Shown here: one piece after another, positions 1-64,000 of the stretch
Position numbering within the stretch: the first letter of the stretch is position 1
Layout: every line of letters starts with the position of its first letter
NCBI GenBank assembly: GCA_019753155.1
Contig: JAIELG010000020.1
Location: 8,773 to 72,772 of the forward strand
Reading direction: 5' to 3'
Length of the DNA: 64,000 nt
From: Burkholderiales bacterium
GTDB lineage: Bacteria; Pseudomonadota; Gammaproteobacteria; Burkholderiales; JABEVD01
Translations under genes and position numbers: made by a program
Notes under the pieces: model-generated
What the model was told of the DNA's origin: nothing
Database searches by the model: none
The model's input: only the letters and a program-made list of their open reading frames with translations

Positions 1-1
1 G

Positions 2-3252
<3,251 letters not shown>

Positions 3253-3256
<4 letters not shown>

Positions 3257-3281
3257 CATATCCCGCATAACACCATAAAAT
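3253..3281 (+). promoter_or_regulatory. sigma70-type promoter candidate for the str operon (TTGACA-17 nt-TAAAAT)
   Basis: TTGACA at 3253-3258 overlaps the rpoC stop. A 17-nt spacer separates it from TAAAAT at 3276-3281, read directly from the sequence. Confidence 0.45.
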
Positions 3282-3331
3282 CCACAATCTTTTTAGCCCC
3301 ATACCGGGCTGAACTAATGGTTGCTTTGATT

Positions 3332-3359
3332 GGGACGGCCGCGGCCGTCCCGGTTTTTT
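3332..3359 (+). terminator. Intrinsic terminator/attenuator hairpin between rpoC and rpsL
   Basis: Perfect 20-nt palindrome GGGACGGCCGCGGCCGTCCC (3332-3351) followed by GGTTTTTT. It ends 11 nt before the rpsL ATG. Confidence 0.7.
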
Positions 3360-3370
3360 AGGAATAGACG

Positions 3371-3745
3371 ATGCCAACGATAAACCAGCTAGTGCGCCAC
3401 CCCCGTAACGAGAAGCGCGTGAAGAGCAAGGTTCCAGCGCTCGAGAATTGCCCGCAAAAAAGGGGCGTATGCACCCGCGTGTATACGACGACCCCGAAGA
3501 AGCCGAACTCGGCGCTGCGTAAGGTTGCCCGTGTGCGCCTGACCAACGGATTCGAGGTGTCGAGCTACATCGGCGGCGAGGGCCACAACCTTCAGGAGCA
3601 TTCGGTTGTGCTGATTCGCGGCGGTCGTGTGAAGGATCTCCCGGGCGTTCGCTACCACATGGTGCGTGGCAGCCTGGATACGGCAGGCGTGAAGGATCGC
3701 AAGCAGTCTCGCTCCAAATACGGCGCGAAGCGTCCCAAGAAATAA
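3371..3745 (+). CDS. rpsL: 30S ribosomal protein S12
   Basis: 124 aa, MPTINQL... with the [10 protein letters not shown] motif. Conserved position before rpsG. Confidence 0.98.
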
Positions 3746-3770
3746 GCTTTAAATTTGAATCGGGGTAGAT

Positions 3771-4241
3771 ATGCCAAGACGTAGAGAAGTTCCAAAACGA
3801 TTGATTCTGCCGGACCCCAAGTTCGGAAGCCAGGATGTGGCCAAGTTCGTCAATGTGCTGATGCAGGACGGCAAGAAGTCGGTTGCAGAACGCATCATTT
3901 ATGGTGCGCTGGAACAGGTGTCGAAAAAGGGCGGCAAGGACCCCGTCGAGGTGTTTCTCCAGGCACTTTCCAACGTCAAGCCCGTCGTCGAGGTGAAGAG
4001 CCGTCGCGTGGGCGGAGCCAATTATCAGGTTCCTGTCGAAGTGCGCGCATCGCGCCGCACTGCGCTGGCCATGAGGTGGTTGCGCGAGTCCGCAAGAAAG
4101 CGCGGAGAGAAGTCTATGGGCGCAAGGCTTGCGGGAGAATTGCTGGATGCGGCTGAAGGCCGCGGCGGCGCAGTGAAAAAGCGCGAGGAAGTTCATCGCA
4201 TGGCGGAAGCGAACAAGGCGTTCTCGCATTTCAGGTTTTGA
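3771..4241 (+). CDS. rpsG: 30S ribosomal protein S7
   Basis: 156 aa, MPRRREV...ILPDPKFGS, typical of S7. Confidence 0.98.
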
Positions 4242-4281
4242 TGTCCGGGCAAGTGTTCGGCGGATGATTTAAGGGTATATC

Positions 4282-6375
4282 GTGGCACGTAAAACACCAA
4301 TTGAGCGTTATCGTAATATCGGCATCAGCGCGCATATCGATGCCGGCAAGACGACGACCACAGAACGCATTCTGTATTACACCGGCGTATCCCACAAGAT
4401 CGGCGAGGTGCATGACGGCGCCGCGACCATGGATTGGATGGAGCAGGAACAGGAGCGTGGGATCACCATCACTTCCGCTGCGACGACCTGCTTCTGGAAG
4501 GGCATGGACGGAAAATACCCCGAGCACCACATCAACATCATCGATACCCCCGGTCACGTCGACTTCACCATCGAAGTCGAGCGCTCGATGCGCGTGCTCG
4601 ACGGCGCGTGCATGGTCTACTGTGCGGTGGGCGGCGTTCAGCCCCAGTCCGAGACGGTGTGGCGCCAGGCAAACAAGTATAAGGTGCCGCGGCTCGCGTT
4701 CGTCAACAAGATGGACCGCTCCGGCGCGAATTTCTTCAAGGTGTACGATCAGATGCGCGCCCGCCTCAAGGCGAATCCCGTGGCGATCCAGATCCCGATC
4801 GGCGCTGAAGACAAGTTCGAGGGCGTGGTCGATCTCATCACGATGAAGGCGATCTACTGGGATGAGGCGTCCCAGGGCATGAAATTCGAATTGCGCGACA
4901 TTCCCGCGGAACTCGTGGATACGGCCCGGGAATGGCGCGAAAAGATGGTTGAGTCGGCTGCGGAAGCATCCGAAGAGTTGATGGAGAAGTACCTCGAAGA
5001 AGGCGATCTGTCCGCCGGGGACATCAAGCAAGCCCTGAGGGCGCGCACGATCTCCAGCGAAATCGTTCCGATGATGTGCGGTTCCGCGTTCAAGAACAAG
5101 GGCGTGCAGGCGATGCTGGATGCCGTGATCGATTACCTGCCTGCTCCGACCGACATCGAGTCGATCAAGGGCGAGAACGAGGACGGTAGCATAGGCGAGC
5201 GCCACGCCAGCGACGAAGAGCCGTTCTCCGGTCTTGCGTTCAAGATCATGACCGATCCTTTCGTCGGCCAGTTGATATTTTTCCGCGTGTATTCCGGGGT
5301 GGTGAATTCCGGAGACACCGTGTACAACCCGGTCAAGGGCAGGAAGGAGCGCATCGGGCGGATTCTGCAGATGCACGCCAACCAGCGCGAGGAAATCAAG
5401 GAAGTGCATGCCGGCGACATCGCCGCAGCGGTGGGCCTCAAGGAGGCGACAACCGGGGATACGCTTTGCGATCCCGCGAAGGTCATCACCCTGGAACGCA
5501 TGATATTCCCCGAGCCCGTGATTCATGTTGCAGTCGAACCCAAGACCAAGAGCGATCAGGAAAAAATGGGCATTGCGCTCAACCGCCTGGCTCAGGAAGA
5601 TCCTTCCTTCCGCGTGAGGACGGACGAAGAATCGGGCCAGACCATCATTTCGGGAATGGGCGAATTGCACCTGGAAATTCTGGTCGACCGCATGAAGCGC
5701 GAATTCGGCGTCGAAGCGAACGTTGGCGCCCCGCAGGTGGCTTACCGCGAAGCGATCAAGAAGGCGGTCGAAGTCGAAGGCAAGTTCGTCAAGCAATCCG
5801 GCGGACGCGGTCAGTACGGTCATGTATGGCTCAAGATGGAGCCGAACGAGACCGGCAAGGGCTTCGAATTCGTCGACATGATCAAGGGCGGAACGGTGCC
5901 CCGCGAATACATCCCGGCGGTCGAAAAAGGCTTGCGCGATACGCTGCCGAACGGCGTTCTGGCCGGGTTCCCTGTAGTGGACGTGAAAGTGACCCTGTTC
6001 GACGGGTCCTACCACGATGTCGACTCGAATGAAAATGCGTTCAAGATGGCTGCGTCGATGGGCTTCAAGGACGGCATGAGGAAAGCGAATCCGGTCCTGC
6101 TCGAACCGATGATGTCGGTCGAGGTGGAAACGCCGGAAGACTATACCGGTACGGTGATGGGCGATCTTTCTTCCCGCCGCGGCATGGTGCAGGGCATGGA
6201 CGACATGCCTGGCGGCGGCAAGGTGGTCAAGGCCGAAGTGCCGCTTGCGGAAATGTTCGGTTATTCGACCGCATTGCGTTCCGCGACCCAGGGGCGCGCG
6301 ACCTATACCATGGAATTCAAGCATTACAGCGAAGCACCGAAGAATGTGGCGGAAGCCATCATCAACAAGAAGTGA
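4282..6375 (+). CDS. fusA: Elongation factor G
   Basis: 697 aa, GTG start, [10 protein letters not shown]1 motif and DTPGHVDF G3 motif. Confidence 0.98.
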
Positions 6376-6424
6376 TGAGATTTTTTATTTGTTGAGCCCA
6401 AGGGCGTAACCAAAGGAAGCAATC

Positions 6425-7615
<1,191 letters not shown>

Positions 7616-7632
7616 GAACCGGACTACATATT

Positions 7633-7941
7633 ATGCAAAGCCAGAAAATACGGATCCGCCTCAAGGCGTTTGACTATCGACTGATCGACCAGTCCGCGCT
7701 GGAGATCGTCGAGACCGCCAAGCGCACGGGCGCGGTGGTCAAGGGGCCGGTGCCCCTGCCCACCAAGATCGAACGCTTCGATGTGCTGCGCTCGCCCCAT
7801 GTCAACAAGACATCGCGCGACCAGTACGAAATCAGGACGCACCTGAGACTGATGGATATCATCGATCCGACCGACAAGACGGTCGATGCGCTGATGAAGC
7901 TCGATCTGCCTGCGGGCGTGGATGTGGAAATCAAGCTGTAA
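7633..7941 (+). CDS. rpsJ: 30S ribosomal protein S10
   Basis: 102 aa, [14 protein letters not shown]. Confidence 0.98.
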
Positions 7942-7949
7942 AAGGAATT

Positions 7950-7998
7950 CGGGGTGTATTCCCCGCGATATGCCGGTCAATCGTAACCGGCTGTTTTA
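7950..7998 (+). promoter_or_regulatory. Two hairpins in the rpsJ-rplC spacer, possibly an attenuator
   Basis: CGGGG-tgtatt-CCCCG at 7950-7965, then GCCGGT-caatcgta-ACCGGC at 7972-7991 followed by TGTTTTA. Confidence 0.3.
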
Positions 7999-8011
7999 AA
8001 GGATAATAATT

Positions 8012-8650
8012 ATGAGTTTAGGACTTGTCGGTCGCAAGATCGGCATGACCCGCATTTTCACCGAGGATGGCACCAGCCTTCCTGTGACTGTGCTCGACAT
8101 GTCGAACAATCGCGTCACCCAGATCAAAACCGATGTGACGGACGGCTACGATGCCGTTCAGCTTACATACGGCACCCGCCGCGCGAGCCGCGTGAGCAAG
8201 GCGATGGCCGGGCACTGCGCCAAGGCCGGAGTCGAATCCGGCTCGGTTTTCAGGGAATTTCGCCTGGAATCGCAGCCCACCTTCAATCCCGGAGAAGTCA
8301 TCTCCGTCGAGATTTTCTCGGTCGGTCAGATGGTCGATGTCACCGGAACGTCCAAGGGCAAGGGTTTTTGCGGCGCTATCAAGCGCCATAATTTCTCTTC
8401 GAACCGCGCGAGCCACGGCAATTCGCGTTCGCACAACAGCGCAGGTTCGATCGGCATGGCCCAGGATCCCGGTCGCGTTTTTCCCGGAAAGAAAATGGCG
8501 GGCCAGTACGGCAATGTGAAGAAAACCGTGCAGAATCTGGAAGTGCTCAGGGTCGATACCCAGCGCCAGTTGCTGCTTGTCAAGGGTGCGCTCCCAGGCT
8601 GGAATGGCGGCACGGTGATCGTGCGTCCAAGTGTTAAGGCAGGTGCATGA
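8012..8650 (+). CDS. rplC: 50S ribosomal protein L3
   Basis: 212 aa, [16 protein letters not shown]. Confidence 0.98.
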
Positions 8651-9267
8651 TGGAATTGAAACTGATAGACGAAAAAGGTGTGGCTTCCACCGTCGCCGCG
8701 TCGGATGCCCTCTTCGGGCGCGATTACAATGAAGCGCTGATTCACCAGGTCGTGACCGCTTACATGGCGAATGCCAGGAGTGCGAACAGCGCCCAGAAAG
8801 GGCGCTCGGAAGTGGCCAAGTCGACCAGGAAGCCTTTTCGCCAGAAAGGCACCGGCCGCGCCCGTGCAGGTATGGCGTCCAGCCCCTTGTGGCGCGGAGG
8901 CGGCAAGATTTTCCCGAACAGTCCGGATCAGAATTTCGGGCACAAGGTGAACCGGAAAATGTACCGTGCAGGCATCTGCGCGATCCTTTCCCAGCTGGTT
9001 CGTGAAGACAGGCTTTCGGTGATCGAAAGCCTGAATATGGAAACCCCGAAGACCAAGGAACTCGTTTCCAAGCTGAAAGGGATGGGGCTCGATCAGGTGC
9101 TGATCGTGACCGACGGTTTTGATGAAAACCTTTACCTTTCATCGCGCAACCTGCCGAATGTCTATGTCGTCGAAGCGCAATATGCCGATCCCGTCAGTCT
9201 CGTGCGTTACCCGTCCGTCCTGATGACCAGGGGTGCTGTGGCCAAGATTGAGGAGTTAATGGCATGA
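8647..9267 (+). CDS. rplD: 50S ribosomal protein L4
   Basis: 206 aa. ATGA overlap with rplC. Conserved order. Confidence 0.97.
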
Positions 9268-9572
9268 GTGAATTGAACAAGGAACGCCTGATGCAGGTGA
9301 TACTGGCTCCGGTGATTTCGGAGAAGAGCACCTATGTTGCGGACAAGCATGAGCAGGTGATTTTCAAGGTCGTGCCGAATGCGACCAAGATCGAAGTCAA
9401 ATCTGCGGTCGAACTGATGTTCAACGTCAAGGTCGATTCCGTGCAGATGCTGAACGTCAAGGGTAAGGTGAAGCGCTTCGGACGCTTCATGGGGAGCCGC
9501 AAGAATTGGAAGAAGGCTTATGTCTGCCTGAAGCCGGGGCAGGAGATCAACTTTGCGGCCGGCGAAAGCTGA
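9264..9572 (+). CDS. rplW: 50S ribosomal protein L23
   Basis: 102 aa. Overlaps the rplD stop. Conserved order. Confidence 0.97.
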
Positions 9573-9585
9573 TAAGGATTGAGAT

Positions 9586-10413
9586 ATGGCACTGATTAAA
9601 GTAAAACCGACTTCTCCCGGCCGCAGGGCCGTGATCCAGGTGAAGACGCCTGGGCTGCACAAGGGTGCACCCCATGCGCCGCTCATCGAGAAGCAATCCA
9701 AGAGCGCCGGCCGCAACAACAACGGTCATATCACGACGCGCCACATGGGCGGCGGGCACAAGCAGCATTACCGGATTGTCGACTTCAGAAGGAACAAGGA
9801 CGGGATCCCGGCGAATGTCGAGCGCCTCGAATATGATCCGAACAGGAGCGCGCATCTTGCACTCCTGTGTTATGCGGACGGCGAGCGTCGCTACATCATC
9901 GCGCCCAAGGGTCTCGCAGTGGGCGCGGTGTTGTTCAATGGCCCCGAAGCGCCGATCAAGCCGGGAAATTGTCTCGCCCTGAGACATATCCCTGTCGGAT
10001 CGACCATACACTGCGTAGAGATGCTCCCCGGCAAGGGCGCTCAACTTGCCCGTTCGGCAGGGACTTCCGTCCAGCTTCTGGCGAGAGAAGGCAGCTATGC
10101 CCAGTTGAGGTTGCGTTCCGGAGAAATCCGCAAGGTTCACGTCGATTGCAGAGCCACCCTGGGTGAAGTCGGAAACGAGGAGCATTCGCTGCGTTCCATC
10201 GGCAAGGCCGGCGCGAACCGCTGGAGAGGCATTCGTCCGACAGTGCGCGGCGTTGCGATGAACCCGGTCGATCACCCGCACGGCGGCGGCGAAGGCAAGA
10301 CTGCGGCCGGGCGCCATCCGGTCAGCCCATGGGGTACGCCTGCCAAGGGTTACCGTACCCGGAACAACAAGCGTACTGCGGGCATGATCGTCCGTAGTCG
10401 TCACAAGCGTTAA
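9586..10413 (+). CDS. rplB: 50S ribosomal protein L2
   Basis: 275 aa, [14 protein letters not shown] ... HPHGGGEG. Confidence 0.98.
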
Positions 10414-10422
10414 GAGGTAGAT

Positions 10423-10698
10423 ATGGCACGTTCCGTAAAAAAAGGTCCATTCGTGGATAGCCACCTGATCAAGAAGGTCGAAACCGTCAGGGCAACAAAC
10501 GACAAGCGTCCGATCAAGACCTGGTCGCGCCGTTCGACGGTTCTGCCGGACTTCGTCGGACTTACGATTGCAGTCCACAACGGCAAGCAGCATATTCCGG
10601 TCTACATTTCGGAGAATATGGTCGGCCACAAGCTTGGCGAGTTTTCGCTGACCCGCACGTTCAAGGGTCATGCCGCCGACAAGAAAGCCAAGAAATAG
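10423..10698 (+). CDS. rpsS: 30S ribosomal protein S19
   Basis: 91 aa, [12 protein letters not shown]. Confidence 0.98.
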
Positions 10699-10707
10699 GA
10701 GCCTGAT

Positions 10708-11037
10708 ATGAAAACTACTGCAATATTGCGTGGCGTAAGACTGTCTGCCCAGAAGGGCAGGCTGGTCGCCGATCAGATCAGGGGATTGCCTGTGGACAAG
10801 GCGCTCAACATCCTTGCTTTCAGCCCCAAGAAAGGTGCCGTGATCATCCGCAAGGTGCTGGAATCGGCAATAGCGAATGCCGAGCACAACGAGGGCGCCG
10901 ACATCGACGAACTGAGGGTCTCCGAGATCCTGGTCGACGAGGGCGCGACCCTGAAGCGGTTCACGGCCAGAGCCAAGGGGCGCGGCAACAGGATCAGCAA
11001 GCGTACCTGCCACATTCAGGTCACTGTCGGCATTTGA
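10708..11037 (+). CDS. rplV: 50S ribosomal protein L22
   Basis: 109 aa. Conserved order. Confidence 0.97.
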
Positions 11038-11059
11038 TGCCGTTTATAAAGGATAGATA

Positions 11060-11770
11060 ATGGGTCAGAAAATTCATCCGACAGGATTTCGGTTATCAGT
11101 GCTGAAAAACTGGTCGTCCAAGTGGTATGCCAACAGCAAGAAGTTTCCTGTCATGCTGCTCGAGGATATCAAGGTCAGGGAATTCCTCGCCAAGAAACTC
11201 GCTCATGCATCGGTCGGAAAGATCATCATCGAGCGCCCCGCCAAGAATGCGCGCATCACGATATACAGCTCGCGCCCCGGCATCGTGATCGGGAAGAAGG
11301 GCGAGGATATCGAGGTGCTGAAGGCGCAATTGCAAAAGATGATGGGCGTGCCGGTGCATATCAACATCGAGGAAATCAGGAAACCTGAGATCGACGCGAA
11401 GCTGATCGCCGACAGCATTGCCCAGCAACTGGAAAAGCGGATCATGTTCCGCCGCGCCATGAAGCGGGCCATGACGAATGCAATGCGTCTCGGTGCGCAG
11501 GGCATCAAGATTATGAGTTCGGGTCGCTTGAACGGCATCGAAATCGCCCGCCGCGAATGGTACAGGGAAGGGCGTGTGCCGCTGCATACCCTGCGCGCCG
11601 ACATCGACTACGGCGTTTCCGAGGCCAAGACCACTTATGGCATCATCGGCGTCAAGGTCTGGGTGTACAAGGGCGATGGCACGAACAGGGTTGAAGCGCC
11701 TGCCGCCCAGCCGACAGAGCCAGAGAAGAAGCCCAGGAAAACAGGAGTGAAAAATGCTGCAGCCGTCTAG
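11060..11770 (+). CDS. rpsC: 30S ribosomal protein S3
   Basis: 236 aa, [12 protein letters not shown]. Confidence 0.98.
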
Positions 11771-12167
11771 AACGAAATTCCGCAAACAGCAAAAGGGCCG
11801 CAATACCGGCATCGCGACGCGAGGCAGCAAGGTCAGCTTTGGCGAGTTCGGATTGAAGGCTGTCGAGCGCGGCCGTCTGACTGCCCGCCAGATCGAGGCG
11901 GCGCGTCGCGCCATGACGCGCCATATCAAGCGGGGCGGTCGGATCTGGATCAGGATATTCCCTGACAAGCCGATTTCCAAGAAGCCTGCCGAAGTGCGTA
12001 TGGGTAACGGCAAGGGAAGTCCGGAGTACTGGGTTGCCGAGATCCAGCCGGGGAAGGTGTTGTACGAAATGGAAGGTGTGGATGAAGCGATCGCACGGGA
12101 GGCATTCAAGCTTGCCGCTGCCAAACTGCCGATTTCCACGACGTTTGTCATTCGTCAGGTAGGATAA
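11754..12167 (+). CDS. rplP: 50S ribosomal protein L16
   Basis: 137 aa, [16 protein letters not shown]. Overlaps the rpsC 3' end by 17 nt. Confidence 0.98.
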
Positions 12168-12170
12168 GCC

Positions 12171-12365
12171 ATGGAAGCCAAGGAATTGAGAAAGAAGGAT
12201 CAGGACGGCTTGAAGGATGAGCTTCTGGATTTGCTGAAGGCGCAGTTCAGTCTGCGCATGCAGCTTTCGACCCAGCAGCTTGCCAATTATAGTCAAATGA
12301 AGAAAGTGCGCAGGGACATCGCGCGCGTTCGGACCGTCATCAGAGAGAAGGCCGTGCAGTCATGA
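12171..12365 (+). CDS. rpmC: 50S ribosomal protein L29
   Basis: 64 aa. Conserved order. Confidence 0.96.
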
Positions 12366-12628
12366 GTGAACTCAATACATTGAAGCGCACGCTGACAGGC
12401 GCCATAGTCAGCGACAAGATGGACAAGACGGTGACCGTGCTGGTCGAGCGCAGGGTGAAGCATCCGCTGTATGGCAAGATTATCACGCGCAGCAAGAAAT
12501 ACCATGCGCATGATGAGAACAACGAGTTCCATAACGGCGATATCGTCGTGATCGAGGAATGCCGCCCGCAGTCGAGGACGAAGTGCTGGCGCGTAGCCAG
12601 GCTCGTCGAAAAGGCGCGCACGGTTTAG
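12362..12628 (+). CDS. rpsQ: 30S ribosomal protein S17
   Basis: 88 aa. ATGA overlap with rpmC. Confidence 0.97.
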
Positions 12629-12631
12629 TCC

Positions 12632-12660
12632 TTGCAATGCTGGGGAAAAAGAGATATAAT
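12632..12660 (+). promoter_or_regulatory. spc operon promoter candidate (TTGCAA-17 nt-TATAAT)
   Basis: TTGCAA at 12632-12637, 17-nt spacer, TATAAT at 12655-12660. Sits in the 141-nt rpsQ-rplN gap and leaves a ~100-nt leader. Confidence 0.6.
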
Positions 12661-12769
12661 TTTCCTCTTTTGTGTTCAGCCAAAATGGCGACCTGACCCG
12701 GACGGGATCCAATACTGGTCGACTCAAACGGCCTTGCAGCCGTGGTCGGGATAAGTTGGAGTGTGAAAA

Positions 12770-13138
12770 ATGATACAAATGCAATCCAGGCTAGATGTGG
12801 CCGACAACACCGGTGCGCGTTCGGTGATGTGCATCAAGGTGGTGGGCGGTTCCAAGCGCCGTTATGCCGGAATCGGCGATATCATCAAGGTGAGCATCAA
12901 GGAAGCTGCTCCACGTGGGCGCGTCAAGAAGGGCGAAGTCTACAATGCGGTGGTGGTCAGGACTGCGAGCGGCGTGCGCCGCCAGGATGGTTCGTTGATC
13001 CGTTTCGATGGCAATGCCGCGGTGCTGCTCAACAACAAGTTCGAGCCGATCGGGACGCGTATTTTTGGCCCGGTGACCCGCGAACTCAGAACTGAAAAGT
13101 TCATGAAGATCGTATCTCTTGCACCAGAAGTGCTTTGA
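12770..13138 (+). CDS. rplN: 50S ribosomal protein L14
   Basis: 122 aa, [16 protein letters not shown]. Confidence 0.98.
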
Positions 13139-13169
13139 GGCTGCCGTTCAGGCTTGAAGAGGAGAAGTT

Positions 13170-13487
13170 ATGCGCAAGATCAGGAAAAGTGATGACGTGG
13201 TTGTCATTACAGGCAAGGACAAGGGGAAACGCGGCGCGGTGCTGCGCGTTCTGGACGATGAGCATGTGCTCGTCACCGGCGTGAACCAGGTCAAGAAGCA
13301 TATGAAGCCCAATCCCGGCAAAGGGGATCAGGGTGGGATCGTGGAAAAGGAAATGCCTATCCATGTATCCAATATCGCGGTTTACAATCCTGCAACGAAA
13401 GCTGCTGACAGGGTTGGAATCAGGGTACTGGAAGACGGGCGCAAAGTCCGCTATTTCAAATCGAACGGCGAAGTGATCGGAGCATAA
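13170..13487 (+). CDS. rplX: 50S ribosomal protein L24
   Basis: 105 aa. Conserved order. Confidence 0.97.
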
Positions 13488-13490
13488 GGC

Positions 13491-14030
13491 ATGGCTCGTT
13501 TAAAGGATTTTTACAAGGAAACGGTGGTTCAGCAGTTGACGAACCAGTTCGGCTACAAGTCCGTCATGGAAGTGCCGAGGATAGAGAAGATCACCTTGAA
13601 CATGGGTGTGGGAGAGGCCGTCGCCGACAAGAAGGTGATGGATTTCGCGGTGGGCGACATGCAGAAGATCGCGGGCCAGAAGCCGCTCGTCACCAAGTCG
13701 AAGAAGTCGATTGCGGGCTTCAAGATCCGCGAAAACTATCCTGTCGGATGCAAGGTCACCTTGCGCAACGTCAGGATGTATGAATTCCTGGACCGCCTGA
13801 TTTCCATCGCCATTCCGCGTATCCGCGATTTTCGCGGGATTTCCGCGAAATCCTTCGACGGGCGCGGCAATTACAACATGGGCGTCAAGGAACAGATCAT
13901 TTTTCCTGAAATCGAGTACGACAAGATTGACGCGTTGCGTGGCATGAATATCACGATTACCACGACCGCGAAAACAGACGAAGAGGCGCGCGCTTTGCTT
14001 GCTGCCTTCAAATTTCCATTCAAGAATTGA
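13491..14030 (+). CDS. rplE: 50S ribosomal protein L5
   Basis: 179 aa, MARLKDFYK. Confidence 0.98.
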
Positions 14031-14039
14031 GGAAGAGTC

Positions 14040-14345
14040 ATGGCCAAACTTGCTTTGATCAACCGTGAAAAGAAGCGCCGCGATATGGTTGCGAAGTATG
14101 CCGCCAAGCGCGCCGAGTTGAATTCGATCATCAACAACGTGAAGCTGGACGAGGATGAGCGCCATGCCGCCCGCCTTGCGCTTCAGGGGCTGCCGAGAAA
14201 CTCGAGTCCGGTCAGGCTGCGCAACCGTTGCGCGCTGACGGGCAGGGCTCGCGGGGTGTACAGCAAGTTCGGTTTGGGAAGAATCAAGCTGCGCGAGACG
14301 ATCATGCGCGGTGAAGTTCCAGGCGTGGTCAAGGCGAGCTGGTAG
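14040..14345 (+). CDS. rpsN: 30S ribosomal protein S14 (long form without a Cys cluster)
   Basis: 101 aa, [13 protein letters not shown]. Ends in KASW. Confidence 0.97.
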
Positions 14346-14358
14346 GAGAGAATACTAT

Positions 14359-14754
14359 ATGAGCATGAGTGATCCCATTTCCGATATGCTGACGCGCATC
14401 CGGAATGCACAAATGGCTGAAAAGCCTAACGTTTCCATGCCTTCTTCCAAGCTCAAGGTGTCAATCGCCAAGGTGCTGCTGGACGAGGGGTATATCGAAA
14501 CATTCAAGGTGGCGGGCAGCGAAGCCAAGCCTACACTGGAAATCGAGTTGAAATATTATGCCGGGCGTCCCGTCATCGAGAAGATCGAACGGGTCAGTCG
14601 GCCGGGACTGCGGTCCTACAAGGGCCATGCCGAATTACCCAGCGTGATGAACGGCCTGGGCGTTGCGATCGTATCCACCTCCAAGGGCGTGATGACGGAT
14701 CGCAAGGCTCGCGCCAATGGGGTCGGCGGCGAAGTGCTGTGCTTGGTTGCGTAA
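14359..14754 (+). CDS. rpsH: 30S ribosomal protein S8
   Basis: Internal ATG at 14359 of ORF 14311..14754 gives [17 protein letters not shown] (131 aa). The upstream part of the ORF overlaps rpsN. Confidence 0.96.
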
Positions 14755-14765
14755 CGGGGTGACAG

Positions 14766-15299
14766 ATGTCTAGAGTGGCGAAAAATCCGGTCATCGTGCC
14801 GAAAAATGTTGAGGTGTCCCTGTCCGAGGGGAGCATCGCGGTAAAGGGGCCCATGGGTTCGCTTTCCCAGACCTACCCCGATTACGTGAGGATAGAGGCT
14901 GAGGGCGACTCGCTGTTATGCAAGGCTGCCAACGATAGCGCCAAGGCCGATGCGATGTCCGGCACCTTGCGCGCCCTGGTGGCCAACATGGTGAAGGGCG
15001 TGTCTTCCGGATTCGAGAAGAAGCTGACGCTGGTGGGCGTGGGATATCGTGCCCAGGCAGCAGGGGATACGCTGAATCTGACCCTGGGATTTTCGCACCC
15101 GGTGGCGCACAAGATGCCCGAGGGGGTGAAAGTCGAGACCCCGACCCAGACCGAAATTCTGATCAAGGGCGCGGACAGGCAGAAGGTCGGCCAGGTTGCC
15201 GCCGAGATTCGCGCTTATCGCAGCCCGGAACCTTACAAGGGCAAGGGCGTGCGTTATTCCGATGAGGTCGTGATCCTCAAGGAAACCAAGAAGAAGTAG
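14766..15299 (+). CDS. rplF: 50S ribosomal protein L6
   Basis: 177 aa, MSRVAKNPV. Confidence 0.98.
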
Positions 15300-15324
15300 T
15301 CGTTTTAATTTTAAGGACTGGAAC

Positions 15325-15678
15325 ATGATCAACTTTGACGCGCGCCAGCGCAGAGCACGCAAAACCCGTGCCAAAATTGCTGAGCTAAGAGCGATCCGCT
15401 TGTCGATCCATAGGAGCAATAGTCATATTTATGCCCAGATCATCGATGCGAGCGGAGGCAAAGTGTTGGCCAGCGCATCATCGCTGGAACCTGAAGTTCG
15501 CAAGGAATTGAAAAGCGGCGGCAATGTCGCCGCAGCGGCAATGATCGGCAAAAGGATCGCCGAAAAGGCGAAGCAGGCGGGAATCGAAACGGTTGCCTTC
15601 GACCGTTCCGGATTTAAGTACCACGGACGTATCAAGGCGCTGGCGGATGCCGCGCGCGAGAACGGTCTCGTGTTTTGA
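15325..15678 (+). CDS. rplR: 50S ribosomal protein L18
   Basis: 117 aa. Conserved order. Confidence 0.97.
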
Positions 15679-15691
15679 TCGGGGTTAGATA

Positions 15692-16216
15692 ATGGCAAAA
15701 ATGCAGGCTAAAGTGCAACAGGCTGAAGAGCGCTCTGACGGTCTCAGGGAGAAAATGATCAGCGTCAACCGCGTGACCAAAGTCGTCAAGGGTGGTCGTA
15801 TCCTCGGTTTCGCCGCGCTTACGGTGGTCGGCGACGGTGACGGAGCGGTCGGGATGGGCAAGGGCAAGTCGCGCGAAGTGCCGGTTGCGGTCCAGAAGGC
15901 GATGGACGAAGCGCGCCGCAAGATGATCAGGATCGATCTGAAGAACGGCACGCTGCATCATGCCGTGGTTGGACGTCACGGCGCTGCCAAGGTGTACATG
16001 CAGCCAGCCTCCGAAGGTACGGGGATCATTGCCGGCGGTCCGATGCGCGCGATTTTCGAAGTGATGGGCGTGACCAATATCCTTGCGAAATGCATCGGCT
16101 CCACCAACCCCTATAATATGGTCAGGGCGACGCTGAATGGCCTGCAGGCCATGAACTCTCCTTCCGAAATTGCCGCAAAGCGCGGCAAGAGCGTAGAAGA
16201 AATTCTGGGGCGATAA
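15692..16216 (+). CDS. rpsE: 30S ribosomal protein S5
   Basis: 174 aa, [12 protein letters not shown]. Confidence 0.98.
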
Positions 16217-16219
16217 ATC

Positions 16220-16408
16220 ATGACGAATGCGACTAAAAAAATCAGCGTTACGCTGGTCAAGAGCGTGATCGGAACCAAGGCGTCGCATCGCGATTGCGTG
16301 CGCGGACTCGGGTTGCGCCGTCTCAACCATACCGTGTCGGTCGACGATACCCCAGCAGTGCGGGGAATGATCAACAAGATCAGTTATTTAGTCAAGTGTG
16401 AGGCTTAA
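16220..16408 (+). CDS. rpmD: 50S ribosomal protein L30
   Basis: 62 aa. Conserved order. Confidence 0.96.
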
Positions 16409-16843
16409 ATGTTTTTAAATGACATCAAACCTGCCGAGGGTTCGAAGAAGGCGAGACGCAGGGTCGGGCGCGGCATAGGCTGCGGCCTGGGCAAAACCGC
16501 CGGGCGCGGTCACAAGGGGCAAAAATCCCGTTCGGGCGGTTTTCACAAGGTCGGCTTCGAGGGCGGACAAATGCCGCTGCAAAGGCGGCTGCCCAAGCGC
16601 GGTTTCGTCTCCCTCACTGCGGGCAATACGGTCGAAGTCAGGCTTTCCGATCTGGAAAAGATGCCCGTCGATGTGATCGATCTGCTTCTTCTGAAGAAAG
16701 CCGGAGTCGTGCCTCACGATGCGCTTCATGCCAAGGTGATTCTTTCCGGGGCCATCACCCGCGCAGTGGAGATTCAGGGGCTGGCCGCCACACAAGGTGC
16801 AAAAGCGGCGATTGAAGCTGCCGGCGGCACGGTAGAGGGCTGA
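16409..16843 (+). CDS. rplO: 50S ribosomal protein L15
   Basis: 144 aa, GRGxGxGxGKTxGRGHKGQ. Confidence 0.97.
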
Positions 16844-16844
16844 C

Positions 16845-18155
16845 TTGGCTAATCCTGCGCAAGCGTCTTCAGGGAAGTACGGCGACCTCAACAAACGTTT
16901 GCTGTTTCTGCTGGGCGCATTGATCGTCTACCGGATCGGGGCGCATATTCCTGTTCCCGGGATCGACGCGAACGTGCTTGCCGACCTCTTCAAGACGCAG
17001 CAGGGTGGCATACTTGGCATGTTCAACATGTTTTCCGGAGGCGCGCTTTCCAGGTTCACGATTTTTGCGCTCGGAATCATGCCCTACATTTCGGCTTCGA
17101 TCATCATGCAGCTCGGAGCGGTGGTGATACCGCAACTCGAGCAGTTGAAGAAGGAAGGCGAAAGCGGGCGCAAGAAGATTACGCAATACACGCGCTACGG
17201 CACTTTGGGTCTCGCGGTATTTCAGGCGGTCGGCATTTCGGTTGCCCTCGAATCCCAGTCCGGCCTGGTTCCGGACCCCGGTTTCGTGTTCAGGATCACT
17301 ACGGTGATCACGCTGGTGACGGGAACGATGTTTTTGATGTGGCTGGGCGAGCAGATCACCGAACGCGGGATAGGCAACGGCATATCGATGATCATTTTCA
17401 GCGGCATCGCGGCCGGGTTGCCGCATGCCATAGGCGGCACGCTGGAGTTGGCGAGAAACGGGTCTTTTTCGATCCCCCTGGTGCTGGTTCTGCTGCTGGC
17501 GGTTGTCGCGGTGACGGCGCTCGTGGTCTTCGTCGAACGCGGGCAGCGCAAGATATTGGTGAATTACGCCAAAAGGCAGGTCGGGAGGAAGATTTACGGC
17601 GGACAGAGTTCGCATCTTCCGCTGAAGCTCAACATGGCAGGGGTGATTCCCCCCATATTCGCTTCTTCCATCATCCTGTTTCCCGCCACGGTGGCGGGCT
17701 GGTTCGGCAGCCACAAATCGCTTTCATGGCTGTCCGACATCAAGGATGCGCTTTCCCCAGGTCAGCCGATTTATGTGGTGATGTATGCGAGCGCGATCAT
17801 ATTTTTCTGTTTCTTTTACACGGCGCTTGTTTTCAACCCGAAAGAGACGGCTGACAACCTGAAGAAGAGCGGCGCATTCGTTCCCGGAATCAGGCCGGGA
17901 GAGCAGACTGCGCGTTACATCGAGCGCATCATGCTGAGGCTCACGCTGGTCGGCGCGTTTTACATCACGCTGGTATGCCTGCTGCCGGAATTTTTGATCG
18001 TGAAGTGGAACGTGCCCTTTTATTTCGGCGGCACCTCCCTGCTCATCATTGTTGTCGTCACCATGGATTTCATGGCCCAGGTTCAGGCCTACATGATGTC
18101 GAACCAGTACGAGAGCCTGCTGAAAAAAGCCAATTTCAAGGGTGGTGGCATTTAA
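16845..18155 (+). CDS. secY: Preprotein translocase subunit SecY
   Basis: 436 aa, TTG start, multi-pass membrane protein in the canonical spc position. Confidence 0.97.
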
Positions 18156-18158
18156 TAG

Positions 18159-18377
18159 ATGGCTAAGGAAGAAACAATCCAGATGCAGGGGGAGATACTC
18201 GAAACCCTCCCCAATGCGACTTTCAGGGTCAAGCTGGAAAACGGACATGTGGTTTTGGGTCACATTTCGGGCAAGATGAGGATGCATTACATACGCATCC
18301 TGCCCGGAGACAAGGTCACCTGCGAGATGACCCCTTATGACCTGAGCCGCGTCAGGATCACATTTAGAGCAAAGTAA
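18159..18377 (+). CDS. infA: Translation initiation factor IF-1
   Basis: 72 aa, [30 protein letters not shown]. Confidence 0.98.
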
Positions 18378-18389
18378 CAGGAGAAGAAA

Positions 18390-18503
18390 ATGAGAGTTCA
18401 GGCATCGGTGAAAAAGATTTGCCGGAATTGCAAGATTATCCGCCGCAACCGGGTGGTGCGCGTCATTTGCACCGACCGCAGGCACAAGCAACGCCAGGGT
18501 TGA
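18390..18503 (+). CDS. rpmJ: 50S ribosomal protein L36 (zinc-ribbon type)
   Basis: Not in the ORF track (37 aa). Hand translation gives [41 protein letters not shown] lies upstream. Confidence 0.95.
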
Positions 18504-18533
18504 TTGAGTTTCAATCGGTTTTGGTGTTATAAT
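18504..18533 (+). promoter_or_regulatory. alpha operon promoter candidate (TTGAGT-18 nt-TATAAT)
   Basis: TTGAGT at 18504-18509 and TATAAT at 18528-18533, in the rpmJ-rpsM spacer. Confidence 0.45.
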
Positions 18534-18562
18534 TATCAATTTTTCTAAGTTGGAGTGATCGA

Positions 18563-18922
18563 ATGGCCCGGATAGCAGGGGTTAACATTCCGAATCATCA
18601 GCATGCTGAAATCGCGCTGACCGCGATTTACGGTGTTGGTCGCACTCGGGCACGTCAAATTTGCGCTGCGGCAGGGATCGCTACCTCGACCAAGATCAAG
18701 GATCTGAGCGAGGCCGAGGTCGAGAAGCTGCGTGATCAGGTAGGGCAAATCACGGTCGAAGGCGATCTTCGCCGTGAAATTTCCATGAACATCAAGCGTC
18801 TGATGGATCTGGGCTGCTATCGCGGCCTTCGCCACAGGCGCGGCCTTCCCGTCCGCGGGCAGCGCACAAGGACCAATGCCAGAACCCGCAAGGGACCGCG
18901 CAAGTCCATGCGTGCCAAATAA
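18563..18922 (+). CDS. rpsM: 30S ribosomal protein S13
   Basis: 119 aa, [10 protein letters not shown]. Confidence 0.98.
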
Positions 18923-18937
18923 TCTAGGGGAACCGTT

Positions 18938-19327
18938 ATGGCAAAGACTAATACCAGGGTGCGCAAGAAGGTCAAGAAGAATGTATCGGAAGGTATTGCG
19001 CATATCCACGCTTCCTTTAACAATACCATCGTGACGATCACCGACCGTCAGGGCAATGCCCTGTCCTGGGCGACTTCGGGTAGCGGCGGTTTCAAGGGGT
19101 CGAGGAAGAGCACGCCTTTTGCCGCGCAGATTGCAGCCGAGGCGGCAGGAAAAATCGCACAGGAATGCGGCGTCAAGAATCTGGAAGTGCGCATCAAGGG
19201 TCCCGGCCCCGGTCGCGAGTCGGCTGTGCGCGCACTCAATTCCGCAGGGTTCAAGATCACCAGCATTTCGGATGTGACCCCCATTCCCCATAACGGCTGC
19301 CGTCCGCCCAAAAAGCGCCGTATTTAA
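18938..19327 (+). CDS. rpsK: 30S ribosomal protein S11
   Basis: 129 aa. Conserved order. Confidence 0.98.
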
Positions 19328-19342
19328 TTCAGGAGTCTGATA

Positions 19343-19969
19343 GTGGCTAGAAATCTCGATGCAAAGTGCCGCCAGTGCCGTCGGGAAGGCGAAAAGCTTT
19401 TCCTGAAGGGTGAGAAGTGCTTTACCGAAAAATGTGCGATCGAGCGCAGAAATTATGCGCCGGGCCAGCACGGGCAGAAAAAGGGCAGGCTTTCGGACTA
19501 TGGCGTGCAGTTGCGCGCAAAACAGAAATTGCGCCGCATTTACGGCATTCTCGAAGGGCAGTTCCGTCTTTCCTACAAGGAAGCCGACAGGAAGCGCGGC
19601 ATCACCGGCGAGAACCTGCTGCAACTGCTCGAATGTCGTCTCGACAATGTCGCTTACAGGATGGGGTTCGGTATTTCCAGGAGCGAGGCGAGGCAGGTGG
19701 TCAGGCATAACGGCATTCTGGTGAATGGTCACAGGGTCAATATTCCTTCCTATCAGGTGCGGGTTGGCGATGTTGTCGAAGTCGCCGAAGGGACGAAGCA
19801 ACATCTCAGGGTCAAGGCTGCCGTCGAAGCTGCGGAACAGCGCGGATTCCCGGAATGGGTCGATGTCGATGCCAAGGCGATGAAAGGCGTGTTCAAGGCC
19901 AAGCCCCAGCGCTCCGAGTTGCCGTCGACAATCAATGAGAATCTTGTTGTCGAGTTGTATTCCAAGTAA
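19343..19969 (+). CDS. rpsD: 30S ribosomal protein S4
   Basis: 208 aa, GTG start, [18 protein letters not shown]. Confidence 0.98.
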
Positions 19970-19992
19970 TTTGCAATCGAGGGAATCAGGAT

Positions 19993-20970
19993 ATGCAAAG
20001 CAGTAGTCTACTCAAGCCGCGAATTATTGAGGTTGAAAACCTGGCACCTGCTCACGCAAAGGTGACGATGGAGCCTTTCGAGCGAGGATATGGTCACACG
20101 CTGGGCAATGCGCTGCGCCGGATTCTGTTGTCTTCGATGACGGGCTATGCCCCCACCGAGGTTCAGATCAGCGGCGTCCTCCATGAATATTCCAGCCTTG
20201 ACGGCGTGCAGGAAGATGTTGTCGACATCCTGCTCAATCTCAAGGGGATCGTGCTTAAGCTGCACAATCGGGACGAGGCTTTTCTCACGCTGAAGAAGCA
20301 GGGAGAGGGCAAGGTCACGGCAGGCGATATCGAGGGATCCCATGATGTCGAGATCATCAATCCCGACCATGTGATCGCCCACCTGACGGAAGGCGGCAAG
20401 ATCGATATGGAAATCAAGGTCGAGAAGGGGCGTGGTTACCAGCCGAGCGCGGTGCGCATCAAGTCCGGGGACAACCGGTCCATCGGCAGGATCATGCTGG
20501 ATGCCTCCTTCAGCCCGGTGCGCCGCGTCAGCTATGCCGTGGAGAGCGCCCGCGTCGAACAGCGCACCGACCTCGACAAGCTTGTGATGAGCATCGAGAC
20601 CAACGGGGTGATCGATCCTGAAGAGGCGATCCGGCATGCTGCCAGGATACTGGTTGAGCAGCTTTCCGTTTTTGCGGATCTGGAAGGCACGCCGGCGCTT
20701 CTCGAGCAGCCCAAGGCGCCGCAGATCGATCCCATCCTGCTCAGGCCGGTGGACGATCTCGAACTCACCGTGAGAAGTGCGAATTGCCTGAAGTCGGAAA
20801 ACATTTTTTACATTGGCGACCTGATTCAGTGCTCCGAACACGAGCTTCTGAAGGCGCCGAACCTGGGGCGCAAGTCGCTCAACGAAATCAAGGAAGTGCT
20901 CGCATCGCGCGGTCTTTCCCTGGGAATGAAACTGGAAAACTGGCCTCCTGCAGGGCTGGAAAAGCCTTAA
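19993..20970 (+). CDS. rpoA: DNA-directed RNA polymerase subunit alpha
   Basis: 325 aa with N-terminal dimerisation and C-terminal domains ([12 protein letters not shown]). Confidence 0.98.
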
Positions 20971-20983
20971 GAAAGGAAATCAT

Positions 20984-21352
20984 ATGCGCCATCGTCTCGG
21001 GTTGAGAAAACTGAACGTCACGAGCAGTCATCGTCTCGCGATGCTCAGGAATATGACGAATTCGCTGCTGAAGCATGAAACCATCACGACCACTTTGCCG
21101 AAGGCGAAGGAATTGCGTCGCGTGGCCGAACCGCTGATCACGCTCGGCAAGAAGCCGTCGCTTGCGAACCGCAGGCTGGCTTTCGACAGGCTGCGCGACC
21201 GCGATATGGTCGTCAAGCTTTTCGACGAACTCGGCCCCCGCTATGCGAACCGTAACGGCGGCTACCTCAGGATACTGAAGACCGGGTTCCGCCATGGCGA
21301 CAACGCTCCGATGGCGCTCGTCATCCTGATGGACCAGCCCGAAGCGGAATAA
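20984..21352 (+). CDS. rplQ: 50S ribosomal protein L17
   Basis: 122 aa, [11 protein letters not shown]. Confidence 0.98.
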
Positions 21353-21374
21353 ATCCGGGTATTCGAAACTGTTA

Positions 21375-21409
21375 ACCCGTCACCTTGCTACAGGGTGACG
21401 GGTTTTTTC
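21375..21409. terminator. Intrinsic terminator shared by convergent rplQ and uvrA
   Basis: ACCCGTCACC (21375-21384) pairs with GGTGACGGGT (21394-21403) across a 9-nt loop, followed by TTTTTT on the + strand. Confidence 0.8.
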
Positions 21410-24227
21410 ATTTCTTCAACACTTTTTCAAGGTAGCGCCCGGTGTGGCTTTTCGGGTTGAGAATGATCGCTTCCGGCGGCCCTTCGGCAACGATCTCCCC
21501 GCCCCCGTTTCCGCCTTCCGGTCCCAGGTCGACGATCCAGTCTGCCGTCTTGATGACATCGAGATTGTGCTCGATCACGACCACGGTGTTGCCCTGTTCC
21601 TTGAGTCTGTGCAGCACTTTGAGCAGCATGGCGATATCCTGGAAATGCAGGCCCGTGGTTGGCTCGTCCAGGATGTAGAGCGTCCTTCCGGTGTCGCGCT
21701 TGGACAGCTCCAGGGAGAGCTTGACGCGCTGCGCTTCCCCGCCAGAGAGCGTGGTCGCGCTTTGCCCGAGCGTGATGTAGCCGAGGCCCACGTCGAGCAG
21801 GGTCTGGAGTTTCCTTGCGACCATGGGCACCGCATCGAAGAATTTCGATGCCGCCTCCACTGTCATTTCCAGGATTTCGAAGATGTTTTTGCCCTTGTAC
21901 TGGATCTCGAGCGTTTCCCTGTTGTAGCGCTTGCCGTGACAAACATCGCAGGGCACATAGATGTCGGGGAGGAAGTGCATTTCCACCCTGATGACGCCGT
22001 CCCCCTGGCAGGACTCGCATCTGCCGCCCTTGACGTTGAAGGAGAAGCGTCCGGGGCCATAGCCCCGCTCCCGCGCATCGCGCGTTCCTGAAAAGAGTTC
22101 CCTGATCGGCGTGAACAGCCCGGTATAGGTGGCGGGATTGGAGCGCGGCGTCCGGCCTATCGGACTCTGGTCCATGCTGATGACCTTGTCGAAAAACTCG
22201 ATCCCGGCGATGGATTCGTAAGGTGCGATATCCCTGTTGCTGCCGTAAAGGAAATGGGACACGGCATTGTAGAGGGTATCGTTGATCAGGGTCGATTTTC
22301 CCGAACCCGAAACGCCTGTCACGGCGCTGAGCAGGCCCACGGGAAGGTTCAGGTTTACATGCCTGAGGTTGTTTCCTGTAGCGCCCTTCAGCCTCAGCCA
22401 GCGCAATTCGTTGGGAGCGGTCCTTTTTTCAGGGATGGGGATGGATTTTCGCCCGGAAAGATAAAGTCCGGTGAGGGAGTCCGGGTTTTTTTCGATCAGA
22501 TCAGGCGGGCCTTCTGCGATGATCCTGCCGCCGTGGATGCCGGCGCCGGGTCCGATGTCGACAACATGGTCAGCGCACCTGATCGCATCTTCGTCGTGCT
22601 CCACCACGATCACCGTATTGCCCAGGTCCCTCAGGTGTTTGAGCGTTTCCAGGAGGCGGGTGTTGTCGCGCTGATGCAGTCCGATGGAGGGCTCGTCGAG
22701 AACATACATGACCCCGGTGAGTCCCGATCCGATCTGGCTCGCCAGCCTGATGCGCTGAGCTTCCCCACCGGAGAGGGTGTCCGCGCTGCGGTCGAGGGAA
22801 AGGTAATCCAGTCCGACATTGTTGAGGAACTTCAGCCGGCTTACGATTTCATGCGCGATCTTTTCGGAAACCGCTTTCTTGTTCCCGGGAAGGGAAAGGC
22901 TTTCGAAAAAGGCAAGCGCATCCTTCAGGGGTTTCGAACTGATTTCGTGCAGGGTCAGCCCTGCGACATTCACATATCTCGCTTCACGTCGAAGCCGCGT
23001 CCCATGGCATTCCGGGCAGGCCCTGTTCGTCAGGTATTTGGAAAGTTCCTCCCTGACCATGACCGAATCGGTTTCCTTATAGCGTCGTTCGAGGTTATGG
23101 ATGATGCCTTCGAAGGTATGGGACTGCATTTTTCTCGCGCCCTTTTCCATGGGGTAGAAAAATTCGATCTTTTCCCTGCCTGAACCGTAGAGGACGACAT
23201 CCCTGGCGGACTCGGGAAGCGATTCGAAAGGCGCCTCGACATCGAATGCATAGTGCGCGGCAAGGGACTGCAACATCTGGAAATAGAAATGATTGCGCTT
23301 GTCCCAACCCTTGATCGCCCCAGAACTTAATGAAAGATGGGGGAAGGCGACGACCTTCCTGGGGTCGAACAGGCTGACCTGCCCCAGGCCGTCGCATTTC
23401 GGACAGGCGCCCATGGGATTGTTGAAGGAGAAAAGGCGAGGCTCCATTTCGGGAAGGGAATAGGAGCAGACCGGGCATGAAAATTTCGCCGAAAAAAGAT
23501 GCTCGACCCCGGTATCCATTTCGACCGCGAGCGCCCTGCCGTCCGCATGCCGCAACGCTGTCTCGAGCGATTCAGCGAGGCGCTGCTTGGCTTCGATATT
23601 GACTTTCAGCCTGTCGACGACGACCTCTATGGTGTGTTTTCTGCTCTTCTGCAGTTTCGGGGCATCGTCTATTTCGCAGATCGCCCCGTCTATTCTCAGC
23701 CTCACGAACCCTTGCGCGCGCAATTCGTCGATGAGATCCGTCTGCTCCCCTTTTCGTCCCACGACGAGGGGGGAGAGAATCATCAATTTCGTGTCTGTCG
23801 GCAGCGCAAGGATATGGTCGACCATCTGGCTCACGCTCTGGGCCTTGAGCGTGATGCCGTGATCCGGGCAGATGGGGTCTCCGACGCGGGCAAAAAGCAG
23901 CCTCAGGTAATCGTGTATTTCGGTCACTGTGCCCACGGTCGATCTCGGATTGTGGGAGGTCGCTTTCTGCTCTATCGATATGGCGGGAGAGAGTCCTTCG
24001 ATGAGATCGACATCCGGTTTTTCCATGAGATGAAGGAATTGCCGGGCATAAGTCGAGAGCGATTCGACATAGCGGCGCTGCCCTTCGGCATAGAGCGTGT
24101 CGAAAGCCAGGGAGGATTTTCCGGAACCCGAAAGCCCGGTGATAACAATGAGCTTGTTTCTCGGCAGGTCGAGATTGATGTCCTTGAGGTTGTGCGTGCG
24201 TGCACCGCGAATGAGAATATGTTTCAT
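21408..24227 (-). CDS. uvrA: Excinuclease ABC subunit A
   Basis: ORF 21408..24251. Two ABC ATPase modules with zinc-finger Cys pairs. ATG at 24227 gives [15 protein letters not shown], the usual UvrA N-terminus. The TTG at 24251 is an alternative start. Confidence 0.95.
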
Positions 24228-24293
24228 TGGAGATAAAAATTTTGAACTCAACCTGTTAATATACCGGCTTATCTAAATTTGCGGAAACGAATT

Positions 24294-25673
24294 ATGCAAA
24301 ATTCAGACCGGATGACCCCGCTCGAGATGCGGGCAAGCCTGGGACTTGCCGGCATCTTCGGCCTCAGGATGCTGGGCATGTTCCTGATTCTTCCTGTTTT
24401 TGCGATTTATGCGCACACGCTTCCGGGCGGGGACAGGCCCATGTTGATCGGGCTTGCGCTCGGAATGTACGGCCTCACTCAGGCGGTACTGCAACTGCCG
24501 TTCGGCATGGCTTCCGACAGGTTCGGAAGGAAGCCCGTGATCTATTTCGGTCTGGTTCTTTTCGCCCTGGGCAGTTTCGTCGCGTATTTTGCGCACGACA
24601 TCTACTGGATTATCATCGGGCGTTCCATCCAGGGCGCAGGGGCTATCTCGGCCGCGATCACGGCGCTGCTCGCCGATTTGACGCGCGAAGAGCATCGCAC
24701 CAAGGCGATGGCGATGATAGGCACGACGATAGGGATGACTTTCGCCATTTCGATGGCGGTGAGCCCCCTCATCTATCAGGCCATCGGCGTTCCGGGCATG
24801 TTCGCGCTCACCGGCGTTCTTTCGATCGCTGCGGTTTTCGTGGTGGCCAAGCTGATCCCCGATCCCAAGACCCATCTTTTTCATTCCGATGCCGAGGTTT
24901 CGACCTCCAGGCTCTCGGATGTATTGAAAAATCCACAACTGCTTCGCCTCAATTTCGGCATTTTCAGCCTGCATGCGGCCCAGATGTCGATGTTCGTGAT
25001 CATTCCCGCGGCACTGGTGGCTTCCGGGAACATGCCCGAGCAAGAGCACTGGAAAATCTACCTTCCGGTGATGGTGATCGCTTTCGTGTTGATGGTGCCG
25101 CTCATCATTTACGGCGAGAAGAAGGGCAAGCTCAAGAACGTGTTCGTCTTCGCAATTGCCCTGCTGCTCGCTTCACAACTGCTTTTTTCGGTATTGATAG
25201 ATTCCTTCAGGGGTGTCGCGGCCACGCTTTTGCTTTTCTTCACGGCATTCAACATCCTGGAAGCGAGCCTGCCATCGCTGGTTTCGAAAATCGCGCCGGT
25301 TTCAGCCAAGGGGACGGCGATGGGGGTCTACAATACCAGCCAATCTCTCGGGCTTTTCGCAGGCGGAGCTGCGGGCGGCATGTTTGCAGCTTACGGGGGA
25401 AATTCGTCGGTCTTTATATTCGGGGCTGCCATGAGTGCGATATGGCTCATGCTGGCGTTCACGATGAAAGCCCCGCCGGCCGTCAGGACCAAGATGTATC
25501 CCGTGGGGCAGTTGGATGAAGTGTCCGCGAAACTGCTCTCGCAGCAACTGTCCGGTCTGCACGGTGTTTTCGAGGCCGTGGTGATCGGGGACGAAGGCGT
25601 CGCTTACCTGAAAACGAGCATGAGCGGTTTCGACGAGAAAAGCGTGTTGAACCTGGTTGAAGTCAGAGCCTGA
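24294..25673 (+). CDS. MFS transporter, YajR-like with a C-terminal soluble (YAM-like) domain
   Basis: N-terminus MQNSDRMTPLEMRASLGLAGIFGLRMLGMF resembles E. coli YajR. 12 hydrophobic segments plus a ~65-aa hydrophilic tail. Confidence 0.8.
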   Translation: MQNSDRMTPLEMRASLGLAGIFGLRMLGMFLILPVFAIYAHTLPGGDRPMLIGLALGMYGLTQAVLQLPFGMASDRFGRKPVIYFGLVLFALGSFVAYFAHDIYWIIIGRSIQGAGAISAAITALLADLTREEHRTKAMAMIGTTIGMTFAISMAVSPLIYQAIGVPGMFALTGVLSIAAVFVVAKLIPDPKTHLFHSDAEVSTSRLSDVLKNPQLLRLNFGIFSLHAAQMSMFVIIPAALVASGNMPEQEHWKIYLPVMVIAFVLMVPLIIYGEKKGKLKNVFVFAIALLLASQLLFSVLIDSFRGVAATLLLFFTAFNILEASLPSLVSKIAPVSAKGTAMGVYNTSQSLGLFAGGAAGGMFAAYGGNSSVFIFGAAMSAIWLMLAFTMKAPPAVRTKMYPVGQLDEVSAKLLSQQLSGLHGVFEAVVIGDEGVAYLKTSMSGFDEKSVLNLVEVRA

Positions 25674-27489
25674 TTGCCTCAACGCGGTTGCGTCCGGCGC
25701 GCTTCGCCTCGTAAAGCGCCCTGTCCGCTGTTGCGAGGAGCTTGTCGATATCGTCGATGGATTTCGAGAGCGTCGCCACGCCTATGGATGCGGTGAAATG
25801 GAACGCTTCGCCTCGTTCCGTTTCAATTTCGGCTGCGGATATATTCTGCCTCAGCCTCTCGGCGACTTCGAACGCCTGGTTTCCGTCCGTTTCGGGTAAA
25901 AGGATTGCGAATTCTTCTCCGCCTATGCGGCCGGTGATATCGACGCCGCGCATGGTCTGGCGGCAGACTTCCGCGAATTTCACCAAGGTCCTGTCCCCGG
26001 TTTGGTGTCCGTAAGCGTCGTTGATGGCTTTGAATTGATCCAGGTCTATCATCAGGATGGAAAGCAGGCTGCCGTAGCGCCCGGTCCTGGCAAGTTCCTG
26101 CGAGGCGAGTTGCAGAAAATGACGACGGTTGGGCAGGCCCGTGAGCATGTCCGTCCTTGCCTGATGCACGAGTTCCGCTTCCAGTTCGAGCCGCTCCGAA
26201 ATGTCCGTTCCCAGTCCCACGAGATAATATTTGCCGTCGATGACTGTTTTGTGTCCGGTAAAGAAATAGGGGGCTTTGTCGCCGCTCTTGGAGACGAGTT
26301 CCGCTTCCGCGGAGGAATCTCCCTTCTCGAACACCTCGAATATTCTTTCCAAGATCAGCTTTTTGTCATCGCCGTCGAAAAAATCCAGGGCGTGCATCCG
26401 CCTGATCTCTTTTTCCGAATAGCCGGTCACTTCGGTGAACTGCGGATTGATCCTGATGAATCTGCCCTTTTCGTCGAGCATGTAGAAGATCCCGGGCAGG
26501 CTGTTGATAATGTCGTCGGAGAGCTGTTTCTGCTGTTGCAGCATGGCTTCGGCCAGCTTGCGTTCGGTGATGTTTTCCTGGATGGCGACATAATGGGCGA
26601 TTCTGCCCGCTTCGTCGAAGATAGGCGAGATGGATGCATGGTCCCAGTACGATTCGCCGTTCTTCTTGCGGTTGTGGAATTCTCCATGCCATTCGCGTCC
26701 GGAGGAGATGCTTGCCCAAAGATGTTCGTATTCGCTTGCAGGCGTTTTCCCGGATTTGAGGATTCTCGGCGTTTTGCCATTGATGTCGTGCAGGGTGTAT
26801 CCGGTCAATTGCGTGAATTTCGGGTTGACGTATTCGAAATAGCCGTTCACATCGGTGATGAGAATGGATACGGGGCTGTGCTCGACCGCGCTGGATAGTT
26901 TCTGCAATTCGCGTTCGATCAACCTGCGGGTGCGCCTGGCTTCCAGCAGTTCATGGGTGCGCGTGGCGAGATTGTCGTAAAGCCTCGTCATGGCATGAAG
27001 CAGGGCTTCATTGGCCTGGTTCATGTAATCGTCCGCGAGGCGCTTCGCTTCCTCGATGGATGCCCCGGATTCGATGGCAAGAATCTTTTTTGCAAGGCGC
27101 ATGTCCGTGCAGAGGATGTGCGACATCAGCCATCTCGACAGGAATGCGAGCATTTTTCCCGTCGCTTCGATCGGTTGGCTGTTTGCGGCGATTCTGGATT
27201 CGGCGAGCTGCTTCACGAATGCATCATGGGCGTCCTTGTGGGAGGCCTCGCTGCAGGCGAGGCGTTGCATCATCTCTTCTTCGTATTTGAAATGGAAATC
27301 CACATAATCATACAATTCGTCGAAAACGCGCAGCAGCGATGCTTCGATCGATTCGGTTTCAGTGAACAGGATCGCGCCCAGGGAATTGATGAGATCCACA
27401 AGGCGCCTGTGCTGCCTGTCGAGTTCGGTTATTCCGGTTTCGAATTGGGTATCCCATACGAATATATCGGAAATGGTTTCTGGATTCAT
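25663..27489 (-). CDS. Diguanylate cyclase with N-terminal hemerythrin-like domain and two PAS domains
   Basis: WDTQFETGITELDRQHRRLVDLIN (bacteriohemerythrin signature), two PAS-like regions, a GGEEF active site and an RGVD I-site 5 residues upstream. Start set at ATG 27489 (MNPETISD). Confidence 0.9.
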   Translation of the reverse strand: MNPETISDIFVWDTQFETGITELDRQHRRLVDLINSLGAILFTETESIEASLLRVFDELYDYVDFHFKYEEEMMQRLACSEASHKDAHDAFVKQLAESRIAANSQPIEATGKMLAFLSRWLMSHILCTDMRLAKKILAIESGASIEEAKRLADDYMNQANEALLHAMTRLYDNLATRTHELLEARRTRRLIERELQKLSSAVEHSPVSILITDVNGYFEYVNPKFTQLTGYTLHDINGKTPRILKSGKTPASEYEHLWASISSGREWHGEFHNRKKNGESYWDHASISPIFDEAGRIAHYVAIQENITERKLAEAMLQQQKQLSDDIINSLPGIFYMLDEKGRFIRINPQFTEVTGYSEKEIRRMHALDFFDGDDKKLILERIFEVFEKGDSSAEAELVSKSGDKAPYFFTGHKTVIDGKYYLVGLGTDISERLELEAELVHQARTDMLTGLPNRRHFLQLASQELARTGRYGSLLSILMIDLDQFKAINDAYGHQTGDRTLVKFAEVCRQTMRGVDITGRIGGEEFAILLPETDGNQAFEVAERLRQNISAAEIETERGEAFHFTASIGVATLSKSIDDIDKLLATADRALYEAKRAGRNRVEAIRL

Positions 27490-27678
27490 GAAAGCGTGCC
27501 TTTGCCGAATCGGTTGGATATAAATCGTAACTAATTGTAACGGTGCTGTTCTTGACATAATTGTAACAGTGTCGGTTCTTCCGGTATGTGCGGAAAGCAA
27601 CGAATGATCGTGATGGTTTAAGTCCCCCGGCTAATATAAAATGTTACGGTATTTCAAAAATTCGAGGAGAAGTGCGAC

Positions 27679-28128
27679 ATGGCATCTGTGAACAAGGCGA
27701 TATTGATCGGCAATCTGGGCAAGGATCCCGAAGTGCGTTATTCTCCGGACGGATCGGCGATCGCGAACATCACGATTGCGACGACCGAATCCTGGAAGGA
27801 CAAGAGCGGCGAGAAGCAGGAAAAAACCGAATGGCACCGCGTTGCCTTTTTCGGAAAGCTCGCCGAGATCGCCGGGGAATACCTGAAAAAGGGCAGCCAG
27901 GTGTATGTCGAAGGGCGCATCCAGACCCGGAAATGGCAGGACAAGGACGGGCAGGACCGCTACACCACCGAGATCGTCGCAGACAAAATGCAGATGCTCG
28001 GAAGCCGGGGTGGGAACAGCTTCGAAGTCTCCGACGCACCATCCCAGGGTGCCGGCTCCAAATCGCAGCCGCAGCGGCCTCCATCCAAGGGCGGCTTCGA
28101 CGACATGGACGACGATATCCCGTTCTGA
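27679..28128 (+). CDS. ssb: Single-stranded DNA-binding protein
   Basis: 149 aa, [21 protein letters not shown], Gly/Pro-rich linker and DDDIPF tail. Confidence 0.97.
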
Positions 28129-28140
28129 CCGGTTCCTTCG

Positions 28141-28290
28141 ACTGTGCTCAGGACAAGTTCCTTCGACTGCGTTCACTGTCATTTCGAGCTTGCCGAGAAA
28201 TCTTGTCCCTCGGGGCGGGCTCCAATGTCATTTCGAGCTTGTCGAGAAATCCCGGGATCCCTCGAATTCCTCGGGATGACAACATCGCTC
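28141..28290. repeat. REP-like cluster of short direct and inverted repeats
   Basis: GTTCCTTCGACTG occurs twice (28141, 28166). The 26-mer TGTCATTTCGAGCTTGyCGAGAAATC occurs twice (28186, 28235; 25/26 identical). GTCATTTCGAG (28236) can pair with CTCGGGATGAC (28279) if two G-U pairs are allowed. Confidence 0.7.
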
Positions 28291-28418
28291 CGTTCGGGAT
28301 GGCGGTGCGGGGCTCGATGTAGCGCAAGCGGGTCAAGCCGGGTCTCGACGGCATGCGGTTCCTGAAGCTTCCCGTATTCTGTTATTCTGGCGCTTTCAAA
28401 CAAGCGGGACGGATAATC

Positions 28419-29309
28419 ATGATGGAGGAATTGAACGGACGCTTCGGCATCGAGGGTCAGGTTGTTTTCAGGGCAGGCCCAAGCGGGGTATTCGTCGATG
28501 TGGAGAACGATGGGGCGAGAGCCATGATCGCGCTTCAGGGCGCGCAGGTGGTCGACTGGGTTCCCCGTGGGGAAGCGCCCGTGATCTGGCTCTCGAGGGA
28601 TGCGAAATTCGCGGAAGGAAAATCGATCAGGGGCGGCGCGCCCGTCTGCTGGCCTTGGTTCGGGCCGCACCGGTCCGAGCTATCATTTCCTGCCCACGGC
28701 TTTGCCCGCACTGTTCCGTGGGAAGTGATCGAAACCCGTGCGCTTGCCGACGGCTCGACCCGCCTGATTTTTCGCCTGAAGGGAACCGAAGCCAGCCGCA
28801 CGCAATGGCCGCACGCCACCCAACTCGAAAATCATATCACTGTGGGAAAAACGCTCGAAGTCGATCTCGTGACCCGAAATTTTGGGAATGAGTCCGTCAC
28901 CATCGGGCAGGCGCTGCATACTTACTTCTCGGTTGGGGACATACGCAAGGTTTCGCTGCACGGACTCGATGGTCGCCCCTATCTCGACAAGGTCGATGGT
29001 TTTTCCAGGAAGATACAGGGCGGGGAGGTGACTTTTGCCGGCGAGACGGATCGCATTTACCTCGATTCCACCGGAGACTGCATCATCGCAGATCCTGTCC
29101 TCGGGCGCAGCATCCGCATTGCCAAGCGTGGCAGCGCATCCACCGTGGTGTGGAATCCCTGGGACGAAAAGGCGGATAAAATGGGCGACATGGGGGAGAA
29201 CGGCTGGCTGGAGATGCTCTGCGTCGAGAACGCCAATGCGGCGGACGACGTGCGGAGTCTCGCACCGGGGGCCGAGCATCATCTTTGGGTGAGCTACCGG
29301 GTGGAGTGA
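28419..29309 (+). CDS. D-hexose-6-phosphate mutarotase (YeaD-like aldose 1-epimerase family)
   Basis: IRGGAPVCWPWFGPH and FPAHGFAR motifs match the YeaD family. Start at ATG 28419 (MMEELNG). Confidence 0.85.
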   Translation: MMEELNGRFGIEGQVVFRAGPSGVFVDVENDGARAMIALQGAQVVDWVPRGEAPVIWLSRDAKFAEGKSIRGGAPVCWPWFGPHRSELSFPAHGFARTVPWEVIETRALADGSTRLIFRLKGTEASRTQWPHATQLENHITVGKTLEVDLVTRNFGNESVTIGQALHTYFSVGDIRKVSLHGLDGRPYLDKVDGFSRKIQGGEVTFAGETDRIYLDSTGDCIIADPVLGRSIRIAKRGSASTVVWNPWDEKADKMGDMGENGWLEMLCVENANAADDVRSLAPGAEHHLWVSYRVE

Positions 29310-29315
29310 TCCGGC

Positions 29316-29825
29316 TCAGTGATCCAGGTAATCCACCAGGACTCCGCTCGTGAAGCGCAGCCGCTGGCTCAGAAGGCTTGCGATTTTCAGCAGAATTTGC
29401 GTGGCCAGGGCGGGTTTGTCCTTCATGATGCGCTGGAAATTGGCTTTGGTGAGAATCGCCAGGGTGGTCGGTTTGGCAATCACCGCAGTGGCCGAGCGCG
29501 GCTGGCCGTCGACTATGGCCATCTCCCCGAGCGTTTTTCCATGGCCGACCATAGACACGGTCTTCCTGGTCTCATGGCTGTCCTCCTTCAGGATATCGAC
29601 GCTTCCTTCTATGATCAGGCACATGTAGTTGCCCTGTTCACCTTCGCGAAACAGGGTCACGCCCTGGTCGGCTTCGTATGCTTCGAGGTAGTCGCAGAGA
29701 TCCTCGATGTGATGCCATTCGAAATCCCCGAACATCTGCGTGGATTCGACCATGCCGCATAGTTCGTCCTTGAATGCCTGTCCTGCGCTGATGAGCCTGA
29801 GAGATGGTTTTTCCGTCATGATCAA
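29316..29825 (-). CDS. Stand-alone cyclic-nucleotide-binding domain protein
   Basis: 169 aa. GKTLGEMAIVDGQPRSATAVA-like phosphate-binding cassette of cNMP-binding domains. No DNA-binding domain. Confidence 0.8.
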   Translation of the reverse strand: MIMTEKPSLRLISAGQAFKDELCGMVESTQMFGDFEWHHIEDLCDYLEAYEADQGVTLFREGEQGNYMCLIIEGSVDILKEDSHETRKTVSMVGHGKTLGEMAIVDGQPRSATAVIAKPTTLAILTKANFQRIMKDKPALATQILLKIASLLSQRLRFTSGVLVDYLDH

Positions 29826-29963
29826 CCTGTCTTTGGAGTCGCGTAAGCTTATTTTACAGAATAGTTCGGGAGAAGCCAGATTGCTGTTCTTGAAAGTTCC
29901 ATCGCATGGGCTATAAAGAAATTCTGGGGTTTCCCGTCAATATTCGTGAACAGGAGGACAATC

Positions 29964-30461
29964 ATGGCAAGCGAGAACGAAGTCGCAGTGAGAAAAGCAG
30001 GCGAAATCCAGAAGGCGATGCCGGTGCGCCTGATGAACCCTTTCGAGGAGATGGAGCGCATTTTCGAGTCGGCTTTTCCCGTGGGCTGGATGCGCCCGTT
30101 TCCCAGGGGATGGCCGGGCGAAATGGGCTTCGAGTCGACGATGATGCCGCGCCTCGACGTCATCGAGAAGGATGAGGAAATCGTCGTGCTCGCCGAGGTG
30201 CCGGGCGTGGACAGGAAGGATCTGGATATTTCCATGACCGACAGCACGCTCACGATCAAGGGGAAAACCAATCACAGGCAGGAGACCGAAGGCGCCGCCT
30301 ACAGTTGTTGCGAAATCTCGCATGGCGCTTTTTCCCGCACGGTCAACCTGCCGTCCGAAGTCAATGTCGACAAGGCCAAGGCCCAGTTCAAGGACGGCAT
30401 GCTGGAGATCGACTTGCCCAAAATGGAAAAATCCCGGCGGCGCACGCTCAAGCTGGATTGA
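29964..30461 (+). CDS. Small heat shock protein, Hsp20/alpha-crystallin family
   Basis: AGGAGGA precedes ATG 29964. PRLDVIEKDEEIVVLAEVPGV ... LTIKG ... GMLEIDLPK is a typical alpha-crystallin domain. Confidence 0.9.
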   Translation: MASENEVAVRKAGEIQKAMPVRLMNPFEEMERIFESAFPVGWMRPFPRGWPGEMGFESTMMPRLDVIEKDEEIVVLAEVPGVDRKDLDISMTDSTLTIKGKTNHRQETEGAAYSCCEISHGAFSRTVNLPSEVNVDKAKAQFKDGMLEIDLPKMEKSRRRTLKLD

Positions 30462-30540
30462 TTCACCTTGCCGGGCGGCCTTGCGCCGCCCGTTCCCTGT
30501 CCCTCGTGGAAAACCTGTGTTTGGCTCCTAGAATGAGTCT

Positions 30541-30838
30541 ATGTGGCGAAAAAATCAGGATGTGTCTTTCCGGAAGCCTTGCGAAAAGCAGTCGATCCCG
30601 CTGGCGGTGCTCCTGCTGTCCCTGATATTCACCTGTCTCGTCTGGCGGCAGAGCGTGGAGAAATACGGCGTCGCCCTGGAAGGCGTGGCCATAAGCGCGC
30701 TTTTTTGCCTGCTTGCCTGGCTTCTGGTGCATGGGCGCCGCGCGCTATCCCGAGCATGGGGATACCGATACGGAACTCGTCAGGCATGCCGATATCGCGA
30801 TGTACGAGGCCAAACGTTCTTGCTGCCGGCTGGATTGA
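30541..30838 (+). pseudogene. Relic of a membrane-anchored GGDEF protein (N-terminal TM segments joined out of frame to the extreme C-terminus)
   Basis: Frame 1 encodes two hydrophobic segments (IPLAVLLLSLIFTCLVW, ISALFCLLAWLLV). From about 30730, frame 2 reads GAARYPEHGDTDTELVRHADIAMYEAKRS followed by a stop. That is the conserved tail of GGDEF domains, without the rest of the domain. Confidence 0.5.
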
Positions 30839-30875
30839 TGGGGCCGCAAAATGCATAATAGAGGCTGGGGGCGAT

Positions 30876-31241
30876 ATGAGCGAAAAAATAAAATGGCTGG
30901 ACGAGCCGGAAGAGCACGATTATCCTGCGGCACAATCCTATCTGCGCCTGATCCACGACGAGGCTGCCGCAGCAGGTTACGCGGAGGCGCTCAGGAAAGC
31001 GCCCATGACGGAATTTCACGCGAAGGATATTTTCAGGGCATCCGGCCTTTCCCTTCTGGGCATCAGCAATTCCCATGTGGAAAAGGACAGGGATAAAATC
31101 CTCTCGGGCAAAAAGCTTTCCCCGCTTCTGCTGGTAAGAGATGCGCGGAACGGCAAGGTCGTCATCGCGGACGGCTATCATCGAATCTGCTCGGTATATT
31201 CGTTCGACGAGGATGCGATGATTCCGTGCAAGATCGTATGA
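30876..31241 (+). CDS. Small ParB/Srx-fold-like protein (hypothetical)
   Basis: 121 aa from ATG 30876 (MSEKIKWLDEPEEHDY). C-terminal LLLVRDARNGKVVIADGYHRICSVY resembles the ParB N-terminal DGxHR core. Confidence 0.55.
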   Translation: MSEKIKWLDEPEEHDYPAAQSYLRLIHDEAAAAGYAEALRKAPMTEFHAKDIFRASGLSLLGISNSHVEKDRDKILSGKKLSPLLLVRDARNGKVVIADGYHRICSVYSFDEDAMIPCKIV

Positions 31242-31248
31242 GCAAGGC

Positions 31249-32076
31249 GTGTATACTCGCAACACGCCAACATTCCTGCCATATATGGGGCAAACCGATT
31301 CATTAGCGCCGGACTGGGACTTTGCTTTCAGGCGGGATGCTTCCTTTCAGATCCACCTGAGCCGCAACATGGCGATCGCCATCCTGGTCTCGCTGCTGCT
31401 GCATGCGCTCGCGCTTTTCGTTTTTTACCGGCATCACCTGCTCGACATGAAAACGCCTATCCGGACGAGCAGCGAACCTTTCGACGTGCAACTGGCGCCA
31501 ACGGAGAAGCCGCGTGTCGCGGCTCCCATGCGCGAGCCGGTTGCGGAGAATCGGACGAGAAGGGTCATCGCGGTGAAAAAGGCGCCTTCGAGAGCGTATC
31601 CCGTGCCGGCCTTGCCGGAACCCGTTCGGGAATCGAAGCCGTCTCCCGAGCCAAAAATGAGTTTTCTGGATTACGTCAATGCGGCGAGAGCGCGCCGCTC
31701 GGGCGGAGAGTCGGCAGGCGCAAAGGTCGAAACCATGGGTCCCCCACAGGAGAGCCATCCTCCCGGCACCAACGGCATATTCCAGATCATCAGAATGAAC
31801 GATTCGAGCGCGGAATTTTCGTTTCTCGGATGGCATTCGGAATACAGCAATTCCCATAGGGAAGTGTTCGAAGTCGATGCGGGGGCGGACGGCGATGTGC
31901 AACTGGCTGTAGTGCGCAAGATGGTAGCGATCATCAGGCGGTACTACAAGGAAGATTTCAACTGGGATTCGGAGCGCCTCGGTCGCGTGGTGGTCCTTTC
32001 CGCCCGCATTCAGGATACCGCGGAACTCGAAGCCTTCATGAGGAAAGAGTTTTTTTCTACTGCGGCCAGTCGCTGA
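31249..32076 (+). CDS. Membrane-anchored Pro-rich protein with a TonB-like N-terminus and an unknown C-terminal domain
   Basis: TM segment AIAILVSLLLHALALFVFY followed by a P/E/K-rich linker. The C-terminal ~110 aa do not resemble a TonB C-terminal domain. Start uncertain (GTG 31249, ATG 31285 or ATG 31369). Confidence 0.55.
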   Translation: MYTRNTPTFLPYMGQTDSLAPDWDFAFRRDASFQIHLSRNMAIAILVSLLLHALALFVFYRHHLLDMKTPIRTSSEPFDVQLAPTEKPRVAAPMREPVAENRTRRVIAVKKAPSRAYPVPALPEPVRESKPSPEPKMSFLDYVNAARARRSGGESAGAKVETMGPPQESHPPGTNGIFQIIRMNDSSAEFSFLGWHSEYSNSHREVFEVDAGADGDVQLAVVRKMVAIIRRYYKEDFNWDSERLGRVVVLSARIQDTAELEAFMRKEFFSTAASR

Positions 32077-32308
32077 ATGGGAAGGGTTTTTCTTCGGTAT
32101 TGAAAGTCTGGAATTCGACGATCTGCCGGATGTATTCGCCGAGGCTATGGCCGAAGGATGCCAGGCGGGAATTGGGTGTGCCTCCCGCGATCAGGAAAAT
32201 GAACTGGGCCACGGCGACTATAAGCAATACCGTTCCCGCCAGGCTGTAGAGCATGCCCAGCAGAAGCATGAACAGGGCACGGACCCAGGGATTCTTCGCA
32301 TCGCTCAT
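32057..32308 (-). CDS. DUF4389-like small membrane protein
   Basis: ATG 32308 is preceded by AAAGGAGG. 83 aa, MSDAKNPWVRALFMLLLGMLYSLAG...FPFSDWP. Confidence 0.65.
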   Translation of the reverse strand: MSDAKNPWVRALFMLLLGMLYSLAGTVLLIVAVAQFIFLIAGGTPNSRLASFGHSLGEYIRQIVEFQTFNTEEKPFPFSDWPQ

Positions 32309-32424
32309 GGCGCCTCCTTTGCTCCAGTATAGACGAGGCCGGCGATTATTCCCGCTGTGAGGACTTTCAGAAAAAGGCATAAAGGCGGCATAATTGCATG
32401 GTTTGTCTCAATCAAAGGTAGATC

Positions 32425-33546
32425 ATGATTTTTCGATTTGCGGTATGGCTTCCGTTTCTTCTTGCAGCTTGCAGCCCATCGCCCACGAATCCCGCCGATT
32501 CGAAAGTCTCGAACATCAGGAAAGACATTCCATCAGACCGTCAGCGCGCCAACGGCACGATGAAGGCGGGGATTACGCCGAGCTGCGTGGCCATTTCCGG
32601 GAAATACGCCTACGTGACGAATTCCAATGGCGGCAATATCCTCGTTTATGGAATGGGGGAAAATGGCGCGCTGGAGGCGCTTGCAAGCCCCCCCGTGGTT
32701 TCCGGATGGGGGCCGAACATGATCGCCATCGACCCGATGGGGAAATTCGCCTATACGGCAAATACCGATGCCACCAGCGTTTCGGCCTTCAGTATCGATG
32801 CCCGAACCGGAAATCTGAAAGAGGTCAGGGGCAGCCCTTTCCAGGCCGGGAAAAATCCCACCTTCATCGCGATCGCCCCTTCCGGAAAATATGTCTACGT
32901 GACGAATTACGGCTCGACCACCGTGTCGGCCTACGCCATAGACCGCAATACCGGCGCATTGAGGGAGATCAAGGGTTCTCCCTTCGAATCCGGGAAGGCG
33001 CCCGCTTCGATCGCGGTCGACGGCGCCGGGAAATATGTTTTCGTAGCGAACTCGAATTCCAACGATGTCTCGGTTTTCGCCATCGGGAACGACGGGTCGC
33101 TCGAACCCGTTCGGGGGAGTCCCTTCAGGACGGGCTCGGGACCGTTCGCCATCGCAGTTTCTCCCGGCGGAAACCATGTTTACGTGACGAATTCGCTCAC
33201 CACCAACATGTCGGTATTTTCCATAGGCGAAAACGGGAGCCTTTCCCCTGTGCCGGGAAGCCCTTTCCAGACCGGGATGACGCCGCTCTGGGTGACAATT
33301 GCGCCTGCCGGAAAAAATGTCTACGTGGTGAATTGGCTGGGCGGGGTATCGGCTTACAGTGTCGATCCACAAACCGGCGCACTCTCACAGATCGAAGGCA
33401 GCCCTTTCGAATCCGGTCATGCGCCCAAATCCGTGACCGTCGATCCGACAGGCAAGTTCGCCTATGTCGCCAACGGCGGGGACAATGATGTCACGGCTTA
33501 CGAAATCGATGCTTCGGGTGCGTTGATCTTCATGAAGAAAAACTGA
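32425..33546 (+). CDS. Lactonase-type 7-bladed beta-propeller lipoprotein
   Basis: Lipobox LLAAC at the N-terminus. Repeated G(K/N)(Y/F)(A/V)YV(T/A)N...VS(A/V)(F/Y) blades about 7 times. Confidence 0.8.
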   Translation: MIFRFAVWLPFLLAACSPSPTNPADSKVSNIRKDIPSDRQRANGTMKAGITPSCVAISGKYAYVTNSNGGNILVYGMGENGALEALASPPVVSGWGPNMIAIDPMGKFAYTANTDATSVSAFSIDARTGNLKEVRGSPFQAGKNPTFIAIAPSGKYVYVTNYGSTTVSAYAIDRNTGALREIKGSPFESGKAPASIAVDGAGKYVFVANSNSNDVSVFAIGNDGSLEPVRGSPFRTGSGPFAIAVSPGGNHVYVTNSLTTNMSVFSIGENGSLSPVPGSPFQTGMTPLWVTIAPAGKNVYVVNWLGGVSAYSVDPQTGALSQIEGSPFESGHAPKSVTVDPTGKFAYVANGGDNDVTAYEIDASGALIFMKKN

Positions 33547-33557
33547 CGCTTGTCCGC

Positions 33558-34163
33558 TCAGGGATGAACATGAGGGCGGCAGATATGGTCGAACATGACG
33601 GCGATGCAGGCGCGCACCGGGGTGGTGGAGTTGTCGATCTTCATGCGCAAGAGCGCGCCTTCCCATGCGCTCCAGAAAAAATCCGTGAGCATTTCAGCCG
33701 AAATATCGGTGCGTACAAAACCGCTTTTTTGCGCTTCCTCCAGGCTGCATGCAATATGTTCCTGCCATGAGAGGACAACCTGCTGCAGCGTGTTCTTGCA
33801 CAATTCGCTGGATTCGCTGATTTCTGCGGCGAGATTGCCGATGAGGCATCCTGATTTTATCTCGCTTTTTTCATAGTCGACGATCATCCTCTCGAAACAG
33901 TAACGCAATGCTTCGAGCGGCGTCTGCGGACCTTCGTCGAGGTATCCCGACCATCTGATGGCGAGGGTGTCGGCATAGTGCCGAATGACTTCGTCGGCAA
34001 AGACTTCCTTGCTCTTGAAGTAGTTATAGAAGGAGCCTTTGGGTACTTTCGCGGCATCGACGATTTCCTTGATGCCGGTTCCATTGTAGCCGCGTCTGGA
34101 GAAGAGTTCGAGACCGATCTCCAGCAAAATGGTGCGTGTTTCTGTTCTTTTTTGTTTGTACAT
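33558..34163 (-). CDS. TetR family transcriptional regulator
   Basis: 201 aa. N-terminal HTH ILLEIGLELFSRRGYNGTGIKEIVDAAKVPKGSFYNYFKSKE. Confidence 0.92.
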   Translation of the reverse strand: MYKQKRTETRTILLEIGLELFSRRGYNGTGIKEIVDAAKVPKGSFYNYFKSKEVFADEVIRHYADTLAIRWSGYLDEGPQTPLEALRYCFERMIVDYEKSEIKSGCLIGNLAAEISESSELCKNTLQQVVLSWQEHIACSLEEAQKSGFVRTDISAEMLTDFFWSAWEGALLRMKIDNSTTPVRACIAVMFDHICRPHVHP

Positions 34164-34339
34164 GGTCTAAATTATAGGATTGCCCGCTTCCGGGCGTCAA
34201 ACTTCCGGCGTGAAATGATTGCCATTCGTAGCGCCTGTGTAATACTCCTGTCACAACACGGACGTAAAGTTACGTTATTCACATAGTTTTACATAATTTT
34301 ACAGGCAGTTACAATGGGCCCCGCTGATTTCTGCTTTTT

Positions 34340-34363
34340 CGTGAGACGACCGGTCGTCTCACG
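34340..34363. promoter_or_regulatory. Perfect 24-nt palindrome upstream of exbD (candidate TetR operator or 5'-UTR hairpin)
   Basis: CGTGAGACGACCGGTCGTCTCACG is its own reverse complement. It lies 34 nt upstream of the exbD ATG. No U-run follows on either strand. Confidence 0.5.
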
Positions 34364-34396
34364 CGCGGGCCAAGACCATGAACGATAGGGCGATAA

Positions 34397-34804
34397 ATGA
34401 TTTTCTGGCATGAAGAGCCGAGGAGAAAGGCTCGAATCGAGATCATCCCGATGATCGACGTCATGATGTTTCTGATGGTTTTTTTCGTCCTGATCAGCCT
34501 CCATGTCATTCCGGCAGCCGGAATCAAGACCGAGTTGCCTTCTTCCTCGCACACGGAAGATCTCGATATCGTTCATCACGCAGTGATCACGATAAGCAAA
34601 AGCGAAATTATCCAGCTTGATGGCAAGAATTGCACGCTGGGCACCCTGCCCCAGGAGATCAAGGCGGTTCTGGGCAACTTCAGAAAAGTCGATGTCGTGG
34701 TCAACGGCGACAAGGGGGCGGATATGCAGAAACTGGTCGACGTCATGGATGCCGTCAAGAATTCCGGGATAACAGCGATCTCGATTGCTTCCGGCAAGAA
34801 ATGA
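34397..34804 (+). CDS. exbD: Biopolymer transport protein ExbD/TolR
   Basis: 135 aa. IIPMIDVMMFLMVFFVL TM segment and a periplasmic domain typical of the family. Confidence 0.9.
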   Translation: MIFWHEEPRRKARIEIIPMIDVMMFLMVFFVLISLHVIPAAGIKTELPSSSHTEDLDIVHHAVITISKSEIIQLDGKNCTLGTLPQEIKAVLGNFRKVDVVVNGDKGADMQKLVDVMDAVKNSGITAISIASGKK

Positions 34805-35478
34805 GTTGCGGAATCGCCAATTTTCTTTTCCAGCAGAGGGAATCGGCAGCGCGCATCGCAGCTTTGGTTGCAGGGGTGCTGATGATCGTGGGCCAGGCCA
34901 GGCTGGTTATTTTGCCGGTGCAGAAGAATAGCGAGGAGCCGATCCGGGTGGAGCTCAGGCAGGTCAAGCCGGAACCGCCGCCGGAGCCGCCCAAGCCGAA
35001 GCTCGAGCCGGTTGAGAAGCCCAGGGTGCCCGTGAAAAAGGCCGTGATACCCATGCAGAAGCCTGTTGCGGAAGTGCCTGCGCCTGCGGTGATGCCCGTG
35101 GCCGTGCCGGTGCAGACTGCTCAGCCGGCGCCTGTGGCGAATCCCGCTCCGGCGCAGCAGGCGAGAATCGCGAGCAATGGCGAAAGTGAAAGAAGTTTCG
35201 CCAGAGGTTTGCGGCAGAAGATCGAGTCGCACAAGGTTTATCCCAGGGAAGCATTGTCCCTTGGCATGACCGGGTCCGTGACGCTGCTTTACGTCATAGA
35301 CCGCTTGGGGAGGCTGCTTAAAGTCGAAATCGTGTCCTCTTCGGGAAGCAGGATTCTCGATCAGGCAGCGCTCCAGGCGGTGCGAGCAACGACTTTCCAG
35401 GCCATGCCGGAGGATGCATGGGTTGGCGAGGCGCAAAAGGAGTTCAAAACCAAAATTGATTTTGAAATTGACAATTAA
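34801..35478 (+). CDS. tonB: Energy transducer TonB
   Basis: ATGA overlap with exbD. TM anchor, (E/K)P-rich spacer (KPEPPPEPPKPKLEP), C-terminal YPREALSLGMTGSVTL...ILDQAALQAV domain. Confidence 0.9.
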   Translation: MSCGIANFLFQQRESAARIAALVAGVLMIVGQARLVILPVQKNSEEPIRVELRQVKPEPPPEPPKPKLEPVEKPRVPVKKAVIPMQKPVAEVPAPAVMPVAVPVQTAQPAPVANPAPAQQARIASNGESERSFARGLRQKIESHKVYPREALSLGMTGSVTLLYVIDRLGRLLKVEIVSSSGSRILDQAALQAVRATTFQAMPEDAWVGEAQKEFKTKIDFEIDN

Positions 35479-35489
35479 CCACCGAGGGA

Positions 35490-37724
35490 ATGAAAATGAA
35501 ACTTAAAAGCAAGTTGAAACCCATCTGTGCGGCGATGCTCTGCCTCACGGCAGCAGGCAATGTCTTTGCGGATGGTTCCGTAGACACCGAATCGATATCG
35601 GTCATCGGCACGGGACAAACCAGGCAGGAGCAAAGCATCACCCGCCAGGACATGCAAAATGCGCTTCCCGGCACCAGCCCGCTCAAGGTGCTGTCCAAAT
35701 TGCCCGGCGTGCAGTTCACGTCTTCCGACCCATGGGGTTCCTACGAATGGGCGACCCGCTTCAATGTCCGCGGTTTCAACCAGAACCAGCTCGGCTTCAC
35801 CCTCGACGATATTCCCCTGGGCGACATGAGCTACGGCAACAATAACGGCCTGCATATCAGCCGTGCAATCGCATCCGAAAACATCAGGAACGCATCGATC
35901 GCGGAAGGCAGCGGCAATCTGAGCAAAGCATCCACCAACAATCTTGGCGGCACGGTGCAGTTCGTCTCCACGGATCCGCTTGATGCGTTCGGCGTGCAAG
36001 TCGGACAGACGCTGGGAAGCAGCAAGACCAGCAGGACTTTTGTTCGCCTCGATTCCGGGCGCTTTTCTTCTGGAACGAAAGCCTATATCAGCTTTTCCCG
36101 CAACAGGGCGGACAAGTGGAAGGGATGGGGGCCGCAGAACCAGGATCAGGTCAATGCAAAGCTCGTTCAGATTTCCGGCGAAAACCGCTTCACGGCATTC
36201 CTGAATACCTCCCGCCGCAATGAAACGGACTATGCCGATCTTTCCATCCAGAGCAAGAATCTCCTGGGATGGAACTGGGACAACTATGCGCCCAACTGGC
36301 AGGCCGCAGTCAACGCAGCCAACGGCATCTTCCTTCCCGGCGTTGCCGCAATCACCAATACCCCTGCATTCGGCCAATTGGATGCGGCGTATTACCTCGG
36401 GCGCGGATTGCGCAACGACGAACTGGGCGGACTTGCAGCCGACCTGAAGCTGACCGACTCCACCCGTGCAAAAGCCACCTACTACCATCACCATGATGTC
36501 GGTCAGGGCCACTGGTATACCCCCTACGTGCCTTCTTCCGCGACCGTGCCGATTTCGCTCAGGACCACGGAATACAGCATCAGCCGGGACGGCCTGGTGA
36601 CTTCGTTGACCTACCTCTACGACAACAACGAGATCGAGGGCGGCATATGGGTCGAGCGCAACGTTCATGACCTGACCCGCAATTACTACAACGTGGCGGG
36701 GCCTGCGGATACCGCTTTCTTCCTGAGCAACCCGGCCCTGACGCAATTCAAGCAGAACTTCGTCACGACCACCCGCGTGTTCCATCTTCAGGACACGATT
36801 TCCCTGATGGACGGCAACCTGAAGCTCAATGCCGGCCTGAAAAGCCCGAGGGTCAACATCGATGCGACCAGCCTGATCGGAACGCGCGCCGGAGGACAGC
36901 TCCAGGCCAAGGAAAATTTCCTGCCTTCCCTGGGGTTAAACTTCAAGTTCAACCCGTATGACGAAATGTTCGCATCCATTTCCCAGAACATGCGCGCCTT
37001 CCAGCCTGGTGTCGATGGTCCGTTCTCGACTACCCAGGCCGGCTTCAATGCGATTCAGGGAACCCTGCAACCCGAGAAATCGACCAACATGGAAATCGGC
37101 GTGCGTTCCAACAGGGAGAACCTGCAGGTATCGGCTTCGATTTATACCGTCGATTTCAAGAATCGTCTGCTCAGCATCGCACCGGGCGGGATCACGGGCA
37201 ATCCCAGTGTTTTCGCTAACGTGGGCAAGGTCCAGACCAACGGTTTCCAGGCTGATGCGCTCTGGTCGATCACGCGCAATTTCAAGTGGTTCAACGCCTT
37301 CTCGTACAACGATTCCAAGTACAAGGATAACTACGTGACGGGCGGCGCTGTCGTTGCAACATCAGGAAAAACAGTGGTGGATGCGCCGAAAATGATGTTC
37401 TCGTCTGAACTTTCCTACGAGCAGGACGGATATTTCGCTTCGATCGAGGGGAAATACACCGACAAGCGTTACTACACCTACCTGAACGACGGACAGGTGC
37501 CTGCCTATACCGTGTTCGATCTGACGGCAGGCTACAAGCAGAAGACCCTCGGTTTCATCGAGGACTTCAGGGCTCAGCTCAATGTCACCAACCTGCTGAA
37601 TACGAAATATTTCGGCACCATCGGTTCGAACGGCTTCACGGCTTCCGATCCGGCCGGCACCTTCATGACCTTGCAGACAGGCGCTCCGCAAATGACCTTC
37701 GTTACGGTCAGCGGCAGGTTCTGA
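35490..37724 (+). CDS. TonB-dependent outer membrane receptor
   Basis: 744 aa with signal peptide, plug domain (PGVQF..., RGF...), long beta-barrel and terminal Phe. Confidence 0.93.
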   Translation: MKMKLKSKLKPICAAMLCLTAAGNVFADGSVDTESISVIGTGQTRQEQSITRQDMQNALPGTSPLKVLSKLPGVQFTSSDPWGSYEWATRFNVRGFNQNQLGFTLDDIPLGDMSYGNNNGLHISRAIASENIRNASIAEGSGNLSKASTNNLGGTVQFVSTDPLDAFGVQVGQTLGSSKTSRTFVRLDSGRFSSGTKAYISFSRNRADKWKGWGPQNQDQVNAKLVQISGENRFTAFLNTSRRNETDYADLSIQSKNLLGWNWDNYAPNWQAAVNAANGIFLPGVAAITNTPAFGQLDAAYYLGRGLRNDELGGLAADLKLTDSTRAKATYYHHHDVGQGHWYTPYVPSSATVPISLRTTEYSISRDGLVTSLTYLYDNNEIEGGIWVERNVHDLTRNYYNVAGPADTAFFLSNPALTQFKQNFVTTTRVFHLQDTISLMDGNLKLNAGLKSPRVNIDATSLIGTRAGGQLQAKENFLPSLGLNFKFNPYDEMFASISQNMRAFQPGVDGPFSTTQAGFNAIQGTLQPEKSTNMEIGVRSNRENLQVSASIYTVDFKNRLLSIAPGGITGNPSVFANVGKVQTNGFQADALWSITRNFKWFNAFSYNDSKYKDNYVTGGAVVATSGKTVVDAPKMMFSSELSYEQDGYFASIEGKYTDKRYYTYLNDGQVPAYTVFDLTAGYKQKTLGFIEDFRAQLNVTNLLNTKYFGTIGSNGFTASDPAGTFMTLQTGAPQMTFVTVSGRF

Positions 37725-37736
37725 TCTCAAAATCAC

Positions 37737-37764
37737 GGCGCGGGGTTTCCCCGCGCCTTTTTTA
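37737..37764 (+). terminator. Strong intrinsic terminator after the receptor gene
   Basis: GGCGCGGGG-ttt-CCCCGCGCC (37737-37757) followed by TTTTTT. Confidence 0.85.
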
Positions 37765-37785
37765 TTTCATTACGGGATTCATACC

Positions 37786-38388
37786 ATGTCATTCACAATG
37801 GCTCACGACATCACGATGTATCTGATGACATTCGCAGTGCTGTTTGCGACTTACATCATCGTGGAGCGGGCGCTTTATTTCGGCGCCACATTGCGTGAAG
37901 GAAAGGCCGTCGATCATTATCTGCGCAACCACAGGAAGGACTCAGCCTTGCGTGCGGAACTCCTGAAGCAATTCGGATCGAGCCGCAGCCCTCAGGCACA
38001 GACGCTTTTCGAAGTTGCGGAAGCGGGCAATCTGCCGCACAACGAAATGGAATATTTCGTGCAATCGGTTTACATCGCAAAACAGGACATGCTCAACAAG
38101 CGCCTCTGGATTCTGGACACCATCGTCACGCTGTCCCCGCTGATGGGCCTGCTCGGCACCATACTCGGCATCATCGACGCATTTCACAGCCTCTCTTCAG
38201 GACAGGGCGCTGCGGACCCCGCCGGCGTCAGCCGCGGCATAGGCACTGCGCTTTTCGCAACCGGATTCGGCATTTTCATTGCGCTTTACAGCATGATGTT
38301 CTACAACTACTTCACCAACAAGGTGGAACAGGTCAACAACCAGATGAAGCTGATATCCCTTACTTTTCTCGCCAACAGCAAGCAATGA
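37786..38388 (+). CDS. exbB: MotA/TolQ/ExbB proton-channel family protein
   Basis: 200 aa. LSPLMGLLGTILGII and GIGTALFATGFGIFIA motifs. Confidence 0.9.
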   Translation: MSFTMAHDITMYLMTFAVLFATYIIVERALYFGATLREGKAVDHYLRNHRKDSALRAELLKQFGSSRSPQAQTLFEVAEAGNLPHNEMEYFVQSVYIAKQDMLNKRLWILDTIVTLSPLMGLLGTILGIIDAFHSLSSGQGAADPAGVSRGIGTALFATGFGIFIALYSMMFYNYFTNKVEQVNNQMKLISLTFLANSKQ

Positions 38389-40073
38389 ACCGTCTGCGCC
38401 CATCGATATTTCTTTTCCTCGCATGCCTGCCCGCGAGCGTCCATGCCGCCGCCACCCCGATCGAACATTTGATCGTCATCGTCGGCGAGAACCGGACCTT
38501 CGATAACCTGTTCGCAACCTATACGCCCAAGGGAGGCCAGCGCATTTCCAACCTGTTGTCCAAAGGCATCGTCAAACTGGACGGCAGCCCCGGAAAAAAT
38601 TTCGGACTCGCCGCCCAGCAGCAGGCCGTCGACAACGATCTATACAGCGTCGAACCCAATCGCGTCGGCCCCTACGCCACGCTTCCCCAGCCCTATACCA
38701 CGGGCGCTTTCGGCCAGGCGCTGTATTCGCCCGATCCGAGATTTCCACAGGATCTGCCGAACGGTCCTTTCCAGATCACGAAATACGTCTATTACGGCGC
38801 CCATACCGGAGACCCGGCCCACCGCTTTTTCCAGATGTGGCAGCAGGTCGACGGCGGAAAAATGGATCTCTTCACCTGGGTGGGGACGAGCATAGGCTTC
38901 GGCTCATCCAACGGCCCGCATTCGGGTTCCCCCGGAATGACCGCCCAGGGCGGGGTGTCCATGGGTTTTTACAACATGGCCATGGGAGATGCGCCCATAC
39001 TGCGCAATCTTGCCGAGCATTATGCGATCGGCGACAATTACCATCAGCCCATCATGGGCGGGACAGGGCCCAATTATTTCGCGCTCGCCACAGGGGATGT
39101 CGCCTATTACAGCCGCGAAGGCAAGCCTGAACGCCCTCCCGAGAAGCAGGTCGAGAATCCCGATCCCAGGCCGGGCACGAACAACTGGTACAGGAACGAC
39201 GGCTATGCAGGCGGAAGCTATGTCGATTGTTCCGACGAGAATCAGCCCGGGGTCGCCGGCATCGCCGATTACCTGAAGAAGCTTCCCTACAAGGCATTCA
39301 ACGGCGGCAATTGCGCGCCCAATACCTACTATCTCGTCAATAATTACGAACCGGGGTATTCCGCTTCCGGGGAGCCTGCCGCGCTCGGCCCCGATCATTT
39401 CACCGTCCCGCCCCTTGCCGTCCCGAATATAGGCGAGGCGCTTTCCGCAGGAAAAGTAAGTTGGAAATGGTATGCCGGGGGGCGTGGGGACGGCAAGAGC
39501 ACGGTCAACAAGGAATACTGCACCATATGCGACCCCTTCACCTTCTCGAGCCGCGTCATGACGACGCAGCTCAGGGACAATTTGCAGGATCTGAGCCGGT
39601 TCTACAGCGATGTCGGAAAAGACCTTCCCGCAGTATCCTTCATCAGCCCCTATGACAGCATATCGGGGCATCCCGGCTATGCCATGGAGCCCGGATTCGA
39701 TCAGTTCGTCGAGGACATCATCGAGAAAGTCCGGCAGAACAGGAAGCTCTGGGAAAAAACCGCTATACTGATCACCTACGACGAAGGGGGTGGATACTAT
39801 GATTCGGGCTATATCCAGACCCTGGACTTTTTCGGGGATGGAACGCGCATTCCGGTCATCGCGGTGTCTCCCTATGCGAAAAAGGGTTTCGTCGACCATA
39901 CTTACTACGACCATGTTTCAATTCTCAAATTCATCGAAAAAAACTGGGGATTGCCGCCCCTGTCTTCGCGCAGCCGGGACAATCTGCCAAACCCGGTGCA
40001 AAAGGATTCTTATATCCCGCTCAACCGCCCCGCGATAGGCGATTTGATGAATCTGTTCGAATTTGGAAAGTGA
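38385..40073 (+). CDS. Secreted phosphoesterase family protein (PLC/AcpA superfamily)
   Basis: ATGA overlap with exbB. Signal peptide. IEHLIVIVGENRTFDNLF N-terminal motif of the phosphoesterase (PF04185-type) family. Confidence 0.8.
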   Translation: MNRLRPSIFLFLACLPASVHAAATPIEHLIVIVGENRTFDNLFATYTPKGGQRISNLLSKGIVKLDGSPGKNFGLAAQQQAVDNDLYSVEPNRVGPYATLPQPYTTGAFGQALYSPDPRFPQDLPNGPFQITKYVYYGAHTGDPAHRFFQMWQQVDGGKMDLFTWVGTSIGFGSSNGPHSGSPGMTAQGGVSMGFYNMAMGDAPILRNLAEHYAIGDNYHQPIMGGTGPNYFALATGDVAYYSREGKPERPPEKQVENPDPRPGTNNWYRNDGYAGGSYVDCSDENQPGVAGIADYLKKLPYKAFNGGNCAPNTYYLVNNYEPGYSASGEPAALGPDHFTVPPLAVPNIGEALSAGKVSWKWYAGGRGDGKSTVNKEYCTICDPFTFSSRVMTTQLRDNLQDLSRFYSDVGKDLPAVSFISPYDSISGHPGYAMEPGFDQFVEDIIEKVRQNRKLWEKTAILITYDEGGGYYDSGYIQTLDFFGDGTRIPVIAVSPYAKKGFVDHTYYDHVSILKFIEKNWGLPPLSSRSRDNLPNPVQKDSYIPLNRPAIGDLMNLFEFGK

Positions 40074-40080
40074 TTTGACG

Positions 40081-41541
40081 ATGATGAAGAAAATCGCCCT
40101 TGCCCTCGCGCTTTCATGCCTCGATGGCGCGGCATTCGCCGCCGGAACCCCGATCAGGCATGTGGTCGTGATCTTTCAGGAAAACGTCTCCTTCGACCAT
40201 TATTTTGCGACTTACCCCAAGGCCTTGAACGAAGCCGGCGATCCGCCTTTTCATGCGAAGGCGAACACTCCTTCCGTCAACGGGCTGAACGATGCTCTGC
40301 TCGGGCACAATCCCAATTCGGCCAACCCGCACCGCTTCGAGCGGCGCGAAGCGATGACCTGCGACATGGAGCATGAATATACCGCAGAGCAGCTCGCTTT
40401 CGATGCCGGACTCATGGACAGGTTCGTCGAATATACGGCAGCAGCCTCGAAAGCATGCGATCCGAAACAGGTGATGGGCTATTTCGACGGCAATACCGTG
40501 ACCGCGTTGTGGAACTATGCCCAGCATTTTGCCATGAGCGACAATTTTTTCGGGACCACTTTCGGGCCTTCCACGCCGGGGGCGCTCAACCTGATTTCCG
40601 GACAGACCCATGGCGCGACGCCATCCGATTTGCCCGAGGCCACGAAGGCAGGATCGGTCTACGGGGATCCGGACCCTGCTTATGACGACTGCTCCAAAGG
40701 CGAAAAGATTTCGATGTCCGGAATGAACGTCGGCGACCTGCTCAACTCGAAGCATCTCACCTGGGGCTGGTTCGAAGGGGGGTTCCGCCCCACCGGATAT
40801 GACGGGAGCGTTGCGCTTTGCGGCGCGACAAGCCGCAATATCGCAGGAGAAGTCATCCCCGATTACAGCCCGCATCACGAACCCTTTCAGTATTATGCCT
40901 CGACCTCCAATCCGCACCATCTCCCTCCTTCCGGGATGGATAACATCGGCCATACGGACAGGGCGAACCACCAGTACGACCTGAAGGATTTCTGGGTCGC
41001 CGCAGAGTCGGGGCATCTTCCCGCAGTCAGCTTCCTCAAGGCGAGGATGGCCCAGGACGGGCATGCAGGCTATTCCGACCCGCTGGATGAGCAGGAGTTC
41101 ATCGTGGCAACGCTCAACCGCCTGCAGAAACTGAAGGAATGGAAAAACACCGCCGTGTTCATCACTTACGACGATTCGGACGGCTGGTACGACCATGTGA
41201 TGGGGCCGATCGTGAGCCAGTCGGACTCCAGCATCGATGCGCTGACCGGCAACGGGCATTGCGGCAAGACCGGGGACGGCGCTTATGCCGGTCGCTGCGG
41301 GTACGGACCGCGCCTGCCTCTGTTCGCGATTTCCCCGTGGGCGAAATCCAATTATGTGAGCCATTCCATTGCCGACCAATCCTCCATACTGCGCTTCATC
41401 GAAGACAACTGGAATCTGGGAAGGATAGGGGACCAGTCCTTCGATACGCAGGCAGGCGCGCTGGACGACCTGTTCGATTTCAGCCGTCCCCGCAGTACCA
41501 CCCTCATTCTGGATACTTTCAGCGGCCTTCCCAAAAAATGA
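40081..41541 (+). CDS. Acid phosphatase AcpA-like phosphoesterase
   Basis: MMKKIALALALS signal peptide. IRHVVVIFQENVSFDHYFATYP. The C-terminal YDDSDGWYDHV and FAISPWAK motifs are typical of AcpA/PLC enzymes. Confidence 0.82.
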   Translation: MMKKIALALALSCLDGAAFAAGTPIRHVVVIFQENVSFDHYFATYPKALNEAGDPPFHAKANTPSVNGLNDALLGHNPNSANPHRFERREAMTCDMEHEYTAEQLAFDAGLMDRFVEYTAAASKACDPKQVMGYFDGNTVTALWNYAQHFAMSDNFFGTTFGPSTPGALNLISGQTHGATPSDLPEATKAGSVYGDPDPAYDDCSKGEKISMSGMNVGDLLNSKHLTWGWFEGGFRPTGYDGSVALCGATSRNIAGEVIPDYSPHHEPFQYYASTSNPHHLPPSGMDNIGHTDRANHQYDLKDFWVAAESGHLPAVSFLKARMAQDGHAGYSDPLDEQEFIVATLNRLQKLKEWKNTAVFITYDDSDGWYDHVMGPIVSQSDSSIDALTGNGHCGKTGDGAYAGRCGYGPRLPLFAISPWAKSNYVSHSIADQSSILRFIEDNWNLGRIGDQSFDTQAGALDDLFDFSRPRSTTLILDTFSGLPKK

Positions 41542-41616
41542 TCGGGAAACGGCGGGTCATAGCGCTTTCATAAAACTGCGCTAGAATAGGCCCTTGTTTC
41601 GAAGAGAGGGATCAGG

Positions 41617-44172
41617 ATGAAGGAAGGCGCCCGGTTTTTTATGGAGATCAACCCGCAGATCCCGCAGAGGCTCGCCCGCCTCGTCGAGATATCCGACAAT
41701 CTCTGGTATAGCTGGGACAAGCCGACCAGAACGCTTTTCGCGCGCATGAATCCCAAGCTCTGGGATGCGGTGGGGCACAATCCGAAAGTATTCCTGAGGC
41801 GTCTGGACGAGAGCACCCTTATCGATGCGGCGGACGATCAGGTCTATCTTTCGGCTTACCATCGCGTACTCTCCTCCTTCGACACTTATCACGGAGACCC
41901 CCTTAATCGTAACGGGGGAGCCGGGCTGGATAAGGACGATCTCGTCGCCTATTTCTGCGCAGAATTCGGTTTTCATGAAAGTTTCCCGATTTATTCGGGC
42001 GGACTCGGTATCCTGGCCGGGGACCATTGCAAGGCTGCAAGCGATATGAGGCTGCCTTTCGTCGGGGTGGGTTTTCTTTATCGGCGCGGTTATTTTTCCC
42101 AGGAGATCGATGCCGAAGGCAATCAGATCGTCAAGCACAACGAATCCGATGCGGCCGATCTTCCGGTGAGTCCCGCGCTGGACGAAGCCGGGCGCGAAAT
42201 TGTCGTGAGCATCGATTTTCCTGGAAGGGAAGTATTCGCCAAGATCTGGACAGCGAGGGTCGGCACGATCATGCTTTATCTGCTCGACACCGATCTGCCG
42301 GGAAATCCGGATGCGGATCGACGCATATCCCACGAGCTTTACGGCGGCGACAGCACCAACCGCATCCAGCAGGAAATCATCCTCGGCGTGGGCGGCGTCA
42401 GGGCGCTCGAAGCCGTCGGCCTGAAGCCCACGGTATGGCACATCAACGAGGGGCATGCCGCATTCCTGCTCCTCGAGCGGATCAGGAAAATGGTCGAGCA
42501 GGGACTCGATTTTCCGACCGCGCTGGAAGCTGTCGCATCCAACACCGTATTTACGACTCATACCCCGGTTCCGGCAGGGCACGATCATTTCAACGAGGAA
42601 ATGGTGGCGGAATATTTCCATCACTGCTGCACGCTCGTGGGCATGCCGAAAGAAGCCATGCTTTCCCTGGGCTACGACCCGGACAATCCCAGCGAATTCA
42701 ACATGACGGCGCTTGCAGTGCGCGCTTCGCGCTTCCAGAATGGCGTGAGCCGCATCCATGGCGAAGTTTCCTCGCGCATATGCTCGAAGTTTTGGCCGGA
42801 AATTCTGCCCGAAGAAAATCCGATGACTTACATCACGAATGGGGTGCATGTTCCGACTTTTCTCGCAGAAGAATGGGTGGATCTTTTCGACAAGTTCCTG
42901 GGCGGCGAGTGGCGCAACCATATTTCGGACGAGCGCTTCTGGAAGAATATCGACGACATTCCCGACCATCTCTACTGGAGCGTGCGCCAGTCGCTCAAGG
43001 CGCAGATGCTCTACGGACTGCGTTCCGTCATCAGTAGTCGGCATTTGCGCAACAGCGGCAGCGAGGCGCATCTCGACCGCATCCTGAAATATCTGGACAG
43101 TTACGATCCCAATGTATTGACTATAGGCTTTGCGAGGCGCTTTGCGACTTACAAGCGGGCGACGCTGCTGTTCGACAACATCGACTGGCTGAAAGAGATA
43201 CTCTCCGACCCGGAACGCCCCGTCATTTTCATTTTCGCAGGCAAGGCGCATCCTGCAGACCAGCCGGGGCAGGATCTCATCCGGCAGATCAACGGGCTTT
43301 CGCAGATGCCCGAGTTCGAAGGGAAAATCCTGCTCGTCGAAGGCTACGACATGGGTCTCTCCCGCCGCCTCGTTTCCGGCGTCGATGTCTGGCTCAATAC
43401 GCCGCTCTATCCGCTGGAAGCGAGCGGCACTTCCGGGATGAAGGCGAGCATCAACGGCGCGATCAATCTGAGCGTTCTGGACGGCTGGTGGGGCGAGGGA
43501 TATAACGACACCAACGGCTGGGCGGTGAAGCCCTCTCCCGAACATCTGGATATTTTCAGGAGAAATCGCGAGGAGAGCCGAACCCTGTATGAAATCCTCC
43601 AGGACAAGGTCATTCCGGTTTACTACAATCGCGGAAAATACGGTTATCCGGAGGAATGGGTCAAAAAATCGAAGCGGGCCATGGCTTCCGTCCTGCCGCG
43701 CTTCAATGCGGGCAGGATGGTGGGGGAATATGTCTCGAAATGCTACCTGTCCGCGAGCAGCCAGGGGAAAGTCTATTCCGAAGACAATTATGCTGCGGCC
43801 AGGGCGGTTTCGGCGTGGAAGGCGAAAGTGAAAAAAGCCTGGCCCCTCATTACGATCAGGCGGGTGGATGAAGCGCGAAAAAGTCTGCGCTTTGGGGAAG
43901 ACCTGCACTTCGAGGTGGCGCTCTATCTCGACGGCCTCGACGAGCATGACGTTATCGTCGAGTTGCTCTACAACAGGTCATACATACATGACACCAAGAA
44001 GTTTCAGAAGAGCGGCAAGTTCGTGTTCGACAGGATGGCAGGGCGGGAGCATATTTTCGTGCTGGGTATCAAGCCTGAAATTTGCGGACTCATCGATTAC
44101 CAGATTCGCGTCCATCCCTATCATGCGCACCTTACCCACCCATTGGAATGCGGACTCATGACATGGCTTTGA
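41617..44172 (+). CDS. glgP: Alpha-glucan phosphorylase (GT35, alpha-glucan family)
   Basis: 851 aa. [23 protein letters not shown], and [11 protein letters not shown] (PLP lysine region). Confidence 0.92.
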
Positions 44173-44373
44173 CAGGCTGCTGCAAAACGATCGCGCTTGC
44201 CGCGTTAAAAAATGGCCAGAAATGTGGGGCTGCGAAGCGGCAAACTGCATGTGAACTCTGCTTTTTCGTCATTTTGTGCCTTGTTCCGTCTGCGCTCACA
44301 AGCTTTTTCGACAGCCTGCCAAGGCGCTATACTTCGAACAGGGTTCTTGCCGGGAACGGAGCCGCATCGCTCC

Positions 44374-44610
44374 ATGCATGAATTATCCCTTGCCGAGAGC
44401 GTGTTGCAGATCGTCGAGGAACATGTGCAGGAGTGCCGATGCGTGAAGGCGATTCATCTCGAAATCGGGGAACATGCGGGCGTGGACAGGGATGCGCTGA
44501 AATTCTGCCTTGAACTCGTCTGCGCGAACAGCATAGCGGAGGGCGCAGCCATCGAAATAGCGGAGGTTGCGGGAATGGCGATGCGCGTGGTGGCGCTGGA
44601 GGTGATCTAG
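44374..44610 (+). CDS. hypA: Hydrogenase nickel-incorporation protein HypA, short form lacking the zinc-ribbon domain
   Basis: MHELSLAESVLQIVEE... is the HypA N-terminus. The protein stops after 78 aa with no CxxC pairs, and hypB starts at the next nucleotide. Confidence 0.8.
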   Translation: MHELSLAESVLQIVEEHVQECRCVKAIHLEIGEHAGVDRDALKFCLELVCANSIAEGAAIEIAEVAGMAMRVVALEVI

Positions 44611-45333
44611 ATGTGTGCGGTTTGCGGCTGCGGGGAAAAGAAAAGCTATCTCGGGAAGTTCGGCCATGCTCCGGGCATGAACGCTTCGCGCATGATACGC
44701 ATCGAGCGGGACATACTCGGCAGGAACGATGCCCGTGCGAGAGAAAACCGCAGCCATCTCGATGAGCGCGGCATATTCGCGCTGAATCTGGTTTCGAGTC
44801 CGGGTTCGGGGAAGACAAGCCTGCTCGTCAGAACCATAGAGGCGCTGAAAGAGCGGGTTCCCATCGCGGTGATAGAAGGCGATCAGCAGACATCGAACGA
44901 TGCGGAGCGCATCAGGAAAACCGGGATTCAGGCGATCCAGATCAATACGGGAAAGGGATGTCACCTGGACGCGCATATGGTCGGGGATGCATTGAAGAAG
45001 CTGGATCTCATGGACAGGAGCCTGCTCCTGATCGAAAATGTGGGCAATCTCGTCTGCCCCGCATCCTTCGATCTCGGGGAGCATCGCAAGGTTGTCGTCC
45101 TCTCCGTCACCGAAGGCGAGGACAAGCCGCTCAAGTATCCCGACATGTTCATGGCCTCCAGCCTCATGCTGCTCAACAAGACGGATCTGTTGCCGTATCT
45201 CGAATTCGATACCGGGCAGTGCATCGCCAACGCGCTCGAAATCAATCCGGATATGGGCGTGATACGGACTTCCGCAAAAAACTGCGACGGGCTTTCAGAA
45301 TGGGTGTCCTGGATAGCGGAGAAGCTTGCATGA
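44611..45333 (+). CDS. hypB: Hydrogenase maturation GTPase HypB
   Basis: MCAVCGCG N-terminal nickel site, GSGKT P-loop, [10 protein letters not shown]. Confidence 0.95.
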
Positions 45334-46403
45334 CGCCGATAGCGCTGAAATCTCCCGGCGCGCAGGTGCTCGCCTGCGGCGCGTGGCTCAAGAACACGGT
45401 GTGCCTGACGAAGGGGGATGAGGCTTTTCTTTCCGGCAATATCGGCGATCTCGACAGCAGGGAAAGCTGCTCGGCTTTCGAGGAGAACATCAGCGACATG
45501 ATGTCGGCGCTCGATATCGAGCCCGGGGCGGTTGCCTGCGACATGCATCCGGACTTCCACAGCAGCCGTTTTGCGAGCCGGTTTGCAGTCGAGAAGGGCG
45601 TCCCGCTTTTTCGCGTCCAGCATCATCATGCCCATATCGCGGCGATTCAGGCCGAACACGGAATGGAGCAGGTTCTCGGGCTTGCCCTGGATGGGGTGGG
45701 ATACGGACTGGACGGCGGAATATGGGGGGGCGAGCTCCTGATGGTCCGCGGCCCGGACATGGAAAGGCTGGGCCATCTTCGCGAATTGCCGCTTCCTGGG
45801 GGGGACAGGGCCGCGAGGGCGCCGTGGCGCATCGCAGCCGGGGTGCTTCATCTTCTGGGCAGGCATGACGAGATCGCGGCGCGCTTCGATGAGCCGGGCG
45901 CAAGCATGGTTGCGCAGATGCTGCAAAGGGGGTGCCCCATGACGAGCAGCGCAGGCCGCTGGTTCGATGCGGCATCCGCCTTGCTGGGGGTCAATCTCAA
46001 TGCAAGCTTCGAAGCTCAGGCCGCGATGGAACTCGAAGCGCTTGCCCGCGCTCATGGGGAAGTCGAGCCCATGATTGACGGTTATATTATCGAAGAGGGT
46101 GTGCTGAACTTCCTGCCGCTGATGGTTCGTCTTGCCGACATCCGGGACGCCGCATATGGGGCAGCCCTCTTCCATGCCACGTTTTCCAGGGGACTCGCGG
46201 ATTGGGTCATCCAGGCTTCAAGTGAAACGGGATTGACCGCCATTGCGCTGGGAGGGGGATGTTTCCAGAATACAGTCATGCGCACCCTGCTCGTAAAACA
46301 CCTCCACGGATTCGAGGTGTCGATCCCGAACCGGGCGCCCTGCAACGACGGGGGAATCAGCCTCGGCCAGGCGCAGGTCGCTCGCGCATTGCTGGGGAGC
46401 TGA
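45330..46403 (+). CDS. hypF: HypF-like carbamoyltransferase, Kae1-like C-terminal domain only
   Basis: ATGA overlap with hypB. The 357 aa align by eye only to the C-terminal half of HypF ([13 protein letters not shown]..., HHHAH, GGCFQN). No acylphosphatase, zinc-finger or YrdC-like region. Confidence 0.8.
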
Positions 46404-46405
46404 AC

Positions 46406-46624
46406 ATGTGTCTTGCGATACCCGTCCAGGTCGTGGCGCTTTTGCCGAACGACAATGCATTGATCGAGGTCGGCGGCATGCGCAAGCAGATTTCCCTCGT
46501 TCTCGTGGAGGACATCAAGGTGGGTGACTACGTGATCGTGCATGTGGGGTATGCGCTTTCCAGGTTGGATCCTTTTGAAGCCGAAAGAACGCTGAAGCTG
46601 TTTTCTGAAATGGACCCCGAATGA
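46406..46624 (+). CDS. hypC: Hydrogenase assembly chaperone HypC
   Basis: 72 aa starting MCLAIP. Confidence 0.93.
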   Translation: MCLAIPVQVVALLPNDNALIEVGGMRKQISLVLVEDIKVGDYVIVHVGYALSRLDPFEAERTLKLFSEMDPE

Positions 46625-47703
46625 AATATATCGACGAGTTTCGCGATCCGCACCTTGCCGGGGAGATCGCGAAACAAATAGAGCGGGAAGCGCTGGGGAG
46701 CTACCATCTGATGGAATTCTGCGGCGGTCATACCCACGCCGTCTCCCGTCATGGCATCAAGTCGCTGCTTCCGCACAACGTCAGCATGATACATGGGCCG
46801 GGATGCCCGGTCTGCGTGCTTCCTGTGGGCAGGATCGACAATGCGATCGGGATCGCGGAAAAAGCCATCCTCTGCACTTATGCGGACATGATGCGCGTCC
46901 CGGCTTCGGGAGGGGGCAGCCTCATGCAGGCGAGAGCCTCCGGAGCGGATATCCGCATGGTCTATTCCAGCCAGGATGCCGTCAGGATAGCAAGGGCGCA
47001 TCCGGAGAGGGAAGTCGTTTTTTTCGCGATTGGCTTCGAAACCACCGCGCCGTCGACTGCGGCGGCCATAATCGAGGCGCAGGATCTGGATAACTTCAGC
47101 GTGTTCTGCAATCACGTGCTCACGCCTCCTGCCATGCAGAGCATACTCGATACGCCGGATTTGAGGCTGAACGGCATTCTTGGCCCGTCCCATGTCAGCA
47201 CCGTCATCGGCACGAAGGCCTACGAAGGCATCGTGTCCGCATATAAAGTCCCCATGGTGATCGCAGGGTTCGAGCCGCTGGATGTCATGCAGTCCATACT
47301 GATGCTGGTGAGGCAATTGAACGAGGGAAGGGCGGAGGTGGAGAACGAATACACCAGGGCCGTCAGCCATGATGGGAACCTGAAGGCGCAGCGCCTGATG
47401 GAGCAGGTCTTCGTCGTGCGCCCTTCGTTCGAATGGCGCGGGCTTGGCGAGGTGCCTTCGAGCGCCCTGTCGATAGCGGAAAGTTACAGCAGCTTCGATG
47501 CCGAATCGCGCTTTTGCATCGCCTACACGCCTGTTCCGGATGCGAAGGCATGCGAATGCGGGGAAGTGCTGCGCGGGTTGAAGCAGCCGCAGGATTGCCG
47601 GGTTTTTGGTACGGCCTGCACCCCGTCCAATCCCATAGGCGCGTGCATGGTGTCTTCGGAAGGGGCCTGCGCCGCGCATTATGCTTATGGGCGAACGGCA
47701 TGA
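46621..47703 (+). CDS. hypD: Hydrogenase maturation factor HypD
   Basis: 360 aa. MKYIDEFRD, CGGHTH, GPGCPVCV, FETTAP. Confidence 0.95.
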   Translation: MKYIDEFRDPHLAGEIAKQIEREALGSYHLMEFCGGHTHAVSRHGIKSLLPHNVSMIHGPGCPVCVLPVGRIDNAIGIAEKAILCTYADMMRVPASGGGSLMQARASGADIRMVYSSQDAVRIARAHPEREVVFFAIGFETTAPSTAAAIIEAQDLDNFSVFCNHVLTPPAMQSILDTPDLRLNGILGPSHVSTVIGTKAYEGIVSAYKVPMVIAGFEPLDVMQSILMLVRQLNEGRAEVENEYTRAVSHDGNLKAQRLMEQVFVVRPSFEWRGLGEVPSSALSIAESYSSFDAESRFCIAYTPVPDAKACECGEVLRGLKQPQDCRVFGTACTPSNPIGACMVSSEGACAAHYAYGRTA

Positions 47704-48707
47704 AAGGGCGCGTCGACCTGTCGCACGGAGGTGGGGGGCGGGCCATGCAACGCCTGATCGACGAGGTGTTCAGGCGCGCGCTCGGCAATCCTGCCCTCGA
47801 TGAGGGCAACGACTTCGCGAGTCTCGGCGCTGTGCAGGGCCGTCTCGTGATGGCGACAGACAGCCATGTCGTGTCCCCGCTTTTTTTTCCGGGAGGCGAT
47901 ATCGGCTGCCTTGCCGTGCATGGCACCATCAACGATATCGCGATGTCGGGCGCAAGCCCGCTTTATCTCTGCGCGAGCTTCATCCTGGAAGAAGGATTCC
48001 CCCTCTCCGAACTGGAACGCATTGCGCAATCCATGGGGAAAGCGAGCAGGGATGCAGGGGTTCCCATCGTGGCCGGGGACACGAAAGTGGTCGAGAAGGG
48101 CAAGGGGGACGGCGTTTTCATCAGTACCGCCGGGATCGGGGTGGTTCCGGAAGGCGTGAACACTTCTGGAAGCATGGCTCGCGCGGGGGATGCGATTCTC
48201 CTGAGCGGCACGATAGGAGAGCATGGCGTTGCAGTCATGTCCAGCCGGGAAAATCTGAGCTTCGGCACGCCCATCGTTTCGGATACCGCGCCGCTGCATC
48301 GCCTGGTTGCCGCCATGGTGAGCGCAGTGCCCCAGATTCGCGCCATGCGCGATCCCACGCGGGGCGGGCTGGGGGCTGTACTCAACGAAATCGCCATGCA
48401 GTCAGGCGTCGGCATGAATATCACGGAGAACAGGATCCCCATGCGCGAGGAAGTCGCTTCCGCCTGCGAATTCCTCGGCCTGGACCCCCTTTATGCCGCC
48501 AACGAGGGCAAGCTTGTCGCCGTCTGTCCGCCGGAAAAAGCGGAATTTCTTCTGGAGACGATGCGCGTCCATCCCCAGGGAAGGGATGCGCAAATCATAG
48601 GGGAGGTGGTCGAAGACAAGCGCCACTTCGTCCAGATGGAAACCGTATTGGGCGGGAAGCGCATCGTGGACTGGCTGTCCGGGGAGCAGCTGCCGAGGAT
48701 ATGCTGA
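47700..48707 (+). CDS. hypE: Hydrogenase maturation carbamoyl dehydratase HypE
   Basis: ATGA overlap with hypD. 335 aa ending in PRIC (the conserved C-terminal Cys). Confidence 0.95.
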   Translation: MKGRVDLSHGGGGRAMQRLIDEVFRRALGNPALDEGNDFASLGAVQGRLVMATDSHVVSPLFFPGGDIGCLAVHGTINDIAMSGASPLYLCASFILEEGFPLSELERIAQSMGKASRDAGVPIVAGDTKVVEKGKGDGVFISTAGIGVVPEGVNTSGSMARAGDAILLSGTIGEHGVAVMSSRENLSFGTPIVSDTAPLHRLVAAMVSAVPQIRAMRDPTRGGLGAVLNEIAMQSGVGMNITENRIPMREEVASACEFLGLDPLYAANEGKLVAVCPPEKAEFLLETMRVHPQGRDAQIIGEVVEDKRHFVQMETVLGGKRIVDWLSGEQLPRIC

Positions 48708-49456
48708 GACCTGCGGCGGCGGAACAGTCTGAACGCGGCCACGCCGATCATCAGGAGCGGCAGCGTTCCGGGTTCCGGGACGCGCCTGTAGTAGCAGGGC
48801 TGCGAGTTCCCGGTTTGCGTTCCGAAGCCGATTGAGACATCGGATATCTTGACGTTGTCGCCGAGCACGCCGGGCGGGAACTTGACGGTGAATTTCGCCT
48901 CGTTCTGGACGAAGGGATTGTGGGGCGCGTTGTCGTAAATGGAACGGTTCACGGTCGAATAGTCGTTGTTCGAACCCGAAGGTCCGATCACCGTCTGGTC
49001 CGGGCTGCCTCCGCCGGAAAGGTCATTCATGTACGACTGCCCTGCGGAATCCGTCCCCATCTGCCAATGGTCCAGTGAAGCATTGACCTGGGTCGAGGTG
49101 ACGGCCCCTCCGCTGCCTACGGTCACTTCGGTTCCGGAACTGCTGCTCAGATCCTGCGGCGAAAGGCTGAGGATGGAGCCGCAATTGTTGACGGTGAAAA
49201 AGACGGAACTGATGTTCTGGCCCACACTCGTAATGCCGGTCTGTTCGTTCACCAGGGTTACCACCATGGAGCTTGCGGAAACGTCGAAAGTCGCCTGCGC
49301 TTTGACAGCTTCGCCCGACGCATCGGTTGCATTGTATGAGGTCGAGTAACTGTAAACGTAGTCGTTCGATCCCCCGCCGGAAAAGGAGGCATGCGCGATA
49401 TTGGGCAGAACGAGTCCGAATCCTGCGCTGAGAAGTATCTGGTAATACCTGTTCAT
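48491..49456 (-). CDS. PEP-CTERM domain protein of unknown function. The ORF runs 71 codons past the sorting signal into hypE antisense.
   Basis: Signal peptide, Ser/Thr/Gly/Asn-rich body, then VPEPGTLPLLMIGVAAFRLFRRRRS. No stop occurs until 48491. Confidence 0.75.
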   Translation of the reverse strand: MNRYYQILLSAGFGLVLPNIAHASFSGGGSNDYVYSYSTSYNATDASGEAVKAQATFDVSASSMVVTLVNEQTGITSVGQNISSVFFTVNNCGSILSLSPQDLSSSSGTEVTVGSGGAVTSTQVNASLDHWQMGTDSAGQSYMNDLSGGGSPDQTVIGPSGSNNDYSTVNRSIYDNAPHNPFVQNEAKFTVKFPPGVLGDNVKISDVSIGFGTQTGNSQPCYYRRVPEPGTLPLLMIGVAAFRLFRRRRSQHILGSCSPDSQSTMRFPPNTVSIWTKWRLSSTTSPMICASLPWGWTRIVSRRNSAFSGGQTATSLPSLAA

Positions 49457-49638
49457 GATGCATTTCCTCGAAAGATATTGTTGTTCTTATCGATAGAAGC
49501 AATACCCCCTCCCCACTTCCGGGGCTGCCGGTTCATGCTGTAGTCGCAATTGTTTTGAACAGGCATATCATTATTGCATGATATTCCATGAAAATCAAGA
49601 GATTCCATGAATTGTTCGATTCGTTCTCAGTTGTGTGG

Positions 49639-49668
49639 TTGGACAGAGGGGCTTCCCGCCCCTACAAT
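49639..49668 (+). promoter_or_regulatory. sigma70-type promoter candidate (TTGGAC-18 nt-TACAAT) for the S1 protease gene
   Basis: Read directly from the sequence. It lies inside the longer ATG-49635 ORF, which favours the GTG 49695 start. Confidence 0.4.
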
Positions 49669-49694
49669 CGTGGGTAATTTGTGGAGGGATTCGG

Positions 49695-50447
49695 GTGCGA
49701 AGTTTGCTCATTCTGCTGTTGTTTTCTGCAGGCGCGAGTGCGGCGACCCTGTCCGATACCGTCGCTATGCTCAAACGTTCCATCGTCGCTGTAGGCACGC
49801 TTCAGGCGAATCGAGCCCCTCCCGTGAATTTTCTTGGAACGGGCTTTGCCGTTTCGGACGGCACTTACGTGGTCACTAACGCGCATGTCATCCCGCCGCT
49901 TTTCAACAGCGCGGAAAACGAAAAACTCGTCGTTTTTTCAGGCAGGGGGAATGAATCCGAAGCGTTCGACGCGAAAAAAATCCTGGTCGATCCCGCTCAT
50001 GATCTGGCTTTGCTGAAAATAGAGGGGGGCACCATTCCGGCGCTGCATTTCGGCGATTCGTCCGCCATGCGGGAGGGCGATTCGCTTGCGTTCACCGGCT
50101 TTCCGATTGGCGTGGTGCTGGGCTATTATCCCGTGACGCACAGGGCGACCTTGTCGGCCATCACGCCCATAGTGATCCCGGCGCTCAACGCAAGCCGGTT
50201 GGATGCGAAGTCGATCAAACAGTTGCGCACCCCGTTCACGATATTCCAGCTCGATGCGACGGCCTATCCGGGAAACAGCGGAAGTCCGCTTTTCGAGTCC
50301 GAATCCGGAAAAGTGGTCGGCATCGTCAATATGGTGTTCGTCAAGAGCACCAAGGAGCACATGCTGTCGGATCCCTCCGGAATCGCTTACGCGATTCCGG
50401 GGGAGTATATCGTGCAGCTTGTCAGGGACGCAGGACTCGTGCCATAG
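49695..50447 (+). CDS. Secreted trypsin-like (S1) serine protease without a PDZ domain
   Basis: GGAGGG precedes GTG 49695. Signal peptide LLILLLFSAGASAA. Catalytic triad contexts TNAHV, HDLALLKI and GNSGSPLF. Confidence 0.85.
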   Translation: MRSLLILLLFSAGASAATLSDTVAMLKRSIVAVGTLQANRAPPVNFLGTGFAVSDGTYVVTNAHVIPPLFNSAENEKLVVFSGRGNESEAFDAKKILVDPAHDLALLKIEGGTIPALHFGDSSAMREGDSLAFTGFPIGVVLGYYPVTHRATLSAITPIVIPALNASRLDAKSIKQLRTPFTIFQLDATAYPGNSGSPLFESESGKVVGIVNMVFVKSTKEHMLSDPSGIAYAIPGEYIVQLVRDAGLVP

Positions 50448-51402
50448 CTTTCCTGCGGCGCGCGAACACCATCGCGCCAAGCGCCGGCGCGATGAGGAAA
50501 ATCGTGCCGGGTTCAGGCACGCTCCAGCCGAGCGCCTGCATGACCTGAAAATTGACGGCGCTCATGGAGGTTGTGATTCCTGGGGCGAGATAGGCGCCGA
50601 AGGGGTCGCCGCTTGTCCCGGAAGTGCCGGCCCAGTCTGCGCTGTCGGATGTGGGGGAGAATGTCGCAAGATCGGTTACGCCGCCGTTGATGGAAAAACA
50701 GGCCGTGCTTCCCGAGGTGCTGTTGAGCGTGGTGGTCCCGCAGGTGTAACGAGTCAAATCCAGGGGAGTGAGATAAGGCGTGCTGGGCGTGACGAACTCG
50801 TAACTGACGCGACCGAGGGCGTGGGAGACTTCATGCAGGGCGGTTCCGAAGAAGTCGTATGCGCCTGCAGCGATGCCCCCGGCCTGCGAATATTGCCAGT
50901 TGACGGCATTTCCGAATCCGACATAGGCGGAAGGGCCGGCATAGTTCGTGCCGGTCAAGGCCGTCATTTCGGCCTGCGACACGCCAAACAGCGTGGAGCC
51001 GCCGGGATTGCTGACCGATGCGGGTAAATGGCTGACCACGCTGGCAAGCACGGCGTTCTGCGGATGGGACGCGGAATAGGCGCTCAGGAGCGAAGAAACC
51101 TGGCTCAACGTGCCGTACTGAAGCACGTTGGATGTTGCCCCGAGCGCCCCGGCAGGCAGTACGCTGCCGTTGACATTATTCCAGCCGAAGCTGATGTTCA
51201 CCGTTCCGGGATTCGAGAAATAGGATCCGAAGAGGGCGTCGACTGCATTGATCGCCGCAGTTGCGGCCGGAGGCGCGCTGGCAAGCCAGTTGCTGTCGAA
51301 CGTGGCGTTGATCACCAGCGCATTGGCCGGAGTTGCAATGTTAAACAGCGCCGAGGCGAGGCAGAAAGCCTGAATGTTCTTTTGAATGATTTTCATCGTC
51401 AT
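50422..51402 (-). CDS. PEP-CTERM-anchored putative zinc metalloprotease (HExxH)
   Basis: Signal peptide, HEVSHALG motif, C-terminal VPEPGTIFLIAPALGAMVFARRRK sorting signal. Confidence 0.8.
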   Translation of the reverse strand: MTMKIIQKNIQAFCLASALFNIATPANALVINATFDSNWLASAPPAATAAINAVDALFGSYFSNPGTVNISFGWNNVNGSVLPAGALGATSNVLQYGTLSQVSSLLSAYSASHPQNAVLASVVSHLPASVSNPGGSTLFGVSQAEMTALTGTNYAGPSAYVGFGNAVNWQYSQAGGIAAGAYDFFGTALHEVSHALGRVSYEFVTPSTPYLTPLDLTRYTCGTTTLNSTSGSTACFSINGGVTDLATFSPTSDSADWAGTSGTSGDPFGAYLAPGITTSMSAVNFQVMQALGWSVPEPGTIFLIAPALGAMVFARRRKAMARVLRP

Positions 51403-51434
51403 GACCGCACATGTTGTTTGCTCGACCGGGTTTA

Positions 51435-51450
51435 AGCAATTTCTGTGCCA
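51435..51450 (-). promoter_or_regulatory. sigma54 (-24/-12) promoter TGGCAC-N5-TTGCT
   Basis: The minus strand reads TTGGCACAGAAATTGCTT with exact GG/GC spacing, about 35 nt upstream of the metalloprotease ATG. Confidence 0.75.
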
Positions 51451-51599
51451 AATTATCCGGGCTGCGAGGAATCAATGGGATGTCGTTTCACGCAGCGTCA
51501 GGGCGTAACCGAGTGTAAAAAAAACTGACAGTGGACGGGCCTTGATTTTTGCTCAAACCGAGCCAGAATGTATGCATCATTTCGGATAAGGACGGCATC

Positions 51600-52088
51600 A
51601 TGATCAGGAACCCAATCGATATTACGGTCAGCCCCGAATTGGCGAAACTCATCGGCAGCCGCGCCGGCGATCCCGGGATGGATGAACCCGTCACTCTGGG
51701 TTCGCTCCGCAATTTCGTCGCAGCATTGCTTCCCGCTGAAATCGGCGAAGCGGAGAGTCTGCATCATTTCGACGATGGAGACTCCCTGATGGACGAACTG
51801 GATGCGCTGATCGAGGAATACGGCGACGAAGCCTCCGCAGTCGATTTCCTGGGGGGGCAGGCGAGCGAAGCGCTTTCCAGGGTCATCGAGGCCGCCATGG
51901 ACGAAGCGGAGAATCCGCCCACTCTCCAGGATGTGAGGGATGCGGTGTCGTCCGGACTCGTCGCGAGGCTTGTTGCCCAGGGGGCGATAGAGGAGGACGA
52001 GGACGAAACGGTGGCGCAGGAAATCGACGATCTGATCGACCGTTTCGGGACCGATGCTCCTGCGGAAGATTTTTTGCGCTACGAATGA
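51600..52088 (+). CDS. Highly acidic hypothetical protein with an internal repeat
   Basis: 162 aa from ATG 51600 (ORF 51549..52088). Two copies of an xE(L/I)DxLIxx(Y/F)GxxAxAxDFL motif. My hand count gives about 40 Asp+Glu. Confidence 0.6.
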   Translation: MIRNPIDITVSPELAKLIGSRAGDPGMDEPVTLGSLRNFVAALLPAEIGEAESLHHFDDGDSLMDELDALIEEYGDEASAVDFLGGQASEALSRVIEAAMDEAENPPTLQDVRDAVSSGLVARLVAQGAIEEDEDETVAQEIDDLIDRFGTDAPAEDFLRYE

Positions 52089-52124
52089 CGATTCCGAACA
52101 GTGTCGGAATCGGGGATCGATCCC
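52089..52124. terminator. Tandem hairpins between two convergent genes
   Basis: CGATTCCGA-acagtg-TCGGAATCG (52089-52112), then the 12-nt palindrome GGGATCGATCCC (52113-52124). No U-run follows. Confidence 0.4.
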
Positions 52125-52141
52125 TTCCGCATTGTCGTAAT

Positions 52142-52498
52142 TTACGCCACTTTTTGCTGCTTTTTGTGTGATGTTTGTTCAGGCGGCTGTTTTTTTTGCG
52201 ACTCTACCAAGCCGGAAACAATAGCCTTCATTTCAGATTCCGCAAATCGCTTAAGCGCATCTCGCATTAGAGGCTGATAACCAACCCCATGGAATGAACC
52301 CAATATCTTGAACGATTCGATCAGGCTTTTATCAAGCCTGATCGAAATCATTTGCAGCCCAAGCGCGTCGTCGACTTGCGGGGATATTTCCGGTGCGGCT
52401 AAACTGGCATACTGCCCGTCGCTTCCAAGTTGCCCTGATTCCCAAGCCTCATCTGTACCGAGAACCTTCTCCTTATTGCTCATTTTTGCCTCCGACAT
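52142..52498 (-). CDS. BrnA-like (ribbon-helix-helix) antitoxin
   Basis: 118 aa. C-terminal ISIRLDKSLIESFKILGSFHGVGYQPLMRDALKRF matches the BrnA/CopG-type antitoxin pattern. Confidence 0.7.
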   Translation of the reverse strand: MSEAKMSNKEKVLGTDEAWESGQLGSDGQYASLAAPEISPQVDDALGLQMISIRLDKSLIESFKILGSFHGVGYQPLMRDALKRFAESEMKAIVSGLVESQKKQPPEQTSHKKQQKVA

Positions 52499-52506
52499 GA
52501 TACATT

Positions 52507-52794
52507 CTACCTGCCTAAATATTCATATAATTCAATTGATTTATCATTGGCTTCAAATGCGGATTTGATATGTATATTGCCATCAATAAATATAAAAACG
52601 ATTTTTAAAATCCTATTGCAGTTTGTAGGGGCAACAAACCACAAAGTGGGGGGATTGGTTTTGTGCTCTTCCCGCAGATCTTCAACAAAGTTACCAACCC
52701 TGTTTTCAAAACATTGTTCAATTTCGCGTTTGGTCACGCTATGTTTATCTCGAAGCTTATCAAGCGTGGCAGTTGAAATTACAAGTGATAACAT
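52507..52794 (-). CDS. BrnT-like toxin (putative)
   Basis: 95 aa. Sits 8 nt upstream of the antitoxin gene (toxin-first order as in brnTA). KHSVTKREIEQCFEN ... ILKIVFIFIDGNIHIKSAFEA pattern. AT-rich. Confidence 0.55.
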   Translation of the reverse strand: MLSLVISTATLDKLRDKHSVTKREIEQCFENRVGNFVEDLREEHKTNPPTLWFVAPTNCNRILKIVFIFIDGNIHIKSAFEANDKSIELYEYLGR

Positions 52795-53048
52795 AATTAT
52801 AGTGTATATACATGTTAATTTATTTTTATGTAACTTATTATTTTAAATAAAATCGAGTTGGCGAAACAATGTATATATTAACGACGCGATGAATTATAAC
52901 TTCATTTTTCGATGAAATTTGCAAAGCGCTAAAAATTTTTTTAAAGATTGGCAATTTCAATTTTTGCACAGCATTTTTAGCGTCAGGAAACCGAGTGCGG
53001 GAGGATTCATATTGACGGGCGTTGTCGTCGATTTGTCCGGAACCGGAA

Positions 53049-54248
53049 TTATTCCGCGCGCAGGGCTTCCACCGGATCGAGGCGGGCGGCGCGGCGGGCG
53101 GGCATCACCCCGGCGATGAGGCCGATCGAGACGGCAATGATTTCGGCGAAAACCGCATAGGGCCAGGGGGTGTGGACGGGCAGCGCGGGGAATGCGGCAT
53201 GCAGCCCCTGGAGCATGGAAAAGCCGAAGACCAGTCCCGCCATGCCGCCGAGGCCCGAAAGCAGGGTGGCCTCGGCAAGGAACAGGGACAGGATCTGCGA
53301 TTGCTTCGCGCCCACCGCGCGCAGGAGTCCGATCTCTCCGGTGCGCTCCGCCACGGAGATCGTCATGATGGTGAGGATGCCGACTCCGCCGACCACGAGC
53401 GATATGCCTCCGATTGCGGCGACTGCGAAGGTCAGCACGTCGAGGACGGAACCCAGCACGTCGAGCATTTTTTCCTGAGGGGTGATGGTGAAGTCGTCGC
53501 GGCCGTGGCGCGCGGCGAGCATCCTCGATATTTCTTCGACCACTTTTCCGGATGGAACGTCCGGATCGTAGATCACGTCGATTTCCATCAGCGAGTCGCG
53601 GTTGAAGAGTTCGAGTGCGCGCGCGGCAGGAATGAAAACCGTGTCGTCCAGGTCGAATCCCAGAACCTGCCCCTTGGACGCCATCACGCCGACTACCGTG
53701 TAGCGGTTTCCCCCGACCCTGATCCGGGTGCCGAGCGGGTTGGTTTTGCCGTAAAGCTCCTCCCAGGCTTTATATCCGAGCACCGCGAATGCGCGTGCGT
53801 TCTGGTATTCGTCGGGCGGCAAAAAGCGTCCCGTTGCCACGTTCATGTGGAAGGCTTGCGGAAATTCGGGGCCGGCCCCATTGACCATGACCCTGCGGCT
53901 TTTTCCGTTCGCCTTGATTTGCGCGTTTCCGGAAAAACTGGGATTGATCGATTCGACATAGGGAATGCGCTTCAATGCCGTCGCATCCTCCAGGGTCAGC
54001 GGGCGCACGCTCCCGAATATGCCTACGGGCGGGCCGCCTCTCGTCTGCGCTTTCCCTGGATTGATCCCGATGATGTTGGTGCCGAACTGCGTGAATTCGG
54101 AAATGACAAAGCGGTGGAGTCCCTCGCCGATCGAAGTGAGCATGATGACTGCGGCTATTCCCACTGCGATGCCCGTTACGGTGAGGAGTGTCCTCAGCCT
54201 GTGTGCCCTGAGCGATTTGAGCGGGAACAGGATGAAGTCGGTCATCAT
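53049..54248 (-). CDS. ABC transporter permease (FtsX/MacB-type), second copy
   Basis: 399 aa. N-terminal TM, large periplasmic loop and three C-terminal TMs. ATGA overlap with the upstream permease. Confidence 0.88.
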   Translation of the reverse strand: MMTDFILFPLKSLRAHRLRTLLTVTGIAVGIAAVIMLTSIGEGLHRFVISEFTQFGTNIIGINPGKAQTRGGPPVGIFGSVRPLTLEDATALKRIPYVESINPSFSGNAQIKANGKSRRVMVNGAGPEFPQAFHMNVATGRFLPPDEYQNARAFAVLGYKAWEELYGKTNPLGTRIRVGGNRYTVVGVMASKGQVLGFDLDDTVFIPAARALELFNRDSLMEIDVIYDPDVPSGKVVEEISRMLAARHGRDDFTITPQEKMLDVLGSVLDVLTFAVAAIGGISLVVGGVGILTIMTISVAERTGEIGLLRAVGAKQSQILSLFLAEATLLSGLGGMAGLVFGFSMLQGLHAAFPALPVHTPWPYAVFAEIIAVSIGLIAGVMPARRAARLDPVEALRAE

Positions 54249-55444
54249 CGTCTGGAGAGCGCCTGAACCGGGTCGAGTTGGGAAGCCCTGCGGGCGGGCA
54301 TGAGGCTGAACAGAATCCCGGTTGCGAGCGCCGTGCCGATCGCGGCGCCTATTGCCCACCAGGGGGCGGATACGGGAAGCGTCGGGTAGACGCCCGAGAT
54401 GATGTACACCCCGATTTCGCCTGCGATCCATCCGGATATCGCTCCGGCGAGAGAAAGGCTTGCAGCTTCCGCGAAAAAGAGGTTCCTGATCTGCCTCCCG
54501 CTTGCGCCGATTGCCTTCAACAGCCCGATTTCGCGCGTCCGCTGGGACACTGCGATCAGCATCACGTTCATGATCAGGATGCCCGCAACCCCGAGGCTGA
54601 TTCCTGCAATTCCGGCAACAGCCAGGGTGAGGGCGCGAAGGATTGCATCGAAAGTGGCGAGCACGGCGTCCTGCGTGATCACGGTCACGTCGCGCTCCCC
54701 TTCGTGGCGGGCGGCCAGTATTTCGAGCGCATCCTTGCGCGCAAGTTCGAGTTCATCCCGGCTCCTGGCTTCGATCAGGATGCGGAACAGGGATGGGGTG
54801 TTGAACAGCATTTGCGCTGAGACTACCGGGATGATCGCGAGTTCGTCCGTGTCGGACCCCAGGGATTGCCCCTGGGCCGCGAGGATTCCGGCAACCCTGA
54901 AGCGGCGCTCGCCTATCCTGACCCATTGTCCCACTGCCTGGGCGGAACCGAAGAGTTCCTCCTTGACCTTGATTCCGAGTACGCAGACAGGCACGGCATT
55001 TCCCTGCGGCAGGAAGCGTCCCGTCAAGAGTTTCATGTGCCTGATTTCGAGCAGGTCTGAAGTCGAGCCGAGCACCGGCACTTCCCTGTTCCTGCGCCCG
55101 AAGGAGACGAGGCCCGAGCCTACGGTCAGGGGGGCGATGCGCTTCACGTAGCGGCTCTTCAGCAGGGCGCGCGCGTCGTCCAGCGTCAGGTCGCGCGGCG
55201 TTTCTCCGACCAGCATGCCCGGCACGTTGCCCTTCGTTTCGGTACGCCCCGGAAAAACGATCAATAGATTGGTGCCCAAGGCGGAGAACTGGTCGACCAC
55301 GTAGCGGCGGGCGCCTTCGCCGAGCGCGGTGAGGATGACCACGGATGCCACGCCTATCGACATGGCGAGAATCATGAGCAGGGTGCGGGCGCGGCTGCCC
55401 ATGAGGCTTTTCCCGGAGAAAGACAGGATGTCGGGCAGTTTCAT
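54245..55444 (-). CDS. ABC transporter permease (FtsX/MacB-type), first copy
   Basis: 399 aa, paralogous to 53049..54248. Confidence 0.88.
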   Translation of the reverse strand: MKLPDILSFSGKSLMGSRARTLLMILAMSIGVASVVILTALGEGARRYVVDQFSALGTNLLIVFPGRTETKGNVPGMLVGETPRDLTLDDARALLKSRYVKRIAPLTVGSGLVSFGRRNREVPVLGSTSDLLEIRHMKLLTGRFLPQGNAVPVCVLGIKVKEELFGSAQAVGQWVRIGERRFRVAGILAAQGQSLGSDTDELAIIPVVSAQMLFNTPSLFRILIEARSRDELELARKDALEILAARHEGERDVTVITQDAVLATFDAILRALTLAVAGIAGISLGVAGILIMNVMLIAVSQRTREIGLLKAIGASGRQIRNLFFAEAASLSLAGAISGWIAGEIGVYIISGVYPTLPVSAPWWAIGAAIGTALATGILFSLMPARRASQLDPVQALSRR

Positions 55445-56112
55445 GTTTTGTCGGACTCGATCTCGCCGTCGAGCATGAGCACCTGCCTGTTCGCCCTTTT
55501 GCCGATTTCAGGATCGTGGGTGACGAGGATCAGGGTCATGCCCTCCAAGTTGAGCTTCTCGAGCAGGGCGATCACGTCCATGCCGCTCACCCGGTCGAGG
55601 TTCCCGGTGGGTTCGTCAGCGAGCAAGATGCGCGGGTTCATGACGGTTGCCCGTGCGATCGCGACGCGCTGCCGCTGCCCGCCCGAGAGTTGTTCGGGCC
55701 TGTGCTGCCCGCGCTCGTCGAGACCGAGATCGCTCAACAGCCTTGAAGACCTTGCCTTTCTTTCTTCCCCGGCTATCCCGGCAAGCATCATGGGCAGTTC
55801 GACATTCTCCCTTGCGCTCAGGCGGGGAATGAGATGGAAAAACTGGAAGACGAAACCGATTTTTTCGCGCCGCACTGCCGCCTGCTCATCGTCGGAGAGG
55901 CGCGTCACATCCATGCCGTCGAAAGCATAGGTGCCTGAAGTGGGGCGATCGAGGAGGCCGATGAGGTTGAGCAATGTCGACTTTCCCGAACCGGAAGGCC
56001 CCATGATGGAAAGGTATTCCCCTGCCTTCACATCGAGACTGATGTCCTTGAGGGCCGCAACGACCTGATCCCCGACCGTGAATTTCTTCCTGATGTTTTC
56101 GAGCCGGATCAT
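55441..56112 (-). CDS. ABC transporter ATP-binding protein (MacB/LolD-like)
   Basis: GPSGSGKST Walker A, LSGGQRQRVAIARA signature, ILLADEPTGNLD Walker B. Confidence 0.93.
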   Translation of the reverse strand: MIRLENIRKKFTVGDQVVAALKDISLDVKAGEYLSIMGPSGSGKSTLLNLIGLLDRPTSGTYAFDGMDVTRLSDDEQAAVRREKIGFVFQFFHLIPRLSARENVELPMMLAGIAGEERKARSSRLLSDLGLDERGQHRPEQLSGGQRQRVAIARATVMNPRILLADEPTGNLDRVSGMDVIALLEKLNLEGMTLILVTHDPEIGKRANRQVLMLDGEIESDKT

Positions 56113-57260
56113 TTTTCCGCCACGGCGCTTATTCCCGCCTTGACGCCGTTCCGCTCCAGCGATACCACAACCCTGTCTCCCGCCTTGAGGCCTGCGAGCA
56201 CCTCGGTATATTCCCAGTTGGAAAGCCCGGTTTTCACTGTTCGCTCTTCCAGCATGCCGTTCTGAAAGAGCAGCACCCTGTTTCCGTCGAGCAGGGCGCG
56301 GGTGGGGATGCGCAAGGCGTCAGGGTGACTGGAGAGGATCACTTCGGCATCGGCGCTGTAGCCCACGAGCAGCGCTTTCTCGTCCTTCCCTTCGGTGAAA
56401 TCGACATCGATATCCACCGTCCTCGCCTGCTTCTCGATGTCGAGGACGTAGGGCGCGATGCGGGTGATTTTTCCCGAAAAATGACGGCCGGGGAAGGCAT
56501 CCAGGGTGATTCTGGTCGGCATGCCGACCTTGAGGGCGGGCGCATCGACTTCGTCTATGGGGGCGGTCACGTACAGGCGGCTGTCGTCGATGAGATCGAT
56601 GGCGGGCGGGGTGGCAATGCCGGGCGGGGAGGGCGTGGTGAATTCGCCCAGTTCCCCGGTCACCTTGGCCACGATCCCGTCGAAAGGCGCGGTGACCGTG
56701 CTGCGTTCGAGCCCGGCGCTTGCAAGGTCTATGCGCACCATCGCCTCGTCCACGCCGGCTTTCGCCGCTTCGCAGGATGCGCGCTTCGATTTCGCCTGCG
56801 CCGCCGCATTGTCCAGTGACTCGATGGACAGGAATCCTTTTTCATGGAGCTTTGCCTTGCGCTTCATGTCGTTTGCCGCCGCATCGGCGAGCGCGCAGGC
56901 TTCCTGGATACGGTCGCGGGAAGACGCCAGTTGCTCCATGGCGAGCCTTTTCTGGGCGACGAGATCCTTGTTCCAAAGTTCGATCAGCACCTGTCCCTTC
57001 TTCACCCTGTCGCTTTCCCTGACCTTGATGCGGTAGATGAGTCCGCCATTGCTGGGGGCGAGGCTGGCGCGCCGGCAGGCTTTCACGGTGCCGGCGCGCG
57101 TGTTGGCCACGCTCGATTCCACGAGGCCCCGCCCGGCTGCTGCGAGCGCCACCGGAACCGGCTCGGGTTTGGAGAGTGTCCAGATGAGGATTCCGGAAAG
57201 GGCGATCAGCGCGGGAACGATGAGTGCCGCGCGTTTTCCTGAAAAAAAATTAGGTGTCAT
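56109..57260 (-). CDS. Efflux periplasmic adaptor (HlyD/MFP family)
   Basis: 383 aa. N-terminal TM, coiled-coil hairpin and beta-barrel regions. First gene of the operon. Confidence 0.88.
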   Translation of the reverse strand: MTPNFFSGKRAALIVPALIALSGILIWTLSKPEPVPVALAAAGRGLVESSVANTRAGTVKACRRASLAPSNGGLIYRIKVRESDRVKKGQVLIELWNKDLVAQKRLAMEQLASSRDRIQEACALADAAANDMKRKAKLHEKGFLSIESLDNAAAQAKSKRASCEAAKAGVDEAMVRIDLASAGLERSTVTAPFDGIVAKVTGELGEFTTPSPPGIATPPAIDLIDDSRLYVTAPIDEVDAPALKVGMPTRITLDAFPGRHFSGKITRIAPYVLDIEKQARTVDIDVDFTEGKDEKALLVGYSADAEVILSSHPDALRIPTRALLDGNRVLLFQNGMLEERTVKTGLSNWEYTEVLAGLKAGDRVVVSLERNGVKAGISAVAEK

Positions 57261-57287
57261 GGCTCATGTGCGATTTGTTCAGGAGTT

Positions 57288-57568
57288 CCTTGGGGAACCA
57301 CCGATTTACTCCCATGCGGGCGTGACGGCGCATTGCGGGATGAGATTCGCGAAACACGGCGCAGCCAATGGTTATTCCATTGGCAAGCCGCGCGACAAAG
57401 AAGATCGCCCGCAAAGCCCCGTCCCTTCAGGGTTGCGTGAAAATCGAGCGCTCGCTTTGTTGAGCTCCTTGGTGTCGTAGTCCAGCTACGACCTGCGTCA
57501 CTCGTCGTGCGATCATCTCGATTTTCCCAGCAACGCGCTCCACATTGGAGTAAATCGGTGGTTCCTTA
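57288..57568. repeat. Composite inverted-repeat element (MITE/REP-like), ~280 bp
   Basis: Perfect 19-nt inverted repeat: GGAACCACCGATTTACTCC (57294-57312) and GGAGTAAATCGGTGGTTCC (57547-57565). The arms extend imperfectly for ~60 nt. Internal hairpins at 57365-57383 and 57474-57492. GAAAATCGAG (57439) pairs with CTCGATTTTC (57518). Confidence 0.65.
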
Positions 57569-57618
57569 GGCCAATTTAGCGCTTTTGACTGGAACTGACA
57601 ATGTTTTGCGATGGTTCC

Positions 57619-57718
57619 TTGACATCGGCGAAAATATATATCAGAATATAATCGTTATCTGATGGTAACGCCCCTCCTTTGGCCCGACTGCCTGACCCGT
57701 AGCCGGGCCTTGTTTTTT
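57619..57718 (+). ncRNA. Candidate small RNA unit: promoter, 5' hairpin, CU-rich single strand, intrinsic terminator
   Basis: TTGACA (57619-57624), 17 nt, then CAGAAT (57642-57647). Hairpin at 57653-57670. CCCCTCCTTT at 57671-57680. Terminator hairpin at 57681-57709 followed by TTGTTTTTT. No + strand gene lies upstream. Confidence 0.3.
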
Positions 57719-58175
57719 ACAAGGGATGATCGCCGCGGATGGCTGCGGCGAGATCATCGCCGGACAGGGGGCCTTCATGTCGCCCGACGAGTTCGCCTTG
57801 GGGAGAATAGAGGAAGCTGGAAGGCAGTCCTTCCAGTCCGCCGAACCTGGATGCGGTGTCCTCGTTTCCCAGGACCACGGGATAGGTGATGCCCTGTTTT
57901 TTCGTGAAATCGAGCACTTCGTCCCGTTTTTTGTAGCTTACCGCGACACCGATCACGGTAAGTTTGCCGTCCCTGTGCAGGCGTTCGAGATCCGGGATTT
58001 CGGAGAGGCAGCCTGGACACCATGTGGCCCAGAAATTGACCAGCACCCATTTGCCCCTGAAGTCGGAGAGGCTGACGGATTTCCCCGCCGAGTCCATCAG
58101 CGACCAGTTCCCCGCCGCGCAGGCATGGCTGGCGACGGACAGGGCGAGAATCAGGCTCAAGGCGAAACGGATCAT
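57717..58175 (-). CDS. Periplasmic thiol:disulfide oxidoreductase (TlpA/ResA/CcmG-like thioredoxin)
   Basis: Signal peptide. FWATWCPGC active site. Confidence 0.88.
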   Translation of the reverse strand: MIRFALSLILALSVASHACAAGNWSLMDSAGKSVSLSDFRGKWVLVNFWATWCPGCLSEIPDLERLHRDGKLTVIGVAVSYKKRDEVLDFTKKQGITYPVVLGNEDTASRFGGLEGLPSSFLYSPQGELVGRHEGPLSGDDLAAAIRGDHPL

Positions 58176-58197
58176 GGCCGAATTATAGCGGGTTTTT

Positions 58198-59184
58198 TCA
58201 ATAGGCGTAGCGCAGGCCCACGGACAGAATGCGGTTTGCCACGAGCTGGACGCCCGTCACGTCCTGATAGACGGGAATCTGGACATAGCCGTAGGCGGAG
58301 AGGCCTTCGCCCAGCCTCACGGAAACTCCGGGGGCGAGATAGGCGAGATTTCCGCCCGAAAGGGGGCTGCCGTTGAATACATAAGATGCGCCGATGCCGC
58401 TGTCGCTCTGGCGATGGATGATGTTGGCCTGGAGCAATGGGGTCACCTTCTGGCCGAATTTCGCATAATGGATCCCGAGATTCAGGCTATATGCATCTCC
58501 CGGAGTGTAGTACAGGGCATGGTTCGACACGAGCGTATGCTGCGCGAGACCCTGGGCGAACCATCCTAGCTTTCCGATTTGTCCCATGCCGAATGCGCCA
58601 AGAATGATGTCGGTCGAGCCGGTTCCCGGCTGCAGGGCGGCATCGAGGGCCGTGCCGTTGGCGAAGGTGACGTTGTCCGCTCCCGTGGGCAGCTTGATTC
58701 CGAAAATCAGGCCGCTCGTGCGTTCGATCGAAAAGCCCGTATATTTCCCCACAATGCGCAGATCGCCCATGTCCGTGCTGTTCGAGTAATTGTAGGAAGC
58801 GGGATTGGCCGGGCCATTCTGGAAAGTGGTGTGATACCTGTCGACGAAGGGCATCTGGACGCCGACCCCCCAGGTTTCGCCGGTATAGTCGAAGCCCAGC
58901 GTCGTGATGCGGGTGGCGGTCTGGAGCTCGACTTCGTTCCCCGCGGGGTTCGTGTTCGTGCCGGTATTCTGGATGGTGTTCGCGCCTGACAGGGATAGAT
59001 TGGATTTGCCCTGGCGGAACTGGTTCTGGTTGATGAAATCGTAGGAGAGGCTGATCGCGTATCCCGGCTGGGTTTTGACTTCCTGTCCGATCCAGTCTTT
59101 GGACAGCATGCAGCCGCATGCTGCGCAGGCGAAGGCTTTGGCTGGAATTGCGAGCGCGAGCGCAAGCAGGTATTTCCTGTTCAT
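58198..59184 (-). CDS. Porin-like outer membrane beta-barrel protein with N-terminal CAACGC motif
   Basis: Signal peptide ending AFA, then CAACGCM. Alternating beta-strand pattern. C-terminal LRYAY. Confidence 0.7.
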   Translation of the reverse strand: MNRKYLLALALAIPAKAFACAACGCMLSKDWIGQEVKTQPGYAISLSYDFINQNQFRQGKSNLSLSGANTIQNTGTNTNPAGNEVELQTATRITTLGFDYTGETWGVGVQMPFVDRYHTTFQNGPANPASYNYSNSTDMGDLRIVGKYTGFSIERTSGLIFGIKLPTGADNVTFANGTALDAALQPGTGSTDIILGAFGMGQIGKLGWFAQGLAQHTLVSNHALYYTPGDAYSLNLGIHYAKFGQKVTPLLQANIIHRQSDSGIGASYVFNGSPLSGGNLAYLAPGVSVRLGEGLSAYGYVQIPVYQDVTGVQLVANRILSVGLRYAY

Positions 59185-59322
59185 GCGAGTTTCCCCAGAT
59201 TTATGGTTTTAGGAGAATGGATTGTAGGGATTTGTCCATCGCCGGACAATGCGGCATGTTGACGCAGGTGGCATATTTACGAAGCGGTGCTAATGTGAGG
59301 CTATAAACTTTGGCCTCGAATT

Positions 59323-61080
59323 ATGCGTATAGCTATCGTATTGGCAATTATTCTCAGTCTTGCCGGCTGCGGCACCAAGCCGATCAAGCCTGCTCCGCAG
59401 CACTTGCTGGCCGATCCCGGGAAGCATGGGGTCATTCCCCAGTTGGTCAGGGAAAGCGCCGTGCTTCCACCGCCCAGGCCCATGGCGAAAATGGCTGTTT
59501 ACAGCGTATCGGTTTACAATGTTCCGGTCCAGGAACTGCTTTACGCCCTGGCGCGCGATGCCGGTATCAACATCGATATCCATCCCGGCATCAACGGCGT
59601 TGCGACCATCAATGCGATCAACCAGACCTTGCCGCAGATTTTGAGCCGCATCTCGGAGCAGGTCGACATGCGTTATGAAGCCGATGGGCCCAATCTCGCC
59701 GTCATGCCGGATACGCCCTACCTGCTCAACTACAAGGTCGATTACCTCGACATGTCGCGCGACACGAACGGCTCCGTCGCGATCATCACCCAGGTCGCCA
59801 CGCCGGGGGCAGGTGTTTCGACGAGCGGCAGCGGAACCTCGACGGCAGCCGTCAACAATTCGAGCACATCGGTGACGAACACGGTAAGGAACAGGTTCTG
59901 GGAAACGCTGGTTCAGAATGTCAAGGATTTGCTCCACGAAACCGACAAGATATTGCCGGCAGGCACGTCGGAGACCATAGTCGAACAGGCGGGCATTCAG
60001 ACGACGACGGGAACGGGCGCCGCCCCCCCCAGGTCCTCGGGGAAAGGCGCGCAGCAATCTCTTGCAACGAGTCCGAATCCGGCCACGCTTCAGAATGCCG
60101 GAACCACGGTCATCAAGCGCACGACTTTCAGGGAGGCTTCCTCCGTGATAGCGAACCCGGAAACCGGGATCATCAGCATCCGCGCGACTTCTCGGCAGCA
60201 CAAAAAAATTCAGGAATTCCTGGACCGGGTGATGCAAAGCGCGAAAAGGCAGGTTCTGATCGAGGCGACCGTGGTCGAAGTCCAGTTGGGCGACAAGTAT
60301 CAGCAGGGCATCAACTGGGCCGGACTTGCCAGAGGCGGGAAAGGATGGAGTCTTACCCAGGGTCCGACGGGCGGGATCCCGTCGGCCGTCAACCAGAGCC
60401 TCTTCATCCTGAATTATACGAATCCGACTTCAGTCATCGGCAATCTTTCGGCAACCCTGTCCCTGCTCGAATCGTTCGGCAAGGTGAAGGTTCTGTCCAG
60501 CCCCCAGATCAGCGTGCTCAACAATCAGACGGCATTGCTCAAGGTGGTCGACAACCGGATTTATTTCACGATCCAGGCCAACACGAGCCAGAACCAGACC
60601 ACCACGCTCACCACCTATACCACCACGGTTAATTCAGTTCCTGTCGGATTCGTGATGAACGTGACGCCGGAAATCAGCGGCAACGATTCCGTGATCATCA
60701 ATCTGAGGCCTACCGTTTCCCGGATACTAGGCTATGTCTCGGACCCCAATCCTTCCCTGCCGGCCACGGTCAAGAACCTGATTCCGGAAATCCAGACGCG
60801 GGAAATGGAATCGGTGATCAGGGTGAACAGCGGTCAGATCGCAGTCATGGGCGGTTTGATGCAGGACTCGATCAACAATGTGGACGATACCGTGCCCGGA
60901 TTGTTCGGGTTGAAGAACATCGGCAATCTTTTCGCGCACAAGAACGATATGACCACCAAATCCGAACTGGTCATATTCCTGCGCACGATCGTGATCAAGG
61001 ATGCGAGCCTCGAAGGGGATTTCGAGAAATTCAGAAGCGCCCTTCCGACCAGGGATTTTTTCGATACCGACAGGAATTGA
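59323..61080 (+). CDS. mshL: Secretin lipoprotein, MshL-like (type IV pilus/T2SS secretin family)
   Basis: Lipobox LSLAGC. C-terminal secretin domain (VLSSPQISVLNNQTALLKV ... VPGLFGLKNIGNLF). Confidence 0.85.
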   Translation: MRIAIVLAIILSLAGCGTKPIKPAPQHLLADPGKHGVIPQLVRESAVLPPPRPMAKMAVYSVSVYNVPVQELLYALARDAGINIDIHPGINGVATINAINQTLPQILSRISEQVDMRYEADGPNLAVMPDTPYLLNYKVDYLDMSRDTNGSVAIITQVATPGAGVSTSGSGTSTAAVNNSSTSVTNTVRNRFWETLVQNVKDLLHETDKILPAGTSETIVEQAGIQTTTGTGAAPPRSSGKGAQQSLATSPNPATLQNAGTTVIKRTTFREASSVIANPETGIISIRATSRQHKKIQEFLDRVMQSAKRQVLIEATVVEVQLGDKYQQGINWAGLARGGKGWSLTQGPTGGIPSAVNQSLFILNYTNPTSVIGNLSATLSLLESFGKVKVLSSPQISVLNNQTALLKVVDNRIYFTIQANTSQNQTTTLTTYTTTVNSVPVGFVMNVTPEISGNDSVIINLRPTVSRILGYVSDPNPSLPATVKNLIPEIQTREMESVIRVNSGQIAVMGGLMQDSINNVDDTVPGLFGLKNIGNLFAHKNDMTTKSELVIFLRTIVIKDASLEGDFEKFRSALPTRDFFDTDRN

Positions 61081-61083
61081 GCG

Positions 61084-62067
61084 ATGAGCCTTTTGATGGA
61101 TGCCATCAGGAAAGCCGAAGCGGACAAGGCGCCGCCTTTGCCGGAGCCTGCCCCGGCAGAGCCGCCGCTGGAGCTCGAACAGAAGCAGGATGAGCCGCCT
61201 GCGGCAGCCATCGACGACAGGGCGGCGGCAGAGAAACTGTTCGCCGCGAAGCCTGGGGACCGTCGCAATTACTGGATCCTGGCTGCTGTGGCCGCCCTGC
61301 TGCTTGGCGGCGGCATGATGTATTACCGGTACCCGGCGCCGGACAGGACGGTAGGCGCGATTGCGCCGCCGCCTGCGGCGCTTCCGCTGCCCGAAGCGCC
61401 GCAGGAGAAGGTATCCGATGTGGTCGCCGTGCCGAAGCCGCCGGAAAAGAGCCGACAGCAGGAGGCGCCCGTCAACACCGTCAAAATCCAGAAAAGCCCG
61501 GCGAAAGCGGTTGTCAATCCACTTTCCGTCGCGGGCTACCAGGCGATGATGTCAAGAGATCTTGCCGCCGCGCAGAAAGATTACGGACTCCTGCTTGGCC
61601 GCGATCCGCAAAACAGGGAGGCGCTGCTCGGGCTTGCCGCAATCGCCATCAAACGGGGACGCACTGCGCTCGCTGAGCGGTATTACACCAGGGTGCTCGA
61701 AATCGATCCGGAAGATCCGGTCGCCACGGCTAGCCTCGTCAATATCCGTAATCCGGATGACGGGGAGAGCAGGCTGAAGACGCTGCTCAGAAATTCGCCT
61801 GACTCGGGCGCGCTCAATTTCAGTCTGGGCAACCGCTATGCAAGCCAGTTGCTTTGGGCCGATGCGCAGCAGGCCTATTTCAATGCGTACGGGAGCGAAC
61901 CGGGCAATCCTGATTTTGCTTTCAATCTTGCCGTCAGCCTGGATCACCTGAATCAGGGCAAGCTTGCGCTCGAATATTACAGGCGTGCGCTCAAGCTCTC
62001 CGGCGCCGGATTTGCCGGGTTCGATCCTGCCGTGGCTGCAAGCAGAATACAGGAACTGGAAAAATAA
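61084..62067 (+). CDS. TPR-repeat membrane protein (MshN/GspB-like N-terminus)
   Basis: MSLLMDAIRKAEADK N-terminus, one TM, Pro/Ala-rich linker and TPR repeats. Confidence 0.7.
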   Translation: MSLLMDAIRKAEADKAPPLPEPAPAEPPLELEQKQDEPPAAAIDDRAAAEKLFAAKPGDRRNYWILAAVAALLLGGGMMYYRYPAPDRTVGAIAPPPAALPLPEAPQEKVSDVVAVPKPPEKSRQQEAPVNTVKIQKSPAKAVVNPLSVAGYQAMMSRDLAAAQKDYGLLLGRDPQNREALLGLAAIAIKRGRTALAERYYTRVLEIDPEDPVATASLVNIRNPDDGESRLKTLLRNSPDSGALNFSLGNRYASQLLWADAQQAYFNAYGSEPGNPDFAFNLAVSLDHLNQGKLALEYYRRALKLSGAGFAGFDPAVAASRIQELEK

Positions 62068-63768
62068 ATGCCGGCGACAGGGCGCGAACGGAGCAACAAG
62101 CTTTTCGGTCAGCTTTTGATCGAGAAAGGCGTCGTCAGCGAGGATCAATTGAGAATTGCGCTCCTCGAACAGGGAAAAAACCACCTGAGGCTAGGCAAAC
62201 TGATGGTTGGGATGGGATTCCTGACCGAAGGGATGATCCGCGACGTGATCTCCGAGAGCATGGGGCAGGAGACGGTGGATCTTTCCAGGGTTGTGGTCGA
62301 CGCTGCGGCGATCAAGCTGATTTCGCAGGAAATCGCGCGCCGTCATCAGGTTTTGCCGCTCTCGCTCGACAGGAGCAGCCGCATGCTGACGCTTGCAATA
62401 TCCAATCCGGAAAATATCATCGCGCTCGATCAGGTCAAGGCGCTCCTCCAGGACGACTACGAGCTGCATCTGCTGCTCGCCGGGGAGTCCGAGATCATGC
62501 ATGCGATCGACCAGTATTACGGGTTCGAACTTTCGATCGAAGGGATCCTTCAGGAAATAGAGCCCGGCGAGATCGAATATACCGCCTTGCAGGTCGGCGT
62601 GACCGAGTTCAGCCAGCCCGTCGTGCGTCTGATCGATGCGCTTCTGTCGGATGCCGTCCAGCGCGGGGCGTCCGATATCCATTTCGAACCGGAACACAGT
62701 TTTTTGCGCATACGCTGCCGGATAGACGGGGTGCTGCGCCAGGTCAGGAGCTTGCATAAATCGTACTGGTCTCCCATGGTGGTGCGGCTGAAGGTGATGA
62801 GCGGGATGAATATCGCCGAAAACCGTGCGCCCCAGGATGGCAGGTTTTCCCTGCGCCTGTCGGGGCGCCCGATTGATTTCAGGGTTTCGGCCGAACCCAC
62901 GACCCATGGCGAAAATATCGTCCTACGCATTCTGGATCGGCAAAAGGGGATCATCCCGCTCGAAGATCTCGGGCTGGAGCAGGAAGAATTCGAAATGCTC
63001 AATTTCATGATTGCAAAGCCCGAAGGGATCATCCTGGTCACTGGACCCACGGGAAGCGGGAAGACCACGACGCTCTATTCCATATTGAGCCGCATCAATA
63101 CCGAGGCGGTCAATATCATGACCCTCGAAGATCCTGTCGAGTATCCGATGTCCATGATCCGGCAGGCTTCGGTCAATGAAATGGTGAAGCTGGATTTCGC
63201 CAGCGGCATACGATCGATGCTAAGGCAGGATCCGGACATCATCCTGGTCGGGGAAATTCGCGACCAGCCCACTGCGGTCATGGCATTCAGGGCCGCCATG
63301 ACCGGGCATCAGGTGTATACGACGCTGCATACCAATTCCGCGATAGGCGCAATTCCAAGGATGTTTGACCTTGGCATCCATCCCGACATCATGGCCGGAA
63401 ACATCATCGGCATGATAGCCCAGCGCCTGGTAAGGCGGCTTTGCCTGCATTGCAGGAAGGCTGTCGAACCCGGGTTGGAAGCGGCGAGGCTGTTGGGTGA
63501 GAAAGCCCGGATTTACAAGGCGGCAGGATGCGAAATCTGCGATTTCCAGGGCTATTCCGGAAGGTTCGCGGTCATGGAGATTGTGAGGATGGATGAGGAT
63601 TTCGATGACCTGATCGCGCGCCGCGGGACGTTGCGCGAGATGAGGGTTCTGGCTCGGGAAAAGAAATTCAGGATGCTTTCGCAAAATGCGATCCGCCATG
63701 TCCTGTCCGGGACAACATCTTTCGAAGAGATTGCCCGCGTGATCGATTTGACGGGAAGGCTGGCATGA
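62068..63768 (+). CDS. mshE: GspE/PilB-family secretion ATPase with an MshEN-type N-terminal domain
   Basis: N-terminal tandem motifs LFGQLLIEKGVVSEDQLRIALLEQ and RLGKLMVGMGFLTEGMIRDVI. Walker A GPTGSGKTT. Tetracysteine CLHC...CEIC. Confidence 0.88.
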   Translation: MPATGRERSNKLFGQLLIEKGVVSEDQLRIALLEQGKNHLRLGKLMVGMGFLTEGMIRDVISESMGQETVDLSRVVVDAAAIKLISQEIARRHQVLPLSLDRSSRMLTLAISNPENIIALDQVKALLQDDYELHLLLAGESEIMHAIDQYYGFELSIEGILQEIEPGEIEYTALQVGVTEFSQPVVRLIDALLSDAVQRGASDIHFEPEHSFLRIRCRIDGVLRQVRSLHKSYWSPMVVRLKVMSGMNIAENRAPQDGRFSLRLSGRPIDFRVSAEPTTHGENIVLRILDRQKGIIPLEDLGLEQEEFEMLNFMIAKPEGIILVTGPTGSGKTTTLYSILSRINTEAVNIMTLEDPVEYPMSMIRQASVNEMVKLDFASGIRSMLRQDPDIILVGEIRDQPTAVMAFRAAMTGHQVYTTLHTNSAIGAIPRMFDLGIHPDIMAGNIIGMIAQRLVRRLCLHCRKAVEPGLEAARLLGEKARIYKAAGCEICDFQGYSGRFAVMEIVRMDEDFDDLIARRGTLREMRVLAREKKFRMLSQNAIRHVLSGTTSFEEIARVIDLTGRLA

Positions 63769-64000
63769 CGCTCTTTGCCTACAGGGCCATCGACAAGTAT
63801 GGCACGGTCAAGCACGGCGTGCTCGATGCCTCGAACGAAGCGGATCTCGAAGAGCGCTTGAAGCGCATCGGCGTGGATCTCATTTCCGGCAAGCCCGTGC
63901 TGAGGAGCCGACTGTTTTTCGCGGGAAGAGTGAGCCGCCGCGAGTTGATCACGTTTTTCTTCAACCTGGAATTGCTGACAAGGGCAGGCGTGCCGCTTCT
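63765..64000 (+). CDS. mshG: GspF/PilC-family platform protein, N-terminal fragment (continues beyond the window)
   Basis: ATGA overlap with the ATPase gene. MTLFAYRAIDKYGTVKHGVLDASNEADLEERLKRIGVDLIS is a typical GspF N-terminus. Confidence 0.85.
   Translation, partial: MTLFAYRAIDKYGTVKHGVLDASNEADLEERLKRIGVDLISGKPVLRSRLFFAGRVSRRELITFFFNLELLTRAGVPL

Follow-up and report, generated by a model that had tools for sequence, protein, structure and literature searches.

The window analysed here is a 64,000-nt stretch of DNA from a Burkholderiales bacterium. Positions 33558 to 41541 hold a divergent tetR gene followed by genes for ExbD, TonB, a TonB-dependent receptor (TBDT), ExbB and two phosphoesterases, PE1 and PE2 (Table 1). 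exbD and tonB share an ATGA overlap at 34801-34804, an 11-nt gap separates tonB from the receptor gene, and a second ATGA overlap, at 38385-38388, joins exbB to PE1. This layout, including the terminator behind the receptor gene, had been described in the original prediction, and all of its features were recovered. Two details differ. The last gene, described as a 492-aa AcpA-like phosphatase, is AcpA-like and belongs to PF04185, but ATG 40081, giving 486 aa (MMKKIALAL...), is a more probable start for it than TTG 40063. The translational coupling of exbB and PE1 holds as an overlap in the window and as a tight linkage in relatives, but the overlap itself is not conserved; the relatives have gaps of at least 3 nt.

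Table 1. Genes and putative regulatory elements of the locus (window coordinates)
Feature	Position	Strand	Description
tetR	33558..34163	-	201 aa; TetR_N (PF00440) + TetR_C_13; AcuR-like, score below cut-off
tetR sigma-70-like promoter	34171..34200	-	TTGACG-18-TATAAT, 11/12; region conserved between window and L085
Pho-box-like direct repeat	34237..34254	+	GTGTAAT-ACTC-CTGTCAC, 11/14 to CTGTCAT-N4-CTGTCAT
-10 hexamer TAAAGT	34265..34270	+	exactly 10 nt 3' of Pho box
Candidate TetR operator, palindrome CGTGAGACGACCGGTCGTCTCACG	34340..34363	.	perfect, 24 bp, in exbD leader
exbD	34397..34804	+	135 aa; PF02472, E=6e-25
tonB	34801..35478	+	225 aa; PF03544; N-terminal anchor, Pro-rich spacer, TonB_C
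TBDT gene	35490..37724	+	744 aa; Plug + barrel
Intrinsic terminator/attenuator hairpin	37737..37767	+	GGCGCGGGG-TTT-CCCCGCGCC + T-run
exbB	37786..38388	+	200 aa; MotA/TolQ/ExbB, PF01618, E=2e-27
PE1 gene	38385..40073	+	562 aa; Sec signal; PF04185, E=7e-62
PE2 gene	40081..41541	+	486 aa from ATG 40081; AcpA-type; PF04185, E=2e-83

Gene order and the hairpin before exbB

The split position of exbB had been called unusual, and it does depart from the canonical exbB-exbD(-tonB) operon that E. coli shares with most proteobacteria. The same three families, with the same expected ExbB-ExbD-TonB motor, are encoded here in the order exbD-tonB-receptor-hairpin-exbB-enzymes, which places exbB 2.3 kb and a terminator away from its partners. 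The order exbD-tonB-TBDT-hairpin-exbB, with exbB directly 3' of the receptor gene, was found in 13 other loci (L001, L002, L004, L014, L032, L084, L085, L088, L089, L090, L097, L114 and L134) from Gallionellaceae, Sterolibacterium and unassigned MAGs or metagenome contigs, at receptor identities of 46-81%. Thirteen independent recurrences make the arrangement more than a product of chance. PE1 follows exbB in 11 of the 13; the contigs of L088 and L134 end just 3' of exbB. The third gene encodes AcpA in the window, L084 and L085, and a PhoX-like protein in L014, L032, L089, L090 and L097. In L003 (Sulfuricellaceae), exbB-PE1 lies at a contig edge.

The linkage between receptor and phosphoesterase genes is conserved in relatives, in enzyme-anchored and in receptor-anchored searches. 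PE1-family genes most often have a TBDT gene as their neighbour, and TBDT-PE1 pairs without exbB occur in Undibacterium, Janthinobacterium and Duganella (Oxalobacteraceae) and in Dyella and Rhodanobacter (Rhodanobacteraceae). Among the 80 metagenomic receptor homologues scored in the receptor-anchored search, 35 adjoin a phosphoesterase, the enzymes falling into several unrelated families (PhoD-like 20, PF04185 7, NPP 6 plus 5, GDPD 4, PhoX-like 3), 45 have no recognisable phosphoesterase neighbour, and siderophore or FecIR genes adjoin none of the 80. In J. agaricidamnosum, a gene beside the receptor homologue encodes a PHP-family hydrolase.

The terminator consists of a 9-bp all-GC stem at 37737-37757 and a T-run (-21.4 kcal/mol). 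All 14 TBDT-to-exbB spacers have a hairpin at the matching place (-16 to -30 kcal/mol), and the stem sequences differ. No promoter match was found in the ~18 nt that separate the T-run from the start of exbB. A strong terminator just 5' of exbB, with no detectable promoter, is awkward, since ExbB is needed in excess over ExbD. Such a canonical terminator could indicate that exbD-tonB-TBDT and exbB-PE1-PE2 are merely adjacent units whose receptor and enzymes are functionally unlinked; moreover, about 60 of 80 PE1-family genes occur without the receptor, as do most receptor homologues without PE1. This is highly improbable, however, given that ExbD and TonB would have no ExbB partner unless the downstream exbB is used, that the short spacer offers exbB no promoter match of its own, that the entire order, hairpin included, is kept at family-level divergence, and that receptor and PE1 are adjacent even where exbB is missing.

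Receptor and phosphoesterase families

The TBDT has a signal peptide, a TonB-box-like ESISVIG, a Plug domain, a barrel of the 22-strand family and a C-terminal Phe; domain inspection found no N-terminal signalling extension. The receptor matches no NCBIfam equivalog model, siderophore, heme or other, above its cut-off; its best match, to the generic TonB-siderophore subfamily, is itself sub-threshold (122.8 bits vs a cut-off of 223.5). No close solved relative of the receptor was found.

Both enzymes are members of PF04185 and keep the family's catalytic residues, in line with their earlier assignment. PE2 aligns end to end with Francisella tularensis AcpA (PDB 2D1G, E=1.7e-148) and retains 9/9 of the active-site residues listed for AcpA (PMC6635428): E43, N44, H106, S175, H287, H288, H350, D386 and D387. 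On this evidence PE2 is classed as an AcpA orthologue. PE1, read with the residue roles in PMC9837106, has E35, N36, D143xxH146, T227, H429, D466 and E467 as well as an invariant C379xxC382-D383, and the set E, N, DxxH, T, H and DE is invariant in 17 homologues. The His287-His288 pair of AcpA is Ile-Cys in PE1, within the invariant CxxCD motif. Judged by its residues, PE1 is of the Thr-nucleophile, NPC4/PLC type, having the Thr nucleophile, D-E and DxxH in common with plant NPC4-type phospholipases C. It reaches neither NCBIfam cut-off (acid_phos_Burk, 185 vs 363; PC_PLC, 126 vs 580). PlcH-type enzymes carry C-terminal repeat domains, whereas PF04185 is the only Pfam domain matched in PE1.

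The earlier description of the enzymes as secreted holds as far as Sec-type signal peptides (VHA/AA and AFA/AG, by eye). PE1 and PE2 might act extracellularly or on the cell surface, the TBDT importing not their substrate but a product or another phosphorus species; pyrophosphate, polyphosphate, a released head group or a carbon moiety are candidates. Bradyrhizobium PE1 homologues adjoin a GspD-like secretin on sequence inspection, type II secretion is coupled to phosphate starvation in Caulobacter, and other bacteria secrete PF04185 members such as PlcH and AcpA (PMC2673038). Nevertheless, this placement of the enzymes seems unlikely, as no secretion genes lie near the locus within the window and the analogous PUS loci of Bacteroidetes are modelled with periplasmic enzymes. 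In addition, PE1 and PE2 carry plain Sec signal peptides without a Tat motif, whereas PlcH has one.

Promoter motifs and the predicted role of the locus

Seven Pho-box-like matches occur in the 64-kb window, a single one of them in the tetR-exbD intergenic region. Together with its 10-nt spacing and -10 hexamer (34237-34270), this match has the sequence layout of a canonical PhoB-activated promoter. Its first half-site is weak, and the box is kept only in part in L085, the closest TetR-bearing relative, which does keep CGTAAAGT at the -10 region; in L134, TCGTAAAGT lies 3' of an 11/14 box. An E. coli-type Pho box was not found in most exbD-first relatives (L001, L014, L032, L084, L088-L090, L097) or in the PhoD/NPP-linked receptor subclade. 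PhoB-type promoters were recognised by eye in 7/7 TBDT-first promoters, mostly from Oxalobacteraceae, and the window site has equal geometry. The 26 kb of DNA upstream of the receptor genes contain 15 copies of the pattern Pho box, 10 nt and TAnnnT, vs 21 in 1.87 Mb overall, an enrichment of about 50-fold upstream of receptor homologues. No Fur box matching at 13/19 or better was found in 74 receptor-homologue upstream regions, and none in the window promoter (best match 11/19). A TetR orthologue occupies the equivalent position in one of three close relatives, L085; the palindrome CGTGAGACGACCGGTCGTCTCACG is unique in the window (0 expected), and its core is kept in L085 and has no aligning counterpart in L084 or L001, both of which lack TetR.

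These motifs bear on whether the substrate of the TBDT is a ferric chelate or a ferric-phosphate or organophosphate complex (iron or another metal), the phosphatases supplying or removing the phosphate ligand. This model has been published for the TBDR-ExbBD-TonB-AcpA/PhoD clusters of Acidithiobacillus and Leptospirillum (Osorio et al. 2008, PMC2631029). The siderophore-subfamily top match, source annotations of 'iron complex outermembrane receptor', the relatedness of this betaproteobacterium to iron-oxidising Sideroxydans and Gallionella, a ChaN-like PF04187 gene upstream in J. agaricidamnosum and an Nramp gene nearby in 3 loci point the same way. Metal import is nonetheless quite unlikely: the siderophore-model score is far under its cut-off, no Fur box was found in the window promoter or in the 74 homologue promoters, PhoB-type promoters are enriched about 50-fold, genes for FecIR, siderophore synthesis, a PF01497 binding protein or ferric reductase are missing among the annotated recurrent neighbours, and the receptor has no N-terminal signalling domain.

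We therefore favour, at a probability of roughly two in three, the reading of 34237-41541 as a self-contained phosphorus-scavenging unit; most likely, the operon scavenges phosphorus rather than iron. The original prediction of organophosphate capture instead of a siderophore system is thus supported in silico, on comparative evidence, by enzyme residues, synteny, PhoB-type promoters and the absence of Fur boxes. The three refuting conditions named there were checked in silico, and none spoke against it: the receptor stays under the siderophore and heme model cut-offs, its linkage to phosphoesterases is conserved, and the catalytic residues are retained. A PhoB-type promoter would drive exbD-tonB-TBDT under phosphate-starvation control, and the divergent TetR may add gating via the palindromic operator in the window. 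The conserved hairpin would pass only part of the transcription into exbB-PE1-PE2, which would leave the downstream module at a lower level than the abundant mRNA of receptor, ExbD and TonB. ExbB, ExbD and TonB may form a dedicated proton-motive-force motor energising the TBDT, which would make the system independent of an iron-regulated TonB system. The TBDT would capture a phosphorus-containing solute too large, charged or dilute for porins, most likely a phosphodiester or other organophosphate, and deliver it to the periplasm. There, Sec-exported PE1 (PLC/NPC-type) and PE2 (a broad acid phosphomonoesterase), probably acting in the order diesterase then monoesterase, would release orthophosphate, for uptake by a phosphate or organophosphate transporter of the inner membrane that is encoded elsewhere.

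The idea of phosphorus scavenging is not new in general; comparable associations have been published for the Acidithiobacillus clusters, the Bacteroidetes PUS and the Caulobacter PhoB regulon. The Acidithiobacillus and Leptospirillum clusters resemble the window locus by gene category, with a receptor, a TonB motor and an AcpA-family/PhoD phosphatase, and PhoB-family regulators lie nearby; however, these clusters of chemolithotrophic iron or sulfur oxidisers keep ExbB-ExbD-TonB together, include a surface-layer protein and were read as Fe(III) uptake under predicted Fur control (PMC2631029). The PusCD loci of Flavobacterium johnsoniae are induced by phosphate depletion and modelled as outer-membrane capture followed by periplasmic hydrolysis (PMC8115612). 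PUS and the window locus both co-localise a TonB-dependent transporter with exported phosphomono-/phosphodiesterases, but PUS combine a SusC-type transporter and SusD lipoprotein with PhoA, phosphodiesterase and phytase enzymes (PMC8115612), whereas in the window locus a classical proteobacterial TBDT, lacking SusD, is combined with its own ExbB/ExbD/TonB and two PF04185 enzymes. In Caulobacter crescentus, PhoB-controlled TBDRs are proposed importers of alternative phosphate donors with co-regulated phosphatases/phosphodiesterases; the likeness is by description, which mentions neither a dedicated motor nor a coupling to PF04185 enzymes (PMC11208175). P. aeruginosa exbB2-exbD2-tonB4 (PA0693-PA0695) is a second dedicated TonB motor in the phosphate-starvation regulon (PhoB/sigma-VreI) rather than the iron regulon, as proposed for the window; unlike the window locus, it has the canonical exbB-exbD-tonB order, adjoins the Hxc secretion system, LapA and PdtAB, and is not part of a receptor-phosphoesterase operon.

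In L001 and L084, the operon adjoins genes for an NPP-family enzyme and for an ABC importer whose binding protein is aminoethylphosphonate-like. The operator-like motif TGGACTAG is common to the TBDT operon and the adjoining importer operon in L001; L084 has the exact motif on the exbD side and a one-mismatch copy on the ABC side.

Organization and conservation of the locus

All genes listed in the original prediction were recovered by ORF listing, translation and Pfam/NCBIfam scans (see the table): a divergent TetR-family gene, with Pfam TetR domains, 5' of exbD, followed by exbD, tonB, the gene of a TonB-dependent transporter (TBDT, the receptor), exbB and the genes of two phosphoesterases, PE1 and the AcpA-type PE2. 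The DNA also contains the predicted ATGA overlaps of exbD/tonB and exbB/PE1, as well as the 11-nt gap 5' of the receptor gene. For PE2, the acid-phosphatase gene stands but the start does not; ATG 40081, 7 nt past the PE1 stop, is more plausible than TTG 40063. Judged by eye, PE1, PE2 and the receptor carry Sec-type signal peptides at their N-termini. A 'Burkholderiales bacterium' MAG encodes a protein with 100% identity to PE1; among named relatives, a Sideroxydans MAG comes closest (77%). On the minus strand, four very long ORFs of 336-788 aa run antisense to the genes of the receptor, PE1, PE2 and the phosphorylase (35475-36785, 38904-39914, 40114-41379 and 41581-43947). As all domain matches sit in sense ORFs, these four were rejected as genes; they appear to be shadow ORFs that reflect the GC richness of the coding strand.

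Features of the locus and of its exbD leader (positions within the window)
Feature	Position	Strand	Evidence
TetR-family gene, divergent	33558-34163	-	Pfam TetR domains
Pho-type box GTGTAATACTCCTGTCAC	34237-34254		11/14
Perfect 24-bp palindrome, candidate TetR operator	34340-34363
exbD	34397-34804	+	PF02472
tonB	34801-35478	+	PF03544, Pro-rich spacer
TBDT, 744 aa	35490-37724	+	Plug plus barrel
Terminator hairpin GGCGCGGGG-TTT-CCCCGCGCC plus T-run	37737-37767	+	-21.4 kcal/mol
exbB	37786-38388	+	PF01618
PE1	38385-40073	+	PF04185, E=7e-62
PE2	40081 (probable ATG start) to 41541	+	PF04185, E=2e-83

The separation of ExbB from ExbD-TonB and its linkage to enzymes had been called an unusual layout, for which a neighborhood comparison was proposed. 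This permuted order is conserved across relatives, whether the search is anchored on the enzyme or on the receptor. A scan of the genome collection with a PE1 alignment gave 80 loci, onto which the window proteins were mapped. The order exbD-tonB-TBDT-exbB-PE1 was found in loci L001 (Sideroxydans), L002 (unassigned MAG), L014 and L032 (Gallionella MAGs), and in L004 (Sterolibacterium), whose contig begins inside tonB; in L003 (Sulfuricellaceae), exbB-PE1 is visible at the contig edge. Two metagenomic, 83%-identical loci, L084 and L085, hold all seven genes including PE2, plus the phosphorylase downstream. As third enzyme, the window, L084 and L085 have AcpA, and the Gallionella loci L014 and L032 have a PhoX-like protein. 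TBDT-PE1 pairs without exbB occur in Undibacterium, Janthinobacterium lividum, an Oxalobacteraceae MAG, Dyella, Rhodanobacter, Duganella and several unassigned MAGs.

Strict clustering of all neighbors revealed the receptor as the most frequent neighbor of the PE1 family (14 loci), followed by a di-heme cytochrome-c-peroxidase-like gene (10 loci, by sequence inspection) and a PhoX-like gene (4 loci). The second of these encodes a di-heme cytochrome c peroxidase/MauG-like CxxCH protein of ~450 aa and lies directly 3' of the PE1 homolog in L051, L057, L059, L064, L066, L067, L069, L074, L075 and L080; this pairing was seen in Collimonas, Glaciimonas, Dyella, Rhodanobacter and Paraburkholderia. 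In three Bradyrhizobium loci (L055, L056 and L058), a GspD-like secretin gene is located ~0.8 kb 5' of the PE1 homolog, a hint at type II secretion of some family members.

Because the PE1-anchored locus set is biased, metagenomes were also scanned with a receptor alignment, which gave 80 loci at 43-56% identity. The order exbD-tonB-TBDT-exbB was present in six further loci; PE1 comes next in L089, L090, L097 and L114, and the contigs of L088 and L134 stop just past exbB. Neighbor clustering with Pfam annotation, then tblastn with representatives, placed a phosphoesterase within 3.5 kb of the receptor in 35 of the 80 loci, a count that covers this receptor clade alone. These neighbors were PhoD-like (20, mostly the next gene), PF04185 (7), NPP-type PF01663 (6, mostly the preceding gene), a small PF01663 protein within an ABC operon (5), GDPD (4) and PhoX-like (3). 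In three isolate genomes examined from the receptor side, the homolog is directly followed by a PF04185 enzyme gene (Duganella), a PHP-family CehA/McbA metallohydrolase gene (J. agaricidamnosum) or a PotD/PhnS-like ABC importer (one Undibacterium). The repeated pairing with several unrelated enzyme folds, which have phosphoester chemistry alone in common, speaks most strongly for a role of this receptor clade in handling phosphorus compounds. In L129, L138 and L159, TBDT-PhoD is preceded by two divergently oriented genes, one for a GT4-family glycosyltransferase and one for a ~180-aa protein; this pair may be linked to phosphate-starvation lipid remodeling.

Receptor, TonB motor and phosphoesterases

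The receptor shows all hallmarks of a TBDT: a signal peptide with a cleavage-like VFA|DG, a TonB-box-like ESISVIG, Plug (E=1e-10) and barrel (E=5e-39) domains in Pfam, and an aromatic C-terminal end (...SGRF). An N-terminal signaling extension is absent. The locus has a bearing on annotation too: proteins of this clade are labeled either with the generic 'TonB-dependent receptor' or with the specific 'iron complex outermembrane receptor'. The model scores of the receptor argue against a siderophore or heme receptor: it reached 122.8 for TIGR01783 (cut-off 223.5), 79.9 for TIGR01785 (316.9) and 74.8 for TIGR01786 (323.8), and stayed far under the cut-offs of FecA, FoxA, PqqU and other specific equivalogs. 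Single-sequence and profile searches of the PDB returned siderophore, PQQ and metallophore receptors, all of them distant and partial matches (best profile match 5nec, E=2e-19, partial coverage), and were rejected as a guide to specificity. Among the recurrent neighbors of receptor homologs, there was no FecIR pair, siderophore enzyme or PF01497 binding protein. With receptor scores below the siderophore and heme model cut-offs and no Fur box in the window or homolog promoters (see below), the prediction that this is not a siderophore system was supported.

The locus has one gene each of the MotA/TolQ/ExbB, ExbD/TolR and TonB C-terminal families; ExbB (PF01618, E=2e-27), ExbD (PF02472, E=6e-25) and TonB (PF03544, E=3e-17) all exceed the Pfam cut-offs. 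Reading of the translation showed a TonB architecture, with a hydrophobic N-terminal anchor IAALVAGVLMIVG, then a Pro-rich spacer PEPPPEPPKPKLEPVEKPRVPVKK and, at residues 144-222, TonB_C; an SxxxH motif as in the anchor of E. coli TonB is not evident. Every score of the three proteins against the NCBIfam equivalogs exbB, exbB2, ExbD_1/2, tolQ, tolR and TonB PRK10819 was below the cut-off. ExbB, ExbD and TonB are divergent family members that model scores do not assign to TonB or Tol, and the context of receptor and TonB_C favors TonB.

The intrinsic terminator predicted 3' of the receptor gene is the strongest in the region and ends ~18 nt 5' of the exbB start codon. No promoter match was found between it and exbB or just upstream. 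Each of the 14 TBDT-to-exbB spacers (53-72 nt) forms a GC-rich hairpin, with folding energies of -16 to -30 kcal/mol, and in most cases a T-rich tract comes next. The stem sequences vary among these spacers and the base pairing is preserved in all, indicating that the hairpin is under selection. Its likeliest role would be partial termination or 3'-end stabilization of the receptor transcript, giving unequal levels of the two operon halves. In the ExbB-ExbD complex, ExbB is required in excess over ExbD, and a hairpin upstream of exbB sits oddly with this need. The ATGA coupling of exbB and PE1 was seen in the window alone; relatives show short gaps.

The proposed check of both enzymes confirmed their PF04185 membership and their catalytic residues. 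PE2 aligned with Francisella AcpA (PDB 2D1G) over its entire length (E=1.7e-148) and, compared residue by residue, keeps all nine AcpA residues: E43, N44, H106, S175, H287, H288, H350, D386 and D387 (Ft-AcpA numbering). In AcpA, serine is the nucleophile, E43, N44, D386 and D387 are metal ligands, and H106, H287, H288 and H350 bind phosphate (PMC6635428). PE2 scored 160 against NCBIfam acid_phos_Burk (cut-off 363), a model of a Burkholderia subfamily.

PE1 is a more distant PF04185 member (AcpA E=2e-22, PLCs ~1e-17). Its E35, N36, D143, H146, T227, H429, D466 and E467 are invariant in 17 homologs. In a profile alignment of these homologs to PE2/AcpA, E35/N36, T227, H429 and D466/E467 fall on AcpA catalytic positions and D143xxH146 falls on H106. 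The set resembles that of the phospholipase C NPC4 (E23, N24, D76, H79, T158, H264, D299 and E300, with a Thr nucleophile; PMC9837106) in its Thr nucleophile, D-E pair and DxxH, a correspondence by motif, not by direct alignment to NPC4. Unlike AcpA, PE1 has Ile381-Cys382 in place of the His287-His288 pair, within an invariant C379xxC382-D383; a His pair of the AcpA kind is not invoked in the NPC4 mechanism (PMC9837106). Across the PE1 family, residues 377-383 invariably read E-Y-C-x-x-C-D where AcpA has H287/H288; the cysteines there could form a disulfide, or the motif could provide an additional metal site, and either would mark a distinct PF04185 subfamily.

Enzymes of the PlcH/PlcN type are expected to have C-terminal repeat domains and a Tat signal. 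PE1 was rejected as such a phosphocholine-specific PLC (TIGR03396, 126 versus 580), since it has the single domain PF04185 and no twin-arginine in MNRLRPSIFLF...; it was under both NCBIfam cut-offs. An AlphaFold2 model of PE1 built on the 17-sequence alignment had a mean pLDDT of 46.7, too low for a fold search. Phosphate may be released stepwise, first by a diesterase-like PE1 and then by PE2 as a broad monoesterase.

Promoter signals and local regulators

Promoters activated by PhoB in E. coli contain two 7-bp repeats in 11-bp phasing (Pho box, CTGTCAT-N4-CTGTCAT), located 10 bp before the -10 and replacing the -35. The same layout is present at the exbD promoter of the window, where the box, matching the E. 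coli-type consensus at 11/14, is followed by 10 nt and TAAAGT. With a measured background of 6.6e-5 per position, the chance of an 11/14 box in the 233-nt spacer is ~0.03, and the required geometry lowers it further. The exbD-first locus L134 has the same box/10-nt layout and the same -10; in L085, the -10 is retained and the box is degenerate.

Promoters of Oxalobacteraceae-type receptor homologs carry nnGTCAT-N4-nnGTCAT repeats, up to four in 11-bp phase, which precede TAnnnT by exactly 10 nt. A composite of a box of at least 10/14, 10 nt and TAnnnT occurred 15 times in 26 kb of receptor-upstream DNA, and the complete set of fetched metagenomic DNA (1.87 Mb, both strands) had 21 occurrences; the composite was found in 15 of 74 homolog promoters (~0.3 expected). 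All seven TBDT-first promoters inspected have the same geometry. No convincing E. coli-type Pho box was found in most Gallionella/Sideroxydans-type exbD leaders or in the PhoD/NPP-linked receptor subclade; promoter DNA of these loci has other conserved AT-rich elements. Phosphate control is well supported in the Oxalobacteraceae-type sister subclade and, since most exbD-first leaders are without the box, only moderately supported as a prediction for the window promoter.

In consensus scans for a Fur box, with a consensus that may not be that of this lineage, the best site in the exbD leader (34164-34396) reached 11/19, and none of the 74 homolog promoters had a site of at least 13/19 (~2 expected by chance). 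Between the PE2 stop and the start (41617) of glgP, the alpha-glucan phosphorylase gene, there is another Pho-box-like promoter whose geometry is perfect (GGGTCATAGCGCTTTCAT, 10 nt, TAGAAT; 41554-41587). It was left out of the unit, as its -10 is kept in L085 and L084 and its box is not; the box may therefore be a chance occurrence.

The palindrome in the exbD leader is unique. It is kept in the TetR-bearing L085 and has no aligned counterpart in L084 or L001, so it is a likely TetR operator. Among relatives, TetR was found in L085 only, and it was rejected as a conserved component; L084 has instead a GntR/UTRA (PhnF-like) regulator gene upstream of the adjoining ABC operon. The local regulator is thus lineage-specific.

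The products of this ABC importer operon, located upstream in L001 (275-5553) and L084 (275-5524), are two permeases, an ATPase, an aminoethylphosphonate-like binding protein and a small enzyme of the NPP family. The motif TGGACTAG, which belongs to a GGACTAGTCC-like palindrome, is rare, with 11 occurrences in 165 loci. In L001, it lies at 62-69 and 5716-5723, before the ABC operon and before the exbD operon; in L084, exbD has an exact copy upstream (5739-5746) and the ABC operon a copy with one mismatch. L001 has the same operator-like motif as L084 and no visible regulator gene, and the motif is absent from the window. This arrangement suggests that the outer- and inner-membrane steps may be co-regulated in L001 and L084 by a HutC-type repressor. 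The PF01663 gene of the operon, a member of the alkaline-phosphatase superfamily (270-282 aa), lies between the binding-protein and permease genes, and a HAD-IB hydrolase follows. Small PF01663 homologs also occur 2-4 kb downstream of TBDT-PhoD in L139, L143, L144, L146, L152 and L158.

Probable role in phosphorus acquisition and genomic surroundings

The predicted TonB-energized capture of phosphorus was supported in silico by linkage, catalytic residues, Pho-type promoters and the lack of a Fur box, and the locus is probably a phosphorus-acquisition system (probability about 0.7). Its own permuted motor (exbD-tonB-receptor-attenuator-exbB-enzymes) would make phosphorus capture independent of iron-regulated TonB systems. 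A broader reading, to which we give slightly less than an even chance, is that the receptor defines a widespread proteobacterial clade of PhoB-controlled, active outer-membrane transporters of phosphorus compounds whose partners change from lineage to lineage among at least five unrelated phosphoesterase families (PF04185, PhoD, NPP, GDPD and PhoX-like; one further genome has a PHP-family hydrolase), and that iron/sulfur-oxidizing Betaproteobacteria gained their own motor.

TonB-powered outer-membrane uptake of phosphorus compounds is documented in Bacteroidetes and only suspected in Proteobacteria. Iron oxyhydroxides adsorb phosphorus strongly in the habitats of Gallionellaceae-like iron oxidizers, whose phosphorus acquisition is, to our knowledge, poorly known. 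In the PUS loci of Bacteroidetes, SusCD transporters act with periplasmic phosphoesterases under phosphate depletion (PMC8115612). Such loci are defined by a SusC-type TBDT with a CarboxypepD_reg N-terminus and a SusD lipoprotein. The window locus has neither: a SusD-like gene was not found in 33558-41541, and the receptor shows no domain of the PF13715/PF13620 type. It would work like a PUS locus, yet it is not a member. For Acidithiobacillus and Leptospirillum, a 2008 comparison described TBDR-ExbBD-TonB clusters that include AcpA or PhoD and proposed a link between iron and phosphate (PMC2631029), and exbB2-exbD2-tonB4 of P. aeruginosa is induced by phosphate starvation (PMC7035377). Similar gene associations and the general idea have been published, and no new principle is involved; new in the window locus is a proteobacterial, SusD-less, motor-carrying version with PF04185 enzymes in a permuted, conserved order.

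In the literature searched, no substrate was found to be reported for receptors of this clade. If the reading is true and the ligand is identified, this would be the first defined TonB-dependent importer of organophosphate (or condensed phosphate) in Proteobacteria. Together with its relatives in the cultivable genera Janthinobacterium, Duganella and Undibacterium, the locus is a clearly bounded candidate that can be tested genetically. Its regulatory sites are predicted, and the simple expectation is that growth is lost on specific esters supplied at low concentration.

The genes around the locus have no relation to phosphate or iron; they encode Hyp proteins, a GGDEF protein, an alpha-glucan phosphorylase and a lactonase-like propeller. 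Neither pst nor phoBR is among the 10 flanking genes scanned. Directly upstream of tetR, 32425-33546 encodes a 7-bladed lactonase-like beta-propeller with a lipoprotein-type N-terminus (LLAAC), which was not detected beside the locus in the relatives searched. At 44958-46403 lies a HypF-like gene with C-terminal Kae1-like domains alone, an acylphosphatase/zinc-finger N-terminus not being detected, and at 47433-48707 a gene for a HypE-like AIR-synthase-family protein; the pair is a hydrogenase-maturation remnant or variant. The gene at 25663-27600 (minus strand) encodes a hemerythrin-PAS-GGDEF diguanylate cyclase, which possibly senses oxygen or iron in c-di-GMP signaling.
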